Source: Pyrinomonadaceae bacterium (GTDB lineage: Bacteria; Acidobacteriota; Blastocatellia; Pyrinomonadales; Pyrinomonadaceae). Taken from it: a stretch of 64,000 bases of DNA. Numbering within the stretch: the stretch's first letter is position 1; every line of letters starts with the position of its first letter. The notes below the pieces were generated by a model. That model had not been told where the DNA came from. It did not search any database and saw only the letters and a list, made by a program, of their open reading frames with translations. Positions 1 to 64,000 of this stretch are shown piece by piece. Where the stretch lies: assembly GCA_035327545.1 (NCBI GenBank), contig DAOLDE010000007.1, forward strand, positions 90,286-154,285. The letters are read 5' to 3'. A program made the translations under genes and the position numbers.

Positions 1-528
1 CGAAAGGGAAGTCGTTTCGGTTCCGCCCGCGGCAAGTTCTGTCTCCGCCGGGATCTCGACGGTCAGGTTCGGGACCGTAACATTTAACGATACCTCCCGT
101 TCATCGTCATCGGCCTTGTCAAAGCTCGCAAAAAGCTTAACGCCATTTGTGAAGTAATCCGGCTTAACTTCTAGTGAAATAGACGAATAAGTTAAGTACC
201 GCCGATCGTTAATGTGATCGATCAGGGTCGTCATAAGTTCGTGCTCAAGTTTCTTTAGAACGTCTTCCGAATCTGTGGCGAATTTGTCCCATTGCATTTT
301 CAGCTTGATGTTGTGAGGTACATACCGCCGCCCTTCAGGAGATTCACGGGCTTCGGCATCAATGAGGGCCTTGAGGCGTTCACCCAACTCGCTTGTCGCA
401 AGGCTGCTCGAGGGTTTCCATCGGCGCCCCGTGATCCGATCAAAGTAATCGCCCAACTTCGTCAGGATTCCCTGAACGAACCAGTCCGCTGAGGCTCGCT
501 TCTTCGGTTTTTTTTTCACGTGGGCCAT
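1..528 (-). CDS. FhaA-like protein, N-terminal DUF3662-type region (3' part runs off the window)
   Basis: Absent from ORF track because no stop lies in the window. The minus-strand frame is open from ATG 526-528 to base 1 (176 codons): MAHVKKKPKKRASADWFVQGILTKLGDYFDRI...RRYVPHNIKLKMQWDKF... The layout resembles the N-terminal region of the FHA protein at 7.9-8.9 kb. Confidence 0.6.
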   Translation of the reverse strand, partial: MAHVKKKPKKRASADWFVQGILTKLGDYFDRITGRRWKPSSSLATSELGERLKALIDAEARESPEGRRYVPHNIKLKMQWDKFATDSEDVLKKLEHELMTTLIDHINDRRYLTYSSISLEVKPDYFTNGVKLFASFDKADDDEREVSLNVTVPNLTVEIPAETELAAGGTETTSLS

Positions 529-610
529 TCAGAAGGCGCATTACGCCGCTTATGCGGAATTTGTTGCCATTTTATCCGAATTTGGTTCCCTTGAGAAGCA
601 AACAATAGGC

Positions 611-639
611 TTGTCAATCTATGTACAACAATGTAAAAT
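611..639 (+). promoter_or_regulatory. candidate sigma70-type promoter for the pilin operon (TTGTCA-17-TAAAAT)
   Basis: TTGTCA at 611-616, a 17-nt spacer, then TAAAAT at 634-639. It sits in an AT-rich intergenic region about 125 nt upstream of ATG 765. Confidence 0.35.
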
Positions 640-764
640 TGTTTTGGAACTAGTTTTCCGTTCATCATTTCTTCCCTATATGTTCCCAATTTGACGCGGA
701 ACCCATCATTACACAGGCATGACAGGCGAAGAGTCGGTCGGGCCTTAACTATACAGGATCAAAA

Positions 765-1400
765 ATGAGAGAAAGCAAACGCGGTGGATGCACCCATTTA
801 TTCGGCCACGCCGGAAAAAATGTCCGTGGATATTCGCTGGTTGAACTGCTTGTCGTTCTCGGGATCATCGCGTTGCTAACGGTGATCTCGCTGCCGTACC
901 TGGTCAATTACACGAAGATGTACAAGTCTGAGGACCAGGCGATCAAGGTGATGGACCTGATGCGCGAGACGGCCCAGCTTGCACTGAATCGCCGCCGAAC
1001 CATCCGGTTCGAGCTCGACCGGAGCAACGCGGCCCGTCCGCAGGCGCGGATCATCGACGAGAACAACGGCGGAACGGCGATCGTGATCAAATCGATCCCA
1101 CTCGAGCCCCTCAACGAGGTACGGATGGATGTTCCGTCCGGGATCACGCCGCCGAATCCGCCAAATTACGCAAATATTGGATATCTGGCGAACGTCTGGT
1201 CCGCACGGTTCAGAAGCGATGGAACAGTCGTTAATGCTGCCAACACCCCGATAAGCGCAACGCTTTATTCCTGGCCCCCCGCCGCCGGCGGGTCCACACC
1301 GCGTCGAATGCAGGAAGTTCGTGCGATCACGATCTTTGGAGGCAGCGGCGCCGTACGCTACTGGAAATACAACGGTTCGAGCTTCGTTCCGTATCAGTGA
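765..1400 (+). CDS. prepilin-type minor pilin/pseudopilin, FimT/FimU/GspH-like
   Basis: N-terminal cleavage/methylation motif KNVRG|YSLVELLVVLGIIALL with Glu at +5. AGGA RBS. First gene of a four-gene pilin-like operon. Confidence 0.8.
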   Translation: MRESKRGGCTHLFGHAGKNVRGYSLVELLVVLGIIALLTVISLPYLVNYTKMYKSEDQAIKVMDLMRETAQLALNRRRTIRFELDRSNAARPQARIIDENNGGTAIVIKSIPLEPLNEVRMDVPSGITPPNPPNYANIGYLANVWSARFRSDGTVVNAANTPISATLYSWPPAAGGSTPRRMQEVRAITIFGGSGAVRYWKYNGSSFVPYQ

Positions 1401-1415
1401 TCGAGGAAAATTGAA

Positions 1416-1964
1416 ATGAGATCATCATCCTCTGCCGGTTTTACATACATCGACGTAATGATCGCGGTCGTTATCCTGATGGTCGGGATCCTCGCCCTCT
1501 TGTCGGGCATAACGGGTGCGATCGTTCAATCAAGGTCGCAGGAGGCCCAGCTCGGAGCAAAGCAGATTGCCGCATCGACCATGGAATCGATCATGTCTCT
1601 AAAGGAGACCGACCCGAATCGTCTTGGCTGGATAACCATCGGCAACATCGGATCGAATTTAGATAGTACTGGAACGCCCCGCGGTATCTTTCTCAACGGC
1701 GAACGGATCGTCAGGGAAGATCCCGGCCCGGACGAGGTCATCGGGACCTCGGACGATACCGGGCCTATCGTGCCGAACGTGACCCGTCAGATAGTCATAA
1801 CCGACGAATGCGATCCCGATCGCCCGTCCTACAACTGCCCCACACCTGGTACCAATGATGTGAAGATCCGTTCAGTAGAGGTGCGGGTGACCTATTTGAT
1901 CGGGCAGATGAGGCGGCAGGAAGTTTTGCGAACGGTATTGACCGACTATGCGGTTGTCGATTAG
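1416..1964 (+). CDS. prepilin-type minor pilin, PilV/GspI-like
   Basis: SSSAG|FTYIDVMIAVVILMVGILAL prepilin motif with Asp rather than Glu at +5. GAGGAAAA RBS upstream. Confidence 0.75.
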   Translation: MRSSSSAGFTYIDVMIAVVILMVGILALLSGITGAIVQSRSQEAQLGAKQIAASTMESIMSLKETDPNRLGWITIGNIGSNLDSTGTPRGIFLNGERIVREDPGPDEVIGTSDDTGPIVPNVTRQIVITDECDPDRPSYNCPTPGTNDVKIRSVEVRVTYLIGQMRRQEVLRTVLTDYAVVD

Positions 1965-1974
1965 TGGAGCAATT

Positions 1975-3057
1975 ATGAACTATTCACGAGAGACCAAAGC
2001 TAGGGAAAGCGGGCATCGGCGTTCGGAGGCCGGTTTCTCGCTAATGGAGCTTCTTGCCGCCATGATCATTTTCATGGTGGTCAGCGGCTCTATCTACGGC
2101 GTACTGCAGGTCGCGAGGCAAAGCCGCGGGGCCGTTAGCAACAAGGTCCAGCTTACTAAGAATGCAAGGCTTGGCTTGAACCTGGTCGGCCGCGACATCT
2201 ACAACTCAGGTTACGGCTATCCGCTGCTTCATTCGGTAGTGATACGCAACGGACGGGTAGCGCCGCTGCTGGGCATTCCTGCTGACCCGGACCCGACCCG
2301 CGATCTGGTTCCACCGATCATCGCGGGCAACAACATCACTCTAAACACCTTCAATCAAACCCCAAACATAAGGACTGACCAGGTTACCTTCCTTTTTAAG
2401 GATTCTACGTTCAATTTGGTCGGCACGGGCAACAGCGCGGTCTCGCAGCCTCTGAACATCAATGCCGCAACAACCACGGGCACGGGCATCGACGAGATCG
2501 TCCCCATCAGTGGAAGCAATGCCAACTGCCGCGTGAACGACCTTTACCTGATAACAGGGAACAATGGTTCGACGCTTTCGGTCGCCACCGGGCTCAGCGG
2601 GACGAACAAGATCCAGTTCGCAAACGGCGATCCGCTCGGTTTCAATCTGACAGGCGCGACGGGTGTCCTGCGAAACATCACGACCCCGGCCACCATCATT
2701 CGAGTACGTATGATCACGTACTTCGTGACCGCAGACGGCACGCTGGTGAGACGCGAATACGTCAATCAACCGCCGCCTTCGGTCGCTGCATTTGTGGATG
2801 AACCATTGGTCTATGGCGTAGAGAATTTTCAGATCAGATACATTTTGGACGATGGTGCAGAGGTGGACAACCCGAGTGCAGGTCCGGACGGGATACCCGG
2901 AACGGCCGATGATGACCTTGCTTCGCTGGCGGCGGTCCGGCAGGTTCGCGTTACTATCGCAGCTCGGACCACAGAACTTGACGCACGCGGACAGCCCGTG
3001 ATGATCAACGAAACGGCAACCTTTAGTACCAGGAATCTTGGTTACGATGCGAATTAG
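1975..3057 (+). CDS. prepilin-type minor pilin, PilW/GspJ-like
   Basis: RSEAG|FSLMELLAAMIIFMVVSG motif (E+5). I prefer ATG 1975 (GGAG 5 nt upstream, just after the preceding TAG stop) to the ORF-track start at 1948. Confidence 0.75.
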   Translation: MNYSRETKARESGHRRSEAGFSLMELLAAMIIFMVVSGSIYGVLQVARQSRGAVSNKVQLTKNARLGLNLVGRDIYNSGYGYPLLHSVVIRNGRVAPLLGIPADPDPTRDLVPPIIAGNNITLNTFNQTPNIRTDQVTFLFKDSTFNLVGTGNSAVSQPLNINAATTTGTGIDEIVPISGSNANCRVNDLYLITGNNGSTLSVATGLSGTNKIQFANGDPLGFNLTGATGVLRNITTPATIIRVRMITYFVTADGTLVRREYVNQPPPSVAAFVDEPLVYGVENFQIRYILDDGAEVDNPSAGPDGIPGTADDDLASLAAVRQVRVTIAARTTELDARGQPVMINETATFSTRNLGYDAN

Positions 3058-3073
3058 CGGATGTGCGAGGCGG

Positions 3074-6000
3074 ATGGATATGAAAGGAACAAATCTAAGG
3101 ACGTTTAATTCAGATAATTCAAACTCGAGGTCGGGCGAGAGAGGTTCGGCGATCGTGATCGCTCTGTTTGTTCTCGCTTTGATCAGCGTGTTCGTTGCTT
3201 TCTCGCTTTCGCGGACTGCTGCCGAGGCCGCCGCGGTTGGCAATGAAACAGCCGAGGCCCGAACGCTCTATGCAGCGCAAGCAAGCCTCGAGGTGATGAC
3301 GCGAAACTTCAACAAGGTCTTCGAAAGAAAATTGAATCCCTCGACGACCGATCTGGCCCGTGTAGTGGATCCGAATAACGTTCCGTCGATATCTCGGGCG
3401 CTTGGGGGCGAGTTCGACCTTTTGCCTGAGCTTGATCCGACATCAAAGAGCACGGCAGCGGTGCTTTCGGGCGGGCCTTATGCCGGCCTTTATGCGATCC
3501 GCGACACCTGGCGGCTTCGCACGACAGCCACCGACAACGGCGGCACACAGATCCGCCTTGCCCGCAACGTCCTCAACAATCGCATCCCGATCTTTCAGTT
3601 CGGTATTTTTTACGAAGACGATCTTGAATTGTACCGCCCACCGCGTTTCAGCTTTGGCGGCCGCGTTCATTCGAACCGCCACTTTTTCGTTTCGCCGGGA
3701 GCCGAAGGCGTTTACTTTGACTCGCGCGTGACGGCTGCCGGCCATATCATTACCCAAAGTTGGCGTAACTGGTTCTCCGGCGACAGCGCGAACAACCAAA
3801 CATGGATCAAGAACGCTTCGGGCACTTTCCGCCAGCTTCTGCCGGACCGCGGCAGCGTTCTCAACGGAACGCCCAACGTTTTCGGCTCGGGCCAGTGGGC
3901 CGATCCTGACCTTCCGCCGAGTCGTTTAAATACAAATTTTGCATCGCAAAGCGCGATATTTGACGGTAATCTTCAAAACTTGACGAAACCGCTAAAACTT
4001 CCGCTGAAAGTCGGCGACGCTAATGCCGATCTGATCGAAATGGTCAAGCGAGGAAAGGAGGTGCCGGGCGCTAACGGCGGCGACCTTACTTCAAACGGTA
4101 CGACGGCTGTGCCTGTAACAGCGGCCTTGGCCGACAACGATATACAGCGAAGCGAACGATTTGCCAACAAAGCCGGCATTCGCGTCAGCCTGGCTGACAG
4201 CAAGGCTAAACTGCCTGGCTGTGCTTCTGGTGTGGGGGTCAATCCGGTTGCAGGCGTTTGCGGCATCAGGCTCGACGGTGACAATTTAGGCCTTGGTGCA
4301 AATCCGAACATCACGAATGCCGTCCTTCCGCTAAGGGCCCGCGGGTATGAGCCAAAACCGATGAGGCGGATGCTGGGCGACACGTCGTGGGGGTACATTC
4401 CCACGCGGGTCAATGGTGAACGCCTTCATTCAGGATCGCCGCGAGAGGTGTGGATCAAGGTCGAAACGGTCACGACAGACGAGGCGACCGGGGCCATTAT
4501 TACTAAAGATATAACGGAAGATATTTTGAGCTTGGGAGTGACCGAACAGGCGCTCAACCTCGGCGGCCGTTTTCAGATCAATGGATACGAACATACGCCG
4601 GCTTCATCCTCGCTTATAGCGACCACTCCCCAAACGGCTTCGGTTGGCACCGACAGCCGCTCCATCTTGAAGCTTCAGCGATTTCTGCTGAACGGGCCGG
4701 CGGTGCCGGTGAGCAGCCCGACCTCGTTCATGACGTCGTTCATCTCAACCGATTATTACAATGCAGTAGTTCGTTACAGCACGGTAGATGCTACCAAACT
4801 GGCCAACGGATGCAGCACCGGGTGCACCGGCCAGAACGGCGATCCCACCGGTGGACTTGAACGCTTTGCAATGAAGCTTGCGAGTGTAAATACGGCGAGC
4901 GTTATCTTCGACAAGGCGGTCGTGCCCTTCCCGATAAAAATGTTCGATATGCGCGAGGGCTTTCATTACGACGAACGCTCGACAACCTATTATTCGAACC
5001 TGACGACGCTCACCCGCAATGGCGTGATGAGCATGATCGACATCGATATTGCAAATCTGAGACGATTCCTTCGCGGCGACTTTAACGGCTTGTTTCCTGT
5101 CACCACCCAGTTCGCGATCTCAAATTCAGGTGTTGGGCTTACTAGCAATGATATTCCTCAGCAGGGCGGATGGGTGCTTTACGTTTCCGACCGAAGAGGC
5201 GATGCTGATTTCGACGGCGAGTTCGACATGGAGGACGTCTATGGCTCTGGTCTCGGGAACGACGGCGTGCTGCAGGCGGGAGAAGATGTCAACAGAAACG
5301 GCGCATTGAACACGGCCTACGGCACCGAAGCCGAGCGCTATCGTGATTTTCTTGTCATGCCTGACGTGGCGGCATCGGTTGACCATAAATACTATCGTCG
5401 CGGCGTCCGTCTTATTAACGGCACAGTTTTGCCCGGCATCTACGACGCCGCCACTCCGGCCAATACGCGTGGCTTTACAGTAGCGTCCGAGAACGGCGTT
5501 TACGTTTTGGGCAACTACAATGCAACCCATGTGAACACGGTTCCGGCGACCGGAAACACGCCGTATAACGAATACCGGCCGTTTGACACTCCCGTCCATA
5601 TTCCGGCGTCGATCGTTTCAGATTCCGTGACGATCCTCTCGAACAATTGGAACGATGGAAAGAGTTTCTCGAGCCCGGTCACAAGCCCATATAACCAAAG
5701 CACGCGCCTGGCTACGACCACGACAATGCGTTTTGCGATGATCTCGGGCGATACGATCGCCAGCCGGGAGGCGACGCCCCATCAGGGCGGCATTTCACCG
5801 CGGCTTAACGGCGGTGTTCACAATTTCAAGCGCTTTCTTGAAAGATGGTCTGGCACAGGTGCCGAGAACGTGCGATTGGACTATGCCGGTTCGCTGATCA
5901 ACCTGTTCAATTCAAGAAACAATAACGGTTCATTCAAATGCTGCAACACGGTTTACAATCCTCCGATCCGAAACTGGGTGTTCGACAGCACGTTCCTCGA

Positions 6001-6076
6001 TCCGACGCGAATTCCTCCCGGGACGCCATTCTTCCAGTATGTGCAAACGACAGGGTTCGAGCGTTCGACGGATTAA
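3074..6076 (+). CDS. very large PilX-N/GspK-like pilus tip-associated protein (~1000 aa) with PilY1-like Ca-loop motifs
   Basis: N-terminus GERGSAIVIALFVLALISVFVAFSLSRTAAEAAAVGNE...AQASLE resembles the PilX_N/GspK type (hydrophobic helix, no E+5). It is the fourth gene, after H/I/J-like pilins. Contains RGDADFDGEFD and EDVNRNGALN loops. The start could be 3038 (TTG), 3074 or 3080. Confidence 0.7.
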   Translation: MDMKGTNLRTFNSDNSNSRSGERGSAIVIALFVLALISVFVAFSLSRTAAEAAAVGNETAEARTLYAAQASLEVMTRNFNKVFERKLNPSTTDLARVVDPNNVPSISRALGGEFDLLPELDPTSKSTAAVLSGGPYAGLYAIRDTWRLRTTATDNGGTQIRLARNVLNNRIPIFQFGIFYEDDLELYRPPRFSFGGRVHSNRHFFVSPGAEGVYFDSRVTAAGHIITQSWRNWFSGDSANNQTWIKNASGTFRQLLPDRGSVLNGTPNVFGSGQWADPDLPPSRLNTNFASQSAIFDGNLQNLTKPLKLPLKVGDANADLIEMVKRGKEVPGANGGDLTSNGTTAVPVTAALADNDIQRSERFANKAGIRVSLADSKAKLPGCASGVGVNPVAGVCGIRLDGDNLGLGANPNITNAVLPLRARGYEPKPMRRMLGDTSWGYIPTRVNGERLHSGSPREVWIKVETVTTDEATGAIITKDITEDILSLGVTEQALNLGGRFQINGYEHTPASSSLIATTPQTASVGTDSRSILKLQRFLLNGPAVPVSSPTSFMTSFISTDYYNAVVRYSTVDATKLANGCSTGCTGQNGDPTGGLERFAMKLASVNTASVIFDKAVVPFPIKMFDMREGFHYDERSTTYYSNLTTLTRNGVMSMIDIDIANLRRFLRGDFNGLFPVTTQFAISNSGVGLTSNDIPQQGGWVLYVSDRRGDADFDGEFDMEDVYGSGLGNDGVLQAGEDVNRNGALNTAYGTEAERYRDFLVMPDVAASVDHKYYRRGVRLINGTVLPGIYDAATPANTRGFTVASENGVYVLGNYNATHVNTVPATGNTPYNEYRPFDTPVHIPASIVSDSVTILSNNWNDGKSFSSPVTSPYNQSTRLATTTTMRFAMISGDTIASREATPHQGGISPRLNGGVHNFKRFLERWSGTGAENVRLDYAGSLINLFNSRNNNGSFKCCNTVYNPPIRNWVFDSTFLDPTRIPPGTPFFQYVQTTGFERSTD

Positions 6077-6307
6077 GCGACACATTTGACGGTGCGGACT
6101 GACAGCAGTCCTCGCCCTACATTACAACCTTTGGTTGTGCCACATCGTTCGTAATCTTCTCCGCGAACGAACCTTGCCTGCCGGTAGATGCTCGTCATCG
6201 CCGGCGGGCAATTTTCTTGTTGTGTCTTTTTCGAACTTTGCATTTATAATAGCGTACATAATTTCGGCTACTGGCAGTACGGTTGTGGTGCGGGCCGGAC
6301 AGATCGG

Positions 6308-7855
6308 ATGAAGGAACTCTCGCTCAATAACTGCAGGCTTGACAAAAGATATGACATCTTCGACCGGCTCGGGCGTGGAAGTTACGCTGAGATCTTCATC
6401 GCTCGCGACACGATGGCGGCCGAACAGTCGCCCCATCGGCTAGTGGCGGTCAAGGCACTTAACGTTTTCCTTCAAGACGACCTTGACGCGGAACTTGAAC
6501 GAACGCTGGTCGAGAATTTTCAGAACGAAGCCATCGCACTCGATCGAGTTCGTCATCCGAACATAATCAGCAGGCTTGGCCACGGCACGGCCCGCGACGT
6601 TCACGGAACCCTTTTTCATTATCTTGTCCTCGAATATCTCCAGGGCGGCGATCTACAGAAACTGCTTCGTGATGAAGGATTGAGCTTTGGGCAGGCGTTC
6701 GTTTACCTCGAGCAGGTGTGCGCAGGGCTTCGACACGCGCATCTGCAGGGAGTGATCCACCGAGACATTAAGCCGCAAAACTTGTTGCTGACCAAAGATC
6801 GCGAAACCGTAAAGATAGCCGATTTTGGTGTTGCCAGGCTGGGCAACTCAGATGCCCCGATAACGCGCGTCGGCACCAATATTTATGCGGCTCCCGAACA
6901 CAGCCCTATGTCCAGCGACGGCGACGCCATGGTCGTCAGCGTGCTCACTCCCGCAGCCGACATTTATTCGCTCGCAAAATGTACATACACGCTGCTTACC
7001 CGCGAGGCACCTAGGTTCTTTGCCAACCAACAGATCACTGAGATACCGCTCGCGGTCCGGGAAAAGCCGTGGGCCGGCGAGCTGAAGCGTGTGTTGGCGC
7101 GTGCGACCTGCCGTAATCCGGAAGAGCGGCATTCATCTATCGACGAACTGTGGCACGATCTAGGAAAGGTCCGTCGATTTGCCGACGAGGGCGAAATTGC
7201 GACTCACGTGCGGTCAAGAACGGCCTCGGCTCCGCAGCCACATTTTGCAAGCGGATATTCGCCCATCGCTCCGAAGCGGGCCCGATTCAACACGTCTCGC
7301 CAATTGGACATGCGTCAGCTTTCGGTGACTACGCCTTTGTCCAATATGCCTCTCATCGAAACACGCGTATCCGATATCGGCCCTGTGGTCAGGCCGCAGC
7401 CGCCGATCCTGGATGACGCGAGTCCGCGGTCGGACGGTGCAAAACTCCAAATTGACATTCCGAATGCGGTCGGCAGCGCAGCGTCTCAGCAAAAACAAAA
7501 GAATGCGAAGATGCTTCGTCGCTTTGCCGCCGTTACTCTGGCTCTTGGCCTGTTTGCAGGCGGGCTTTTCGTGACGCATTCTTCGCTTCAAGGTTCCGGA
7601 TATTTGCCCGAGGTCGGCGGATTGTTTCGTTCTCAGACCGGCCGGGCCAACACCGACATAAATTTGCGGCCCGCGCCGAATTTGAATAATGAGCCGATCG
7701 GACTGGTAACGAGAAACTCGAGGGTCAAGATCGTGCGAACGGAGAACAACTGGCATCAGGTTGACGTCATCGAGCAGGGCCGCGTCCGGGCCAATGCACC
7801 CTCGGCCACGCGAGGCTGGTTGAACGGAAAATACGTGGACCTGGATGAGAAATGA
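6308..7855 (+). CDS. Ser/Thr protein kinase with TM helix and C-terminal SH3b-like domain
   Basis: Hanks motifs are present: GRGSYAEIF, VAVK, HRDIKPQNLLL, DFGVA, APE. TM segment FAAVTLALGLFAGGLFV. The C-terminus RVKIVRTENNWHQVDV...GWLNGKYV is SH3b-like. ATG 6308 is preferred over 6188 because the N-extension is Cys/Phe-rich junk. Confidence 0.9.
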   Translation: MKELSLNNCRLDKRYDIFDRLGRGSYAEIFIARDTMAAEQSPHRLVAVKALNVFLQDDLDAELERTLVENFQNEAIALDRVRHPNIISRLGHGTARDVHGTLFHYLVLEYLQGGDLQKLLRDEGLSFGQAFVYLEQVCAGLRHAHLQGVIHRDIKPQNLLLTKDRETVKIADFGVARLGNSDAPITRVGTNIYAAPEHSPMSSDGDAMVVSVLTPAADIYSLAKCTYTLLTREAPRFFANQQITEIPLAVREKPWAGELKRVLARATCRNPEERHSSIDELWHDLGKVRRFADEGEIATHVRSRTASAPQPHFASGYSPIAPKRARFNTSRQLDMRQLSVTTPLSNMPLIETRVSDIGPVVRPQPPILDDASPRSDGAKLQIDIPNAVGSAASQQKQKNAKMLRRFAAVTLALGLFAGGLFVTHSSLQGSGYLPEVGGLFRSQTGRANTDINLRPAPNLNNEPIGLVTRNSRVKIVRTENNWHQVDVIEQGRVRANAPSATRGWLNGKYVDLDEK

Positions 7856-8029
7856 TTTAGATCGACGGAGGTAGCATCGGCTCTGAGCATACTGGATAAG
7901 GTCAGAAAATGGATCGACGGGGAATCGGCCGAGGCCGTTCTCGAAGAAGCGGCCCGCGACGCGCAGGTCAAACCTCGCAGCAGGGCTGAAGAGTTCATCG
8001 TCAAGATCGCACGTGCCGTCGAAGCGGTC

Positions 8030-8863
8030 ATGCAGGCTGAAATGGTGCCGCTGCCTCAGGGAACGACCATAATTCCAAGCGAATACGCCATTTTTCTAAG
8101 CGGCGAGGACGATAAGGAATGGAAGGGCGTTAAGCGAAAGGGACTTGAACAGGGGCTGTATCATATACTCGCCGAGCGTGCGAAGGAGATCGCGGGCCGC
8201 AAGAAACTTGAGACAAAGTCGTTTGTTATCGAACTCCGTGTCGATGCCACGCTTGAAAAAGGTGATGTCCGCGTCCAGCATAGCTGGGAAGATTCGTCTG
8301 CAGGGAAAACGGGTGTGCTCCCTCGGGCGAAGGTTCCCGCCGTCCCTCCCGTGCAAAGAAAGCAAGCCTCTGCCTTGCCGACCAGCCCGAACCTAAAGCC
8401 GCCAGTTTCGAGGCCGCTTCAATTCCCGCCGCCTCCCGATCAGTCGCTGCAGGAAACGATCCCCAATTCAAAGTTCGTCGAAAATGTCCCGCCGACCGAT
8501 CCGGCCATCGACGACGGCGAAGAAATGACAAACGTTCGCCGCCGGCTCGCCGAACTTTACAAACTGGAGATCTGGTTGAATGGCGTCAGGCAAAATGTGG
8601 TCCCGATCTTTCAAGAGGTCGTCGTGGTAGGTCGAGGTTCGAAATCTCGGCCCGTTGACATATCTTTGGCAGGCGACCCTGAGATCAGCCGCCGCCATCT
8701 TACAATCCATACCGATGGGAACGGGAAGTTTTGGGTGGTGAACGAAGGCCGCAATGCCGCGGCCATTAACAATTTCGAACTGCCCATCGGGGAGCGTGTG
8801 AATCTGGCCCCGGGCGTCAGCCTCGCAGTCTGCAGTTATATCCTTCGGATTCAGGCACGCTAA
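8030..8863 (+). CDS. FHA-domain protein, FhaA-like (DUF3662-type N-domain + C-terminal FHA)
   Basis: C-terminal FHA signature VVVGRGSKSRPVDISLAGDPEISRRHLTIHTDGNGKFWVVNEGRNAAAINN. The N-domain appears to continue upstream of 8030 in the same frame (see findings). Confidence 0.85.
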   Translation: MQAEMVPLPQGTTIIPSEYAIFLSGEDDKEWKGVKRKGLEQGLYHILAERAKEIAGRKKLETKSFVIELRVDATLEKGDVRVQHSWEDSSAGKTGVLPRAKVPAVPPVQRKQASALPTSPNLKPPVSRPLQFPPPPDQSLQETIPNSKFVENVPPTDPAIDDGEEMTNVRRRLAELYKLEIWLNGVRQNVVPIFQEVVVVGRGSKSRPVDISLAGDPEISRRHLTIHTDGNGKFWVVNEGRNAAAINNFELPIGERVNLAPGVSLAVCSYILRIQAR

Positions 8864-9061
8864 CGCACTGTGCCTGAAGCTCGGATCCTGTCAATTTGAA
8901 TCGAAGGATTTTTATTGATCGAAGAAGTGCGATCGTTGTCGGCGTTCGGTTCGCGCCAGCCTGTCCCCATACCAGTTCGGTAACGATGGAACATCGTTGA
9001 GCCCGAACGGCAATATGATTACCGCCCAACTGCTGTCTGATCCGCGACCCCTGATCGGAGA

Positions 9062-9667
9062 TCACTGTTCGGCCAATTCTCGTTCGACTTGCGGCAAATA
9101 GGTCCTGCGAAGTCGGATGACAAAGCTTTGGGCTTCTCTCACGTCCCGCCCGGCTTCTAAAAGACTGGACTGAACCTGCTGCATTACGCTCATTACGCTT
9201 GCTCTTTCGGCTTGAAGGGCACGACGTCGGCTCTCTTTTATCTCGGGCGTTCGCGTGCCGCCTTCAAATGCAAGGCTTCTTTCGAGTGCCTGTTCGCTCA
9301 GATCGTTCTCGATCTGGGTAAGGCGCGTGCGCAGCGAAGCTTCCTTTTCCACCAGCTCGATCTGGTACTTTTGCAGAGTTGCCAGCCGCTGTTCTGACTG
9401 GACAAGCAGCTGCATTCCCATAACGAGACGGGCTTGTTTTTCAGACAGCGAAATGCCGTCAACCTTTGCAAATTTATCAACGAAGTCCCGCAGAGCCTGC
9501 GTCATGGTCTGAACGGAAGCGGCGATCCGCGAAATGTCCTGCGCCATGCCTGTGTTCGGGTCGAAGTACCGGTCCGAAGCGGGAGTTGCGGTATTCTGCT
9601 GACTAAAAACGGTAGCGGCCGATACCAACAAAATGGCCGCAGCTAGCGCGTTACGTAACTTCATCAT
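9062..9667 (-). CDS. secreted coiled-coil protein, function unknown
   Basis: Start taken at MMKLRNALAAAILLVSAATVFSQ (signal peptide). The rest is heptad-like and Q/E/R/L-rich. The ORF-track start 9733 would overlap the upstream gene. Confidence 0.55.
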   Translation of the reverse strand: MMKLRNALAAAILLVSAATVFSQQNTATPASDRYFDPNTGMAQDISRIAASVQTMTQALRDFVDKFAKVDGISLSEKQARLVMGMQLLVQSEQRLATLQKYQIELVEKEASLRTRLTQIENDLSEQALERSLAFEGGTRTPEIKESRRRALQAERASVMSVMQQVQSSLLEAGRDVREAQSFVIRLRRTYLPQVERELAEQ

Positions 9668-9705
9668 TTTATTCCTTGTCAAAAAGTTGGAACCGACAAA
9701 TGTCT

Positions 9706-10215
9706 TCACGGTTTTTCTTTCATTTGGTTGCAATCATTTACAGTATCGAAAGGAAATTCCCTTTCCCTCACCATGTTCTGTACCTCTCTGACAGCCGCTG
9801 CGGCCCGCCCCAACACATCGGGGGGATACTTAAAAAGCAGAGAATTTTGTTCGAACTCATCGTCGTCCAGCACGTCCGCCTTGCCGTCGGGCCCGACAAT
9901 CAGGTCGATGTCGAGGTCAATATAGTCTAGCGTTTCGGCCGTTAGAATCGGCGGCATTGCAATGTTGCAGTAGAACGATCGGAACTCGCCATTCGGCTCG
10001 TGAAATCGAAATACATTGAACCAGCGGTCAAACCAGAAAAATTCGTAGGATATTGTGCCGGCATGTATTCGCCCAAGAAAAGGATGTTCGATCTCGCTAT
10101 CAAAAGCACCGATCAGTGTCAGTAGGCTGTCGGTCTGTTCGATCAGCCGGCAGTTCCAGCTTCGGCGAACGCTGAGGTCGTAGCGAAGGGAATTGACGGT
10201 TATCCAACGGTCCAT
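9706..10215 (-). CDS. DUF402-family protein
   Basis: WFNVFRFHEPNGEFRSFYCNIAMPP...LDYIDLDIDLIVGPDG pattern is typical of DUF402 (FomD-like) proteins. Confidence 0.65.
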   Translation of the reverse strand: MDRWITVNSLRYDLSVRRSWNCRLIEQTDSLLTLIGAFDSEIEHPFLGRIHAGTISYEFFWFDRWFNVFRFHEPNGEFRSFYCNIAMPPILTAETLDYIDLDIDLIVGPDGKADVLDDDEFEQNSLLFKYPPDVLGRAAAAVREVQNMVREREFPFDTVNDCNQMKEKP

Positions 10216-10674
10216 TTAACCTTCTGCCGGCACTCTAACAACAAGGACCGAACAGGGCGCATGGTGAACCACAGACGAAGAAACCGATCCAAGCAGCAAT
10301 CGTTCCCAACGGCTGTAGCCATGCGACCCGACAACGATAAGGTTTGCGCCCCACTCTTCAGCCGTTTCAACGATGCGGCTGTCGGGCGAGCCGAAAGGTA
10401 TATCCGTAGAGATCAAGACACCGCCTGCTGCTTCCCCCTCCTGCAGCTTGGCAGCCGCGTCGGCAACGATCTTTGACGCATTCTCTTTCGCGGCTTTTTC
10501 GATATCGCCCGTATCCGGGATATAGCCTCCGTAAATATCGATCGCCATCGGCAATGCCATATCGACAACGCTTATCACCTTTATCTCGTCGCCCTCGATC
10601 AGCTTCAGCCCTCTGATCAGGGCGATCGCGGCCTCGCTTTGCTTACCGCCGTCGGTTGCGAACAAGATCTTCAT
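10216..10674 (-). CDS. universal stress protein (UspA family)
   Basis: MKILFATDGG...LIVVGSHGYSRWERLLLGSVSSSVVHHAPCSVLVVR is the canonical Usp C-terminal motif. Confidence 0.9.
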   Translation of the reverse strand: MKILFATDGGKQSEAAIALIRGLKLIEGDEIKVISVVDMALPMAIDIYGGYIPDTGDIEKAAKENASKIVADAAAKLQEGEAAGGVLISTDIPFGSPDSRIVETAEEWGANLIVVGSHGYSRWERLLLGSVSSSVVHHAPCSVLVVRVPAEG

Positions 10675-10687
10675 TTCAAACCTCCTC

Positions 10688-11107
10688 CTATATGATCTCT
10701 ACGACCAATTTTGGCAAAAGCTGTCGGAGCATGGTCTCTTCCACGTCGGTCAGGCCTCCTGTCGTTTGCCGGTCGATCTGATGCCAGACAGCTTCCACCT
10801 TGGGCCTTACATCCCGCCCCTTTCGAGTCAGACAGATCCGTGTCGAACGGGCGTCGTTCTCATACTTGACACGTGTCACAAAGTCGCTTTCGAGCAGGCC
10901 GCCGAGTGCCTTGTTCACCGTCGCAGCAGAGACGCCCAGCCGGGCAGCGAGGTCGATCTGCCTGAGCCCGTCCTGTTTCCAAAGTTCAAAAAGCACAAAG
11001 AGCTGGCGGGAATGCAGCCCTAGCGGCCTGATCTGATCCTCGATCAAGTTGCGATGCGCGGTCCCGGCATTCGCGAGAATGAAACTTACAGTGTCTTCGA
11101 TCTTCAT
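10688..11107 (-). CDS. MarR-family transcriptional regulator
   Basis: Winged-helix region LFVLFELWKQDGLRQIDLAARLGVSAATVNKALGGLLESDFVTR. 139 aa. Confidence 0.85.
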   Translation of the reverse strand: MKIEDTVSFILANAGTAHRNLIEDQIRPLGLHSRQLFVLFELWKQDGLRQIDLAARLGVSAATVNKALGGLLESDFVTRVKYENDARSTRICLTRKGRDVRPKVEAVWHQIDRQTTGGLTDVEETMLRQLLPKLVVEII

Positions 11108-11164
11108 CGGCTAAAGTCAATTATCACTTTTAAACGCCTGCGCGGCCACACTTAATAGCGGTCG

Positions 11165-11270
11165 AATAATTTACCGTTAGACGGCTACTATACTTTAATT
11201 AGCCGTCAAATAAAAATTGATTAGTGGTCTAATAAATTTCATTCAGACGTATAATAAATTTCAGTTAGAC
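11165..11270. promoter_or_regulatory. operator-like repeats in the MarR / 11287-ORF divergent intergenic region
   Basis: Three 18-nt direct repeats AATAA(A)TTT.....T(T/C)AGAC at 11165-11182, 11231-11248 and 11253-11270. Also a perfect inverted repeat GACGGCTA-N12-TAGCCGTC at 11180-11207. Confidence 0.45.
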
Positions 11271-11286
11271 ATAATATAATCTACGT

Positions 11287-11664
11287 ATGGACAACGTCGA
11301 AACGCTTAAAAAGGGGCGAAACCTGCTGCTTTCGCTTCACAAGTCGCTTCTGGATTTTGAACGCCTGGTTTATGAAGGAACTTACGGCAAGGTTTCCGCC
11401 GGGGCGTTTCTTAATCTTTTACTTGAAGATGAGAATTTCTCTTGGCTGCGAAGGTTTTCGGGGGTGATCGTCGAGATCGACGAGCTTCTTGCTCAGCGTG
11501 ACGGATTTTCGGACGAGGCAGTGAGCCTCCATATCGAAAAGGTCCGAGACGTCATTCTTTTCACAGATGAGGAAAGCGAATTTTCGTTGCGATACCGCGG
11601 CGGTTTGCAGCAGAACGTCGAGGCCGCCGCGATCCACGCAGAACTGCAAAGACTGCTGGCCTAG
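11287..11664 (+). CDS. hypothetical protein (125 aa)
   Basis: Clean ORF divergent from MarR with plausible composition. No family recognised. Confidence 0.5.
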   Translation: MDNVETLKKGRNLLLSLHKSLLDFERLVYEGTYGKVSAGAFLNLLLEDENFSWLRRFSGVIVEIDELLAQRDGFSDEAVSLHIEKVRDVILFTDEESEFSLRYRGGLQQNVEAAAIHAELQRLLA

Positions 11665-11665
11665 A

Positions 11666-12316
11666 TCAGCTTCGGCCGCTTTTCTTCCAATCGGCAAGAA
11701 ATGCGTCTAGGCCTTTGTCCGTTAGCGGGTGATTGGCAAGTTGAGCGATGACCTTGAACGGGATCGTGGCTACATCCGCCCCAACGAGCGCGCAGTCAAC
11801 AATGTGCATTGGATGGCGGATAGATGCAGCCAGCACCTCGGTTTTAAAGTCATAATTCCCGTAGATCTGTACGATGTCCTGGATCAGCTGCATTCCATTC
11901 GTCCCGACATCGTCAAGCCGACCGATAAACGGTGAAATGTATCTCGCTCCCGCTTTTGCGGCCAGGATAGCCTGAGCCGCCGAAAAACAAAGGGTGACAT
12001 TTACGCCAGTTCCTTCGTCGGTCAAAACTCGAGTCGCTTTCAGGCCTTCGACCGTTAACGGACATTTGACCACCACATTGGGGGCGATCCTCGCCAGATC
12101 TCGGCCCTGGTCGATCATACCGGCAGCATCAAGCGCCGTCACTTCGGCAGAGACATCGCCCTTGACGATCGAGCAGATCTTGCCGACATGCTCTTTGAAA
12201 TCGACGTCGCCTTCCTTAGCGACAAGCGTTGGATTTGTCGTCACACCGTCGATCACGCCCATTTCATTTGCTTCGCGGATCTCGTCCAGGTTTGCTGTGT
12301 CAATGAAGAACTTCAT
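11666..12316 (-). CDS. tal: transaldolase / fructose-6-phosphate aldolase (short type 3B)
   Basis: [36 protein letters not shown]...VVKCP...FIGRLDD matches the short TalC/Fsa family. Confidence 0.9.
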
Positions 12317-12359
12317 AAAGTTTTCCGATAAAAACTGTCAAATTGATGTAAAGAGCGAT

Positions 12360-12995
12360 TCAACTTCCTACTACCGGGTTGGTCAAAACGCCGATTCCCT
12401 CGATCTCGACCTCGCACACATCGCCATGCGACAAACGGGATACGCCCGACGGCGTGCCGGTCGCGATCAGGTCGCCCGGCATAAGCGTCATCATCTTTGA
12501 AATGTATCGTATCAAATAATCAACGGGAAACACCATTTCTGCGGTCCGCCCGGACTGCCTTACCTCTCCGTTCACGCGGCAGACTACGGCGAGGTCAGAA
12601 ACGTCGAGTCCGGCCGCGAGCTCCGGGCCTATCGGACAAAACGTATCAAACGATTTTGCACGTGCAAACTGCCCGTCTTTCCGCTGAAGATCTCGAGCCG
12701 TAACATCGTTAAGACATGTAAAACCACGGACGTAGGAAAAAGGATTTTCTTCATCGCCAATGTCCTTGCAGCGACGGTCGATCACCACGGCGAGCTCGGC
12801 CTCATGTTCGACCTGGTCGGACAATCTGGGCAGAACGATCGGCTCATTGTCAAAAATAATTGCAGAAGGAGCCTTTAGAAAGAGCATTGGCGCTTCAGGG
12901 ACCTGATTGCCAAGTTCCTTTGCGTGATCGGAGTAATTCCTGCCGATACATACGACCTTCGAAGGCAAATAGCCAGGGCCAAGCTCCATTTTCAT
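12360..12995 (-). CDS. fumarylacetoacetate hydrolase (FAH) family protein
   Basis: KVVCIGRNYSDHAKELG...HEAELAVVI...NDVTARDLQ...GDLIATGTPSGV motifs. Confidence 0.85.
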   Translation of the reverse strand: MKMELGPGYLPSKVVCIGRNYSDHAKELGNQVPEAPMLFLKAPSAIIFDNEPIVLPRLSDQVEHEAELAVVIDRRCKDIGDEENPFSYVRGFTCLNDVTARDLQRKDGQFARAKSFDTFCPIGPELAAGLDVSDLAVVCRVNGEVRQSGRTAEMVFPVDYLIRYISKMMTLMPGDLIATGTPSGVSRLSHGDVCEVEIEGIGVLTNPVVGS

Positions 12996-13163
12996 TCTTC
13001 CTTGTTAATTTTTATGGTCGATCCGAGCTTTCATCGAGCGAATAGGCTGAATCGTAAACGTTGATATTACAGGAGTTTGTAGATTTTATCCAACGCCCCC
13101 GAAGATGCTTGATGTGCGACAGGGAAAAAAAGTACCGATCGTTCAAAAATATCGCAAAAAACA

Positions 13164-13192
13164 TTGACAAACACGCCCATAATCAGTATCAT
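13164..13192 (+). promoter_or_regulatory. near-consensus sigma70 promoter TTGACA-17-TATCAT
   Basis: TTGACA at 13164-13169, a 17-nt spacer, then TATCAT at 13187-13192. No protein gene lies downstream on this strand. Confidence 0.5.
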
Positions 13193-13198
13193 AACCTT

Positions 13199-13412
13199 AC
13201 TGAACGCGTTCCGGTACTAGGAAGTTGTACGATAGACTTCCGGCCCAATGGTCGCCCGGATTTGAAATCCAGCGTGGAAAGTAAGAGCGGGAGTTACGTC
13301 ATTGGGAACGCTCTTGAGGGTCTTGTCGGCGCAATGCTCTTGACTCGATAAAGAGTAGTTACAAAAGATAGAAGGCTTGTTGCCGGCATGCAGCAAGCCT
13401 TTTCTTTCTTTT
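13199..13412 (+). ncRNA. candidate small RNA (~210 nt), family not recognised
   Basis: Bounded by the promoter above and an intrinsic terminator at 13372-13412. Contains hairpins (GGAAGT/ACTTCC, GGATT/AATCC) and a possible pseudoknot: CCCAATG 13245-51 with CATTGGG 13301-07, interleaved with AAGAGCG 13283-89 and CGCTCTT 13310-16. The only long ORF here (13061-13351) has non-protein-like composition. Confidence 0.4.
13372..13412 (+). terminator. rho-independent terminator, probably bidirectional
   Basis: AAGGCTTGTTGC-cggcat-GCAGCAAGCCTT followed by TTTTCTTTCTTTT. On the other strand the stem is followed by CTATCTTTTGT, 90 nt downstream of the stop of 13498-14703. Confidence 0.7.
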
Positions 13413-13497
13413 GGACGCCGTTCCCAGTTGATTTTTGCGGATCTTTTTTGCCAAAATCATCCCACATCATTGTTGTCAATCACTTACACTTAAATGG

Positions 13498-14703
13498 CTA
13501 AGGCTGTGCATTAAGTAATTCGTGTCCATCCGTCCGCGGATTCGCGTCCGGGATAGGTACACCGCTTATTGACTCGCTGCTTTCTGACGAGCCTCCTGGC
13601 AGTCTGTCCGACACCACCATACTTGGCTCGGAGACATTGCCAAATTTATCCACCGCCACTACGTAATACGAATATTCAATATTCTTTTCGACTTTCGCAT
13701 CCTCAAAGGTTGTGACCTCGAGCAGGTCCGGTGTCAGCAGTTCCCATTCTGATCTCGGCAGAGATGGGTTCGTGGTCCTGTAAATACGGTAGCCGGCAAT
13801 ATCCCGTTCCGGATTCGGCGGGAAGAAGATCGATATAGCTCCGGGCGCGGCGGCGATCGTTATCGAATCAGGCGGCGTTGGCGGGAATGTATCGACAGGT
13901 TTGACCTCGACGATATTAGATTCGCTGCTTTCCGTCCGCTCCGCACCCGTCCCGGCCGAAACCGCTCTTACAAAATAGAAATAGCCTTTCTCAAATTCGA
14001 ATTCCTCGTCCAGATATTCAGTCTCGGTTACCAGCGACCTGTTTACCACGACAGCGGCGCGGTCCGAGCTGTCTGTTCGGTAAATATTATAGCCGGCAAC
14101 ATTTACGGGCGAGCTTCCATCGACATTACGTTCCGGCGCGGTCCATTTCAGGACTATAGCATCTTGAGTTACCTCTGCCGTGAGCGAGGTAGGTTCTGCA
14201 GCCACTCTGGCTTCGGGTTCGAGAAGGAGAAAATTTGAGAACGCGGCCCTCTGCCCCGAGGCATTTACCAGCCGCACCGCGTAGCGCAAGCGTGCGGGCT
14301 GGCCTGCCAACTGCAGCGTGTCCGTATATCGATATCGTTCTTCGCCGAAATCATCGTCAGTCACTCGGACCGAAGCGATCACGAGGCTTCGGGCGGCAAA
14401 TTCGGCTTCCGACATTGTCAGCGGCGCGGTTGGTTGTTCGGCCAAACGATAGATCTCGATCCGCGCAATGTGTCTGACATCGTCTTTAGGAGCATTGGTT
14501 TCAGGCATTTGCCACGACAAGATCACGCTGTTGCCGCGCTGAAATCCTGCGATCTCCACACGCTGCGAGACCTTAGCGATCGGCGGAAGGGGAGGCTTTC
14601 GCTTGCCGCAGCCCGAGAGGGTCAGAGCGAAGATCGCCGCCGCAAACAACAAGATAACGGCTGGGATCCGGCTTAGGCTGAAGATGATGCCCATCGAACG
14701 CAT
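13498..14703 (-). CDS. lipoprotein with fibronectin-type-III-like repeats
   Basis: Lipobox LTLSGC after a hydrophobic signal. Repeated modules contain AGYNIYR / AGYRIYR and YYVVAVD / YFVRAV motifs typical of Fn3 domains. Confidence 0.65.
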   Translation of the reverse strand: MRSMGIIFSLSRIPAVILLFAAAIFALTLSGCGKRKPPLPPIAKVSQRVEIAGFQRGNSVILSWQMPETNAPKDDVRHIARIEIYRLAEQPTAPLTMSEAEFAARSLVIASVRVTDDDFGEERYRYTDTLQLAGQPARLRYAVRLVNASGQRAAFSNFLLLEPEARVAAEPTSLTAEVTQDAIVLKWTAPERNVDGSSPVNVAGYNIYRTDSSDRAAVVVNRSLVTETEYLDEEFEFEKGYFYFVRAVSAGTGAERTESSESNIVEVKPVDTFPPTPPDSITIAAAPGAISIFFPPNPERDIAGYRIYRTTNPSLPRSEWELLTPDLLEVTTFEDAKVEKNIEYSYYVVAVDKFGNVSEPSMVVSDRLPGGSSESSESISGVPIPDANPRTDGHELLNAQP

Positions 14704-14736
14704 TGTGTCAGCAATTCAAACTGGTGATGCCCGTGC

Positions 14737-16212
14737 TTAAAGCACGTACTGCCTCAGATTCTGGTCCTGGATCAGCCCGCCAAGTCGTTCTTCGACATAA
14801 TTTACATCGATGACTTGTTTTTTTTCTTCAAGTTCTCCACCGAGGAAGCTCAATTCCTCAAGTAGTTTCTCAAGAAGCGTATGCAGCCGGCGGGCGCCTA
14901 TGTTTTCCGTCGCGCGATTCATTTCGGCCGTCATTTCAGCGATGCGCGCCACTGCTTCAGGCGTAAATTCCAGCTCGACACCTTCGGTGCCTAGCAAGGC
15001 CTGATACTGTTTGACCAGGGAGTTCTTAGGCTGGGTAAGTATCCGCTTAAGGTCTTCGACGGTCAGCGACTCCAGCTCGACCCGGATAGGGAAGCGGCCC
15101 TGCAGCTCTGGGATGAGGTCAGATGGCTTTGAAACATGAAACGCCCCCGCCGCGATGAACAGGATATGATCTGTGTTTACCATCCCGTACTTAGTGTTTA
15201 CGTTCGTGCCTTCCACGATCGGGAGCAAGTCGCGTTGGACGCCCTCGCGGGATACGTCGGGCCCGGCACCGCCTTCGCGGCCGGCGACCTTATCCAGCTC
15301 GTCCAAAAAGACGATGCCCGAATTCTCGGCCCTCTTTATCGCGGCACGCGTGACGCTTTCCATATCGATCAGTTTTTCCTGTTCGTCGCGAGTCATCGCC
15401 GCACGAGCGTCGGCCAATTTCATCTTACGGCTGACGGTCCGCGAGGGAAAAAGATTTCCAAACATGTCTTTTAGGTTCACGCCCATCTCTTCCATGCCCT
15501 GTCCGCCTACAAAATCGATGGTCGCGTTCCCTCGGTCCTGCGTTTCTATTTCGACCAGCCGTTCGTTCAGGTCACCGCGTCGAAGCTGGTCACGCAGCTT
15601 TTCTCTGGTCCTTGAATAGGACGATTCCGCGGCGTCACCATCCTCCCCTGAGACGCCCTGCTGGAGATGATCTAATGATGTCGGGGGCAGAAGTATGTCC
15701 AAAAGCTTTTCTTCCGCATTCAGTTCCGCCGTCTCACGAACATCCTCGTAGGCGGATTGGCGCGACATCTCGACGCTGATCTCTGTCAATTCGCGTATCA
15801 TGCTTTCGACATCGCGGCCGACATAGCCAACTTCCGTAAATTTCGATGCCTCGATCTTGATGAACGGTGAATCTGCCGCCCGCGCCAGCCTGCGGGCGAT
15901 CTCTGTTTTTCCGACGCCCGTTGAGCCGATCATGAGTATGTTCTTCGGCAGCACGTCGCGAGCGATCTCGTCAGGCAGCTTTTGTCGTCGTATCCTGTTT
16001 CGAAGGGCGATCGCGACCGCGCGCTTTGCGGCTGCCTGGCCGACAACGTAGCGGTCAAGTTCCTCCACGATCTGGCGCGGCGTCAAAGAGTCGAGTGTTA
16101 ATTTTGCAGCGGCAGTTTCACCGCCAAGATAGATCGTCATTATCGATTTAATAGATCGTCCGGGGAACCTTGCGGCCGGCCGCATGGCCCGCCGGAGTTC
16201 CGATTGCACCAT
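14737..16212 (-). CDS. hslU: ATP-dependent protease ATPase subunit HslU
   Basis: LTPRQIVEELDRYVVGQ, Walker A GSTGVGKTEIARRLA, and GIVFLDELDK. An alternative start at 16140 (MTIYLGG...) gives a more typical length. Confidence 0.95.
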   Translation of the reverse strand: MVQSELRRAMRPAARFPGRSIKSIMTIYLGGETAAAKLTLDSLTPRQIVEELDRYVVGQAAAKRAVAIALRNRIRRQKLPDEIARDVLPKNILMIGSTGVGKTEIARRLARAADSPFIKIEASKFTEVGYVGRDVESMIRELTEISVEMSRQSAYEDVRETAELNAEEKLLDILLPPTSLDHLQQGVSGEDGDAAESSYSRTREKLRDQLRRGDLNERLVEIETQDRGNATIDFVGGQGMEEMGVNLKDMFGNLFPSRTVSRKMKLADARAAMTRDEQEKLIDMESVTRAAIKRAENSGIVFLDELDKVAGREGGAGPDVSREGVQRDLLPIVEGTNVNTKYGMVNTDHILFIAAGAFHVSKPSDLIPELQGRFPIRVELESLTVEDLKRILTQPKNSLVKQYQALLGTEGVELEFTPEAVARIAEMTAEMNRATENIGARRLHTLLEKLLEELSFLGGELEEKKQVIDVNYVEERLGGLIQDQNLRQYVL

Positions 16213-16214
16213 TC

Positions 16215-16766
16215 CTAAAGCTCATCGACAACAAATTCGCTATTTGTATAGATGCAGATCTCACTTGCTATGCGTAGAGATTCTTCAGCGATCTCGCGTG
16301 CAGACAGTTCAGTGTGGCGAAGCAGGGCACGGGCGGCAGCGCTAGCGTACATGCTGCCCGAACCTACCGAAAGTATTCCGTCGTCCGACGAGATTACGTC
16401 GCCCTTGCCGGAAATAAGGAACGCGTCGTTCTTATCGGCAACGATCAGCAGAGCTTCGAGATTTCTCAGGTACTTGTCGGTTCGCCAGTCCTTGCTGAGC
16501 TCGATCGCGGCACGTTCGAGCTGGCCCTGAAACTCGGCAAGCTTCGATTCAAATCGAGCGAGCAGAGAAAAGGCATCTGCCGTCGCACCGGCAAATCCAA
16601 CCAGTATCTCTCCGTTTCCGAGCCGCCTGATCTTTTTCGCCGTGCCTTTGATGACCGTGTCCCCGAGCGTGACCTGGCCATCGCCTGCTATCGCGACGGC
16701 CCCGTTTCGACGAACGAGCAGGACGGTGGTTGAACGGATCTTAGCCAAGTGTTTCGAACGTCCCAT
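16215..16766 (-). CDS. hslV: ATP-dependent protease subunit HslV
   Basis: [24 protein letters not shown] contains the catalytic Thr motif. ATG 16766 is preferred to the ORF-track start 16835. Confidence 0.9.
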
Positions 16767-16845
16767 AAAACCTAAATCATAAGGTCTTGTCATTAAATCC
16801 TCAAATTGACATCTATATCGAAATTGAATGAACATTATGTAAGAT

Positions 16846-17595
16846 ATGACTGCTAGACCTCGTATCGGGATAACAATGAGGCTGGAGATCGATACCCGAC
16901 GGTTTTATTTGGGGCGCGATTACAGCGAAGCGGTCCAGGGGGCTGGAGGTCTTCCGGTGCATCTGCCGCTCATACCCGACAAGGCCTTCATCGAGGATCT
17001 GGTCGCCGGGCTAGACGGCGTCTTGCTTCCCGGCAGCGATACGGATGTCGATCCCGCATATTTCGGCGAAGATCCGCATCCCAGATTGAAAAAAGTGGTC
17101 CCTGAAAAGGATGAGACCGACCTGCTGGTGCTCGATGCGGCCGAACGTGCGGGAATACCGATCTTTGCGATTTGCTACGGCACACAAGTCTTGAATGTGT
17201 TTCGAGGCGGATCGCTCTTTCAGGATATCGAGTCGTTGGTCGAGAACCACCTAAAGCATGAGCAGGGGATACCTCTCGATCGAGCTTCGCATTCGGTGAA
17301 CGCTTCAGACAGTGGACGGCTTGCAGCAGCGGTAAAAGAGGCAGGCGTGAAACAAGTTAAAGTGAATTCTCATCATCATCAGGCTATTAATAAAATAGGG
17401 AATGATTTAACTGCAACTGCGACAGCGAACGATGGCGTTATCGAATGCATCGAAGACGTGCGTGAAGGTCGTTGGGTGGTAGGCGTGCAGTGGCACCCGG
17501 AACTGAATTGGAGAAACGATGCGGTATCGCTCAGGCTTTTTTCCGATTTTGTCTCGGCCTGCAGCGGTCGTACGGTTCAGGCTGGTACCAGTTAA
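16846..17595 (+). CDS. class-I glutamine amidotransferase, peptidase C26 / gamma-glutamyl-GABA hydrolase family
   Basis: [15 protein letters not shown] (nucleophile Cys) and VGVQWHPE motifs. Confidence 0.85.
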
Positions 17596-17720
17596 GTCTA
17601 ATGGTGTCAATTGATCGCAGGGATCTGTGCAATATCTGGCTTAAGTGTCGGGGGTTCGACAGTTAAGATTTTGGTTTAGATGGTTTCCGCCCGGGACCAG
17701 GATTCTAGAGACGGAAAATA

Positions 17721-18104
17721 ATGGACAGCAATACAGTTTTTGTCGGCTTTTTGGCTTGGCTTTTTCCAGGTGCCGGCCATTTGATGCAAAAGCGGTTCAC
17801 GAGAGGACTGATCATCTCGACAGCGATCTGGACAATGTTCGTGATCGCCATCGCAAGCGGCGGAGCTTATTACCCCGGATTCGAATTCAAAGACGGGACA
17901 CTGCTCTATTTGCTCAACGTCTTCGCCACCTTTGGCAACGGCCTCGGCGATCTGATCAGCTTTCTGTTGTCCGTGGAGCCCTCGCGGGATGTCGCCGCGC
18001 GTGCGACCTTCGAATACGGGGGGCGATTTCTTGAGGTCGCCGGACTCCTCAATTATCTTGCTGTCATCGACGCGGTCGATATTAACCTCGGAAGGAAAGA
18101 ATGA
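17721..18104 (+). CDS. small integral membrane protein
   Basis: FVGFLAWLFPGAGHLMQKRFTRGLIISTAIWTMFVIAI plus further hydrophobic segments. Family not recognised. Confidence 0.55.
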   Translation: MDSNTVFVGFLAWLFPGAGHLMQKRFTRGLIISTAIWTMFVIAIASGGAYYPGFEFKDGTLLYLLNVFATFGNGLGDLISFLLSVEPSRDVAARATFEYGGRFLEVAGLLNYLAVIDAVDINLGRKE

Positions 18105-18271
18105 TCCATTTTCTCTATCTCATCGGATTCGCATTCTTCGTCGCGGTCTGTTTCGGTGTCTTTTCGAGCGGGACGGCTCGCGAGCGCGTGCTCTACGGGC
18201 TTAAGACCTTTCTGCAGTTTGTCGGCATTAGCCTTTTGATCGCCTGGGTCCTTTATTTCATTCCGTTTTGA
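18101..18271 (+). CDS. 56-aa two-TM membrane peptide (below ORF-track cutoff)
   Basis: ATGA start/stop overlap with the preceding gene and a GGAAGGAAAG RBS. Sequence: MIHFLYLIGFAFFVAVCFGVFSSGTARERVLYGLKTFLQFVGISLLIAWVLYFIPF. Confidence 0.45.
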   Translation: MIHFLYLIGFAFFVAVCFGVFSSGTARERVLYGLKTFLQFVGISLLIAWVLYFIPF

Positions 18272-18313
18272 TCCGGCAGTCCCTCAGGGTGAGCTATAGA
18301 GAACAGGTGGGTT

Positions 18314-19066
18314 ATGCCGATAGTTGAGACGGAAGGCGTCGTATTGAAAAGCCATAACCTGGCAGAAGCTGACCGCATCGTCGTATTCTTTACTCGAGAC
18401 CACGGGATCATTCGCGGGGTGGCAAAAGGTGCGAAAAGGTTGAAAAGCCGGTTTGGCAGCACTCTTGAAGCCTTTTCGACCGTTCAGCTTACCTATTTTG
18501 AAAAAGAAGAACGCGAACTGGTTTCGATACAGAATATCGAGCTTCTTGCTTCGAGATTTCAGGCCGCAAGCGACCCTTCGTTTCTTCGGACCTTTTCCTA
18601 TCTTGCCGAATTGTTGATCGCCCTTGTTCCGCCGCACGATCCACAGCTAACAACCTATCGAATGGTGAAAAGCTGTCTTGATTCAGGGGCCTCGGACAAT
18701 GCGGGCCTCGAGGCGATCGCTCTGTATTTCGAACTTTGGCTTTTCCGGCTTAGCGGCTTTCTGCCTTCTCGCTCAACCTGTGGTCAATGCGGCAGGCAAT
18801 GGTCGAATGGCGACGAGCGGTGGCTGGCGCCGGACCTTCACCTTTATTGCAAAAAATGCCGCCGTGAAAGACGAGATACGCGGCTCGAGAACGAACATGT
18901 CGAAGTGTTGAACAGTGTTGATAGGCTTTCGCCGGACTTGTTTCTCGCTGAGACAAGGAGATACACCCCGGCCGTTAGAGAGATCTCAAAGATACTGCGG
19001 CCGTTTCTTAGAAATGTTGTGGGCCGCGATCTTGCTATGGAACGTCTCGCAGGCTCCGCTATCTAG
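18314..19066 (+). CDS. recO: DNA repair protein RecO
   Basis: N-terminal OB-fold signature EGVVLKSHNLAEADRIVVFFTRDHGIIRGVAKGAKRLKSRF and a C-terminal Cys4 zinc motif CGQCG...CKKC. Confidence 0.85.
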   Translation: MPIVETEGVVLKSHNLAEADRIVVFFTRDHGIIRGVAKGAKRLKSRFGSTLEAFSTVQLTYFEKEERELVSIQNIELLASRFQAASDPSFLRTFSYLAELLIALVPPHDPQLTTYRMVKSCLDSGASDNAGLEAIALYFELWLFRLSGFLPSRSTCGQCGRQWSNGDERWLAPDLHLYCKKCRRERRDTRLENEHVEVLNSVDRLSPDLFLAETRRYTPAVREISKILRPFLRNVVGRDLAMERLAGSAI

Positions 19067-19075
19067 TCGCTTAAA

Positions 19076-21388
19076 ATGAGACTTGGCTGGAAAATCTCAG
19101 TTTACCTCATCGGCTCGGTGCTTCCGTACTTCATTTTCTCCTGGGTGCTTCTGAGCGTTGTCCTCTTTGTTCAGCAGGCAGGCCGCTTTTCAGACATCTT
19201 TTTCAGCGCAAATGTCCCGTCCAGCCTCGTCTGGCAGCTCAGTATAGCGCTTATCCCAAACGTCATTTCGTTCACCTGCCCGATGGCGGCGCTCGTCGGT
19301 GTGATCATCGGCCTGACAAAGATGCAGAACGACAGCGAGATCGTCGCCATCAAGGCCGCGGGCGTGGGCAATTTGGCGATCGCAACACCGTTCGTCGTCC
19401 TCGGCATCATTCTCTCCCTGTTCGCAATATTCGTAAATCTCAAAGGCGTGCCGATGGCCGCCGGCGTGGTTCGGCAGGTTGCTTTGCGGAGTGCCCTATA
19501 CAAGCTGGAATCGCCGATCGAGCCCGGCGTTTTCAACACCGAGATCGCGGGCTTCACTATCTACGTGAAAGGCGGCGACCTTGCAACAGGCAAGTGGAAG
19601 AACATATTCGTTCATAACGAAGATCAGGCCACTGGCACCGTTCGCTTGATCACTTCGCAAAGCGGCCGCATCGATCATTCTGACGACGACTCGGAGCTCG
19701 TCCTCGAAAATGCCGTCAGCTCTACCTTTTCCGAAGCGAACGGCCGGTTCAAGTTCTATTCCGAGAACATCGGTGAGGTCCGCTATGCGGTGAAGACGCG
19801 TCGTTCCGAGTTGGTCCAGAGGCTGAACAGTACCGAGCTGAGCCCGGAGGAACTTGGTCTCGATCAGTTGTCGGACTACGCACGGGCGCGCGAGGGCCAG
19901 CAAAAGACCGAAGCAGAACTGCTCTGGTATCGGCGAATAATGCTGTCGGTCTCGCCGCTCATCTTTTGTATTTTCGCAACGGTATTCGTTCTTCGCTACA
20001 ACCGTAAGAGCCGCGGTTTCGCGATCGTATCGGCATTGCTCGGGCTGATCGCATACTATTTGCTGGCATTTCTCGGAGAGCAGTTGGCGCGGACGGGCAC
20101 AATAAGCGTCCCGGTCGGAAGTCTCGTCCCGGTCTTTTTCAGTATCTTTGCGATTGTGTGGCTTGCCGCCGCTGGTCGCTTTGCCTTTGCGGGACGCTTC
20201 GGCGAGTTATTGTCGCGGGCGGTGACCCGATTCCGCACGCGTCCAAAGAAGACCAGTTTTGGAAACGTGTTCCTTGATCTGACCTCCGGCATTCGCGATT
20301 TCGACATCGCCTTTGATCTCGTCCGCTACTATGTACTCTCACTGGGCTTTCTCGCAGCGGTCTTCATAATCTTTACTGCTTTTGAGCTGTGGAAGTTTGC
20401 CGGCACGATGGAGAATGGCATATTTCTGCTGATCAAATATCTGTTCTTCCTTTTGCCATTTGTCTATTTGCAGCTGTCTGCTTCGGCCGCGATGATCGCA
20501 ACACTGGCAACCTACGTCATCAAATCCAGGCAAAACGAGATCGTCACCTGGACCTCGGCCGGCCAAAGCGTTTATCGCCTATTGGTGCCGTGCCTGCTTT
20601 TCACCCTCGTGCTCGGCTTTCTAAATTGGCAGATACAAGAGCGCATCGCACCGATTGCGAACCGGGTGCAGGACGATCTGCGGCTTCAGATCCGCAGCCG
20701 CGGGGCCCTTCCCGTTATACCTGATAAGGTGTGGGTTGCGGATCAGGCAAAGGTAATTTCGTTCAAGCTGGCGAATGGATCGGAGGAAACCTTTCAAATG
20801 CCCGGGCAGCGATGTGCCGTCAGGTGCGACATCGTTGGGCTTACGGTTTATTCGTTTGGCGATGACGGCGTGCGGTTAAGGTCGGTCTATCGGGCCCCGG
20901 CCGCCGAGTGGGAAAGGGGCCGCGTCACACTTCAGGCAGAGGGCGACCGCCTCGAGATGGGAGACGAGAGCGTTACGCGCTCTTCGCTTCCGATCGGCAC
21001 CGTTATCGAGGGCGCAAACCCATTCCTCGGCCTTGCTCGCAAACCTGCGCAGATGAATACCGAAGAGGTTCGGCTGCAGTTGGATGCCAGCGAATCTGAG
21101 GTCGAACGCAGGAATTTCGCCGTAGCTCTCGATCGAAAATATGCCACTCCGTTTCAGCCGTTCGTCCTGGCGCTCTTCACGGCCCCGTTCGCCCTCAGTC
21201 TCAGCCGAAAAGGGAAGGCGGCCACTACCGGCTATGCGATCGGTATTTGGCTGGTCTATATGGGCACGATCAGCATTTTCGATCAGTTAGGATTGACTGG
21301 CTCGCTCTCGTCAGGCGTTGCGGTTTGGGCTCCGACGGTTGCGTTTGCCGCGATCGGAGCATTTCTCATGTCAAGGGTTCGGACCTGA
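19076..21388 (+). CDS. fused LptF/LptG-family (YjgP/YjgQ) LPS export permease, two tandem modules
   Basis: Residues 1-~390 and ~400-770 each have LptF/G-type architecture: an N-terminal TM bundle starting I.VYL.../V.YYVLSLGFLAAVFIIF, a periplasmic beta-jellyroll region, and C-terminal TMs. One uninterrupted 770-codon frame. Confidence 0.8.
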   Translation: MRLGWKISVYLIGSVLPYFIFSWVLLSVVLFVQQAGRFSDIFFSANVPSSLVWQLSIALIPNVISFTCPMAALVGVIIGLTKMQNDSEIVAIKAAGVGNLAIATPFVVLGIILSLFAIFVNLKGVPMAAGVVRQVALRSALYKLESPIEPGVFNTEIAGFTIYVKGGDLATGKWKNIFVHNEDQATGTVRLITSQSGRIDHSDDDSELVLENAVSSTFSEANGRFKFYSENIGEVRYAVKTRRSELVQRLNSTELSPEELGLDQLSDYARAREGQQKTEAELLWYRRIMLSVSPLIFCIFATVFVLRYNRKSRGFAIVSALLGLIAYYLLAFLGEQLARTGTISVPVGSLVPVFFSIFAIVWLAAAGRFAFAGRFGELLSRAVTRFRTRPKKTSFGNVFLDLTSGIRDFDIAFDLVRYYVLSLGFLAAVFIIFTAFELWKFAGTMENGIFLLIKYLFFLLPFVYLQLSASAAMIATLATYVIKSRQNEIVTWTSAGQSVYRLLVPCLLFTLVLGFLNWQIQERIAPIANRVQDDLRLQIRSRGALPVIPDKVWVADQAKVISFKLANGSEETFQMPGQRCAVRCDIVGLTVYSFGDDGVRLRSVYRAPAAEWERGRVTLQAEGDRLEMGDESVTRSSLPIGTVIEGANPFLGLARKPAQMNTEEVRLQLDASESEVERRNFAVALDRKYATPFQPFVLALFTAPFALSLSRKGKAATTGYAIGIWLVYMGTISIFDQLGLTGSLSSGVAVWAPTVAFAAIGAFLMSRVRT

Positions 21389-21406
21389 AGGCCTAAGGTG
21401 TCGATA

Positions 21407-21889
21407 TCAGTTATTCGTTATAGGCATCGTCGTCGTATCGACGCAAACATAGCGGAATACGGCTTCGCCGATCGAGCCTGGCTTTACGGCGTCCTGCTTT
21501 GACGATGGAGTGAGCAGGTTGGTTTTTGCGGCAAGCGCTTTATTATCAGCGCCTATTACCGAGGTCTTCTCGAGTAGCAAGACATTTTTCGAGCAATCTA
21601 CCGTGGCGAATTGCACCACGTGGCGCAGTTCACGCGGCAAGTTGTATCGCCGCGCAAAAGCTGCCGTGTTTACCGGCATGATCCTGACCCAAAGCTCGTA
21701 AAGTCCTTCCTTATTGAGTCTTATTCCTTTGCCATGGACAGTGAACCCGCGTTCGCCCTCGACCGTCGGGCCAAGTTTTACCCAATTCTCATCGGCCAAT
21801 TTTTCGGCATTTGCCGAGGCGGATCTATTTTCCTGCGCCGCGGCCGAAACCGCTGCCGCCGCCATAAGCACCGCGATCATCCATCTCAT
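21407..21889 (-). CDS. secreted protein, possibly surface-adhesin-E-like
   Basis: Signal peptide MRWMIAVLMAAAAVSAAAQ. The family assignment is weak (VQFATVDCSKNVLLLEKTSVIGADNK pattern). Confidence 0.5.
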   Translation of the reverse strand: MRWMIAVLMAAAAVSAAAQENRSASANAEKLADENWVKLGPTVEGERGFTVHGKGIRLNKEGLYELWVRIMPVNTAAFARRYNLPRELRHVVQFATVDCSKNVLLLEKTSVIGADNKALAAKTNLLTPSSKQDAVKPGSIGEAVFRYVCVDTTTMPITNN

Positions 21890-22053
21890 ATGGGTTTAAC
21901 TATCTTCCAATTCTGCAGATTTTGCAACCGGTTTTATTCCCGGGCCTGATCACAGAGTTTCGGCCCGCCTCTCGTGCGATCCGTCTCGATATTTTTGCGC
22001 GGAAAATTTGCTTTGACTGAGGTTCGAAGTTTGCTAATATTCTGGAAAAGGGC

Positions 22054-22473
22054 ATGGCTGAAGAAACGCGAGAGAATATTTATCCGGGAGTAGGAAGGCT
22101 CGGTTATTTTTTGACCAGAGTAATGTTGGTGATCGCAACTACGTTTGCGGTCGTTTATTTCGGGCCTGAAAGCTCAGCGTTTCGGGCGATCGCCCTTATG
22201 GCGACGGTTGCCGGCCTTGTTCTTGATGTCATGCGGCTCAGAAATATCGGCGTCAGCCGGTGGTTTGTTTTCCTGAGGTTTATCCCGTGGGTCGGCGTGC
22301 TGTTTTCGGTGATGCTGCAAAGCGCCCAGGGCGGCTGGACCGAGTCGCGACGCCTTGATCGTGCTGGCTTGGCGATCATCGGCGTCCATCTTGCGATCCT
22401 TGCACTCGTCTTGTACCTCGTTTTCCGCTCACAATTTGTCGGCGAGATCTTCGCGATCCCCTTCGGTGGGTAA
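22054..22473 (+). CDS. DUF805-like inner-membrane protein
   Basis: MRLRNIGVSRWFVFLRFIPWVGVLFSVML resembles the DUF805 R-L-H/N-D-x-G motif. Four hydrophobic segments. Candidate promoter TTGACT-16-TAATAT at 22013-22040. Confidence 0.6.
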   Translation: MAEETRENIYPGVGRLGYFLTRVMLVIATTFAVVYFGPESSAFRAIALMATVAGLVLDVMRLRNIGVSRWFVFLRFIPWVGVLFSVMLQSAQGGWTESRRLDRAGLAIIGVHLAILALVLYLVFRSQFVGEIFAIPFGG

Positions 22474-22492
22474 GTGATCGCATCGACCCGCT

Positions 22493-22918
22493 TCAATCAG
22501 CGTCTTCGGCAGGTTTGCCTGATCTTCGGCATTGCGAATGGGCCTTTGGCGAGGTCTTCACGGTCCTCAGGTCGAGGATCAGATTTCCGTCCAGATCGAT
22601 CTTCGGAAACCGGAATTCTATCGTCTCCATCGGCGCGATCCCAAACTCGGTGACCAGCCGGTATGCACGCACGATCTTTCCTCCCCGCCGTCCGTATTTT
22701 CTTACCGGATACGCATGTGGTTCTCCCCGCCGGGCAGGTTTAAGCCCGAGCCGCCCGTTAAAACGGTCCCACATGATCACGACCGCCGTCGGCCGCGCCA
22801 GCCGCTCCCATGTTACGCGGCTCATCGCGATCGCCCCCATCCGGTTCATCGAAACATACAGCTTCGACCAATGCGCCGCCACGTCTCCCCTCGGCAATAT
22901 TTCCCAATCCATTTCCAT
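22493..22918 (-). CDS. hypothetical protein (141 aa)
   Basis: ORF with protein-like composition, convergent with 22054-22473. No family recognised. Confidence 0.4.
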   Translation of the reverse strand: MEMDWEILPRGDVAAHWSKLYVSMNRMGAIAMSRVTWERLARPTAVVIMWDRFNGRLGLKPARRGEPHAYPVRKYGRRGGKIVRAYRLVTEFGIAPMETIEFRFPKIDLDGNLILDLRTVKTSPKAHSQCRRSGKPAEDAD

Positions 22919-22993
22919 ATTGAAACGCTCGCTCCTTAAACCGAAACGAGTGTATCATAGATGGGGCAATGTTGCAAAATCGGCACGTCGCGT

Positions 22994-23030
22994 CCTACAC
23001 GTTCCGCCTTCGCCTCCACGTGTAGCTAGC
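22994..23030. repeat. left flanking hairpin repeat
   Basis: CCTACACGTtccgccttcgcctccACGTGTAGCTAGC. Perfect 8-bp stem (22995-23002 / 23018-23025) with a 15-nt loop. Confidence 0.7.
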
Positions 23031-23101
23031 GATATTTTCGTGTGCTCCGCACACTTTCGACCTTCAATTTCATGTCGAAATGTTTGGATAATATCGAAAC
23101 A

Positions 23102-23536
23102 TCAATCCCAAAGATATTGTTCATCGAAATCGATCTTATGGCGTCGGAGAAAGCCTTCGTACTCGGCCTCGAACGTTTGCTTTTTATGATGATCTTTCTG
23201 GCGGCGGATGTAATCCCGCACCGCTTCGACCGCCGATTCGCTTACGGTGAAGGCCCCGTACCGCCGATGCCATGCAAACTTCGGATAATGTTGTTTGGCC
23301 CATTTCGACGAGCTTGCCTTTAATTCACGCATGAAAGCGGGGAAGTCGCACGGCTTAAGAATTATGAGCAAATGGACGTGGTCCGGCATTCCGTTGATCG
23401 CGATAACCTCGCCCTTGAGGTTTTTCACGATTCCGGCAAGGTAGCGATAGAGTTCCTCTTCCCAGGTGCGTGAGATCATCGGAAAGCGGTCCTTCGTGCC
23501 AAAGACAATGTGATAAATGAATCAGGTGTGCGACAT
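23102..23536 (-). pseudogene. IS200-like / REP-associated tyrosine (Y1, HUH) transposase with in-frame TGA at codon 5
   Basis: The ORF-track product (23102-23479) has HVHLLI (HUH) and RDYIRRQKDHH (catalytic Tyr region). The same frame continues upstream as MSHT-TGA-FIYHIVFGTKDRFPMI. That is the conserved family N-terminus, interrupted by TGA at 23522-23524. Confidence 0.65.
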
Positions 23537-23590
23537 TCTCTAGTTGATGTGACGTGTGGTTCACACGCTTGGGAATTTTGCTTCATGTAT

Positions 23591-23627
23591 TCTACACGTT
23601 TCGGCTTCGCCTTCACGTGCAGCTAGA
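23591..23627. repeat. right flanking hairpin repeat (same orientation as left copy)
   Basis: TCTACACGTttcggcttcgccttcACGTGCAGCTAGA. About 85 percent identical to 22994-23030, with the same 15-nt loop length. Confidence 0.7.
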
Positions 23628-23669
23628 ATTATGATCATGTGCCGACGCGCACATTACAGAGAAAATTCG

Positions 23670-24440
23670 ATGTTTACAAAAGCCATTGTCCGACAGCCGA
23701 GTGAGAATTTTGCAGATGGTTTGACCAGCGTTGATCTTGGTGTGCCTGATGTTGACAGGGCGTTGGGGCAGCATCGGGCGTATTGCGAGGCGTTGTTGAG
23801 GTTCGGGCTCGAGCTTATCGAGCTGGAGCCGGATGCGGAGTTTCCGGATTCGACGTTTGTCGAGGACACCGCGATTGTCACGGACCGCTGTGCGGTCGTT
23901 ACGCGACCTGGTGCCGCAAGCCGTACCTGCGAGACCGTCAGCATAGCGGCGGCCCTTGCGCCATACTACGACAAACTCTCTCGCATAGAGCCGCCGGGAA
24001 CGGTCGATGGAGGCGATGTTTGCCAGCTCGATGAACACTTTCTTATCGGGATCTCGGACCGCACTAATCAAGACGGGGCGAGGCAGTTGGCGGAACTTCT
24101 CGCGGCGGCTGGATACACATCGAGAAATGTTGATATTCGCGGGCTCGACGGCCTCCTTCACCTTAAAAGCGGCATCAGTTATCTGGGTGACGGGCGGGTC
24201 CTGGTTACGGAAGCCCTCGCCGGCGAAAAGGGGATCGAGCAATTTGAGATGGTTCGCGTTCCGAACGGGGAAGAGTACGCGGCAAACTGCGTTCTTGTGA
24301 ACGGCTGTATCCTGTTTGCCAACGGGTTTCCACGAACCAAGTCCATGCTCGCAGAACTCGGGTATCAAATTATCGATCTTGAGATGTCCGAATTCCGGAA
24401 AATGGATGGCGGGCTTAGCTGTTTGTCGCTCCGATTTTAA
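23670..24440 (+). CDS. dimethylarginine dimethylaminohydrolase (DDAH) / amidinotransferase-fold enzyme
   Basis: MFTKAIVRQPSENFADGLTS...FPDSTFVEDTA...AANCVLVNG...MDGGLSCLSLRF. The C-terminal catalytic Cys motif closely resembles bacterial DDAH. ATG 23670 is preferred over 23556. Confidence 0.85.
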   Translation: MFTKAIVRQPSENFADGLTSVDLGVPDVDRALGQHRAYCEALLRFGLELIELEPDAEFPDSTFVEDTAIVTDRCAVVTRPGAASRTCETVSIAAALAPYYDKLSRIEPPGTVDGGDVCQLDEHFLIGISDRTNQDGARQLAELLAAAGYTSRNVDIRGLDGLLHLKSGISYLGDGRVLVTEALAGEKGIEQFEMVRVPNGEEYAANCVLVNGCILFANGFPRTKSMLAELGYQIIDLEMSEFRKMDGGLSCLSLRF

Positions 24441-24597
24441 GTGATGTCCATATGTGCGTCAGAGTCGGGTTCAGAGTTCGCTTCGGTGCGTGATCAAGGG
24501 GTGCTTTCGGGCACAGGGCGTATGAAAGCATGGATCCTGCCACCGATCGCAGAACTTCTTCCGCCGACGCGATGAATCGGCACTTCGACATGATACG

Positions 24598-24632
24598 CGA
24601 CAAAACAAAAGCCCCATCGAAAACGACAGGGC
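24598..24632 (-). terminator. rho-independent terminator downstream of ahcY
   Basis: Minus strand GCCCTGTCG-tttt-CGATGGGGC followed by TTTTGTTTTGT. Confidence 0.6.
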
Positions 24633-24677
24633 CATAGTTTCTGAAAATATCCCTGGGGATGTTTGGGACGTGAAGTA

Positions 24678-25979
<1,302 letters not shown>

Positions 25980-26061
25980 TTATCTTGGGCACGGTGAATG
26001 CTGCACGTCTTGCTATCCGCACACCAGCGAACCCGACGCCCTTAGGATCTACAGGGTTCTG

Positions 26062-27222
26062 CTAGGCAGCGGCGGCGTGCTCCTCGGCCGCACTGCGAAG
26101 GGCTTCGGCCTTGTCGGTCCGTTCCCATGTGAACTCATCGTTCGACCTTCCAAAATGTCCAAAACGAGCCGTCTCTTTGTAGATAGGCCGGCGAAGATCG
26201 AGCGTTTCGATTATCTTTTCAGGTGTAAGCAGGAAATTCTCACGGATGATGTCTGCGATCCGCTCGTCATCGATGGTTCCGGTCCCTTGCGTATCGATCA
26301 AAACCGAAACAGGCTCCGCTACGCCGATCGCGTATGCCAATTGTACGAGGCACCTTTCGGCAAGTCCCGCAGCAACGACGTTCTTCGCAATGTATCGAGC
26401 CATATATGCCGCCGAACGATCTACTTTTGTTGGATCTTTGCCAGAAAAAGCACCGCCGCCGTGTGGGGCATAACCGCCGTAGGTATCAACGATTATCTTT
26501 CGACCGGTCACACCCGCATCGCCCATCGGCCCGCCTATCACAAACTTTCCCGTCGGATTGATGTGAAACTTCGTATTGTCGTCGATCATTTCTGCCGGGA
26601 TCACAGGATTGATTACATTCTCCCGGATATCGCTTCTTATGTCTTCAATATCGAGGTCTGCAGTTTGCGTCGAGACCACGACCGCCTCCACCCGAAACGG
26701 GCGGCCATCGCGATACTCTATTGAAACTTGCGACTTGCCGTCCGGGCGCAGGTATGGAACCGTACCATCGCGGCGGACCTGCGAAAGCCTTCGCGTTAGA
26801 TTGTGCGCCATCTGAATGGGCATCGGCATCAATTCCGGGGTCTCATTGCAGGCAAAACCGAACATCAAGCCCTGGTCACCCGCCCCACCGGTGTTGACAC
26901 CTTGAGCAATGTCGGGGGATTGGGTGCCAATGGCGTCGATGACCGCGCACGTATTCGAATCGTAGCCAAACTCGGCGTCATTATAGCCGATCTCATGGAT
27001 CGTATCTCTTATGATGGTCTTATAATTGACCCGCGCTGTAGTTGTTATTTCACCCGCAATTACTGCAAGGCCTGTAGTTACGAGTGTCTCACAAGCGACA
27101 CGGGCCAGGGGATCCTGAGTGAGAATAGCGTCCAGTATCGCATCCGATATATTGTCCGCAATTTTATCCGGATGACCTTCAGTTACAGACTCGGACGTGA
27201 ATAGAAAATTTCCGTTACTCAA
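26062..27222 (-). CDS. metK: S-adenosylmethionine synthase
   Basis: [39 protein letters not shown] and [19 protein letters not shown] start preceded by TAGGAGCC. Confidence 0.95.
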
Positions 27223-27298
27223 AAGTGTTTGTGGCTCCTATATAGAAATCTGTCAGAGGTTACCTTCAGTACATATCAATGCTCATATCAAAACTGCT

Positions 27299-27327
27299 AT
27301 CTTAACTTTTCAGTAAACTGCTGTCAA
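27299..27327 (-). promoter_or_regulatory. candidate sigma70 promoter for metK-ahcY (TTGACA-17-TAAGAT on minus strand)
   Basis: Reverse complement of 27322-27327 is TTGACA and of 27299-27304 is TAAGAT, with a 17-nt spacer. This leaves a ~70-nt leader. Confidence 0.35.
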
Positions 27328-27560
27328 AATCAGGGCGTGTCAAAGATGCCCGTCGCTAAGACTGGTCAGCGATCGTTCACGGGGGAAGTACTTGAGCGAT
27401 TGGTATTGGTTTTGAGCTCGCGTCTGGCTGCGAAGTTACTCAGTGGGGAAGACTCAATGGGCTTGCTATCCCGAACGGTCTCCCATCGTGGGTAGGGATC
27501 GGATTAGTTGCGTCTGATAATATAGATTATGTAGCAAGCATCTACGAACGAGCCTCGCTA

Positions 27561-28400
27561 CTATTGTCCCGATTTAGTATCGTCAAACGCCCGCTTCAAG
27601 GCCCGAAGCACGTGGCCTTTGTCGAATTCTTCCGAACGAAAATGGATAGATAAATCAAAATCCTTCTCCGGAGATCTATAGTTAAAAACACCTGGTGCGG
27701 ATGATCCTTCAGATTCCTTAGAAGTTTGGCGAGACCTATCTGGGTAGGACCGTTGTTTTCCCCTGTTAACAACTTCAGCACTTTTCAAAGCATCCAGGCG
27801 ATGAAACATCGCTTCTTCGTCAAACTGCCGGGCTATTTCAAGCAAAACCGCCTTGGATAAAATATTCTGATCACGGCAACGGGATCTTATTTCATCGGGC
27901 AGATTTGCGATAGTCAAAAGTTCAGTTACGGTAGTTCGGCTCTTGCTGATCTTTTGTGCTATTTGATCGTGGGTATAACCGAATTTCTCCCCCAGAGCCC
28001 TGAGGCCATCCGCCTCTTCCCATACTGTGAGATCCTTCCGCTGCAGGTTCTCGATCAAAGCGATCTCTGCCACAGCGTTGTCGTCGATATCCAATTCAAT
28101 GCAAGGCAGTTCAATCAGGCCAGCCAGTTTTGACGCCCGCCATCGTCGTTCTCCGGCGATGATCATGAACCTTCCTTCGCTCGTAGGCCTGACCAGAAGC
28201 GGCTCAAGTACACCTTTTTCCTTTATCGATTCCGTTAGCTCCGAGAGATCCCCGAATTCACTGCGAGGCTGTTCGGGATTTGGAAAGATCAGAGTGATCG
28301 CGATCGTCCGGCCGACGCTGCGCGAACGGGAGGCGATCTGGTCCACATAATGGGCGTCGTGACGCATCTTAACCCCTAAAGGTAGTCCTGATTTAGGCAC
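27561..28400 (-). CDS. parB: chromosome partitioning protein ParB/Spo0J
   Basis: ParB box GVLEPLLVRP...IIAGERRWRASKLAG plus an HTH region. Overlaps parA by 8 nt. Confidence 0.9.
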   Translation of the reverse strand: MPKSGLPLGVKMRHDAHYVDQIASRSRSVGRTIAITLIFPNPEQPRSEFGDLSELTESIKEKGVLEPLLVRPTSEGRFMIIAGERRWRASKLAGLIELPCIELDIDDNAVAEIALIENLQRKDLTVWEEADGLRALGEKFGYTHDQIAQKISKSRTTVTELLTIANLPDEIRSRCRDQNILSKAVLLEIARQFDEEAMFHRLDALKSAEVVNRGKQRSYPDRSRQTSKESEGSSAPGVFNYRSPEKDFDLSIHFRSEEFDKGHVLRALKRAFDDTKSGQ

Positions 28401-29148
28401 GTCTCAAAACCTCCTTCGACAAATCCAAATATTCAACCGAGCCAGAGGACCGCGGCGCATACTCAAAGATCGGCTTCTTATGTGCCGGGGACTCCTCAAG
28501 CCTGACGCTCCTGGAGATAACGGTCTTAAAGGTCTTCTTGCCAAATACGCTGCGGATATGGGCCTCGACGTCCTTGGAGATCGTTGTTCGACGATCAAAG
28601 AGGGTGACCACAACACCCATAAGATTTAGATCGGGGTTAGGCCGCGAGCGAATCTTCTCGATGGTCTCGAGCAGGTCGTCCGTCCCTTCGAGAGCGAAGT
28701 AGGACGACTGAATAGGAATTATAATATGATTTGCTGCGACAAGTGCATTCACGGTAAGTATTCCAAGAGTTGGCGGAGTATCGATCAAAACTACGTCGTA
28801 CCGCTTCCGAATGGTTTCCAAACGGTCTCGAAGCTTGAATGCCGCATCGAAATCCCCGATAAGCTTTGCTTCAAGCTTTGCCAAATTAATTCGTGCGGGA
28901 ATCAACGAGAGATTCTTTGTTTCCGTTTGATACACCAAATCCTCGATCGGACGCTTCGGTTCTGCAAAGAGCTCATATGAACCACCATTTACATTTTCAG
29001 GTTCCAGAAACGAAAGTGAAGAATTACTTTGTGGGTCCAGATCGATCAGAAGCACCTTTTTTCTTTGGTTCGCGATCCCTGCCGCAAGATTTATCGCGGT
29101 CGTCGTCTTCCCAACTCCGCCTTTTTGGTTAGCAATAACGATGATCAT
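28393..29148 (-). CDS. parA: chromosome partitioning ATPase ParA/Soj
   Basis: Deviant Walker A IANQKGGVGKTTTAINLA. VLLIDLDPQ. Confidence 0.9.
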   Translation of the reverse strand: MIIVIANQKGGVGKTTTAINLAAGIANQRKKVLLIDLDPQSNSSLSFLEPENVNGGSYELFAEPKRPIEDLVYQTETKNLSLIPARINLAKLEAKLIGDFDAAFKLRDRLETIRKRYDVVLIDTPPTLGILTVNALVAANHIIIPIQSSYFALEGTDDLLETIEKIRSRPNPDLNLMGVVVTLFDRRTTISKDVEAHIRSVFGKKTFKTVISRSVRLEESPAHKKPIFEYAPRSSGSVEYLDLSKEVLRRA

Positions 29149-29193
29149 TTCTTAAACTTTCCGCTTTTATTCAAATGCGCGTCCCAAAGCGGA

Positions 29194-29664
29194 CTAACCT
29201 ATAAGATCCGGCCATTCTTCCGCCTGACCAAGAGTATCTTCGACTGTGTCGGATTCGGCCTTGCTTGAGGAGGCTGAGAGATCGACGACCTTTTGCTGAA
29301 CAAAGATAGGACAATCGAGACGCAAAGCCAAAGCTATCGCATCGGAAGGACGAGCATCGATGGCAACCAACTCGTCGTCTTCATTCATCAACTCGATCAA
29401 CGCATAAAAAGTGTTCTCGTGCAGGTCGGTTACGATGACCCTCGAAGGCCGCAGACCGCACTCGACGATCAAGTTGCGAAGCAGGTCGTGCGTCATCGGA
29501 CGCTGCGGCACGATCTTTTCTATTTCCAACGCGATCGCGTTGGCTTCGAACGCCCCAACCCAGATCGGCAAAACTATCTCGGAGTCGACACCTTTAAGCA
29601 CAACTATCGGAGAGTTCGTGTTCGGATCCATTATGAGTGCACCAATCTTTACTTCGATGAGCAT
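29194..29664 (-). CDS. bifunctional nuclease family protein (DUF151/BFN domain)
   Basis: PIVVLKGVDSEIVLPIWVGAFEANAIA...RPMTHDLL...IDARPSDAIALALR pattern. Confidence 0.8.
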   Translation of the reverse strand: MLIEVKIGALIMDPNTNSPIVVLKGVDSEIVLPIWVGAFEANAIALEIEKIVPQRPMTHDLLRNLIVECGLRPSRVIVTDLHENTFYALIELMNEDDELVAIDARPSDAIALALRLDCPIFVQQKVVDLSASSSKAESDTVEDTLGQAEEWPDLIG

Positions 29665-29685
29665 AATTCACTGTAACGTTCGAAC

Positions 29686-31014
29686 CTAATTACAAAGCTC
29701 TCCGAGCAATGAGTTTGGCTTCACTTCAGAGATCTTCACTTTTACTATACGGCCAAACAGGTCATCAGTCCCTTCGAAATTCACCACTTTATGGCAGGTC
29801 GAGTGTCCAGTTACCTGACACTCCGACCGTGTTGCCCGTTTTTCGACAAGCACATCCAAAGTTCGGCCCACGTAACGCCTCATTCGCTCACCCTGAACCG
29901 TTCGTTGAATCGCTTCAAGTTCGCGGAATCGGCGGGTCTTCTCGTGCGGAAGCACATTGTCGTCCATGGCGAATGCGGGCGTGCCCGGACGGGGTGAATA
30001 TTTGAAAATATAGGCCGCGTCGTAACCTGTAAAGTTGACGAGGTCTACCGTCTGGTCAAAGTCCTGGCAGGTTTCTCCCGGAAAGCCTACGATGATGTCC
30101 GTCGTAATCGAGATGTCTCTTGCCGACGACCGAATCTTTTCGATCTTTCTCCGATATGATTCGATAGTGTGGCCCCGCTTCATCATTCTAAGGACCCGGT
30201 CGCTACCTGACTGGACTGGGAGATGGATCCAGTTACAAAGGTTCTCATTCTCATTGATCGCGTCCACGATATCCGCCTTAAAATCTCGAGGGAAGGACGT
30301 GTTGAACTTGACACGTTCAACCCCGGTGGCCGCGACAGCCCGCAAAAGCCGGGAAAACGGGGTCGAACCTCGAACCCCCTCTAACCCGCTCTCAGTGGTT
30401 GGTCTATAGCTATTTACATTCTGGCCAATAAGGTGAACTTCCCTAATGCCAGACCGCCGCAGCGAAAGCACCGAGCGGATAATTTCTGACGCGGGCAGGC
30501 TAATCTCACGACCGCGTGAGAAAGGAACGATGCAATAAGTGCAAAACTTGTTGCAGCCCTCGATTATCGGAACAAAGGCGACGTAGGGCGAGTGACGCTG
30601 AGGTTCGGCGACATTCCAGTCGTAATTCTGCTCGCGTTCGCCTAGGTCAACGATGTTGTCCTCTCCGTTCAGTACGCGGTCAATAACACTCGAGATCCGT
30701 CCGACCGCCCGGGTGCCCACTATCGCATCAATTCCTGAAATCTTCTTAAAGAGTGTTTCACCTTCCAACTGGGCAACGCAGCCCATCACGCCTACCACCG
30801 GTTTAATTTGTCGAGCCTTCCGAATCTCTCCAACTCTGGTGTATAACTTTTGCTCAGCTTTTTCGCGAACCGAGCACGTGTTGATCAATATCACATCGGC
30901 GAGGTCTTCGCTCAGAGTGATCTCATATCCTTTTTGTGCAAGGCTCGAAGCGACACGTTCAGAATCTGATACGTTCATTTGACAGCCGAACGTTTCGAGA
31001 TAGACTTTTTTCAT
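29686..31014 (-). CDS. miaB: tRNA-2-methylthio-N6-dimethylallyladenosine synthase MiaB
   Basis: ETFGCQMNVSDSE (UPF0004 domain), radical-SAM CNKFCTYCIVP, and a C-terminal TRAM domain. Confidence 0.9.
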   Translation of the reverse strand: MKKVYLETFGCQMNVSDSERVASSLAQKGYEITLSEDLADVILINTCSVREKAEQKLYTRVGEIRKARQIKPVVGVMGCVAQLEGETLFKKISGIDAIVGTRAVGRISSVIDRVLNGEDNIVDLGEREQNYDWNVAEPQRHSPYVAFVPIIEGCNKFCTYCIVPFSRGREISLPASEIIRSVLSLRRSGIREVHLIGQNVNSYRPTTESGLEGVRGSTPFSRLLRAVAATGVERVKFNTSFPRDFKADIVDAINENENLCNWIHLPVQSGSDRVLRMMKRGHTIESYRRKIEKIRSSARDISITTDIIVGFPGETCQDFDQTVDLVNFTGYDAAYIFKYSPRPGTPAFAMDDNVLPHEKTRRFRELEAIQRTVQGERMRRYVGRTLDVLVEKRATRSECQVTGHSTCHKVVNFEGTDDLFGRIVKVKISEVKPNSLLGELCN

Positions 31015-31028
31015 AGAAAAACTTCGGA

Positions 31029-34000
31029 ATGGGAACGATTCAATTCAAAACACGCGACTTTGTTCACCTGCACCTGCACACGGATTATAGCCTTTTGCAG
31101 AGCACAATCCAACTAAGACCGCTTGTTCAAAAGTTGAATAAAATAGAATTGCAGGCGTGCGCCATCACCGACTCGGGAAACATGTACGGGGCGGTCTCAT
31201 TCTATAGCGAAATGGCCTCTGAGGGGATAAGGCCGATAATTGGATATGAGGCCTTTGTTGCTTCGACTTCCCTATCGGAATACGGAAATGCGGTACGAGC
31301 AGGCGAACGGCCATACTACGATCTAGTGCTCCTTGCGTTTGACCTTGAGGGGTACCAGAATCTCGTTCGATTGTCCTCCAAGGCCTTTACCGAGGGATTT
31401 CGATATAAGCCGTTGATCGACCTCGAGCTACTTTCGGCACACAGTTCAGGGCTTATCGGGCTTTCTGGCGGCAAAGAAGGGGCCATTTCCCATCATCTTC
31501 TAAACAATGATCCCGAAAAGGCGATCGAGACAGCACGGCAGCTTGAGACCATTTTCGGGAAAGGTAATTTTTTTCTCGAACTGATAGACCATGGTTTGCC
31601 CGAACAATCTGAGCTCATTTCATCCTTGTCCGAGCTTTCAATAAAGACGCAAATTCCGCTCGTCGCAACCAATGCGGCCCGCTACTTGACAGAACAGGAT
31701 GCCCGGGCCCACGAGGTGATGCTTTGTATCGGTGAAGGACGAACGGTACGAAACGGCGGCGAGCCGTCTAGTGGAACTACTAAGGCATACGTCCGTTCAG
31801 CCGAAGAAATGTGGGACATTTTCGGAAGCGAGTATCCGGAAGCCTTGATGAATACTCTAGAAATCGCCGAACGGTGCAAAGTAGAGCTATCGGTCAGCGC
31901 AAATGATCTAGTACTACCGAATTTCCCGATCCCGGAAGAGTCGGATGCAGACGACCTAGCAGCCTACTTCGAACTACAGGTCGCACAGGGTTTCGAGAAT
32001 AGAAAGCAAACAATGCTTTTGCCTCTTAAGCGGGATGGAAGACTCCGTTATGACCTCGACGTTTATCAGGAACGTCTAAATAGCGAAGTCAAAGTGATCA
32101 AGAGAATGGGCTACGAGGGATATTTCCTCATCGTTTGGGATTTCATCAAATACGCGGTTGAACGTGGAATACCGGTTGGTCCTGGCCGAGGATCCGCCGC
32201 CGGATCACTTGTCGCATATTGCCTTGGCATTACCGGCATCGATCCGATCCAGTATGATTTGCTTTTTGAACGCTTTCTCAACCCCGAACGTGTATCTATG
32301 CCGGATATCGATATTGATTTCTGCATTAGAGGCCGTGCCGAGGTAATTAATCACGTTACAGAGTTGTACGGTCGGGAATCCGTCTGCCAAATAATTACCT
32401 TTGGGACAATGGCCTCAAAGGCCGCCATCAAGGATGTTGGCCGCGCTTTGAATATGCCGTACGGTGAAGTGGAAAGGATCGCAAAATTGATACCTCCTCC
32501 CATCCGCGGCCGCAATGTCAGCATTTCAAGAGCTCTCGAAACGGTCGGAGAACTCAAGTCCCTGGTCGAAAAGGATCCCGCGGTAAAGGATCTCGTCGAT
32601 CTTGCCTTGCGGCTTGAAGGGTGTTCGAGACATTCTTCCGTCCATGCAGCAGGCGTCGTGATCGCACCGAAGCCACTTTACGAAATAGTCCCGGTCGCAA
32701 TTTCGGCTAGGGGAGAATTGACCAGCCAGTATTCGATGAACGACCTGGAGAAGGTCGGGATGCTGAAGATGGACTTTCTCGCCCTCACGACGTTAACCGT
32801 GATCGATGATTGTCTTAAGAGTCTTCGTGAACGCGACGGCGTCGAGATCGATTGGAACAGTGTGTCGCTTCAAGATGAGAAGACAATGGCCGTTTTCTCC
32901 GAAGGTAGAACTGACGCCGTGTTCCAATTCGAATCGTCGGGGATGCAGGAGATCTGCCGCCGGCTAAAGCCGAAGGAATTCGAAGACCTCTCGGCGTTGA
33001 ACGCTCTTTACCGTCCGGGCCCATTGGACGGAGGTATGATCGAAGACTTTATCCAGCGCCATCGGGGGGAAAAAAAGGTCAAATATCTTCTTCCGGAGAT
33101 GGAGGAGATCTTGAAAAATACTTTCGGCGTTCTCGTCTACCAAGAACAGATCATGCAGATAGCCCAGAAGCTTGCGGGCTATAGCCTTGGTGAAGCCGAT
33201 GTGATGCGGCGGGCTATGGGCAAGAAAAAGCGTGAGGCGATGGCAAAGGAGGAAAAGACATTTGTAGAACGAGCGGTGAAGAACGGTTTCGAACGCGAAA
33301 AGGCAAACGAAATATTCAAGTTAATGGCACAATTTGCTGACTACGGATTTAACCGAAGCCACAGCATCGCCTACGCCTATCTCGCCTTCCAAACTGCGTA
33401 TCTAAAAGCACATCATCCTGCCCATTTTTTCGCTTCCGTGCTCTCGCACGAAGCCGACGACAGTGCAAAGGTTTACAAATATTCTACAGAATTAAGGTCA
33501 ATGGGTCTTAAGTTGCTCCCGCCGGACATTAACGAGAGCGGCCATGGATTCACCCCAGTCGGCGATTCGGTAAGGTTTGGATTGAGCGCGATCAAAGGTA
33601 TAGGAACGTCCACCATCAATTCGATAGTCGAGGCAAGAACGGACGGGCGTTACACTTCGCTCTTTGACCTAGTCTCTAGAGTTGAAAGCGGCGCCATCAA
33701 CAAGCGGGGCCTGGAAAGCCTGATCGCGTCCGGGGCTTTTGATTCGCTGATCCCGTATGCGATGGAGGTGAATGAATGGAGAGCCCGCAATTTCGAATCC
33801 ATCGACGACGCGGTAGGTTATGGTCAACGTCGTTGGAGCGATAAACGCAGTGGACAAAACGACCTGTTCGGAAGCCTCAACCCCGACAAGAATACAGATT
33901 TCCCTTTGCGCGACACGACGCCGTGGACCCGGACTGAAATGACGCGAAATGAAAAAGCAGCGCTCGGATTTTATCTTTCTTCGCATCCGCTTGAGGAATT

Positions 34001-34556
34001 CCAGCGATTGCTCAGTGACCTGAACGTCCGTCCGGTGGCCGATTATGGCGCTATATCGTCGGGAGATAATCTGACCGTTGCTGGTATCGTTTCCTCCTCG
34101 CAGATAAGGTATAGTAAGAAAGGAAACCGATTTTGCACGTTTCGTCTTGAAGACCAATCTGCAGGTCTAAAGTGCCTTCTATGGGCAGAACCATTTGAAC
34201 GATGCGGTGGCTTGGTCCGGGAAGAAAGTCTACTTATAGCGGAGGGCCGAATTGAGGTCGCTGAAGGCAATGACCTAACGTTGATCGTTAAAGATCTAAG
34301 GCTGCTTGCGGAGGCCGAATCTGAGAATGCGAAGAACTTATTGATCGGGCTTCCAAGCCGTGCTATCACCGAAGATGTGCTATTCGATCTTCTATCTGCT
34401 CTCCGAGAAAGTCGGGGGAACTGCAGGGTGGAGCTTGAAGTGCCGATACCTGGCCTTTCGGTCGGAGTCGAGCTCCACGGGGTCAGAGTAAAGGGTTCCG
34501 GAAGAATGGAGGCTGCCCTCAAGGAAATGGGCTGCACAGTTAAATGGCATTTGTAA
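31029..34556 (+). CDS. dnaE: DNA polymerase III alpha subunit
   Basis: PHP domain [31 protein letters not shown]. 1175 aa. Confidence 0.95.
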
Positions 34557-35401
34557 AACCGCAGATCGAGTCGGAATCAACGCCGCTGATGACCGCTTTC
34601 GACCGGGTTCGGATGGCACGAGACCCGGAAAGGCCTTATTCGCTAGACATTGTCAATAGCATTTTTACGGATTTTGTCGAAGTCCACGGAGATCGCCGTT
34701 ATGCGGACGATCCGGCCTTGGTCTGCGGATTTGCGAGACTAGACGCCCTGGAGGTCGCCGTTATCGGCCAGCAAAAAGGTAGGGATACAAACCAGCGCCG
34801 ATTTCGAAATTTTGCAATGCCAAAACCGGAGGGCTACCGAAAAGCACTTCGTTTGATGGGGCTAGCTGAAAAATTCGGCCGGCCCATTATCACATTCGTT
34901 GATACTCCGGGTGCCTATCCAGGCATAGATGCCGAAGAGCGCGGCCAAGCGGAAGCGATCGCAGTGAATCTTCGGGAAATGGCTGGTTTTAAGGTGCCCA
35001 TCATTGCGGTCATAGTTGGCGAGGGCGGTTCAGGCGGTGCTCTTGCGATAGGGATCGCGGACCGCGTTATTATGCTAGAGAACGCAATTTATTCGGTCAT
35101 CTCACCAGAAGGCTGCGCAGCGATACTATGGAAAGACGCGTCTAAAGCAGACCTCGCCGCCAATGCCCTTAAGCTAACTGCCAAGGATCTCAAAGGTTTC
35201 CAGATAATAGATGAAGTAATACCTGAACCTGCAGTTTGGGAGATCGCGGATAATGAAGATAAGAAGCCGAATTTCAACTCGATCGCCGAATCGCTGAAAC
35301 AAAGCTTGATCAGAAGCTTACAGGAGCTGGCAAAGGTGGAGCCTTCAAGATTAACAACCGATCGATTTCGCAAGTTTCGTATGATGGGGAGATGGGCATA
35401 G
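34544..35401 (+). CDS. accA: acetyl-CoA carboxylase carboxyltransferase alpha subunit (N-terminally short)
   Basis: RPYSLDIV...[19 protein letters not shown]...[16 protein letters not shown]...[10 protein letters not shown]...[10 protein letters not shown]. It lacks the ~55-aa N-terminal helical segment of E. coli AccA and overlaps the dnaE stop by 13 nt. Confidence 0.85.
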
Positions 35402-35418
35402 GCCTTGTGTTTCTCGCA

Positions 35419-35895
35419 TTAAAACGGAATATCATCGTCGGTTGTTGCAGGTCTTGTAAAACCTCCGCTGCCACCAGCACTGTTTGCGGCGGCGTTTGAA
35501 CCGGCCGGACCGGCAAACTCGGCAGCCCTTGGCTCATCTCGCTGATAGTCGTCGTTTCGACCGCCGCCTCCACTGTCAATAAATTGCATTTCACTTGCCT
35601 GAACTTCCAACGTGTACCGATTATTTCCATCCCGATCAGTCCAATCTTCAACCCGGAGTCGTCCCTCAATGTAGACCTGCCGGCCCTTTGAAAGATACTT
35701 CGCGGCATTCTCGGCTTGCTGGCGCCAAAGCGTCACCTTAAACCACGTAGTCACATTCTGAAGTTCACCGGCCTGGTCCCGTTTCTTGTCATTTGTGGCT
35801 AAAGAAAAATCACATACCGCAACTCCTTGAGGCGTGTAACGGAGTTCAGGGTCCTTACCCAAATGCCCGATAAGCGTTATCTTGTTGAACGACAT
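35419..35895 (-). CDS. ssb: single-stranded DNA-binding protein
   Basis: MSFNKITLIGHLGKDPELRYTPQG, a Gly-rich linker, and an acidic tail DDDIPF. Confidence 0.9.
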   Translation of the reverse strand: MSFNKITLIGHLGKDPELRYTPQGVAVCDFSLATNDKKRDQAGELQNVTTWFKVTLWRQQAENAAKYLSKGRQVYIEGRLRVEDWTDRDGNNRYTLEVQASEMQFIDSGGGGRNDDYQRDEPRAAEFAGPAGSNAAANSAGGSGGFTRPATTDDDIPF

Positions 35896-36064
35896 AAACT
35901 TTGCGTCCTCCTAACGAAAATTAAAATGTTGGCGAACTTTCACTGATAGTACGTTCATCAATCTATGGTGGTCAAGTCAGGCATGGTAGAATTTGGAAAG
36001 AACCTCCTCGCGTTACTTTCGATGGCCCATTTCCTACGAAGATCTTGAAAACTTGAATAAATCG

Positions 36065-37195
36065 ATGTATTTCAGGCTGTCAACTCTACTTGCGATCGGT
36101 ACCCTTTTGATTCTGTGCCTCATAGTGACGAACCGCGCGCAGCAGAATGGCAGACCGAGTCCGGCACTGGTCAAATGTGTGGCCAGAACGCTCGTTGCGA
36201 CGACCCCGCAAGTGGTGGCGACCGACGGGCCACGTATCCTGATCGGTTCATCAGACGGAGCGCTGACTTCCTATGACCAGTGGGAACTCGAAACCGTTTG
36301 GCGAACTGAGCTTGGAGGCGAGTTTGTCTCGGAACCTGTGAGTTCCTCCGGGAACACCGTTGTTGTAATGAATTCTGCCGGCAATGGAGGACTTGAGGAG
36401 AAGACCACGACGATCAGGCTGCTCGGCGGCGAATCTGGCATAGTCCAATGGTCGACGCGACTGCCCTACGCCGATCAATATTGGCTCGCGGTGATCAACG
36501 GCTTAGTGATTGCTTTGAGTTCCGATGGTAGCCTTGTAAAGCTTGATATGAGATCGGGCAAGATGCTCGGGCAGGTAAATGGTCTTGGGAAGATCAGCGT
36601 CGCACCGGCAATTTCGGAGAATTCGGCCGCGATCAGCTCTGCTTCAAAAGAGGTCATCCTGGTCTCGCTAAGTTCTTTCGAGGCGGAGCAGCGAGCGACC
36701 TTTGATCACCAGCCTACATTCTTGAGTTTTGCAGGAAAAGAGGGCCTCCTCGTAGGAGACGAACGGGGCCACCTTTTTCGCCTCGGCGATCCCATCTCAA
36801 GGACTCTATGGCGATTTAAGAGCGGCGGTGCGGTCTCGTTTGCTTCATATTCGGACGAAGGAATATTTATGACTTCGTTCGATAACTTTGTTTACCTTCT
36901 TTCGGACTACAACGGCAGCGTCGTGTGGAAGCGACGCCTGACTGGTCGCGTTTTCGAAGGGGCTACGTTCATCGACGACGCCCTCGTGGCACTCGTGCCC
37001 GGCGAAGGTTCCGTGTTCGTGCTGCAGCAGAAGAATGGGAAGTTGCTTGATTCCATCCCATCATCCGATCGAGGGTTGATAAGTCTGGCACCCATCGATC
37101 TCGGAAACGGTAAGTTTGCGCTGGCCTTCACCCAAAGTCTTGAGATCTACGGATTAGGAAGCTGCGAACAAAAATTTGAAAAGGCGACACCGTGA
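36065..37195 (+). CDS. PQQ-like beta-propeller repeat protein (BamB-like fold), secreted or membrane-anchored
   Basis: N-terminal hydrophobic anchor MYFRLSTLLAIGTLLILCLIV. Repeated DG.L...D...G...W motifs. ATG 36065 is preferred to TTG 35993. Confidence 0.55.
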   Translation: MYFRLSTLLAIGTLLILCLIVTNRAQQNGRPSPALVKCVARTLVATTPQVVATDGPRILIGSSDGALTSYDQWELETVWRTELGGEFVSEPVSSSGNTVVVMNSAGNGGLEEKTTTIRLLGGESGIVQWSTRLPYADQYWLAVINGLVIALSSDGSLVKLDMRSGKMLGQVNGLGKISVAPAISENSAAISSASKEVILVSLSSFEAEQRATFDHQPTFLSFAGKEGLLVGDERGHLFRLGDPISRTLWRFKSGGAVSFASYSDEGIFMTSFDNFVYLLSDYNGSVVWKRRLTGRVFEGATFIDDALVALVPGEGSVFVLQQKNGKLLDSIPSSDRGLISLAPIDLGNGKFALAFTQSLEIYGLGSCEQKFEKATP

Positions 37196-37208
37196 GGATG
37201 CCGCCTTT
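37169..37208 (-). terminator. putative terminator for the DUF465 gene, overlapping the 3' end of the convergent CDS
   Basis: Minus strand AAAGGCG-15 nt-CGCCTTT followed by TCAAATTTTTG. Confidence 0.35.
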
Positions 37209-37237
37209 CGCCAAAGTACATCAACGTGTCAGAAATG

Positions 37238-37492
37238 TTAATGCGAGACCTGAAACTCGTTCATAATTGCGTAGATCTCGTCTTTAACTAACAACTTTTT
37301 CTTTTTTAGTGTGGATTCCTCGATCTGTTCATCGTCGCTGGGATAGGAAAGGTGGGCAAGTTCGTTCAGCCTCTCTTCGTAGCTTGTATGCTGATGAACC
37401 AGATCGCGAAATGTCGAATTCGTCTTCAAAAGTTCATCACGTACCCTATCGGGTGTCGACAAGTCCATAACGGCATTTTCCTCACTTATCAA
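37238..37492 (-). CDS. DUF465 (YdcH-like) small protein
   Basis: LKTNSTFRDLVHQHTSYEERLNEL...LKKKKLLVKDEIYAIM is typical of DUF465. Confidence 0.6.
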   Translation of the reverse strand: MISEENAVMDLSTPDRVRDELLKTNSTFRDLVHQHTSYEERLNELAHLSYPSDDEQIEESTLKKKKLLVKDEIYAIMNEFQVSH

Positions 37493-37594
37493 TCAGTTTA
37501 GGGCCCTGTACCTCAGCCTGCGTGAATGAGATCTGGGCTCAAGCCTTATCTTAGTCGAAATTAGTAGCCTTTTTCAAGCATTCTTTACACAAAT

Positions 37595-38092
37595 TTAACC
37601 GTCATCGAAGGTGCTCGTCAATGCCATTACGATCGCGTCATCACGCGGTTCGGTGTAATAGCCGCGGCGACGTGCTGTCTCACAGAATCCCAGTTTTTCG
37701 TAGAACTGAATTGCCGCGCGATTCCCTGCCCTGACCTCGATCCAAATTGAAGAGAGAGAGCCAAGCCGCGATATACGATCCCCGAAAGCGTGAATAAGCT
37801 CCGTCGCGATGCCTTTTCGCTGATATTCCGGTTCAACGCCGATATTGTGTATTTCCGCTTCGGCTCGGTCATTGCCGTCATACATTGGGAGCGACCGGCC
37901 AGAAAGAAATCCAACGATCCTATTGTTCACCAGTGAAACCAACATCATTTGAAACTCACTCGCGAGATCAGACAAATAGTCGGATTTGGTTCTAGTGCTG
38001 AGGCCGAGAGGTTCTGCGATCTCCATTATCCGATCGATGTCGGCCGCTTCGGCATTTCTTATCGAAACTCGGTCACTTGACCACATTTTCAC
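37595..38092 (-). CDS. rimI: GNAT acetyltransferase, ribosomal-protein-alanine N-acetyltransferase-like
   Basis: GNAT motif A VEPEYQRKGIATELI. Overlaps and follows tsaB, the classic tsaB-rimI arrangement. Confidence 0.7.
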   Translation of the reverse strand: MKMWSSDRVSIRNAEAADIDRIMEIAEPLGLSTRTKSDYLSDLASEFQMMLVSLVNNRIVGFLSGRSLPMYDGNDRAEAEIHNIGVEPEYQRKGIATELIHAFGDRISRLGSLSSIWIEVRAGNRAAIQFYEKLGFCETARRRGYYTEPRDDAIVMALTSTFDDG

Positions 38093-38747
38093 CTGATGTC
38101 GTCGCGAACGTCATTGTTCGAGCATAGATCGGCTCGAGTCCGTCGTCGAAACTGAGTGATGCCTCGCCAATATAAATGGCCATATTGCGCCCTACGTCGA
38201 AAATGGCCGGGTCGTCTGAAAACTCATCACCTGCTGAAAGTAACGGCAGAACCAATGAATGGGCGAAAATGGGAGTCTCGCGTTTCGATCGCATCGATTC
38301 TACGAAATCGTCGCGATCGCCTGTGCCTAAAATTCCCTGATTTAGGGCATCACCGCTTGCGGGAAAGTACGTCCAGCAAAGTCCGTTCCGACCGATCGGG
38401 ATCGCGCAGATAGCTGCGAGACCGTTGCCGAACCGTGAATAAATTGCTTTCATCAGATCAATGCCGATACACGGAATTCCTCGGCCGCGCGAAAGGCCTA
38501 AAGCGGTTGCAAGGCCGACCCTGACTCCCGTATAACTCCCGGGACCCCGTGAGACAGCGACCCGACCGACCGCGTAAATATCCCACCCTCCGCTGTTCAG
38601 GAGATCCGCGATCGCAGGAAGCAATTTCTCTGAAGCCGCCAGACCGGGCTGACCGTACCAGGTCGCGAGCACGGACGATCCATCCATTAACGAAAGGCTC
38701 CCGTTCTCTATTCCCGATTCGATCGCCAAAGTGAGGGTTCCATTCAT
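38073..38747 (-). CDS. tsaB: tRNA threonylcarbamoyladenosine biosynthesis protein TsaB
   Basis: LAIESGIENGSLSL...VSRGPGSYTGVRVGLATALGL. Confidence 0.85.
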   Translation of the reverse strand: MNGTLTLAIESGIENGSLSLMDGSSVLATWYGQPGLAASEKLLPAIADLLNSGGWDIYAVGRVAVSRGPGSYTGVRVGLATALGLSRGRGIPCIGIDLMKAIYSRFGNGLAAICAIPIGRNGLCWTYFPASGDALNQGILGTGDRDDFVESMRSKRETPIFAHSLVLPLLSAGDEFSDDPAIFDVGRNMAIYIGEASLSFDDGLEPIYARTMTFATTSGENVVK

Positions 38748-39634
38748 CTTTTTCGCGGGTTTAGCATATGAACAATTCCCCTGAGCGAAGGAAAGATCCT
38801 ATCGCTAAAGCTTCCAAACTGATAGGGCAATCTTGAACCCTCCCAGATATCGCCTTCCCTGTTGATCGTCGATTGAATTGGATTAGGAGGGATTCGTCGG
38901 CGAATCTGGTTCAAAAGTTCCTTCGGTTCCGTGAGACAAAGATGAAGCGAACGATAGGGACTCTTCCGGTTCCATTCACGTTCGACCGTCTTCGTCAGCC
39001 ATAAAGGAAGGTTTTTGGCACGATCCTCGAAGGGTAGCTCCTCGATCGAAAGGCCAAGATACTTGTGTGCGATTCCGATCGCTGCCTCGATCCAGCCTTG
39101 TCTCCTTTCTGACACGACCCTCAGGCATCTGTCCCAATCAAAATCTGGACCCCGATTAGCCACGGCATAATAAATGTCCCAAAGCCGATGTCTGCGGATC
39201 CCGCCATCACTAAGCCAGTGAACCGATAGAATTCGGAGATTGTCTTCCTCAGAAAGTATCCTGATCGGAGATCCGTTTAGATCGACTACTTGTGAATCAG
39301 CAAAAAGCTCAGCCCACGATCTTGTATCTAGATGTCTGAGTTCTCGATGAAGATCGATACCAAATTTATCCGCTTCCTGAGATGATAAAACCGCTTTTGC
39401 TCCCGCGTATTCGCGCTCGGCAACTGCGAGATCAACGTCGTCGTAAAATCGAGGAGCGGCCGGTGGATATTTTCTTGCTGCCGCCCAGCCCTTGATCAGG
39501 ATAGGTTCGATCCCGGCGGAGCGAAGCATCCGGGTCGCTTCGGTAGCTTCAAACTCCAGCCGGCGATTGTAGATCTGTCTCCATCGCGTATCCGTAACGG
39601 GTTCAATATCGTGGTCGTCACTCACTGGCGTCAA
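38744..39634 (-). CDS. uncharacterised nucleotidyltransferase family protein (PF14907-like)
   Basis: ILIKGWAAARKYPPAAPRFYDDVDLAV motif. TTG start. The stop overlaps the tsaB start (ATGA). Confidence 0.65.
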   Translation of the reverse strand: MTPVSDDHDIEPVTDTRWRQIYNRRLEFEATEATRMLRSAGIEPILIKGWAAARKYPPAAPRFYDDVDLAVAEREYAGAKAVLSSQEADKFGIDLHRELRHLDTRSWAELFADSQVVDLNGSPIRILSEEDNLRILSVHWLSDGGIRRHRLWDIYYAVANRGPDFDWDRCLRVVSERRQGWIEAAIGIAHKYLGLSIEELPFEDRAKNLPLWLTKTVEREWNRKSPYRSLHLCLTEPKELLNQIRRRIPPNPIQSTINREGDIWEGSRLPYQFGSFSDRIFPSLRGIVHMLNPRKR

Positions 39635-39669
39635 AGGAAAAGAGCAGCAAACATAAATGCCTGCTGCTC
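39632..39669 (-). terminator. hairpin + U-tract between the PqqD-fusion gene and the nucleotidyltransferase (attenuator/partial terminator)
   Basis: Minus strand GAGCAGCA-12 nt-TGCTGCTC followed by TTTTCCTTTG. The U-tract runs into the TTG start at 39634. Confidence 0.5.
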
Positions 39670-39695
39670 AATATTGGATCGAGAACAACTGGGAC

Positions 39696-40181
39696 CTATG
39701 GCCGACACAATCCTGTACTGTTGCAAGTCGTCGACGGACAGTCCAGATTTGGGGCCGCCTGGCAAGCGAGATCACTGACACAGTTACAGGATGTCGATGC
39801 CATGGCCGTAGGCGGAGCAACAAGCGAAGCGATCACCGGCAATGCCACCATCGAGGTTAATCCGATCTTTTTGATCACGTCACGCCGACTCATGCCATTA
39901 AGCTGAGCCTCGACGGCCTTTTCCAGCAGATCGTTCTCGTTAAGTTGATCGATGGCGAGCCAAACTAGGTCGTCCGATACCTTTTCACCAGCTTGGGAAC
40001 TTACGAATTCGGCTATCTCAGAAACGTTCCGACTTCCGTTGCACGCCTGCCAAACGTAAGCCGCAGTCTTGTTCAAACAGTGGGCTTTGTTGGTCCCCAT
40101 ATCGTAAACCAACAACTCGTCAAGCGCTTCCTGGATGACCAGTCCCGTTTTGCGGGCTGCGGGGTTAAGCGGTTTGTTCAT
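39696..40181 (-). CDS. PqqD-family (RRE) domain protein fused to a Tat-signal-like hydrophobic segment and a six-Cys C-terminal peptide
   Basis: PqqD-like LVIQEALDELLVYDMGTNKAHCLNKTAAYVWQACNGSRNVSEIAEFV...LVWLAIDQLNENDLL, then SRRDVIKKIGLTSMVALPVIASLVAPPTAMA, then STSCNCVSDLACQAAPNLDCPSTTCNSTGLCRP. ATG 40181 has a GGAGGAG RBS; the ORF-track start 40193 is TTG. Confidence 0.7.
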   Translation of the reverse strand: MNKPLNPAARKTGLVIQEALDELLVYDMGTNKAHCLNKTAAYVWQACNGSRNVSEIAEFVSSQAGEKVSDDLVWLAIDQLNENDLLEKAVEAQLNGMSRRDVIKKIGLTSMVALPVIASLVAPPTAMASTSCNCVSDLACQAAPNLDCPSTTCNSTGLCRP

Positions 40182-40216
40182 CTTCTCCTCCAATCAAATA
40201 CCTAACTCTAATAGAG

Positions 40217-41068
40217 TTACGTCATTTTAGCTAATTTAGTATGTTTGTCAAAAAAATCCAACAGGAATTTAGCGAATTTTCCTGCCTCGCCGCGAGGCGA
40301 CCTTACCATTATTGCACGTTGTGCGACTAAATCCAATACTTTCAGTGAAAAAGCCGGATCCTGCCGCATTGTCAACGTGTTTGGGATAAGCTCCATGATC
40401 CCGGCTCCAACCCCTAGCTCTTCCGGCATCCATTTGCTGCCTTTCGAAAAGCGAGTGAACAACACCATTCCGACCGGAATACAATGCCTGCCCTGAACTC
40501 CCCCAAGGGCCTCAGCAGAAACGCCCGTCTCACCGTTATCGCCGGCAAGACGTAGTGATATCAAACGCGGAAACGGTCCCACTTTCCCGGTTTTGTCTAT
40601 CACGGCGTATTCATCGGAGTAATACTCTGCCCCGTTTCTCACGAGTTCTGCCGTCAATGTCGACTTACCCGCAAAGCTGACTCCTGGAAGAACTATCGCT
40701 TTGCCGTTCCAGCCCACAACACCAGCGTGAATGAACACGCGATGCTTGGTATGTTCGGCTACCTCAAGTCGCAGTTTATGGTTCAAAAACTGCAGGAAAT
40801 GCCGTTCGGAAGGCCCGGAGTCCAGCAAGATCCCGTTTCGATATAAAGCCAAATTCCCATTCTCCGAAACCAGCCTGAACCGATGTTCAATGCCCGCATT
40901 CGGGTCAGCAACAATTCTCGCCCTGCCGCCAAACGCCGCTTTGACCAATTTCTGCGACTTTTCAAGCAAAGTTTCGTGGTCGCTTTCCAAACTGATAGGA
41001 ACGCCAAAGGCCACGAAAGAGAACCGCCTGCCAAAATCACGAGGTGCCGATGGTCGCGCTTTCGACAT
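40217..41068 (-). CDS. HPr kinase/phosphorylase-related kinase (C-terminal kinase domain only)
   Basis: IHAGVVGWNGKAIVLPGVSFAGKSTLTAELVRNGAEYYSDEYAVID is an HprK-type P-loop. Start taken at MSKARPS (41068). The ORF-track N-extension to 41434 overlaps the upstream gene and is Arg/Ser-rich junk. Confidence 0.75.
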   Translation of the reverse strand: MSKARPSAPRDFGRRFSFVAFGVPISLESDHETLLEKSQKLVKAAFGGRARIVADPNAGIEHRFRLVSENGNLALYRNGILLDSGPSERHFLQFLNHKLRLEVAEHTKHRVFIHAGVVGWNGKAIVLPGVSFAGKSTLTAELVRNGAEYYSDEYAVIDKTGKVGPFPRLISLRLAGDNGETGVSAEALGGVQGRHCIPVGMVLFTRFSKGSKWMPEELGVGAGIMELIPNTLTMRQDPAFSLKVLDLVAQRAIMVRSPRGEAGKFAKFLLDFFDKHTKLAKMT

Positions 41069-41124
41069 TAAGCAATGATAAAACTGCCGATTTACTGGAA
41101 ATCTAACATTTCCATCACTTGAGG

Positions 41125-42165
41125 TCAACGCTTTTTTCTCAAGCCACAGAATAAGACGACTGTAGAGGTAACAACCATGCTTATTAAAAGAATAAAGTAT
41201 GAGCCTGTTCCGAGAGATCGGTGGGCCAGGAAACTTGCTGCGACTAGAGCCCCTGCGCCAGCGAAAAGCAGGGTTACCGAAGCATGGCTTGTTCCGGCTA
41301 TCACCATCCGCTGATAGAGGTGCTGACGGTGCGCGATCCAGACCTTTTCTCCCTTTTTGAGCCGCGCAGCTAATGTGAACAGGGTATCGAAAAGAAAGAG
41401 CCAGACGAATGAAACTCCGGCAGCCAACAACCATCCCGATCCTTCCTCATTGGAACTACGGGTCATTACAGGAAGCACTGCAAATGAAAAGCCCAAAAAG
41501 GCGCTTCCGACGTCGCCCATGAATATTCTGGCAGGGCTCCAGTTGTGAACCAGAAATCCCAAGCAGGAAAAGGCGAGTATCGCTCCTACGATGGTGATGA
41601 CGGGGTCGCCAAGCAAAAAGCCAAGAATTGCCCACGAAATGCCTGCTACCACCCCCTGGGATCCGGCGATGCCGTCGATCCCATCCATAAAGTTGTAGGC
41701 ATTGATCATCCAGACTATCCATAAAAAGGTGATCAGCACGCCAAGCCAGCCCAAGTGGAGCATATTGCTGCTGAATGGTATCGGCAGAGACGTAAAATGG
41801 CCGATTCCGACAATGACAAGTACAGCAGCGCCCGCTTGAGCAAAAAGGCGGAGAAGCGGGGGAACCGTATGTTTGTCGTCCAGCCAGCTTATACCCGCAA
41901 CAACGCCGCCGCCGACAACGAACCACCAACTCGCGTGAAAGCCGATCGCATGTGCCGAGGCTACATACAGACCTAGACAGACCAGGACTATCACGACCCC
42001 GCCGCCCCGGGGAACAGGCGATGAGTGTGAACTGCGCTCGTTGGGGTGGTCAAGCAACCCCGTCCTTGCGGCATAGCGACGGAACAAAGCCACTCCAAAA
42101 GCAGTAGCCAGGAACGACACAATGGCCACTATCGGCAGGCCTATCGATATAAGATCACCGAACAT
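41125..42165 (-). CDS. undecaprenyl-phosphate HexNAc-1-phosphate transferase (WecA/WbpL, MraY-like family)
   Basis: About 10 TM segments. NAYNFMDGIDGIAG and FMGDVGS motifs. Confidence 0.8.
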   Translation of the reverse strand: MFGDLISIGLPIVAIVSFLATAFGVALFRRYAARTGLLDHPNERSSHSSPVPRGGGVVIVLVCLGLYVASAHAIGFHASWWFVVGGGVVAGISWLDDKHTVPPLLRLFAQAGAAVLVIVGIGHFTSLPIPFSSNMLHLGWLGVLITFLWIVWMINAYNFMDGIDGIAGSQGVVAGISWAILGFLLGDPVITIVGAILAFSCLGFLVHNWSPARIFMGDVGSAFLGFSFAVLPVMTRSSNEEGSGWLLAAGVSFVWLFLFDTLFTLAARLKKGEKVWIAHRQHLYQRMVIAGTSHASVTLLFAGAGALVAASFLAHRSLGTGSYFILLISMVVTSTVVLFCGLRKKR

Positions 42166-42177
42166 TTGTGGTTCTTT

Positions 42178-43401
42178 CTAAAGGAGAGCGCTACGGTATC
42201 TTTCGATCGCGACATCGATCGAATATTTGGATTCGGCAGCACGTCTTGCTCTGAGGCCCTTTTCTTTGAGATCGACATCTTCCACCGCCTCTCTGATCGC
42301 CTTGACCAGTCCGTGCGCATCACCCGGCGGAACTATCCATCCGACGCTTTCCTCCTCGATGACTCGAGCTAGTTCCGACCCATCCTCCGTGATGCCGATC
42401 ATCGGCTTGCCGGCCGCAAGGATGTTGTAAGTTCGGCTCGGCATCGAAACGCCCAGCATCTTTGGGACCAGCGAGATCAGGGCAACATCGCATCCATTCA
42501 AGAAATCCTTCTGTTCGCTTCGCGGCCTAGGTTCCAAAAACGTCACATTTGACAGAGAGAGCTTTCTTACTTTGTTCTGGGCAAGCCTTTTCTTCATTCC
42601 AGATCCCAAAAATACGAAATGAAACCGTTTTTCGTTTCTGAGCAGATCCGCTGCGCCAATGACCGACTCAATGTCGTTTGGCGGCCCCATGTTGCCCGCA
42701 TACAACATGATGAACTTCTCCTTTAGCTCAAGTTCCTCCAGGAGTCTGTTCGTTTCACGCGGCATCGGCTCGACCGATTCGAGTTCTGCCCAGTTCGGAA
42801 TGACGGCTATCGGCACGTCGAGGCCAGCGCTTTTCTTTCCTACAAGTTCCAACATATCGCGTCCCACAACGATGATCCGCTCAGCGTGTTTGTAAAGCCA
42901 TCTGTTAAAGATCGTCAGGATCCTTGCTATCAGCGAGTTTTCACTTATTTTACCGGCAGCGACCAAGATCTCCGGGTAGTTATCGTGGATCAGCAACGTA
43001 TAACCTGCGCCTCGCAGTAATGAAGCGGCAGCAGCGACAAAAGGCATGGCCGGAGGGTTAGTTACAACAAGGACTTTGTCGTGCCTTTCGAGTTTTCTTG
43101 CCAGCAAAAATAATATTGTCGTACTGAGGGTGAACATATTGACGAGCCGATAGAAAATAACGTTCTTGTCGAGCCGCGAACCCGCGACGCGAAAGATCCG
43201 CACGCCATTTCTTTCTTCCCGTTTTGGTGCGATCGTACCACGGGCAGAATAATTCGGCTGGCCGCTCACCGCCATTACCTCAAACTCGTCGGTAAGGGCT
43301 TCGGCAATACGCGTCAGATAGTACCCAGTGGACGTTTCTTCCGGGTAATACAACTCTGAAATGACCCAGAGTCGTGCTTTACTCATTTCCTTTGAGGACA
43401 T
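42178..43401 (-). CDS. glycosyltransferase family 4, WbuB-like
   Basis: LWVISELYYPEETSTGYYLTRIAEAL N-terminus is typical of WbuB-type L-FucNAc transferases. C-terminal E-x7-E region. Confidence 0.75.
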   Translation of the reverse strand: MSSKEMSKARLWVISELYYPEETSTGYYLTRIAEALTDEFEVMAVSGQPNYSARGTIAPKREERNGVRIFRVAGSRLDKNVIFYRLVNMFTLSTTILFLLARKLERHDKVLVVTNPPAMPFVAAAASLLRGAGYTLLIHDNYPEILVAAGKISENSLIARILTIFNRWLYKHAERIIVVGRDMLELVGKKSAGLDVPIAVIPNWAELESVEPMPRETNRLLEELELKEKFIMLYAGNMGPPNDIESVIGAADLLRNEKRFHFVFLGSGMKKRLAQNKVRKLSLSNVTFLEPRPRSEQKDFLNGCDVALISLVPKMLGVSMPSRTYNILAAGKPMIGITEDGSELARVIEEESVGWIVPPGDAHGLVKAIREAVEDVDLKEKGLRARRAAESKYSIDVAIERYRSALL

Positions 43402-43598
43402 TCAGCTTTGCACAGCATTTCAAACGTCCGAATAAGAATTTCAGTCCGGAAACGATCGATCGACTCGATCCCCTTTACGCGTTGCCTGCGCGCGAGATCC
43501 GAAATGATTATGAAAGACGTTTGCGGTCGTTTTCTCATGCGGTCGAAAAGAATCTACAATACAACAATCCTCGACTCATCTGCTATTCTTGGCCAGTT

Positions 43599-44711
43599 AT
43601 GAAGGTCTTCTTTCCGGTAGAGGTCTTTTTTCCTTCTCAAGCGGGCGGGCCCGCAAACACTGTCTATTGGCTTGCAAAGAATCTTTCAGAACGAGGGTTT
43701 GAGCCGATTGTCGTTTCCACGGACAAGGGCCTGCATGGGTCAGTGAAACTCAACAAATGGACACACATGGATGCCGGGCGTACCATATATGTAAAGACAA
43801 GATTTCTCCACTTCCCCATTGGCCAAACGATCATGGCACTTGCGAATTTTCTTCGTGCCGACGTGATTCACCTATCTTCCGTGTTTTTCCCGACGGCTTT
43901 TATCACGGGACTGGCCGCGCGCCTTTTTCAAAAACCGCTGGCATGGTCGCCGAGAGGCGAGTTGTCCGATTACTCTCTGAACTATTCCGGCAAGCGAAAG
44001 CGGCCGATCCTTTTTATGATCAGGAAATTGATCGGCCGATATCCTCTCTTTCATTCGACCTCAGAAGAAGAGACGCAAGATATTCGTCGGGTCTTTGGTG
44101 CCAGCGCACGGGTCGTTATGATACCCAACTTTGTCGAACTGGAACCGGCACTTTCACGCGAACCTGGTGACTATTTTCTCTCTATTGGGAGACTTCATCC
44201 GAAAAAAGCCGTTGATAATCTGATCAGGGCTGTCGCCGGAGCAGAAGCATTCCTGAAGTCAAACCTTCAGCTATGGATCGCGGGCAAAGGCAAACCCGAA
44301 TATGAGGCAAAGCTTCGCTCCTTGGTCACGGAACTTGGACTTGAGGAGAAGATCCGATTTCTCGGGCAGGTGGAAGGGGCGGCGAAGCACCAGATCCTTG
44401 CGAACGCCAAATTCACCTTTATGCCGTCCCATTCGGAAAACTTCGGAATTGTAGTGCTGGAATCGCTTGCCCAGGGAACACCAGTTGTGGCTTCGCATCA
44501 CACGCCCTGGGAGTCGCTGGAAAAAGAAAAGGTCGGCTTTTCAACGGGAAATTCACCGGAAGAGCTGACTGCGGCGATAGAACGGGTTCTGACGCTCCAC
44601 GACGAAGAATACGAAGCATTTCGGAAACGAGGTAAGGAATATGTCAGGCGCGAGTTCGACATCCGGGACAATATGGACAAGTGGCTCGATTTCTATGAGC
44701 GGTTGAGGTGA
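43599..44711 (+). CDS. glycosyltransferase family 4
   Basis: MKVFFPVEVFFPSQAGGPANTVYWLAKNL...PSHSENFGIVVLESLAQGTPVV (GT4 EX7E). ATG 43599 is preferred to 43374. Confidence 0.8.
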   Translation: MKVFFPVEVFFPSQAGGPANTVYWLAKNLSERGFEPIVVSTDKGLHGSVKLNKWTHMDAGRTIYVKTRFLHFPIGQTIMALANFLRADVIHLSSVFFPTAFITGLAARLFQKPLAWSPRGELSDYSLNYSGKRKRPILFMIRKLIGRYPLFHSTSEEETQDIRRVFGASARVVMIPNFVELEPALSREPGDYFLSIGRLHPKKAVDNLIRAVAGAEAFLKSNLQLWIAGKGKPEYEAKLRSLVTELGLEEKIRFLGQVEGAAKHQILANAKFTFMPSHSENFGIVVLESLAQGTPVVASHHTPWESLEKEKVGFSTGNSPEELTAAIERVLTLHDEEYEAFRKRGKEYVRREFDIRDNMDKWLDFYERLR

Positions 44712-44721
44712 AGGCTCTAGG

Positions 44722-45822
44722 CTAATTGGCGTGCCTTCGCACGCTGGTGTGTCCAAGAACGATCTTTGCGACGGTTTGCGAAACGTGAGTTTCCATATAT
44801 TCACGGGGTGGAACCCAGTCGGGCGGATGCGACAATGCTAAAGAAGTCGACCGCTCTATCGCTTCCGGATCGCTGCCGCTGAGGATGTTACTCCCGCACT
44901 CTACGGTCTCGGGACGTTCAGTCACGTCGCGAAGCGTAACATTAGGCACTCGAAGGATCGCACACTCCTCCTGTACCGTGCCGCTGTCGGTCAGTACTGC
45001 AAGCGCATTCTTTTCAAGCTTAATGAAATCTATGAATCCAAGGGGATCGAGCAGCATTATGCGTTCAGGGTTGACGACGAACCCAAATTCGGACAGCCGC
45101 GACGCGGTTCGGGGATGGACACTGACGAGCACTTTCTTATCGAACTTGACCGACAGCCTAGACAAACCCTCAAAGATCATGGCAAGGCGGTCGCGTTCGT
45201 TAGTGTTCTCAGCACGGTGAAGTGTTACGAGGAAAAATTCATATTTTCTGATACCGAATTTTTCTAACGCGTTACTTGCCTCGATCTTCGCCTCCCAAAT
45301 GGTCAGCACTTCAGCTATCGGATTTCCCGTTACAAAAATACGCTCTTTCTCGATCCCTTCGGCCAGGAGATTCGCACGGCTTCTTTCGGTATATGGCAAG
45401 AGGATCGTGCTGGAGTGGTCGATTATCCTTCTGTTAACCTCTTCCGGAACCCTGTCGTCATAGCATCGGTTCCCCGCCTCCATATGATAGACCGGAATAC
45501 CGCGACGGGCGGCGACGATCGCGGACAACGCGCTGTTAGTATCGCCCAGTATGAGTATTCTTTCGGGTTTGCGGGTGCTCAGGACTTCATCGATCCGTGT
45601 GATTATTTGACCCGCCTGCTCGCCGAAATGGTTTGACCGGATCCCAAGGTGCTCGTCCGGCTGACGGACCTCAAGCTCTTGAAAGAATATGTCACTCAGG
45701 CTCTGTTCGTAATTCTGTCCCGTGTGGACCATCAGGTGGTCGCAATGCTGATCGAGGATCTTCATTACGGCGGATAGCCGAATTATCTCGGGTCTCGTCC
45801 CGAAGATCGTCATGACTTTCAT
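44722..45822 (-). CDS. non-hydrolysing UDP-HexNAc 2-epimerase (WecB/FnlC/CapG family)
   Basis: MKVMTIFGTRPEIIRLSAV...LGDTNSAL...TDSGTVQEE. Confidence 0.85.
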   Translation of the reverse strand: MKVMTIFGTRPEIIRLSAVMKILDQHCDHLMVHTGQNYEQSLSDIFFQELEVRQPDEHLGIRSNHFGEQAGQIITRIDEVLSTRKPERILILGDTNSALSAIVAARRGIPVYHMEAGNRCYDDRVPEEVNRRIIDHSSTILLPYTERSRANLLAEGIEKERIFVTGNPIAEVLTIWEAKIEASNALEKFGIRKYEFFLVTLHRAENTNERDRLAMIFEGLSRLSVKFDKKVLVSVHPRTASRLSEFGFVVNPERIMLLDPLGFIDFIKLEKNALAVLTDSGTVQEECAILRVPNVTLRDVTERPETVECGSNILSGSDPEAIERSTSLALSHPPDWVPPREYMETHVSQTVAKIVLGHTSVRRHAN

Positions 45823-45848
45823 AGATTCCCAGGTGATGGCTCAATCGA

Positions 45849-46904
45849 TCAAACGGACGCGAACCGATGGATCTCTGCCGACGAAGCTGCGAGCAGCTCA
45901 CGAAGCTGCTCGACCGTAAGATTATTATTCTTCGACGAATATTCTTCAGAAAGTGCGGGTTCGGTGTCGATATCGGATCTCAGCTCAGGCAGCACTGGCT
46001 GGATCGCAAAATATTCGCCTTCCGATCTGGTACGGAAGCACTCTTCTTCAGAAACCATGATCTCGTGGATCTTTTCGCCGGGCCTGATGCCGGTAAAATT
46101 TATAGGTAGCTCCTCTTCGCCCATCATCGCTCTGGCAAGATCGATGATCTTTGCCGATGGGACCTGAGGCACAAATGTCTCACCCGTTCGGCCTGCTTCC
46201 AGCACCGCAAAAACCGTGTCAACAGCACGGTCAAGGCTGAGCAAGAACCGTGTCATTTCAGGCAGCGTAACAGTCAGCGGCCGTCGGTTCCTGATCTGCT
46301 CGGCGAATAGCGGGACGATCGAGCCGCGCGATGCGATCACATTTCCATAACGAACACAAACAAAACGCGTATCAGGCAAACGGCGGTTAGCTTCGACGAA
46401 GACGCGTTCCTGCAAGGCTTTGGTCATTCCCATGACGTTGATCGGCTTACAAGCCTTGTCGGTCGAAATGCCTACCACGGCCTCGATCTTATGGCCATTC
46501 TCACGAATTGCCCGTACAACATTTTGAGCCCCGCCGATATTCGTTTGAACTGCCTCAAAAGGAAAATACTCGCATGACGGCACTTGCTTGAGCGCGGCCG
46601 CATGAAAAACTATATCTGTGTCGCGAAGAGCAGCGCTGACCGCGCCCAGGTCTCGAACGTCACCGATAGTGAAGTCAAGGATGTCTTCAGCCTCGTGATA
46701 AATTACCTCGTCCGTTGCGACCGACCGGTTCTGGAGATCCAGTCGCATATAGTGTTGTTTCGCCTCGTCGCGAGAAAACACCGTGATCCGCTCAGGCAGG
46801 CCCTTTTCACCTGTAAGCAGCCGTCGGACAAGGGTCTTTCCAAGCGAGCCGGTCCCGCCTGTCACCAGGATCTTTTTACCTTTTAATGATTCGATCTTCT
46901 CCAT
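45849..46904 (-). CDS. UDP-GlcNAc 4,6-dehydratase/5-epimerase (FnlA/CapE/WbjB-like, CapD family)
   Basis: KKILVTGGTGSLGKTLVRRLL...HAAALKQVP...STDKACKPINVMGMTKAL. ATG 46904 is preferred to 46955. Confidence 0.85.
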   Translation of the reverse strand: MEKIESLKGKKILVTGGTGSLGKTLVRRLLTGEKGLPERITVFSRDEAKQHYMRLDLQNRSVATDEVIYHEAEDILDFTIGDVRDLGAVSAALRDTDIVFHAAALKQVPSCEYFPFEAVQTNIGGAQNVVRAIRENGHKIEAVVGISTDKACKPINVMGMTKALQERVFVEANRRLPDTRFVCVRYGNVIASRGSIVPLFAEQIRNRRPLTVTLPEMTRFLLSLDRAVDTVFAVLEAGRTGETFVPQVPSAKIIDLARAMMGEEELPINFTGIRPGEKIHEIMVSEEECFRTRSEGEYFAIQPVLPELRSDIDTEPALSEEYSSKNNNLTVEQLRELLAASSAEIHRFASV

Positions 46905-47770
46905 TCTTTGTAGGGCGTCGGGTCCGATGCCATTAAGTCGATCATCTTCTCCCACGATAAGGGTGCGTAGGAAGTTGCCGCTCTGAATCGATCCGAATTC
47001 AAGCTTCGGTCTATAACTACGTTCTCCGTCCTTTCAATTGAGACCGGAAGATCGAATTTATCCCGGATCAATTCAAGAAGCCGGAATTTGTCGATCGGAG
47101 CGCTCGAAACATGGTACAAGCCGTTCAATTCAGGGTGCTTAACGATCAAGTCCCTGATTATATCGGCGAATACGATGGTTGGAAAGCCTGAGAACACGGC
47201 CCGTGCATAGCCGCTTACTCTCGATCCGCTGTTTGCGAAGAACCACTCTACAAGTCCCTGCGACGTTGCAAGCTCACGGCCAATTATCGAAGTTCGAATT
47301 GTAAGAACGTTGTCTGAAATGATCTCGCCTAGTGCCTTGCTGATCCCATATAGATCTCTGGCGTTCGGTTCGTCCGTCTCAGTGTATCCGCCGCGAATCC
47401 CGTCGAAAACACAATCAGTGCTGATCGTGATTAGTCTAAAACCAAGTTCTTGCCCGAGACGTGCGAGTCGATGCGGAAAGATCGAGTTAACGGTCAATGC
47501 GGAGATCACATCGTTCGAATTTGACGCTTGTTTAACGATACCAACAGCATTTACCACAACGTCCGGCAAGACGTCCCGCAATGTTGATTCAACTGATCCT
47601 TCATTCGAAACATCTACATTCGGCACGATCCTTGAGTCGTCAACAAAGCCGAATCTTGTGATCTGAGAAGCATCATTACGGACGGTTCCCCAAACCTCAT
47701 GGTCATTCCCGAGTGTTTGCACGATCTTGTGCCCGAGCATACCGGCTGTACCAAAAACGAGTACTCGCAT
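46883..47770 (-). CDS. RmlD-like SDR 4-reductase (FnlB/WbvR-type candidate)
   Basis: MRVLVFGTAGMLGHKIV Rossmann N-terminus, ISTDCVFDG, YGISKALGE (YxxxK). 295 aa. Confidence 0.75.
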   Translation of the reverse strand: MRVLVFGTAGMLGHKIVQTLGNDHEVWGTVRNDASQITRFGFVDDSRIVPNVDVSNEGSVESTLRDVLPDVVVNAVGIVKQASNSNDVISALTVNSIFPHRLARLGQELGFRLITISTDCVFDGIRGGYTETDEPNARDLYGISKALGEIISDNVLTIRTSIIGRELATSQGLVEWFFANSGSRVSGYARAVFSGFPTIVFADIIRDLIVKHPELNGLYHVSSAPIDKFRLLELIRDKFDLPVSIERTENVVIDRSLNSDRFRAATSYAPLSWEKMIDLMASDPTPYKEWRRSNH

Positions 47771-47894
47771 TAGAAATAGAGATGTATTTGCGTTTGAGTC
47801 AAACGTTCCGAATGATTGATGAAAACAATTTCGGGCTGTTAAGGTTGCGGCTGCTCGAAGGTATCAGCCGACACGCACCTGATTTCTGCCGCGA

Positions 47895-48899
47895 CTACGT
47901 GCCTTGATCTTCAGCAGCCAACATCCGATCGACGAGCTCACACCATATATGTGCCACGGTTATGTGCATTTCCTGGATCCGGGCTGTCCTGTCAGAAGGC
48001 ACCATTAATGACGCGTCCGACAACGAAGCAAGCTTCTTTCCCATTGAACCGGTCATTGCGATCACTTTACACCCGCGCTGTCGTGCTTCCATCACGGCAG
48101 AAATAACATTGGGCGAATTTCCACTTGTACTTATCGCGATCAAACAGTCTCCTTGGTTCGCTAATGCCTCCACCTGGCGTGCGAATACCCGGTCGAAACC
48201 ATAGTCATTGGCAAGGGCCGTAAGTGCGGAGGTGTCCGTGGTAAACGCAATGGCCGGCAATGCTCTCCGTTCCGTCTCGTATCTGCCGACAAATTCGGCA
48301 GCAATATGTTGAGCATCAGCTGCACTTCCGCCGTTGCCACATATGAGTATCTTCCCGCCAGAGCGAACAGTTTCCGTGATCATCGATCCACACTCGGTGA
48401 TCGTATCAACAAGGCCTTTCATCACGAGATCGGCTACCTCGAGATGCTGACGAAGCGAGTCCTCGATCACCCCGGAACTCTGTTCCACAGTTTGGGGCAC
48501 CCTTCTAATGCGTTCGAGAACCGAGGAACTTGAGTGGCCATCCACAAGCGGGATCGAGACAACCTTTCCCCCGTTTGCCTCGACGATATCGGAGCCAATT
48601 ATCTCGCCTGGTTTCCAGTCGCCCCCTTTCACCAGCACATCAGGCTTCAAGTGCCGTATTAACTTCTCAGGCGTAAGCTCTTCGAAAATAATGACTTCAT
48701 CAACCGACGAGAGTGCTAGCAATACCGCTTTACGGTCTTCCGCGGTCTGATAAGGGCGATCAGGGCCTTTGATCTTTCTTACGGACTCATCGCTGTTCAA
48801 TCCGACAATGAGCCGGGTGCCCAAAGACCTGGCCCGGTCGAGGAGCTCGACATGGCCGGGATGGAGAATATCAAAGCAGCCGTTCGTAAATACGATCAT
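47895..48899 (-). CDS. fusion protein: heptose-1-phosphate adenylyltransferase (HldC/RfaE-II) + phosphoheptose isomerase (GmhA, SIS domain)
   Basis: The N-half NGCFDILHPGHVELLDRARSLG...LVKGGDW is cytidylyltransferase-like. The C-half ILICGNGGSAADAQHIAAEFVGRY...ISTSGNSPNVI...IAMTG is GmhA/SIS-like. Confidence 0.8.
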   Translation of the reverse strand: MIVFTNGCFDILHPGHVELLDRARSLGTRLIVGLNSDESVRKIKGPDRPYQTAEDRKAVLLALSSVDEVIIFEELTPEKLIRHLKPDVLVKGGDWKPGEIIGSDIVEANGGKVVSIPLVDGHSSSSVLERIRRVPQTVEQSSGVIEDSLRQHLEVADLVMKGLVDTITECGSMITETVRSGGKILICGNGGSAADAQHIAAEFVGRYETERRALPAIAFTTDTSALTALANDYGFDRVFARQVEALANQGDCLIAISTSGNSPNVISAVMEARQRGCKVIAMTGSMGKKLASLSDASLMVPSDRTARIQEMHITVAHIWCELVDRMLAAEDQGT

Positions 48900-48938
48900 A
48901 AAGTCATGGACCGAAAGTCAGAAATTTCGTATATGTCC

Positions 48939-50474
48939 TTAGTTCGGCGTGTCCGTGCGTTGAAAGCCGGACAATCTCGCCACCACGCCGACGATCAGCA
49001 GGCCGACGGCTGCCGTTAGGCCGACCTTAAAGAGAAATGGTATCAGCAACCCGTAAAATGCCTCATAAGAGATCGCCATTAAAAGCATAAAGTACATGGT
49101 GGCACGCCAGATCGTCCGCGGTTGATCTTCTATGAGCGATCTGTAAATGAAACGAATTATTATGCCGAACAAGAACATACCGATCGGAACACCTACGGGT
49201 CCGTAATTTCTCAACAGGTCTCCGATGGGTGTGATAGCGAATGAATTGTCGCCGTAATCGAAATATAGGTCGCTATATTTTCGCGGCTCGGAGGCGATCG
49301 GTTTTTCGTCCCACAAGATCCTTGGAATAAAAAAGGTGCTCAGATCTTTCCAGATATTATTGTCCAGACCATAGCTCTCTTCATATGGTGCCAGCTGTTC
49401 ATAATTGGAAACGACCACAGCAACTGAGCTGAGTGTGTCCAGGCGCTCGGCAAGCCCGAGCAATGCCATTTGCAGGCTATTCCCAACGTCGAACTTGCCG
49501 ACCTGATCGATCGTCTCGAAAATATTCTCCGTGTACTGCTCGATCGACGTTTGGGCCTCTGTGCCCTTTATATGGCGAAAGGTCGTGCCGTAGATCATTC
49601 CCGCGATCAGACAAACTGAGAGTATTATTCCCGCGAAGACCGTACGGCGAAAATTCAATCTTCTCCCTGAAAGCAAGAAGGCGAGTATGACGATGATGAA
49701 GACTTGAAGCAGCGAAGCGCGATTTCCTGAGATCAGGGCCTTCCCTATGGTAGCGAGTAACAGCAGGGAGACGAGAACGACTGCACGAACATCAAAAGTT
49801 CCACGCTTAAAGATCACGTACCAAAGTATGAACGATCCCTGCATCCAGAAAAGCGTCGTCAGAAAAACGATTCCGTCGTAAGACTCGATCGCGTCCGAAC
49901 GCTGATACCCAATGACACCAATAATAAGTGCTCCGATGGTATTGAAGGTGCCCAGAATCAGCAGAAAAAGGCCCGGCATGAGCATGACCGACGAATCAAA
50001 GTCGCGTCGTGGAATTATCCTGCTTACCGCGGCTCCGGCCCTCACCCCAAACGGCGTGAAATAACCTGCTGCGAGCCCGGCAAAACCGAGCATGATCAGT
50101 GCGATCGTATATGGCAGATTAAACTCGGCATCCTGGATAAAGGTGAGGTAATAGGGATCAGACCATCCGGCAGTCAACATCAATCCGCCGATAACAAATG
50201 CCGGGAAGAAGTATGACCAGGTCGCAAAGACAAGAGGATCATAAAGAGTCAATCGCCCGCGATAATGAAGGATCAAAGTCGGAGTTGCCAGGAGTGCCAG
50301 CAGGCCGAAGATCCACGGTAACAGATAGACAAAGGGTAAGGATGCGGTCAGATCGCTGCTGAGAAGGCCACCAACGACACCCAGAAACGCCGCGATCCCC
50401 ATCATCAACGCCCCCCCAAGCAGAAATCGACGCTGAGCATCCGCAGTATCTGTTTTTCTTAACGCTGTCGCCAT
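48939..50474 (-). CDS. polytopic membrane protein, probable oligosaccharide repeat-unit polymerase (Wzy-like)
   Basis: At least 10 hydrophobic segments and location inside the polysaccharide locus. No sequence motif verified. Confidence 0.45.
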   Translation of the reverse strand: MATALRKTDTADAQRRFLLGGALMMGIAAFLGVVGGLLSSDLTASLPFVYLLPWIFGLLALLATPTLILHYRGRLTLYDPLVFATWSYFFPAFVIGGLMLTAGWSDPYYLTFIQDAEFNLPYTIALIMLGFAGLAAGYFTPFGVRAGAAVSRIIPRRDFDSSVMLMPGLFLLILGTFNTIGALIIGVIGYQRSDAIESYDGIVFLTTLFWMQGSFILWYVIFKRGTFDVRAVVLVSLLLLATIGKALISGNRASLLQVFIIVILAFLLSGRRLNFRRTVFAGIILSVCLIAGMIYGTTFRHIKGTEAQTSIEQYTENIFETIDQVGKFDVGNSLQMALLGLAERLDTLSSVAVVVSNYEQLAPYEESYGLDNNIWKDLSTFFIPRILWDEKPIASEPRKYSDLYFDYGDNSFAITPIGDLLRNYGPVGVPIGMFLFGIIIRFIYRSLIEDQPRTIWRATMYFMLLMAISYEAFYGLLIPFLFKVGLTAAVGLLIVGVVARLSGFQRTDTPN

Positions 50475-50523
50475 TAAATCGATCGACTATATTCCGTCCG
50501 CCAAGCCTTGTTTTGCCGCTTTT

Positions 50524-52080
50524 TTAATCCGAACGAATGATCTCCCAAGCTTCCCGCTCGCGTCCATCGTAGGGGGTAAAAGAACGAACTCGTTGATAGT
50601 TAGCGGTTAAGAAAAGATAAAGCGGCTTAAGCCGTTCATCGTCGGCCATTCGCTCCATTTCTGGTGTCCAGGCTCCATCCCAAATGATAAAACGTGGCCT
50701 TTCCCTTTTCAAATCTTCTATTGCCCATGCCACATGGTGCGGTGGAGAATATCCTGTGTTCAAGAGTATCGACATTCTCGTCGGATTTTGCAGCGCAAGT
50801 GGAAAATTGACGTGACAAACATATACTTCAAATACCTTATCACCTGGAGCTGAGTTCGCAAGAAGCCATTCGTAGCGTTCGCCTATCACCCGCGAGAGGA
50901 ATACTATGCGTCCGCTGGGCGTGTCGAGCGCCATCGTATCCCAAGCAAATTGGGTGCGGATCCCGAGGGAGAGTCCGAAGACCATTAAGACAACTATTGC
51001 CAATTTTATGCGGGCGCCTGTCAGAAATTCGCTTTGCCACAATAGCCAAACGAACACTATCAACGCAGGAAGCGATATCTGATAAAGCCTCATTACGTTC
51101 GGTCCCGTGGTTCCGAGAACCAGAAAGAGGCCGATCAAAATGGTGAGTAGCACCGGGGCGGTTCGTTCGAACCTTTCTGCGCGTCTCTTTGTCCAGACAT
51201 ACGCCAAGGATACGACATAGACCAGTGGAATAAGCAGCGAATAGAAGATCGTAACTGCGAGCATCGTAAAACCTGCTGCTCGCAGCTTAGAGATCGTCGA
51301 GAAATATGTTCGCCAACTATTTGTGTAAGGATCCTGAGAATAGGCCGAGATGAATAGTATCGTGTCCTCAATGAACTTAGATAAGCCGACCGGATATACG
51401 TATGGAGCAAGAAGGAAGATCAAAGTCACGCCGAAGGCACCGACAAGAACCACCCATGAGCAAAGAAGCCGCTTCCAGTTGCGGTCCTTGAACCCGACTT
51501 CTATGAGTAGAAAAAGACCAACGGCAGCTAGTACAAGGAGCCCGCGCTGCTGGGTGAAAAAACTTGCGAGTGCGCACGCGACCCCGGCCAGGGCGATCGT
51601 CGGATAGCTTCGAACTTTTAGAAGGAGAAAAAGTGCCAGCCAAGCAAAAATAGGACTCATCATTCGGTGTTCTGCATCGACACCGAACCACCGGAATCCG
51701 AAGAAAATGTAAATAGCTGAGGGCAAGTAGGCCGCGAATGAATCAGCTATCACCCTCCTCGAGATCACAACTCCTAGATATGCAGAGATCATTCCGTGGA
51801 GAATGATGAACGCACTGATCAACCAATATTTTGCCCCGAATATTTTGATCAGCAGTGCGAAAATGCTGATCGAACCTGGGAAAATAAACTCCCAAAAATC
51901 CTGATAGATAGCTTCGCCGCCTGCGACCCGGCTGGCCTCGTAGATCATCTTTATGTGATCGGCCTCGTAATAGATCGGAGTCGTGGGAAAGATAAAGACC
52001 TGAAGGTAAAGAAAACAAAAACATGCCGCATAGAAGATGGCCTTTAAGGTCAAGGAAGGGCTTGTTTCGCTGATCGCCAT
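50524..52080 (-). CDS. polytopic membrane protein with C-terminal soluble domain (possible GT-C-type glycosyltransferase)
   Basis: About 11 hydrophobic segments, then a ~110-aa hydrophilic tail. Family not recognised. Confidence 0.4.
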   Translation of the reverse strand: MAISETSPSLTLKAIFYAACFCFLYLQVFIFPTTPIYYEADHIKMIYEASRVAGGEAIYQDFWEFIFPGSISIFALLIKIFGAKYWLISAFIILHGMISAYLGVVISRRVIADSFAAYLPSAIYIFFGFRWFGVDAEHRMMSPIFAWLALFLLLKVRSYPTIALAGVACALASFFTQQRGLLVLAAVGLFLLIEVGFKDRNWKRLLCSWVVLVGAFGVTLIFLLAPYVYPVGLSKFIEDTILFISAYSQDPYTNSWRTYFSTISKLRAAGFTMLAVTIFYSLLIPLVYVVSLAYVWTKRRAERFERTAPVLLTILIGLFLVLGTTGPNVMRLYQISLPALIVFVWLLWQSEFLTGARIKLAIVVLMVFGLSLGIRTQFAWDTMALDTPSGRIVFLSRVIGERYEWLLANSAPGDKVFEVYVCHVNFPLALQNPTRMSILLNTGYSPPHHVAWAIEDLKRERPRFIIWDGAWTPEMERMADDERLKPLYLFLTANYQRVRSFTPYDGREREAWEIIRSD

Positions 52081-52180
52081 CTTGAATGAGACCTGATCAG
52101 AACATCGGTACGACCGAGCTCACGATCTGCAAGTACTCTTGTATTGACAGTTGTCGGAAGGGTTAAACTCTTTGAATTTT

Positions 52181-53194
52181 TCAAACGGAAACAGCATCGA
52201 TCTTTGCTGCCTGGCCGGGATTCTCGTATGCCGCCCTCACTTGTTCCTCGATCCACTGATAAGTTACAGCAAGGCCGTCCTCTAGTGTGACGGATGGTTC
52301 CCAGCCGAGCACACTTCGCAGCAAGGAGTTGTCCGAATTTCGACCGCGCACGCCTTGAGGCCCATTCACATGTTTCTTCACTATGCTTATCCCGGCGATC
52401 TTAGCTATCCTATCCGCAAGCTGATTGATAGATATCATTACGTCCTGACCTAGATTTATCGGGTCCGTATGGTCTGAACGCATGATCCGATAGATACCCT
52501 CGACACAATCGCTTACGTAGCAAAACGATCGAGTCTGTTCGCCGTCGCCCCATATTTCGATCTCGCTTTCGCCCGCGAGTTTTGCCGCAGCGATCTTACG
52601 GCACAGTGCTGCAGGCACCTTTTCCCGGCCGCCTTCCCACGTCCCTAGCTCGCCGAAGATGTTGTGGAATCTGACGACGCGAGTGTCAAGCCCAAAATCG
52701 TCGCGATAATGCGTACACATCCGTTCGGCCATCAGCTTTTCCCAACCGTAAGCATCCTGCGGAAAGGCTGGGTAGGCATCTTCCTCTTTTAGGGGACGAA
52801 CATCTTCCGATTCCTGCAGATGAAGCGGATAGATGCAGGCCGAGCTGGTGTACAAAAATCGCTGAACGCCGTTCACTCGAGCGGCCTCGATGGTGTGGAT
52901 GTCGATGAGCGAGTTATTTCGAAGGATCTCCGCATGGTGCTGTGAAATATAACCCATGCCCCCCATGTCGGCCGCTAGCGCATAAACCTCTTCGACTCCT
53001 GAAACTGCCGAAAGACAATTTTCCGGATCGCGAAGATCCAGGAGAAGGAATTCATCGGCGTTGGAATCCGAGAATTCCGGATACTTAAGATCAATGCCTC
53101 GTACCCAATAATCCTTGTTCTTGAGAAATGTGACAAGATGGTTTCCGATGAACCCCCCGGCTCCGGTGACGGCCACCCTAGTTTTCAGATCCAT
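52181..53194 (-). CDS. GDP-mannose 3,5-epimerase-like NAD-dependent epimerase
   Basis: VTGAGGFIGNHL...LAADMGGMGYI...ARVNGVQRFLYTSSACIYP...PQDAYGWEKL...RFHNIFGELGTWEGGREKVPAALCRK parallels plant and bacterial GME from memory. ATG 53194 avoids overlap with the Wzc gene. Confidence 0.7.
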   Translation of the reverse strand: MDLKTRVAVTGAGGFIGNHLVTFLKNKDYWVRGIDLKYPEFSDSNADEFLLLDLRDPENCLSAVSGVEEVYALAADMGGMGYISQHHAEILRNNSLIDIHTIEAARVNGVQRFLYTSSACIYPLHLQESEDVRPLKEEDAYPAFPQDAYGWEKLMAERMCTHYRDDFGLDTRVVRFHNIFGELGTWEGGREKVPAALCRKIAAAKLAGESEIEIWGDGEQTRSFCYVSDCVEGIYRIMRSDHTDPINLGQDVMISINQLADRIAKIAGISIVKKHVNGPQGVRGRNSDNSLLRSVLGWEPSVTLEDGLAVTYQWIEEQVRAAYENPGQAAKIDAVSV

Positions 53195-53219
53195 ATAATT
53201 CGGTAGTGGGATAGGCTTC

Positions 53220-55703
53220 CTAAACGGGCTCGTCGCTGTTATAGGCATTCCTATGATAATAGGTTTGATAATAGTAATAATTATCCTGCGACCTGAGGTT
53301 CACGTTGTTCAGAACAACGCCCAGAATTCGCGCACCTACGTCCTGTAGCAGGACCCTAGCACGACGAACCACCTGACGCGAGCTCTTCCCGGAATGAACT
53401 ACAAGGATCACGCCATCTACCATCGATGCGATCAAGACGCCGTCGGTAAAAGATGTGATCGGGGGGGAATCGATCACGACGTGGGTATAGTGTTTCTGCA
53501 GCCTTTTTAATAAATTAGCCATCTGTTCCGAACCGATCAATTCTGCCGGATTCGGCGGTATTGGGCCGGAGGTGAGCAAATGCATTTTTGTTCCATCGTC
53601 CGTCTGGACAACTCGCGTAATGTCAGCATCTGTGCTCTCACTTGATAAAAGGGTGCTCAGCCCCTCGCCATTTGGTAAGTTGAATACGGAATGAAGCCGC
53701 GGTCGCCGCATATCCGCATCAATTATCAGAACGTTCGCTCCTGTCTGAGCGAGACTGATCGCCGTGTTTGTTGCGGTCGTTGTCTTGCCTTCCGATGGCA
53801 AACTAGAAGTAACCAACAGCGATTTAGGTGGATGCCCAGCTGTTGAAAGCAATATTGAAGTTCTAAGCTGTCTGTAAGCTTCCGAAAGGCCCGAACGCGA
53901 ATCCGAATAAATAAGAAGTTCCGAATTCGGCCGTTCTTCGCCCTCCTCGTTCGAGCCGACCAGAAGAAGTTTTCGCTTCGGCATCGATTCGATCGTAGGA
54001 ATGGCCGCGAGGGCAGGAAGCTGAAGATAATTTTCGATCTCTTCAACTGTTCGGATAGTGTCGTCCAGATATTCAAGGAACACGGCGAGGCCCATTCCGA
54101 AGAGTGTGGACAAGAGAAGGGCCGCTAGTACTGTCATCATCCGTCGCGGGGCGACCGGGGTATTATCAGGAATCGCAAATCCGGCGACGCTGATGTTATT
54201 GTCCGAGCCGCGTGCAGCAATGTCGTTCCCGCTTTGCTTTTCGAGAAGCTCTTTGAGAAAAGCCTTATTTGCGTTCAGATTCTGCTCCAAAAGTTTGATG
54301 GTCACAGCTCCGCTGTTCTGCGATTGTGTTTTCGCATATTGAGCATCGTAGGCAGCCCGAATCTTCGACTCGTTATCAAGGGCCTTCGTGAAGGTCGTCT
54401 GAAGGTTATTAAGAACGTCCTTTGAAGCCCGGTTCCGATACTCGTTGATCTCGTCGTTCGTTTTGGTAAGCAGGTCATCAAGCGACGTTTTCAGGCTTTG
54501 GATCTGTTTATCAACCTCTTTTACGGGCTCTGTATTTTCATGAAACGTTTCGAGCAGCTTGGCCTTCTGTGATTGCAGATCAGCTATCCTCTTTTCTGTC
54601 TCGTTACGGACGTTCACCCGCGAATTCTCTTTTTCGGTAATAAAGCGGCCAAGAGAAGCCTCGACCATCGATTTCAGCCGATCCGGTGAATTTTTGACCG
54701 AGAAGAGCTCGGCCTCTGCATTCGTGCGGAGGAGTTCGGCCGCCAATTTCTCGCGATTCAATCCGGCAAGCCGCTCAATCTCGATGGTCTGCTCGCCCGT
54801 TATATTTATAATTCCGTATGTCTTGCGAAGCTCGTGCAGTTTCAGCTCGTCTGCTCTTATTTCGCTCTGTAGGTCGGCGATTCGCCCCTGGAGAAAATCG
54901 CTCGTCTTTCGGCTTGTGCCGGTTCGCCTTTCTTGATTGTAATTCGTGAACGTCTCACAGATCCCATTTGCAACGAATGCGGCCAGTTCGGGGTCCTGGC
55001 TTGTGAACGAGATATCGATCAGTCGAGTATCCTTAACGGTCACCCTCGATTCGCGCACGGGATCCGAACTGAGGTTCTTCTTTATGATGTCTACGTACGG
55101 AGCAAGACGAACGGCTTCGGCGATCTCATCGGCAGAAACAAGCGTAGAATTTGTTCCCCCAGGAGCAGCATCGACTCTCCTGGGATCTTGCTTTACCTCG
55201 TCGCGGGCAAGCCCGACAGCTTTGAGCATTGCTCGCCACGGCGATGTCATGCCTTCGCTCTTTAGACGCTGAAACTCCGGATTGGAATCGAGCCGATGCT
55301 CCTTGACGACGCGGCGAAGAAGAGCATCGCTGTTCAGGAGCTGAAGCTGAGTGTTGAAATACGACGGGTCGGCCGTGAGCAGCGGCCTTTGTCGGTCGGT
55401 GACAAGGTCCGGATTTGTCTGCTCCATATCGACCTGGATAGTAGCCCTTGCCGAGAAAACATTCGGCTTTCGGGCCATATATATCGCAGCAAGGGTCGTA
55501 ACGAGCACGGCAATTCCTACAACCAGCCAGATCCGTTTACGAATGGCCCGCCAGTAGTCTAGGATCTGGATCCCTTCCTGCGCGTAGGTCTCACGATAGG
55601 CCGGATAACGGCCCGTTTGAGCTACGATCTGAGGCTCGAATGGTCGGTCGAATTCAAAAAAATCGCTCTTAGGCTGAGGTACCAATTCTCGACTTTCTTT
55701 CAT
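53220..55703 (-). CDS. polysaccharide co-polymerase / tyrosine autokinase (Wzc/GumC-type, PCP-2a)
   Basis: N-terminal TM, a long coiled-coil periplasmic region and a second TM. BY-kinase Walker A SSLPSEGKTTTATNTA. Tyr-rich tail QDNYYYYQTYYHRNAYN. Confidence 0.85.
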   Translation of the reverse strand: MKESRELVPQPKSDFFEFDRPFEPQIVAQTGRYPAYRETYAQEGIQILDYWRAIRKRIWLVVGIAVLVTTLAAIYMARKPNVFSARATIQVDMEQTNPDLVTDRQRPLLTADPSYFNTQLQLLNSDALLRRVVKEHRLDSNPEFQRLKSEGMTSPWRAMLKAVGLARDEVKQDPRRVDAAPGGTNSTLVSADEIAEAVRLAPYVDIIKKNLSSDPVRESRVTVKDTRLIDISFTSQDPELAAFVANGICETFTNYNQERRTGTSRKTSDFLQGRIADLQSEIRADELKLHELRKTYGIINITGEQTIEIERLAGLNREKLAAELLRTNAEAELFSVKNSPDRLKSMVEASLGRFITEKENSRVNVRNETEKRIADLQSQKAKLLETFHENTEPVKEVDKQIQSLKTSLDDLLTKTNDEINEYRNRASKDVLNNLQTTFTKALDNESKIRAAYDAQYAKTQSQNSGAVTIKLLEQNLNANKAFLKELLEKQSGNDIAARGSDNNISVAGFAIPDNTPVAPRRMMTVLAALLLSTLFGMGLAVFLEYLDDTIRTVEEIENYLQLPALAAIPTIESMPKRKLLLVGSNEEGEERPNSELLIYSDSRSGLSEAYRQLRTSILLSTAGHPPKSLLVTSSLPSEGKTTTATNTAISLAQTGANVLIIDADMRRPRLHSVFNLPNGEGLSTLLSSESTDADITRVVQTDDGTKMHLLTSGPIPPNPAELIGSEQMANLLKRLQKHYTHVVIDSPPITSFTDGVLIASMVDGVILVVHSGKSSRQVVRRARVLLQDVGARILGVVLNNVNLRSQDNYYYYQTYYHRNAYNSDEPV

Positions 55704-55715
55704 ATGGTTCCGGCA

Positions 55716-56663
55716 CTAAAACGGACGGTAAAACAATCCTCCAAGCCCCTGCGAAAAGCTCTTGGCCACATTGTTGAGAATACTCTTTGCTCTGTCTTCC
55801 GACAGGGCGACGATGTCATTGGGTTGAAGAAAAGGATCATCGGCCTTTCCTCTATTGATAGCATTCAGGTCAACGATGATCTCGTCCGTCTCGATCCCGC
55901 CGGGCTTCTGCCTGATTATTCTAACGCGGTCCTTATCTGTTGCGGCCCTGATGCCCTTTGCCGAAGCGATCGCTTGCCGAAGCGTCATGGGTTGTCTCAT
56001 AACGACCTGGCCCTGCTCGTTGACGTTGCCATAGACAAACACGATGTCGGCCGGCAGCACTGAGACGATATCATTAGGCTGCATAGCCAAAGACTCTTTA
56101 CCTTCTTGAAGGTCTCTTATATTAAAACTGTAAAGGCCTATCGGATCGGCGTCGCTATTTCCTTCCTGACATTGGTAATTGGTCCCAGGTCGAAATACCA
56201 CAAGGCGCGACCCTGCGTCCTTGGATGGACCGCCCGCAAGTGCCAAAAGTTCCAGCAACTGGACCCGTCTCGAAATGTAGAAGTTATTGGGCTTTTCCAC
56301 GGCACCCATCACCGCTACAGACTGTGACATCTGCTCCGTGACGATAACGTTGACTTCCGGGTTTCGGAGATACTCCTTTTTGTATGCTTCGGTTATCACG
56401 TCCGCCAGTTCGCGCTCGGTCTTACATACTGCAACGACTGGTTCGGTGATCTTGAAAAGGGTTATCGTTCCATTTGGATTTACGGCCACGGTCTGGTTAA
56501 GATCCGGATGCCGAAAGACCTGAACATTGATCTTGTCTCTAAGCCCGATACGATATCTATCTTCCTGCCGGTTCTGCTGGTTTTCAGGCGTTGTCTGGGC
56601 CGAGATTGCCGCCGCGTTAAGACATAAGCCTGCGACCAATAAAGCTGTGAACTTGGAATTCAT
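55716..56663 (-). CDS. polysaccharide export outer-membrane protein (Wza-like, Poly_export + SLBB)
   Basis: Signal peptide MNSKFTALLVAGLCLNAAAISAQ. YRIGLRDKINVQVF. Repeated SLBB-like NDIV..LP motifs. ATG 56663 is preferred to 56774. Confidence 0.8.
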   Translation of the reverse strand: MNSKFTALLVAGLCLNAAAISAQTTPENQQNRQEDRYRIGLRDKINVQVFRHPDLNQTVAVNPNGTITLFKITEPVVAVCKTERELADVITEAYKKEYLRNPEVNVIVTEQMSQSVAVMGAVEKPNNFYISRRVQLLELLALAGGPSKDAGSRLVVFRPGTNYQCQEGNSDADPIGLYSFNIRDLQEGKESLAMQPNDIVSVLPADIVFVYGNVNEQGQVVMRQPMTLRQAIASAKGIRAATDKDRVRIIRQKPGGIETDEIIVDLNAINRGKADDPFLQPNDIVALSEDRAKSILNNVAKSFSQGLGGLFYRPF

Positions 56664-56876
56664 TTCCAGACTCCTTAAAATTTTCTTAAAGCCAATAATT
56701 TTAAGGCTTTGATAGCCGTGTAGGGCTAAAAGTTGTTTACAATATCGGCAAATCGCCACCCGGGGACCGAACAAAAAAATAGTTTAGCAAACCCCGCAAC
56801 CTTTGAAAACCAAAGAATTTAATTCTATGGGGGATTTAAGATAGACTCAACAAGGGCCTCAAATATACAAACTGCG

Positions 56877-59549
56877 ATGGACGACGCGACGCCGATGCTT
56901 CGGCAATATCTTGAGATCAAGAAACAATATCCCGGCACGCTCTTGATGTTTCGGCTCGGAGATTTTTACGAGCTGTTCAAAGAGGATGCTTTGGTCGGTG
57001 CTCGCGAACTCCAGATCACACTGACGGCAAGACAAAAAGACTCTAAAAATCCCATTCCGATGTGTGGCGTGCCTCACCACGCAGCAGCTAACTACATTTC
57101 AAAGCTCGTTCGCAAAGGTTATCGAGTGGCTATATGTGAGCAGGCCGAGCCATCCGCTAAAGGAACGAAACTTGTGCGGCGCGAGGTTGTCAGAGTGATA
57201 ACTCCGGGTACCGCGATCGAGCCTCAGCTTCTCGAAAACAAGGAACCGGTATACCTGGCATCGATCTTTGAAGGCGGTGAAACAATCGGTGTTTCTCTGC
57301 TCGAGCTTTCGACAGGCGAATTCATCTCAACGCAGTTGTTTGGCGGTGACCGATGGCAGCGAGTGCGAGAGTTGCTTGAGGCTCACGCCCCGCGGGAATT
57401 GATCTTTCCTTCCGGTTTGTCAGAAGTTTTGTCTTTTCAATTAAATGGAGGCTCTATACGCTCTGGAAGCCTGCTGACGAACCCGTCGAACGACGGCAAC
57501 ATCGCACAAGATTCCCCTTTTGCATTGACCGGTCTGGACGACGATGATTTCGACCTTTCAAACGGAGAAGCTCTTCTTTGTTCGCATTTTCGGACTCGGG
57601 CGCTTTCCGGATTCGGCCTTGAGAATAAGTCGGAAGCCATTCGTTCTGCTGCTGCCTGCCTGCGCTACGCTCGTTTTACGCAAAAGGCGGCTGCTGACCA
57701 TGTGTCGGAAATCAGGTACTTTGAGCATTCCGATTGTCTGGTGCTTGACCAACTCACGCTGAGAAATCTCGATATTCTGCAGCCAAGAAACGAGGGAAGC
57801 CGTCAGACCTTGCTAACTGTGATCGACGAAACGGTCACTGGCATGGGAGGGAGGCTCGTAAGGGCCTGGCTGCTGCGGCCATCACTTAAACGCAGCGAGA
57901 TCGAAACGCGGCTTGCGGCCGTAGATGAGCTTCTTGACGCGATACTTCGTGACAAAGTTCGTTTCCTGCTAAAGCAAGTGTCGGATCTTGAAAGACTTGT
58001 CGGAAGGTTAAATTTAGGAAGTGCCACGGCTCGCGATCTGAATGCGCTCGCAGGCACATTAGCTCAGACACCCAAATTGTCTGCCGAGCTGCAGGATGCA
58101 AGTTCCCTGCTGCTTCAGGTTCTGTCGGAGAATATTTTCGAGCTCCCCGAAATTCGAGATCTTATTACGTCTGCGATCGTCGATGAGCCGCCTGCGGTAC
58201 TCAGTGACGGCGGGACAATTCGAGACGGCTTTAACGCTGAACTCGACGAGCTTCGGTCGGTAGCTGGTGGAGCAAAGCGGCTGATCGCGGAATTTGAGGA
58301 AAAGGAACGTCAGCGAACCGGGATCTCTACACTAAAGATCCGTTTCAATAATGTGTTCGGCTATTACATCGAGGTTTCACGGGCCAATTCAACGCGGGTC
58401 CCCGACGATTACCATCGACGTCAGACCCTGACGAATGCCGAGCGTTTTACTACACCCCAGTTGAAGGAATGGGAAGACCGGGTGCTTGGAGCAGAATCAA
58501 GGATCTCGGAGCTGGAAGCGGAATTATTTCAACAGATACGAATTAAAGTTAAAGAAGAAACTCACCGTCTGCAAACGACGGCTCGAGCTCTTGCTACTCT
58601 TGATGCCCTTGCATCTCTTGCTGAAACTGCTGCGCGCCGTAATTATGTGCGGCCCGTACTTCACGATGGCGATGAGATCGAGATCAAAAGCGGACGGCAC
58701 GCTATCGTTGAGGCTTCAATGCCGAGCGGGGCTTTCGTTCCGAATGATATTTACCTAAATAACTCTACCGACCGCCTGTTGATTGTCACCGGCGCAAACA
58801 TGGGTGGAAAATCGACCGTACTGCGCCAGGTAGCACTCATTCAGATTCTCGCACAGATCGGTTCATTCGTTCCCGCGTCAAGCGCTAGACTTCCGATATT
58901 GGACCGGATCTGGACACGAGTTGGAGCCTCGGACGACCTGGCTTCAGGTCGTTCCACATTCATGGTCGAAATGACCGAGACCGCCGCGATACTTCACAAT
59001 GCATCGCCGCGTAGTCTGGTGCTTTTGGACGAGATCGGGCGCGGCACCTCTACCTTCGACGGCCTTTCGATAGCGTGGGCCGTGGCCGAATATCTGCACG
59101 ATTCACCCGAGCACGCCGCTAAGACGATCTTTGCCACGCATTACCACGAAATGACCGAGTTGGCAGAAGATCTGTCCGGGGCGAAGAATTATCAAATGAC
59201 TGCGAGCGAGCAGGATGGCGAGGTCGTCTTCCTACATAAGCTCGAAAAAGGGACTGCAGCACGGTCATATGGAATTGCGGTCGCTCGACTGGCCGGTCTT
59301 CCAGCCTCGGTTTTAAACCGTGCGGAGAACGTGCTCGAGCGGCTGGAACGTTATGAACTTGCCGTCTTTTCCGAGGAGGCAAAAAGCGGGCAAAAGGCGG
59401 CTGCCGCTCGTGCCCAAATTGCCCAGCACTCGCTTTTCGAGATAGGTAACGAGACAGTATTGGCAGAACTTCGGGATTTCGATCTGGAAAGCCATTCGCC
59501 TGAAGAAACAATTTCGTTCCTTGCTGAGATCAAGAAAAAGATCAATTGA
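56877..59549 (+). CDS. mutS: DNA mismatch repair protein MutS
   Basis: TPMLRQYLEIKKQYPGTLLMFRLGDFYELF. Walker A TGANMGGKSTVLRQ. DEIGRGTSTFDG. Confidence 0.95.
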   Translation: MDDATPMLRQYLEIKKQYPGTLLMFRLGDFYELFKEDALVGARELQITLTARQKDSKNPIPMCGVPHHAAANYISKLVRKGYRVAICEQAEPSAKGTKLVRREVVRVITPGTAIEPQLLENKEPVYLASIFEGGETIGVSLLELSTGEFISTQLFGGDRWQRVRELLEAHAPRELIFPSGLSEVLSFQLNGGSIRSGSLLTNPSNDGNIAQDSPFALTGLDDDDFDLSNGEALLCSHFRTRALSGFGLENKSEAIRSAAACLRYARFTQKAAADHVSEIRYFEHSDCLVLDQLTLRNLDILQPRNEGSRQTLLTVIDETVTGMGGRLVRAWLLRPSLKRSEIETRLAAVDELLDAILRDKVRFLLKQVSDLERLVGRLNLGSATARDLNALAGTLAQTPKLSAELQDASSLLLQVLSENIFELPEIRDLITSAIVDEPPAVLSDGGTIRDGFNAELDELRSVAGGAKRLIAEFEEKERQRTGISTLKIRFNNVFGYYIEVSRANSTRVPDDYHRRQTLTNAERFTTPQLKEWEDRVLGAESRISELEAELFQQIRIKVKEETHRLQTTARALATLDALASLAETAARRNYVRPVLHDGDEIEIKSGRHAIVEASMPSGAFVPNDIYLNNSTDRLLIVTGANMGGKSTVLRQVALIQILAQIGSFVPASSARLPILDRIWTRVGASDDLASGRSTFMVEMTETAAILHNASPRSLVLLDEIGRGTSTFDGLSIAWAVAEYLHDSPEHAAKTIFATHYHEMTELAEDLSGAKNYQMTASEQDGEVVFLHKLEKGTAARSYGIAVARLAGLPASVLNRAENVLERLERYELAVFSEEAKSGQKAAAARAQIAQHSLFEIGNETVLAELRDFDLESHSPEETISFLAEIKKKIN

Positions 59550-59627
59550 AGAGCCGGTTCTTAAAGTAATTCCTTAAATGTCTATGTCCCGACAGTTAGA
59601 GTGGCTTCTCAACTCTGAATCTGCAAT

Positions 59628-60734
59628 ATGAAACAAATTGATCCAGACGAACTATCGCTAGACGAAAAAGCCGGCCAGCTTTTTTTTATCGGATTACCGG
59701 GCGATACTCTCGATTCGTCAAGCAAAGCTCTGATCGATGAGATCAAGCCGGGCGGCATTTGTCTTTTTGCACGAAATATTCGCACCACCTTTCAAACATC
59801 GGAGCTTTTGACCGATATAAGGGGCCGTCTATCCGTCGAGCCTTTCCTCAGCATTGACCAGGAAGGCGGGCTCGTGGACCGCCTCCGGCGAATACTCGCA
59901 CCCATGCCCGCGGCCTCCAGGTTCGCGACGGCAAATGAAGCTGAAGAGCATGCTGATATCATTGCCGACGCTCTGCTTAGGCTAGGATTTAACATGGATT
60001 TCGCTCCTGTTGTCGATGTTGTTGGGCCTGGCCGCGAACAGTTTGTCAACGGAATTCATTCCCGCGCCTTTGGGAATTCGCCGGACACCGTTGTCGAGAT
60101 CGCCGGTCGATTCCTAGATCGGCTTCAGTCACGAGGCGTGGTCGGGTGTTTGAAGCATTTCCCGGGTTTAGGTGCGTCAACGGTCGATTCGCATGAGGAT
60201 CTTCCGGTCGTTGAGATAGGTCCTGACGAGTTCCGGTCCGTCGATCTTTACCCCTATCAGCGTCTGATCTCTCAAGGGAGCGTTGAGGTCGTGATGGTCG
60301 CTCACGCCGCTTACACGGCCCTATCCTTGCAGGAACGGGCCCAAAATGGCAAACTTTTACCGGCCTCTCTTAGTTTCAACTTTGTCACTTCATTGCTGCG
60401 GCACGAACTCGGGTTTAATGGACTGGTGATCACGGACGACCTTGAAATGGGGGCGATCATGAATAATTTCGGCATAGGAGAGGCGGCCGTACTGGCTCTT
60501 CTTGCCGGAAACGATATGGTATGTATCTGTGCGGATATCGATCGGATGAGAGATGCGCACAGGTCCGTCATCGACGCATTGTCCATCGGCCGGATAACCA
60601 CATCCAGGTTGAACGAAACGCTATCAAGAATATTAAAACTAAAGGCGACCTTGCACACCCCAACGGCATCCGAACCAGCAAGCTTCGATGCCCTCGTAGA
60701 TCGGATAACGGATCTTTCGCGGCGATTGGCCTAA
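59628..60734 (+). CDS. nagZ: beta-N-acetylhexosaminidase, GH3 (NagZ-like)
   Basis: AGQLFFIG...SIDQEGGLV.R...KHFPGLG...VITDDLEMGA. Confidence 0.85.
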   Translation: MKQIDPDELSLDEKAGQLFFIGLPGDTLDSSSKALIDEIKPGGICLFARNIRTTFQTSELLTDIRGRLSVEPFLSIDQEGGLVDRLRRILAPMPAASRFATANEAEEHADIIADALLRLGFNMDFAPVVDVVGPGREQFVNGIHSRAFGNSPDTVVEIAGRFLDRLQSRGVVGCLKHFPGLGASTVDSHEDLPVVEIGPDEFRSVDLYPYQRLISQGSVEVVMVAHAAYTALSLQERAQNGKLLPASLSFNFVTSLLRHELGFNGLVITDDLEMGAIMNNFGIGEAAVLALLAGNDMVCICADIDRMRDAHRSVIDALSIGRITTSRLNETLSRILKLKATLHTPTASEPASFDALVDRITDLSRRLA

Positions 60735-60757
60735 TACAGATCGGAGGTAAACCGAAT

Positions 60758-62311
60758 TTGAGATACTTTTTAACCCTCGCATTCATTCTCGTACTGTTCT
60801 TTACGCTTTCGTGCCGCCGCACGAACAGCGAGATCGTGACCGTCGCGCTATCGGAATCGTTCACTGGATTTGACACGCTGACGACTGAAAAATCCGACGC
60901 CGCGGCGGAACGCGTTCGCAACCTGATGTTTAATGGACTGGTCAGGAAGAATAGTTCGTTCGATTATGAAGGCGAATTGGCTAGCGAGATAGCGACGTCT
61001 GAGGACGGAAAAGCGATCACATTTTTACTTCGGGAGAACATACGGTTTCACAACGGAAAACCGTTCACATCGGCGGACGTCAAATACACCTTCGACGAAC
61101 TTTTTCGAACGAAAGGCTATAAATCATTTGCTTTCTTTGAATCTGTCGGAAAGGACAAGGCACCGACTCCGCACATAATCTCGATCGAGACACCCGATGC
61201 CCGTACGGTCGTCTTTAACCTGGAAAAAGCGGCCTTGAAGAATCAGCTTCTCTCGAACCTGGTAGCCATCCCGATCGTTGCAGATGGGTCTTCCTCCCAG
61301 CTTCGCACTCAGCCGGTAGGTACTGGTCCATTCAAGTTCGTCAGCTTTGATCAATCACAAAACACCGTTGATCTTGAGTCTTTCGCCGATTACTGGGATG
61401 GGGCACCGAAGGTTGCTAAGTTGAGAGTGAAAACGGTCACCGACGCAAGTGCGTTGCAAGCGGAACTCCAGAGCGGCGGTGTTGACATTGCGCCCGTGCC
61501 TTCAAATCTTCCGCCCGACAGTATTCGTCAGTTGGGCACGCTGCCTAATCTGACCGTGGAACAGTTTGACGGATCGAACATTCAATATATTGGCCTGAAC
61601 ACGACTTCCCCGCCGCTCGATAATACAAAAATTCGACAAGCGATCGGCTACGGGATCGACCGCGAGAAGATAATTAAGGAACTGCTTTCAGGCCAGGCTA
61701 AGATCGCCTATTCCATCTTGCCCGAAGGCTCGTGGGCCTACACATCAGGCACTCAGTACAACTACGATCCGGACCGGGCTCGCCAGTTATTGAAGGAGGC
61801 CGGTTATAAGAACCAACCGATCACCTTCAAATTTTCGTCTGGAAATGCGGCTTATAGCAGCTACGCACAGGCGATACAAAATATGTTGGTCGAGGTCGGG
61901 TTGAATATCCAGATCGAAACGCTCGATCCGAACACGATCCGTGAGAATCTTGCAAAAGGCCAGTTTCAGCTGAACACAGGGGCGTGGATAGGCGGCAACC
62001 AGGATCCGCTGTTTCTAAAAGACCTGTTTACAACAGGCAAGATCCCGGGCGAAGGAGTAAGCTGCTGTAACCGCAGCCGTTATTCGAACCCTGAGGTCGA
62101 CCGTCTGCTAAATGATGCGATCAATGAGATAGATCGGGCCCGAGCAAAGGATCTCTATTCCCAAGCCTGGACCGTGATCAGTGGAGATCTGCCACTAATG
62201 CCGCTTTGGTACCCAGCGAACATGTCCATCGCAAACAAACGAATTACGAATATCAAGATCAACCCAAGCGGTGATTGGAGTTTTCTTAAAGATATTACTG
62301 TCACTAATTAG
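60758..62311 (+). CDS. ABC transporter substrate-binding lipoprotein, family 5 (peptide/nickel type)
   Basis: TTG 60758 with GGAGG 10 nt upstream gives MRYFLTLAFILVLFFTLSC (lipobox). The body matches SBP_bac_5 patterns (GTGPFKFV..., IGLNT...P.D). The ORF-track start 60521 lies inside nagZ. Confidence 0.85.
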   Translation: MRYFLTLAFILVLFFTLSCRRTNSEIVTVALSESFTGFDTLTTEKSDAAAERVRNLMFNGLVRKNSSFDYEGELASEIATSEDGKAITFLLRENIRFHNGKPFTSADVKYTFDELFRTKGYKSFAFFESVGKDKAPTPHIISIETPDARTVVFNLEKAALKNQLLSNLVAIPIVADGSSSQLRTQPVGTGPFKFVSFDQSQNTVDLESFADYWDGAPKVAKLRVKTVTDASALQAELQSGGVDIAPVPSNLPPDSIRQLGTLPNLTVEQFDGSNIQYIGLNTTSPPLDNTKIRQAIGYGIDREKIIKELLSGQAKIAYSILPEGSWAYTSGTQYNYDPDRARQLLKEAGYKNQPITFKFSSGNAAYSSYAQAIQNMLVEVGLNIQIETLDPNTIRENLAKGQFQLNTGAWIGGNQDPLFLKDLFTTGKIPGEGVSCCNRSRYSNPEVDRLLNDAINEIDRARAKDLYSQAWTVISGDLPLMPLWYPANMSIANKRITNIKINPSGDWSFLKDITVTN

Positions 62312-62595
62312 GCAGTCTTTTTTAAGAATGTAAATGAAGTTTATTTTTCGGTCCTGCCGGATCACTGGGGATCAGCCGCAGTAAGACGCTGCGCATCCCA
62401 GTAAACTCGATTTAGCCTGCGTTTGTGATCGGAAACCTGCGGTGTCTTGTTTAGTGCTTGCTTGTCACTTGGTTTTGATCGATCTTGTTTGCAGGCGTAG
62501 ATTTCACAAGAACATAGAAAAAGCACGAGGAGCCCCGAAACGGAATGCAAATGTACGAAGCTTCCAGTTAAGCAGCCCGCTCGGTCCGGTAAAAC

Positions 62596-62623
62596 TTGAC
62601 AAATTGCCACGTGCGGCTAGAAT
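62596..62623 (+). promoter_or_regulatory. sigma70 promoter for the tRNA genes (TTGACA-16-TAGAAT)
   Basis: TTGACA at 62596-62601 and TAGAAT at 62618-62623, about 13 nt upstream of the mature tRNA-Gly 5' end. Confidence 0.55.
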
Positions 62624-62635
62624 CATAGTTTGCGA

Positions 62636-62710
62636 GCGGGAGTAGCTCAGTGGTAGAGCGCGACCTTGCCAAGGTCGAAGTCGCGAGTTCGACCCTCGTC
62701 TCCCGCTCCA
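62636..62710 (+). tRNA. tRNA-Gly (anticodon GCC), CCA encoded
   Basis: GCGGGAG/CTCCCGC acceptor stem, GCTC..GAGC D-arm, anticodon loop TTGCCAA, GTTCGACC T-loop, 3' CCA. Confidence 0.9.
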
Positions 62711-62725
62711 AACGTTTAAGGCCAG

Positions 62726-62781
62726 AGGCGAAAGGAGAAAGAGTAAAGTAGTTTCCGTGCTTTAACTTTGTCCTTTCGCCT
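62726..62781 (+). other. long imperfect hairpin followed by T-rich tract in the tRNA-Gly/tRNA-Cys spacer
   Basis: AGGCGAAAGGAgAAAGagTAAAG (62726-62748) pairs with CTTTAaCTTTgTCCTTTCGCCT (62760-62781), about 20 bp. Followed by TTTATCCTTTACCTTTC. Confidence 0.4.
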
Positions 62782-62805
62782 TTATCCTTTACCTTTCAAA
62801 GATGC

Positions 62806-62880
<75 letters not shown>

Positions 62881-62981
62881 ACACTTCGCCACTTCTTCCC
62901 TTGCACCAAGGCATAGTGTTTAGCCGTAAGATGAAAAAGAGCTTGGCACAACGAGCTTAAATAAGCGTTTGCGTAAAATAG

Positions 62982-63020
62982 AACAGCGGCCCCATTTGGT
63001 CGGGGTCGCTGTTTCGTTTG
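62982..63020. terminator. bidirectional rho-independent terminator
   Basis: CAGCGGCCCC-8 nt-GGGGTCGCTG (10 bp). Followed by TTTCGTTTG on the + strand (tRNA operon) and by TTCTATTTTAC on the - strand (end of 63034 gene). Confidence 0.65.
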
Positions 63021-63033
63021 CATCTTGTCCGGC

Positions 63034-64000
63034 TCAGGGTACGGCTGGGCATTGAGCTCGGATAAGCACGGCATTGATGCGCGAGCCCGCCCGCAGCGTG
63101 AAATCCACCAGAAGTGCCGGGTTTGGCCTCGTGAACGTCGTGATGACAGGTGCCGTTGTGCCGAACGGGAACATCGGGATGTTGACATTCGCATTACTGG
63201 CGTTGACTAGTGTCAGGCCGAGCAAGCCGATGCTCGAATCGACCATATCAACCGTAACGGTGCCCGATCCGGCCGTGATCGCTTCGAATGCTGCCAGGCT
63301 GCCCGGATTTACCTCCGTCAAAGTCAGCGTCGGCGTACACACTCCGGGCGGCGTAGGCGTAGGTGTGGGCGTCGGTGTAGGACTTGGCGTTGGGGTTGGA
63401 GTCGGCGTTGGAGTTGGCGGGCCGACAACCGGGAAGGTGCATTGTCCGCGGATCAAAAGTGCGTGCGACCTTGCAGATGCCCGGATGGTGAAGTCAACCG
63501 TCTGGCCCGGAATCGGCAGCGTGTAGGTCACCGTAACCGGATTGAAAGTCCCGAAGGGGAACGACGGTATCGAGATGTTCGCGTTCGTCGAGCTTATGAC
63601 CGAGATATTCTGAAGACCCGCACCACTGTTGATGACATCGATCGTGATGGAGTTGACGCCTGCTGTTACTGACGTAAAGCCCGCAATGCTACCCGGGAAG
63701 ACCTCTGTTATGGTCAGCGTCGACGTGCAAACGGTCGGGTCGATCACGGTGTGCTGTTCGTCGTCGAAGCTGCCGTGGAAATTACTGTCTCCTCCATAGG
63801 AGGCCGTCAAGATCTTTGGCCCGGGCGAGGTCGAAGTCAGGCTGCACATCCCGGCCGCGAACGGTGCGGAGCACGTCCCACCGGTTCCATCAGAGACCAT
63901 GACCGTGCCCGTCGGGGTGCCCGCTCCCAGTGCGACAACGTTAACCGTCCAGTTCACAGTATATGCCTGATTCACAAATGACGGATCAGGGGTGTCGCCC
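63034..64000 (-). CDS. secreted/surface protein with Ig-like domain, Pro-Thr linker and tandem duplicated C-terminal domain (5' end off window)
   Basis: The frame stays open to base 64000, and the ORF-track M at 63975 is an internal GTG. Big_3-like YGGDSNFHGS motif, a (PT)n linker, and two ~100-aa paralogous modules ending ...LIRGQCTF / ...LIRAQCPAVP. Confidence 0.7.
   Translation of the reverse strand, partial: GDTPDPSFVNQAYTVNWTVNVVALGAGTPTGTVMVSDGTGGTCSAPFAAGMCSLTSTSPGPKILTASYGGDSNFHGSFDDEQHTVIDPTVCTSTLTITEVFPGSIAGFTSVTAGVNSITIDVINSGAGLQNISVISSTNANISIPSFPFGTFNPVTVTYTLPIPGQTVDFTIRASARSHALLIRGQCTFPVVGPPTPTPTPTPTPSPTPTPTPTPTPPGVCTPTLTLTEVNPGSLAAFEAITAGSGTVTVDMVDSSIGLLGLTLVNASNANVNIPMFPFGTTAPVITTFTRPNPALLVDFTLRAGSRINAVLIRAQCPAVP

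Follow-up and report, generated by a model that had tools for sequence, protein, structure and literature searches.

In phosphoglycosylated lasso peptide clusters, the kinase phosphorylates a serine of the precursor and the transferase adds a hexose to the phosphate (PMC8498205). The paeninodin (PadeK) and pseudomycoidin (PsmK/PsmN) clusters place a PqqD-like RiPP recognition element (RRE; B1), an HPr-kinase homologue and a nucleotidyltransferase side by side, and likewise we find such a trio in the window, by which we mean the whole stretch of 64,000 nucleotides that was analysed. The window differs from those clusters in that lasso cyclase, B2 protease and ABC exporter are all missing, in that its RRE is fused to the putative substrate rather than stand-alone, with no C-terminal Ser, and in that a disulfide-type cysteine core lies behind a secretion signal, with the kinase being optional in the family. 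The same HprK-like/PqqD-like pairing is known from the HPr-rel-A system, made up of kinase A (TIGR04352) and a PqqD-family chaperone (TIGR04353), and from ScmC/ScmD of SynChlorMet; in both, unlike the fusion, the PqqD protein is free-standing, about 75-85 aa long, and carries neither a signal nor a Cys tail. TIGR04352 and TIGR04353 are the best NCBIfam matches here, and since their scores (62.5 bits against a cutoff of 200; 15.5 against 35) are far under the family cutoffs, the kinase and the fusion are not HPr-rel-A members.

Signal-bearing precursors, as proposed here, are also known from bufferins (DUF2282 precursors, MNIO, DUF2063 RRE partner) and from lipoprotein-pathway RiPPs; these precursors are Cys-containing, use a general-secretion signal as leader, are helped by an RRE partner and rely on the general machinery for export and cleavage (PMC11626156, PMC12710340, PMC13056109). 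Those systems carry the RRE on another protein than the precursor, their signal is N-terminal and of Sec or lipoprotein type, and an MNIO enzyme defines the class, whereas here a single chain carries the RRE first and a twin-arginine signal after it, and the enzymes are limited to a Pol-beta-type transferase, a kinase or a C25 peptidase. Long conserved protein-like leaders followed by short hypervariable Cys-rich cores, often in tandem, are typical of NHLP/Nif11 precursors and are seen here as well; however, the NHLP/Nif11 leaders are not RREs and carry a GG cleavage motif for the PCAT exporter, neither of which holds for the fusion, and they occur beside lanthionine synthetases or radical-SAM enzymes, unlike the fusion locus. 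The fusion leader resembles Tat signal peptides, with their [ST]-R-R-x-hydrophobic-hydrophobic-K motif, moderately hydrophobic h-region and A-x-A. One idea, modelled on Tat proofreading by dedicated chaperones (TorD/DmsD-type REMPs), is that a peptide-binding domain might retain the signal as long as the cargo is unfinished. The fusion differs in that its signal begins at residue 96 instead of the N-terminus, and in that a covalent link joins it to the chaperone-like domain, which is an RRE, not a TorD fold.

The host of the fusion gene locus is a soil acidobacterium. The locus consists of three adjoining minus-strand ORFs, confirmed at the positions given in the earlier note; the intergenic gaps at the locus are tight (35, 61 and 56 nt). 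Its features, with the evidence for each, are:

40217-41068, minus strand: HprK/PEPCK-fold P-loop kinase-like protein, 283 aa, a clade-specific partner (HMM, invariant residues, AF2/Foldseek, neighbourhood)
40224-40251, minus strand: sigma-70-like promoter of the fusion gene, TTGACA-16-TAAAAT, 11/12, overlapping the end of the kinase coding sequence (motif, orthologue scan)
40185-40191, minus strand: ribosome-binding site GGAGGAG of the fusion gene (read from the sequence)
39696-40181, minus strand: RRE-leader-core fusion protein, 161 aa, stop codon included (ORF, HMM, homologue conservation)
39936-40142, minus strand: RRE (PqqD-like winged helix), residues about 14-82, predicted cytoplasmic (PF05402, AF2, PDB matches)
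39798-39896, minus strand: twin-arginine leader/signal, residues 96-128, with an A-x-A signal-peptidase-type end (RR invariance, conservation, TIGR01409)
39699-39797, minus strand: hypervariable six-cysteine core, residues 129-161 (identity 0.41, Cys parity, Ser/Thr column)
39642-39669, minus strand: intrinsic-terminator-like hairpin in the fusion-transferase gap, 12-bp stem and T-run (motif, orthologue scan)
38744-39634, minus strand: PF14907 (Pol-beta-type) nucleotidyltransferase, 296 aa, the enzyme most widely found beside the fusion (PF14907 66.6 bits, neighbourhood)

The module had been taken for an orphan, but it belongs to a very large syntenic family within an envelope-polysaccharide cluster. 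At 90% identity the homologue search returned 1436 clusters, and at 50% it returned 5776 representatives, with all fusion matches bearing names originating from Acidobacteriota (Pyrinomonadaceae/Blastocatellia). The fusion architecture, tail included, is kept across the 1436 clusters and in 150/150 top representatives (of 5776), which have in common the RRE domain, a twin-arginine leader of 30 residues that is free of gaps and closes with A-x-A, and a hypervariable tail with even Cys number. The gene is present in one to three tandem copies whose tails differ, RRE, leader and tail being duplicated together in each, and purifying selection is strong over thousands of members. The RRE-leader-core and three-gene arrangement far exceeds chance expectation. 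A literature search returned no description of the RRE-leader-core fusion family, the thousands of relatives being so far undescribed.

We examined the three parts of the fusion protein in turn. The RRE scores 30 bits against PqqD PF05402 (gathering score 23.4), and its AF2 model, of three strands and three helices, finds its best PDB matches in the lasso B1 proteins TbiB1 (5v1u, 5v1v) and 6jx3 (TM 0.73-0.77); H34-C35...C47-D48 form its invariant set. Both the SRRDVIKKIGLTSMVALPVIASLVAPPTAMA segment and the tail of 33 aa agree exactly with the earlier description, including the Cys spacing (CxC-x5-C-x7-C-x4-C-x5-C) and the extent of the core, which holds 6 Cys (18%) and 9 Ser/Thr. The leader follows the pattern G-x-S-R-R-D-V-I-K-K-I-G-L...A-L-P...A-P-P-T-A-M-A, with a short h-region rich in Gly/Ser/Thr/Pro, and is conserved more strongly than any other part of the protein (pairwise identity 0.80, compared with 0.41 for non-Cys core positions and 0.72-0.80 elsewhere). 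RR is kept in 148/148 anchored representatives (of 150), the stretch from RR to A-x-A is without indels, and position -1 is Ala in 129/148, -3 is A/V/I/S/T in 130/148 and -5 is Pro in 139/148. Against TIGR01409 TAT_signal the protein scores 14.6 bits, just under the cutoff of 16.7, and a Tat signal starting 95 residues past the N-terminus is unusual. One variant (P0184) has a larger C-terminal domain without Cys, its A-x-A site being missing.

Tails range from 17 to 174 aa and from 6 to 18 Cys across the family, with an even Cys count in 117/117 and 138/147 tails. Ser131 (39789-39791) is the sole universally conserved hydroxyl residue in the predicted exported part, its column being Ser/Thr in at least 90% of all groups. 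As to whether the tail is conserved, its Cys richness and even parity are kept, whereas the framework of distant members, C-x(5-6)-C-x(6-7)-CC-x(3-4)-C-x(3-5)-C, is of the C-C-CC-C-C knottin (inhibitor-cystine-knot) type and differs from that of the window (CxC-C-C-C-C). The family profile gives weak, non-significant matches to spider toxins and squash trypsin inhibitors (E 0.5-8). DsbB-DsbA adjoin one family member.

The three family assignments proposed earlier all hold. Two of them stand above the gathering score, PF05402 and PF14907, the transferase, which contains ILIKGWAAARKYPPAAPRFYDDVDLAV, reaching 66.6 bits (gathering score 31.2). The kinase, which contains VLPGVSFAGKSTLTAELVRNG, matches TIGR04352 HprK_rel_A at E=3.3e-17, yet stays under the TIGRFAM cutoff, and Pfam Hpr_kinase_C at E=0.043 only; it is recognised by its fold, the AF2 model (pLDDT 89) having only PEPCK and HprK/P among the Foldseek matches listed at E<=1e-3. 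H114, G116, S131, G134, K135 and D152 are invariant among 54 homologues. Several kinase homologues weakly match PF27840 ScmC. Both enzymes are probably cytoplasmic, because a predictor-free reading of their sequences finds no hydrophobic segment.

In the clade of the window the fusion gene lies between kinase and transferase at the end of an envelope-polysaccharide cluster, and at loci with long flanks the module is usually within such clusters in both clades. Counting related genomes with enough flanking sequence, essentially all of which have the trio adjacent, the kinase is directly upstream in 70/70 related genomes against 10/37 distant-clade loci, and the transferase directly downstream in 63/65 and 34/41, respectively. 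The trio is also found moved as one unit into another context. In the distant clade the partners vary between transferase, kinase and a C25 peptidase of about 1000 aa (17/20 loci), with transferase and peptidase more frequent than the kinase, so that the kinase, earlier regarded as a core part, is by gene order optional across the family and dispensable in that clade. The reported absence of lasso cyclase or protease, YcaO, LanM and RiPP-type radical-SAM enzymes holds for the window and the related loci, where the sole radical-SAM protein is a housekeeping MiaB homologue.

Upstream of the fusion gene, a promoter of at least 10/12 is found at 40/83 orthologous loci, while the same scan returns 0/75 for the kinase, 0/72 for the transferase and 0/60 for wecA. 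Similar hairpins, with differing stem sequences, occur at 53/84 orthologous positions, compared with 4-24% after neighbouring genes.

We favour, at about an even chance, a reading in which the 161-aa protein chaperones itself and is the precursor of a small, exported peptide rich in disulfides; the RR, A-x-A, even Cys number, hypervariable tail, tandem copies and promoter/terminator likewise favour the self-recognising exported precursor among the two alternatives put forward earlier. The N-terminal RRE domain would remain cytoplasmic, and the 30-residue fixed-length leader would serve both as a Tat-type (or signal-anchor) export signal and as a conserved handle for partner enzymes. RRE and leader would recruit the cytoplasmic PF14907 nucleotidyltransferase, plus the HprK-like kinase in the window's clade, which would, ahead of export, attach a group linked through phosphate (phospho, nucleotidyl or sugar-phosphate), most likely at Ser131, adjoining the first cysteine. 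The core would then be translocated, signal peptidase I would cut after A-x-A (Ala128), and the peptide would fold in the periplasm into a three-disulfide mini-protein. The strong promoter would transcribe the fusion gene with most transcripts ending at the hairpin, and the precursor would therefore be in excess over the transferase. The position of the module at the end of a Wza/Wzc/WecA envelope-polysaccharide operon suggests that the peptide acts at, or attaches to, the cell-surface glycan layer. The fusion protein is probably a new route to secreted, modified peptides.

The precursor reading draws on the family-wide architecture, the conserved leader against a hypervariable core, the RR/A-x-A invariance, the even Cys parity, the knottin-type distant tails, tandem copies with differing tails, the gene's own promoter and hairpin, an RRE fold near leader-binding lasso B1, the adjacency and probable cytoplasmic location of kinase and transferase, and the trio moving as a unit. 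Precedents also count for it, namely the phosphorylation and subsequent phosphoglycosylation of a peptide Ser by HprK-type kinase and nucleotidyltransferase in lasso clusters (PMC8498205) and the general secretion signals used by bufferin and other RiPP precursors (PMC11626156; PMC12710340; PMC13056109). Against it, the surroundings of the fusion gene contain neither an enzyme that defines a RiPP class nor a dedicated transporter or an immunity gene, and a permanent membrane helix with protein partners could instead explain why the hydrophobic segment is so extremely conserved. We know of no characterised precursor of 161 aa with a folded N-terminal domain. Also counting against it, the Tat HMM score is just under cutoff, the signal is far from the N-terminus, and Sec is the usual export route for disulfide-rich peptides. 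The enzymes may not act on the fusion at all, because the kinase is missing from most distant loci and some fusion copies (L124, L169) have no adjacent enzyme; furthermore, no Ser/Thr column tracks kinase presence, and the analogy drawn earlier to paeninodin fails for kinase specificity, those lasso kinases needing a C-terminal Ser, whereas the last residue of the tails is P, A, V, N or T.

It is rather unlikely, though plausible, that the protein stays uncleaved and serves as an adaptor or sensor crossing the membrane once (N-in, C-out), whose RRE would tether kinase and/or transferase to the inner membrane beside the WecA/Wzy glycan-assembly machinery, whose tiny disulfide-locked ectodomain would sense or contact a periplasmic partner, and in which the true substrates would be glycan intermediates or another protein. 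The conservation of the indel-free hydrophobic segment fits a helix with specific membrane partners, and the envelope-polysaccharide setting in both clades and the P0184 variant agree with it, but the A-x-A and the Pro at -5 are conserved far past the needs of an anchor, the h-region is short and Gly/Ser/Thr/Pro-rich, the ectodomain is hypervariable in sequence and length, whole genes are duplicated in tandem, and a dedicated strong promoter and terminator argue for excess product rather than a stoichiometric scaffold. We consider it still less probable that the RRE acts in trans, on a separate unannotated small precursor or on some stretch within the kinase, transferase or C25 peptidase, with the Cys-rich tail an unrelated appendage. 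Every characterised RRE binds a separate peptide (PMC7470986; structures 5v1u, 6jx3) and separate HprK-like/PqqD-like gene pairs recur (TIGR04352/TIGR04353, ScmC/ScmD; weak matches here); set against this, no conserved small ORF is found in the 35/61/56-nt gaps or among the called genes of related loci, the tandem copies duplicate RRE, leader and tail jointly, and no peptide-like segment other than the same-chain leader is strongly conserved.

CxC, the Cys content and the invariant Cys and His residues of the RRE would agree with an unexported tail forming a cytoplasmic or membrane-proximal metal-binding cluster (metallothionein-like or Zn-ribbon-like) next to a peripheral or re-entrant hydrophobic segment, which we regard as very improbable given the strict even parity in tails of 6 to 18 Cys, the canonical n-h-c signal with its A-x-A site, the knottin-like frameworks and the DsbB-DsbA pair beside one member. 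A degenerate phosphorylated lasso cluster that lost its cyclase and protease is hardly credible: its RRE is structurally nearest to lasso B1 proteins, and lasso clusters are known to use the kinase and the PF14907 transferase for tailoring (PMC8498205), but Asn-synthase-like/transglutaminase-like genes occur in 0 of about 170 loci with Pfam annotation, there is no C-terminal Ser or lasso-type core, and thousands of members are under strong purifying selection.

Finally, an internal ATG lies at 39891-39893, as the earlier note had it, and was considered as the start of a stand-alone 65-aa prepeptide; this candidate was rejected because residue 97 is L, Q, I, M or others across homologues, the start codon thus varying.

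We found the three genes of the trio on the minus strand, where the earlier note had placed them, tightly packed with gaps of 56, 35 and 61 nt around them and a 4-nt overlap with tsaB. The genes and the expression signals of the middle one are the following.

40217-41068, minus strand: HprK-like P-loop protein (kinase), 283 aa
40251-40224, minus strand: near-consensus sigma-70-type promoter TTGACA-16-TAAAAT (11/12), within the last kinase codons and upstream of the fusion gene
39696-40181, minus strand: fusion protein, 161 aa, with a RiPP recognition element (RRE) at about residues 14-82, a twin-arginine leader at 96-128 and a cysteine tail, or core, at 129-161
39669-39642, minus strand: terminator-like 12-bp hairpin with a T-run, directly past the fusion stop codon
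38744-39634, minus strand: PF14907 protein (transferase), 296 aa

The module had been called an orphan, a label that does not survive the 1436 homologue clusters of the fusion protein found at 90% identity and its 5776 representatives found at 50% identity, 3344 of them with E ≤ 1e-10. An identical protein is present in a Pyrinomonadaceae MAG, with 'PqqD family protein' as its sole annotation. The PqqD/RRE assignment held, with PF05402 matching residues 23-63 at 30.0 bits (gathering score 23.4; E = 6.5e-7), and a precomputed PF05402 match was present on every homologue listed. An artefact of gene fusion or frameshift was considered and rejected, since the single open reading frame is kept in more than 1400 clusters.

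Upon examining the best 150 of the 5776 representatives, we observed the same three-part layout in all of them, namely a PqqD-like domain, an RR leader and a Cys-rich C-terminus, with leaders following G-x-S-R-R-x-[VI]-[IL]-[KR]-[KR]-x-G, a hydrophobic stretch and A-P-x-x-A-x-A. In the window's own protein, the SRRDVIKKIGL...PPTAMA segment, the 33-residue six-cysteine tail and an internal ATG are all as first described. Across 118 closer homologues, pairwise identity was 0.72 in the PqqD domain, 0.80 in the leader and 0.51 in the tail, falling to 0.41 at the non-Cys tail positions. The fusion follows the leader-core logic of RiPP precursors, combining a conserved leader, a hypervariable core, tandem copies and a promoter and terminator of its own. 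The proposal that the internal ATG (39891-39893) yields a stand-alone 65-aa Tat prepeptide fared worse; residue 97 is not conserved as methionine, which rules the prepeptide out, and the true ATG start is preceded by a strong ribosome-binding site (GGAGGAG).

The fold of the N-terminal domain agrees with the profile match. An AlphaFold2 model built from the 118-sequence alignment (mean pLDDT 72) displays the winged-helix topology of RREs over residues 14-82, with strands at 14-19, 22-27 and 32-36 followed by helices at 38-46, 53-64 and 70-82, and it superposes on known RREs. The top Foldseek matches in the PDB are the lasso B1 proteins TbiB1 with leader (5v1u, 5v1v) and 6jx3 (TM 0.73-0.77, rmsd 2.4-2.9), next come the RREs of ThcOx, TigE, PqqD and CteB, and then SuiB and MibB. 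A DNA-binding winged helix of the OmpR type, as in ToxR or CadC, finds little in its favour, as the fusion has no match to Trans_reg_C or another DNA-binding family, and DNA-binding winged-helix proteins appear among its structural and profile matches only at E > 0.5, the best structures being RREs. Within the RRE of the fusion (39696-40181, minus strand) we also observe a conserved set of H34, C35, C47 and D48, of which C47 is invariant and the others are fully or almost fully invariant, according to which sequences are compared. We know of no association of such a His-Cys...Cys-Asp set with ordinary PqqD or RRE proteins, and it may form a metal or redox site on the cytoplasmic side.

Next, we investigated the leader, which the model places, at low confidence, as a helix at 99-109 and a short beta-strand at 118-121. 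When 148 of the best 150 representatives were anchored on the RR pair and compared without gaps, RR was present in 148/148, glycine at +8 and proline at +16 each in 142, proline at +24 in 139, one of A/V/I/S/T at +27 in 130 and alanine at +29 in 129. This gap-free conservation indicates a fixed distance of 30 residues from RR to a canonical signal-peptidase-I site, with small residues at -3 and -1 and a helix-breaking proline at -5. The family motif, S-R-R-[ED]-[VAMI]-[IVL]-[KR]-[KR] with A-x-A 27-29 residues after RR, has the elements of a Tat signal, that is, a motif of the [ST]-R-R-x-F-L-K type, an h-region and an A-x-A c-region. The Tat assignment is partly supported by the sequence, the motif being canonical and invariant, yet TIGR01409 aligned over its whole model length at 14.6 bits, below its cutoff of 16.7, and the signal is internal, with the RR motif starting at residue 98 behind a folded domain instead of at the N-terminus. 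Pfam TAT_signal gave no match to the isolated leader. The family-consensus hydrophobic segment also matched TIGR04200 (the PExPT-CTERM target of exosortase XrtJ) at E = 0.0075, far below that model's cutoff, a match that is probably compositional.

The Cys-rich C-terminal part ranges from 17 to 174 residues in the best 150 representatives and is hydrophilic (C, N, S, P, G, A, T), charged residues being few. Conservation of this tail among orthologues had been named beforehand as a test, and the tail is present in 150 of the best 150, with an even number of cysteines past the predicted cleavage site in 117/117 close homologues (6 or 8) and in 138/147 diverse representatives (mostly 6 to 18). 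Even counts are the pattern of extracytoplasmic domains in which all cysteines are paired in disulfide bonds. Tails of the distant subfamily follow C-x5-6-C-x6-7-CC-x3-4-C-x3-5-C, as in knottins; this C-C-CC-C-C framework of knottin/ICK peptides is present in that subfamily but absent from the window's own tail, and the family profile matched spider toxins and squash inhibitors in the PDB at non-significant levels (E 0.5-8). In the predicted exported part, Ser131, just before the first cysteine, is the only Ser/Thr conserved across all groups, and the other universal hydroxyl residues of the fusion are Thr39 and Ser119. No Ser/Thr column tracked kinase presence once clade was controlled, and the comparison thus pointed to no phospho-acceptor.

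The expression signals of the fusion gene recur across orthologous loci. An upstream promoter with at least 10 of 12 matches was found for the fusion in 40/83 loci, and for the kinase, transferase and wecA in 0/75, 0/72 and 0/60, respectively; a terminator-like hairpin lies downstream in 53/84 loci for the fusion, 24/98 for the kinase, 10/111 for the transferase and 4/77 for wecA. The hairpin stem sequences vary from locus to locus, and the 80 nt past the fusion gene are more stable (mean -25.6 kcal/mol) than those past the neighbouring genes (-14.7 to -20.1). Strong and separate transcription of a small gene, with reduced read-through into the enzyme gene behind it, is an arrangement usually seen for precursors or structural peptides and not for accessory chaperones. 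At 40217-40251 (minus strand), the last kinase codons (…F-F-D-K-H-T-K-L-A-K-M-T*) hold both promoter hexamers, and the conserved C-terminal KLAKMT may therefore be under dual constraint, as protein and as -10 box.

Both enzymes were examined by profile, motif and fold. For the kinase, annotated in databases as 'hypothetical protein', the claim of HPr-kinase likeness stood in its quoted P-loop and its HprK/PEPCK fold and less so at the level of family profiles, where TIGR04352 (HprK-related kinase A) reached 62.5 bits against a cutoff of 200 (E = 3.3e-17) over residues 93-173 only, and Pfam Hpr_kinase_C gave E = 0.043 (E < 0.01 in 4 of 54 aligned homologues, best 5.5e-4). The Walker A motif S131-x-x-G134-K135-(S/T) and the acidic D152 downstream, in an S-D-E motif, are invariant in the 54 homologues, and the invariant H-A-G...S-x-x-G-K-S/T...S-D-E residues match HprK active-site elements. 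The AlphaFold2 model (pLDDT 89) has the corresponding P-loop fold, and its Foldseek matches listed at E ≤ 1e-3 are ATP-dependent PEP carboxykinases and HprK/P; fold comparison alone places the kinase, as PDB sequence searches with the single sequence and the 54-sequence profile returned nothing. The transferase was confirmed as a PF14907-type nucleotidyltransferase (66.6 bits, gathering score 31.2) with a K-G-W...Y-D-D-V-D-L motif, a Pol-beta-type G...D-x-D, read directly from the sequence; it matched no NCBIfam model and has no PDB relative by sequence. Reading of the two sequences revealed no hydrophobic segment in either enzyme, which makes a cytoplasmic location probable for both. In two related MAGs, a pair of overlapping ORFs takes the place of an intact transferase (L035 8559-9418; L050 7122-7917 and 8695-9547), and in one of the two the kinase is likewise split, reflecting either gene decay or indel errors of assembly or sequencing.

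The trio forms the end of a long minus-strand envelope-polysaccharide cluster, whose members are listed below.

55716-56774, minus strand: Wza
53220-55703, minus strand: Wzc-type (Wzc-like tyrosine-kinase) co-polymerase
48939-52080, minus strand: two polytopic membrane proteins without a Pfam match
47895-48899, cluster member: cytidylyltransferase-SIS fusion
44722-47770, minus strand: FnlABC-like UDP-sugar (sugar-nucleotide) enzymes
43374-44711, opposite strand: one of two GT4 glycosyltransferases of the cluster
41125-42165, minus strand: WecA-like initiating transferase

The stretch 41125-56774 (minus strand) amounts to a complete Wzx/Wzy-type envelope-polysaccharide set. Downstream of the trio lie tsaB, rimI and a DUF465 gene, and beyond the latter, on the opposite strand, a PQQ-propeller protein, ssb, accA, dnaE and miaB. 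The reported absence of core RiPP enzymes was upheld: Pfam scans across the 64 kb, covering all but a few of the ORFs that reach about 180 aa, revealed no lasso cyclase or protease, YcaO, LanM/LanB/LanC or RiPP-type radical-SAM protein.

When scanning one genome per species, we found 275 species with a relative, of which the best 80 are all MAGs of Pyrinomonadaceae, Blastocatellia or 'Chloracidobacterium', and their loci share the gene order wecA, kinase, fusion, transferase, tsaB, rimI. Co-occurrence of the trio, a check named beforehand, holds in related loci with enough flank (kinase in 70/70, transferase in 63/65) and weakens in the distant clade, where metagenome loci, collected with a seed alignment of seven sequences of that subfamily, contain the transferase in 34/41 and the kinase in only 10/37. 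Four loci carry the trio in another neighbourhood, behind a WbuB-like glycosyltransferase and an epimerase, which indicates that it moves as a unit and stays beside glycan genes. Two or three tandem copies of the fusion occur in 7/75 genome loci, and several metagenome loci also have them; every copy includes an RRE and a leader, while the tails differ.

In the distant clade the cassette runs wecA, Wzy_C, TPR, an unknown 215-aa protein, TPR/CBM, an optional kinase, fusion, transferase and C25, the last being a secreted Peptidase_C25 protein of about 1000 aa that is present in 17/20 loci and is a possible maturation protease or PorU-like sortase. Such cassettes are seen in the fetched locus L085 (2626-12680) and in L087, L090, L091, L094, L095, L098, L099, L101, L129, L148 and L164, with a Wzy_C protein that is O-antigen-ligase-like, a TPR protein of 650 aa and the unknown protein of about 215 aa. 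The partners combine as transferase with C25 (8 loci), kinase, transferase and C25 (3), C25 alone (2), kinase with C25 (1), transferase alone (1) and none (1), and some long-tailed copies are solitary (L169). The RRE-leader-tail protein is therefore the only universal element and the enzymes are modular partners; those adjoining the fusion are exclusively of tailoring type (kinase, nucleotidyltransferase, C25 peptidase), in varying combination. One divergent relative, P0184 in locus L168 (302 aa; 5335-9151), keeps the RRE and RR segment without the A-x-A site, contains just one cysteine in its tail of about 170 aa, and sits directly after DsbB and DsbA genes and ahead of He_PIG and beta-helix proteins.

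The same two enzyme families are known from lasso clusters, in which they phosphorylate a precursor serine and then attach a hexose to the phosphate, and the characterised lasso kinases need a C-terminal serine on their substrate (PMC8498205). That serine is absent here, where the tails of close homologues end in P, A, V, N or T, and no Asn-synthase-like gene (lasso cyclase) or transglutaminase-like gene (B2 protease) was found in the window or the annotated related loci. Signal-peptide-bearing RiPP precursors handled with RRE partners are known, among them the bufferins (PMC11626156; PMC12710340; PMC13056109), so that the concept has precedent. The bufferin arrangement, an MNIO and a DUF2063 partner beside a DUF2282 precursor, is nevertheless not the one seen here, with none of the families MNIO (DUF692), DUF2063 and DUF2282 detected in the window or the annotated related loci. 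In the searchable literature we found no description of the fusion family, nor of an RRE in the same chain as a signal and a core. The RREs described to date are, to our knowledge, free proteins or enzyme domains, and we know of none inside the substrate itself.

The most economical reading of the fusion is a precursor with a built-in recognition element. The earlier interpretation is partly supported, the favoured part being its self-recognising, exported precursor, shorn of its orphan status and of the prepeptide. The RRE would remain cytoplasmic, the fixed-length twin-arginine leader would double as export signal and conserved handle, and the hypervariable core, once translocated and freed by signal peptidase, would become a compact peptide rich in disulfides through oxidation. 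Modification before export is plausible by analogy with the lasso precursor serine (PMC8498205) and the probably cytoplasmic location of both enzymes, and it would account for a Tat-type rather than a Sec-type signal. In the main rival explanation, the fusion would be an uncleaved membrane adaptor or sensor that keeps the enzymes tethered at the machinery for glycan assembly. A hydrophobic segment that is extraordinarily conserved and a polysaccharide context that stays constant speak for such an adaptor, whereas a conserved A-x-A site, a hypervariable ectodomain, tandem copies and dedicated expression signals all speak against it.

As a system, the trio is a new arrangement of known parts (RRE, HprK-like kinase, PF14907 transferase and twin-arginine signal) that is widespread in Acidobacteriota; its enzymatic chemistry and biological role we infer. 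We put forward tentatively, as a possibility more doubtful than probable, that the fusion is the founding member of a class of ribosomal peptides, mainly from soil Acidobacteriota, that would be both new and very large, with its own RRE within the leader, a phosphate-linked serine group added before export, passage through Tat and a knottin-like envelope peptide as product. Here the RRE and the invariant leader would recruit the Pol-beta-type nucleotidyltransferase, and in some lineages also the HprK-like kinase or the C25 peptidase, and a phosphate-linked group would be placed on the conserved serine beside the first cysteine. Only after this modification would the core pass through Tat, be cleaved and fold to a hypervariable, knottin-like peptide with three disulfides, which would be active within the polysaccharide envelope or become coupled to it.

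Among class-independent handles for discovering new ribosomal natural products, RREs are the principal one. If correct, the proposal would add a new design principle, with leader, chaperone and core in a single chain, and would link RiPP-type recognition to the general export machinery, possibly Tat. It would also imply that Acidobacteriota, a soil phylum that is abundant but poorly studied, harbour thousands of hypervariable disulfide-rich mini-proteins, and it would give the uncharacterised PF14907 transferases, as well as HprK-like kinases outside lasso clusters, a first substrate that can be tested. The constant position at the end of an envelope-polysaccharide operon may hint at an unknown connection between peptide and glycan.

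Elsewhere in the window, the plus-strand region 765-8863 encodes two type-IV-pilin-like proteins with N-terminal methylation motifs (765-1400 and 1948-3057), then a 1012-aa protein without a Pfam match and, further on, a Ser/Thr protein kinase with an SH3 domain (6188-7855) and an FHA-domain protein (8030-8863). A single 770-aa ORF at 19076-21388 (plus strand) matches LptF_LptG twice, suggestive of a lipopolysaccharide export permease in which LptF and LptG are fused.
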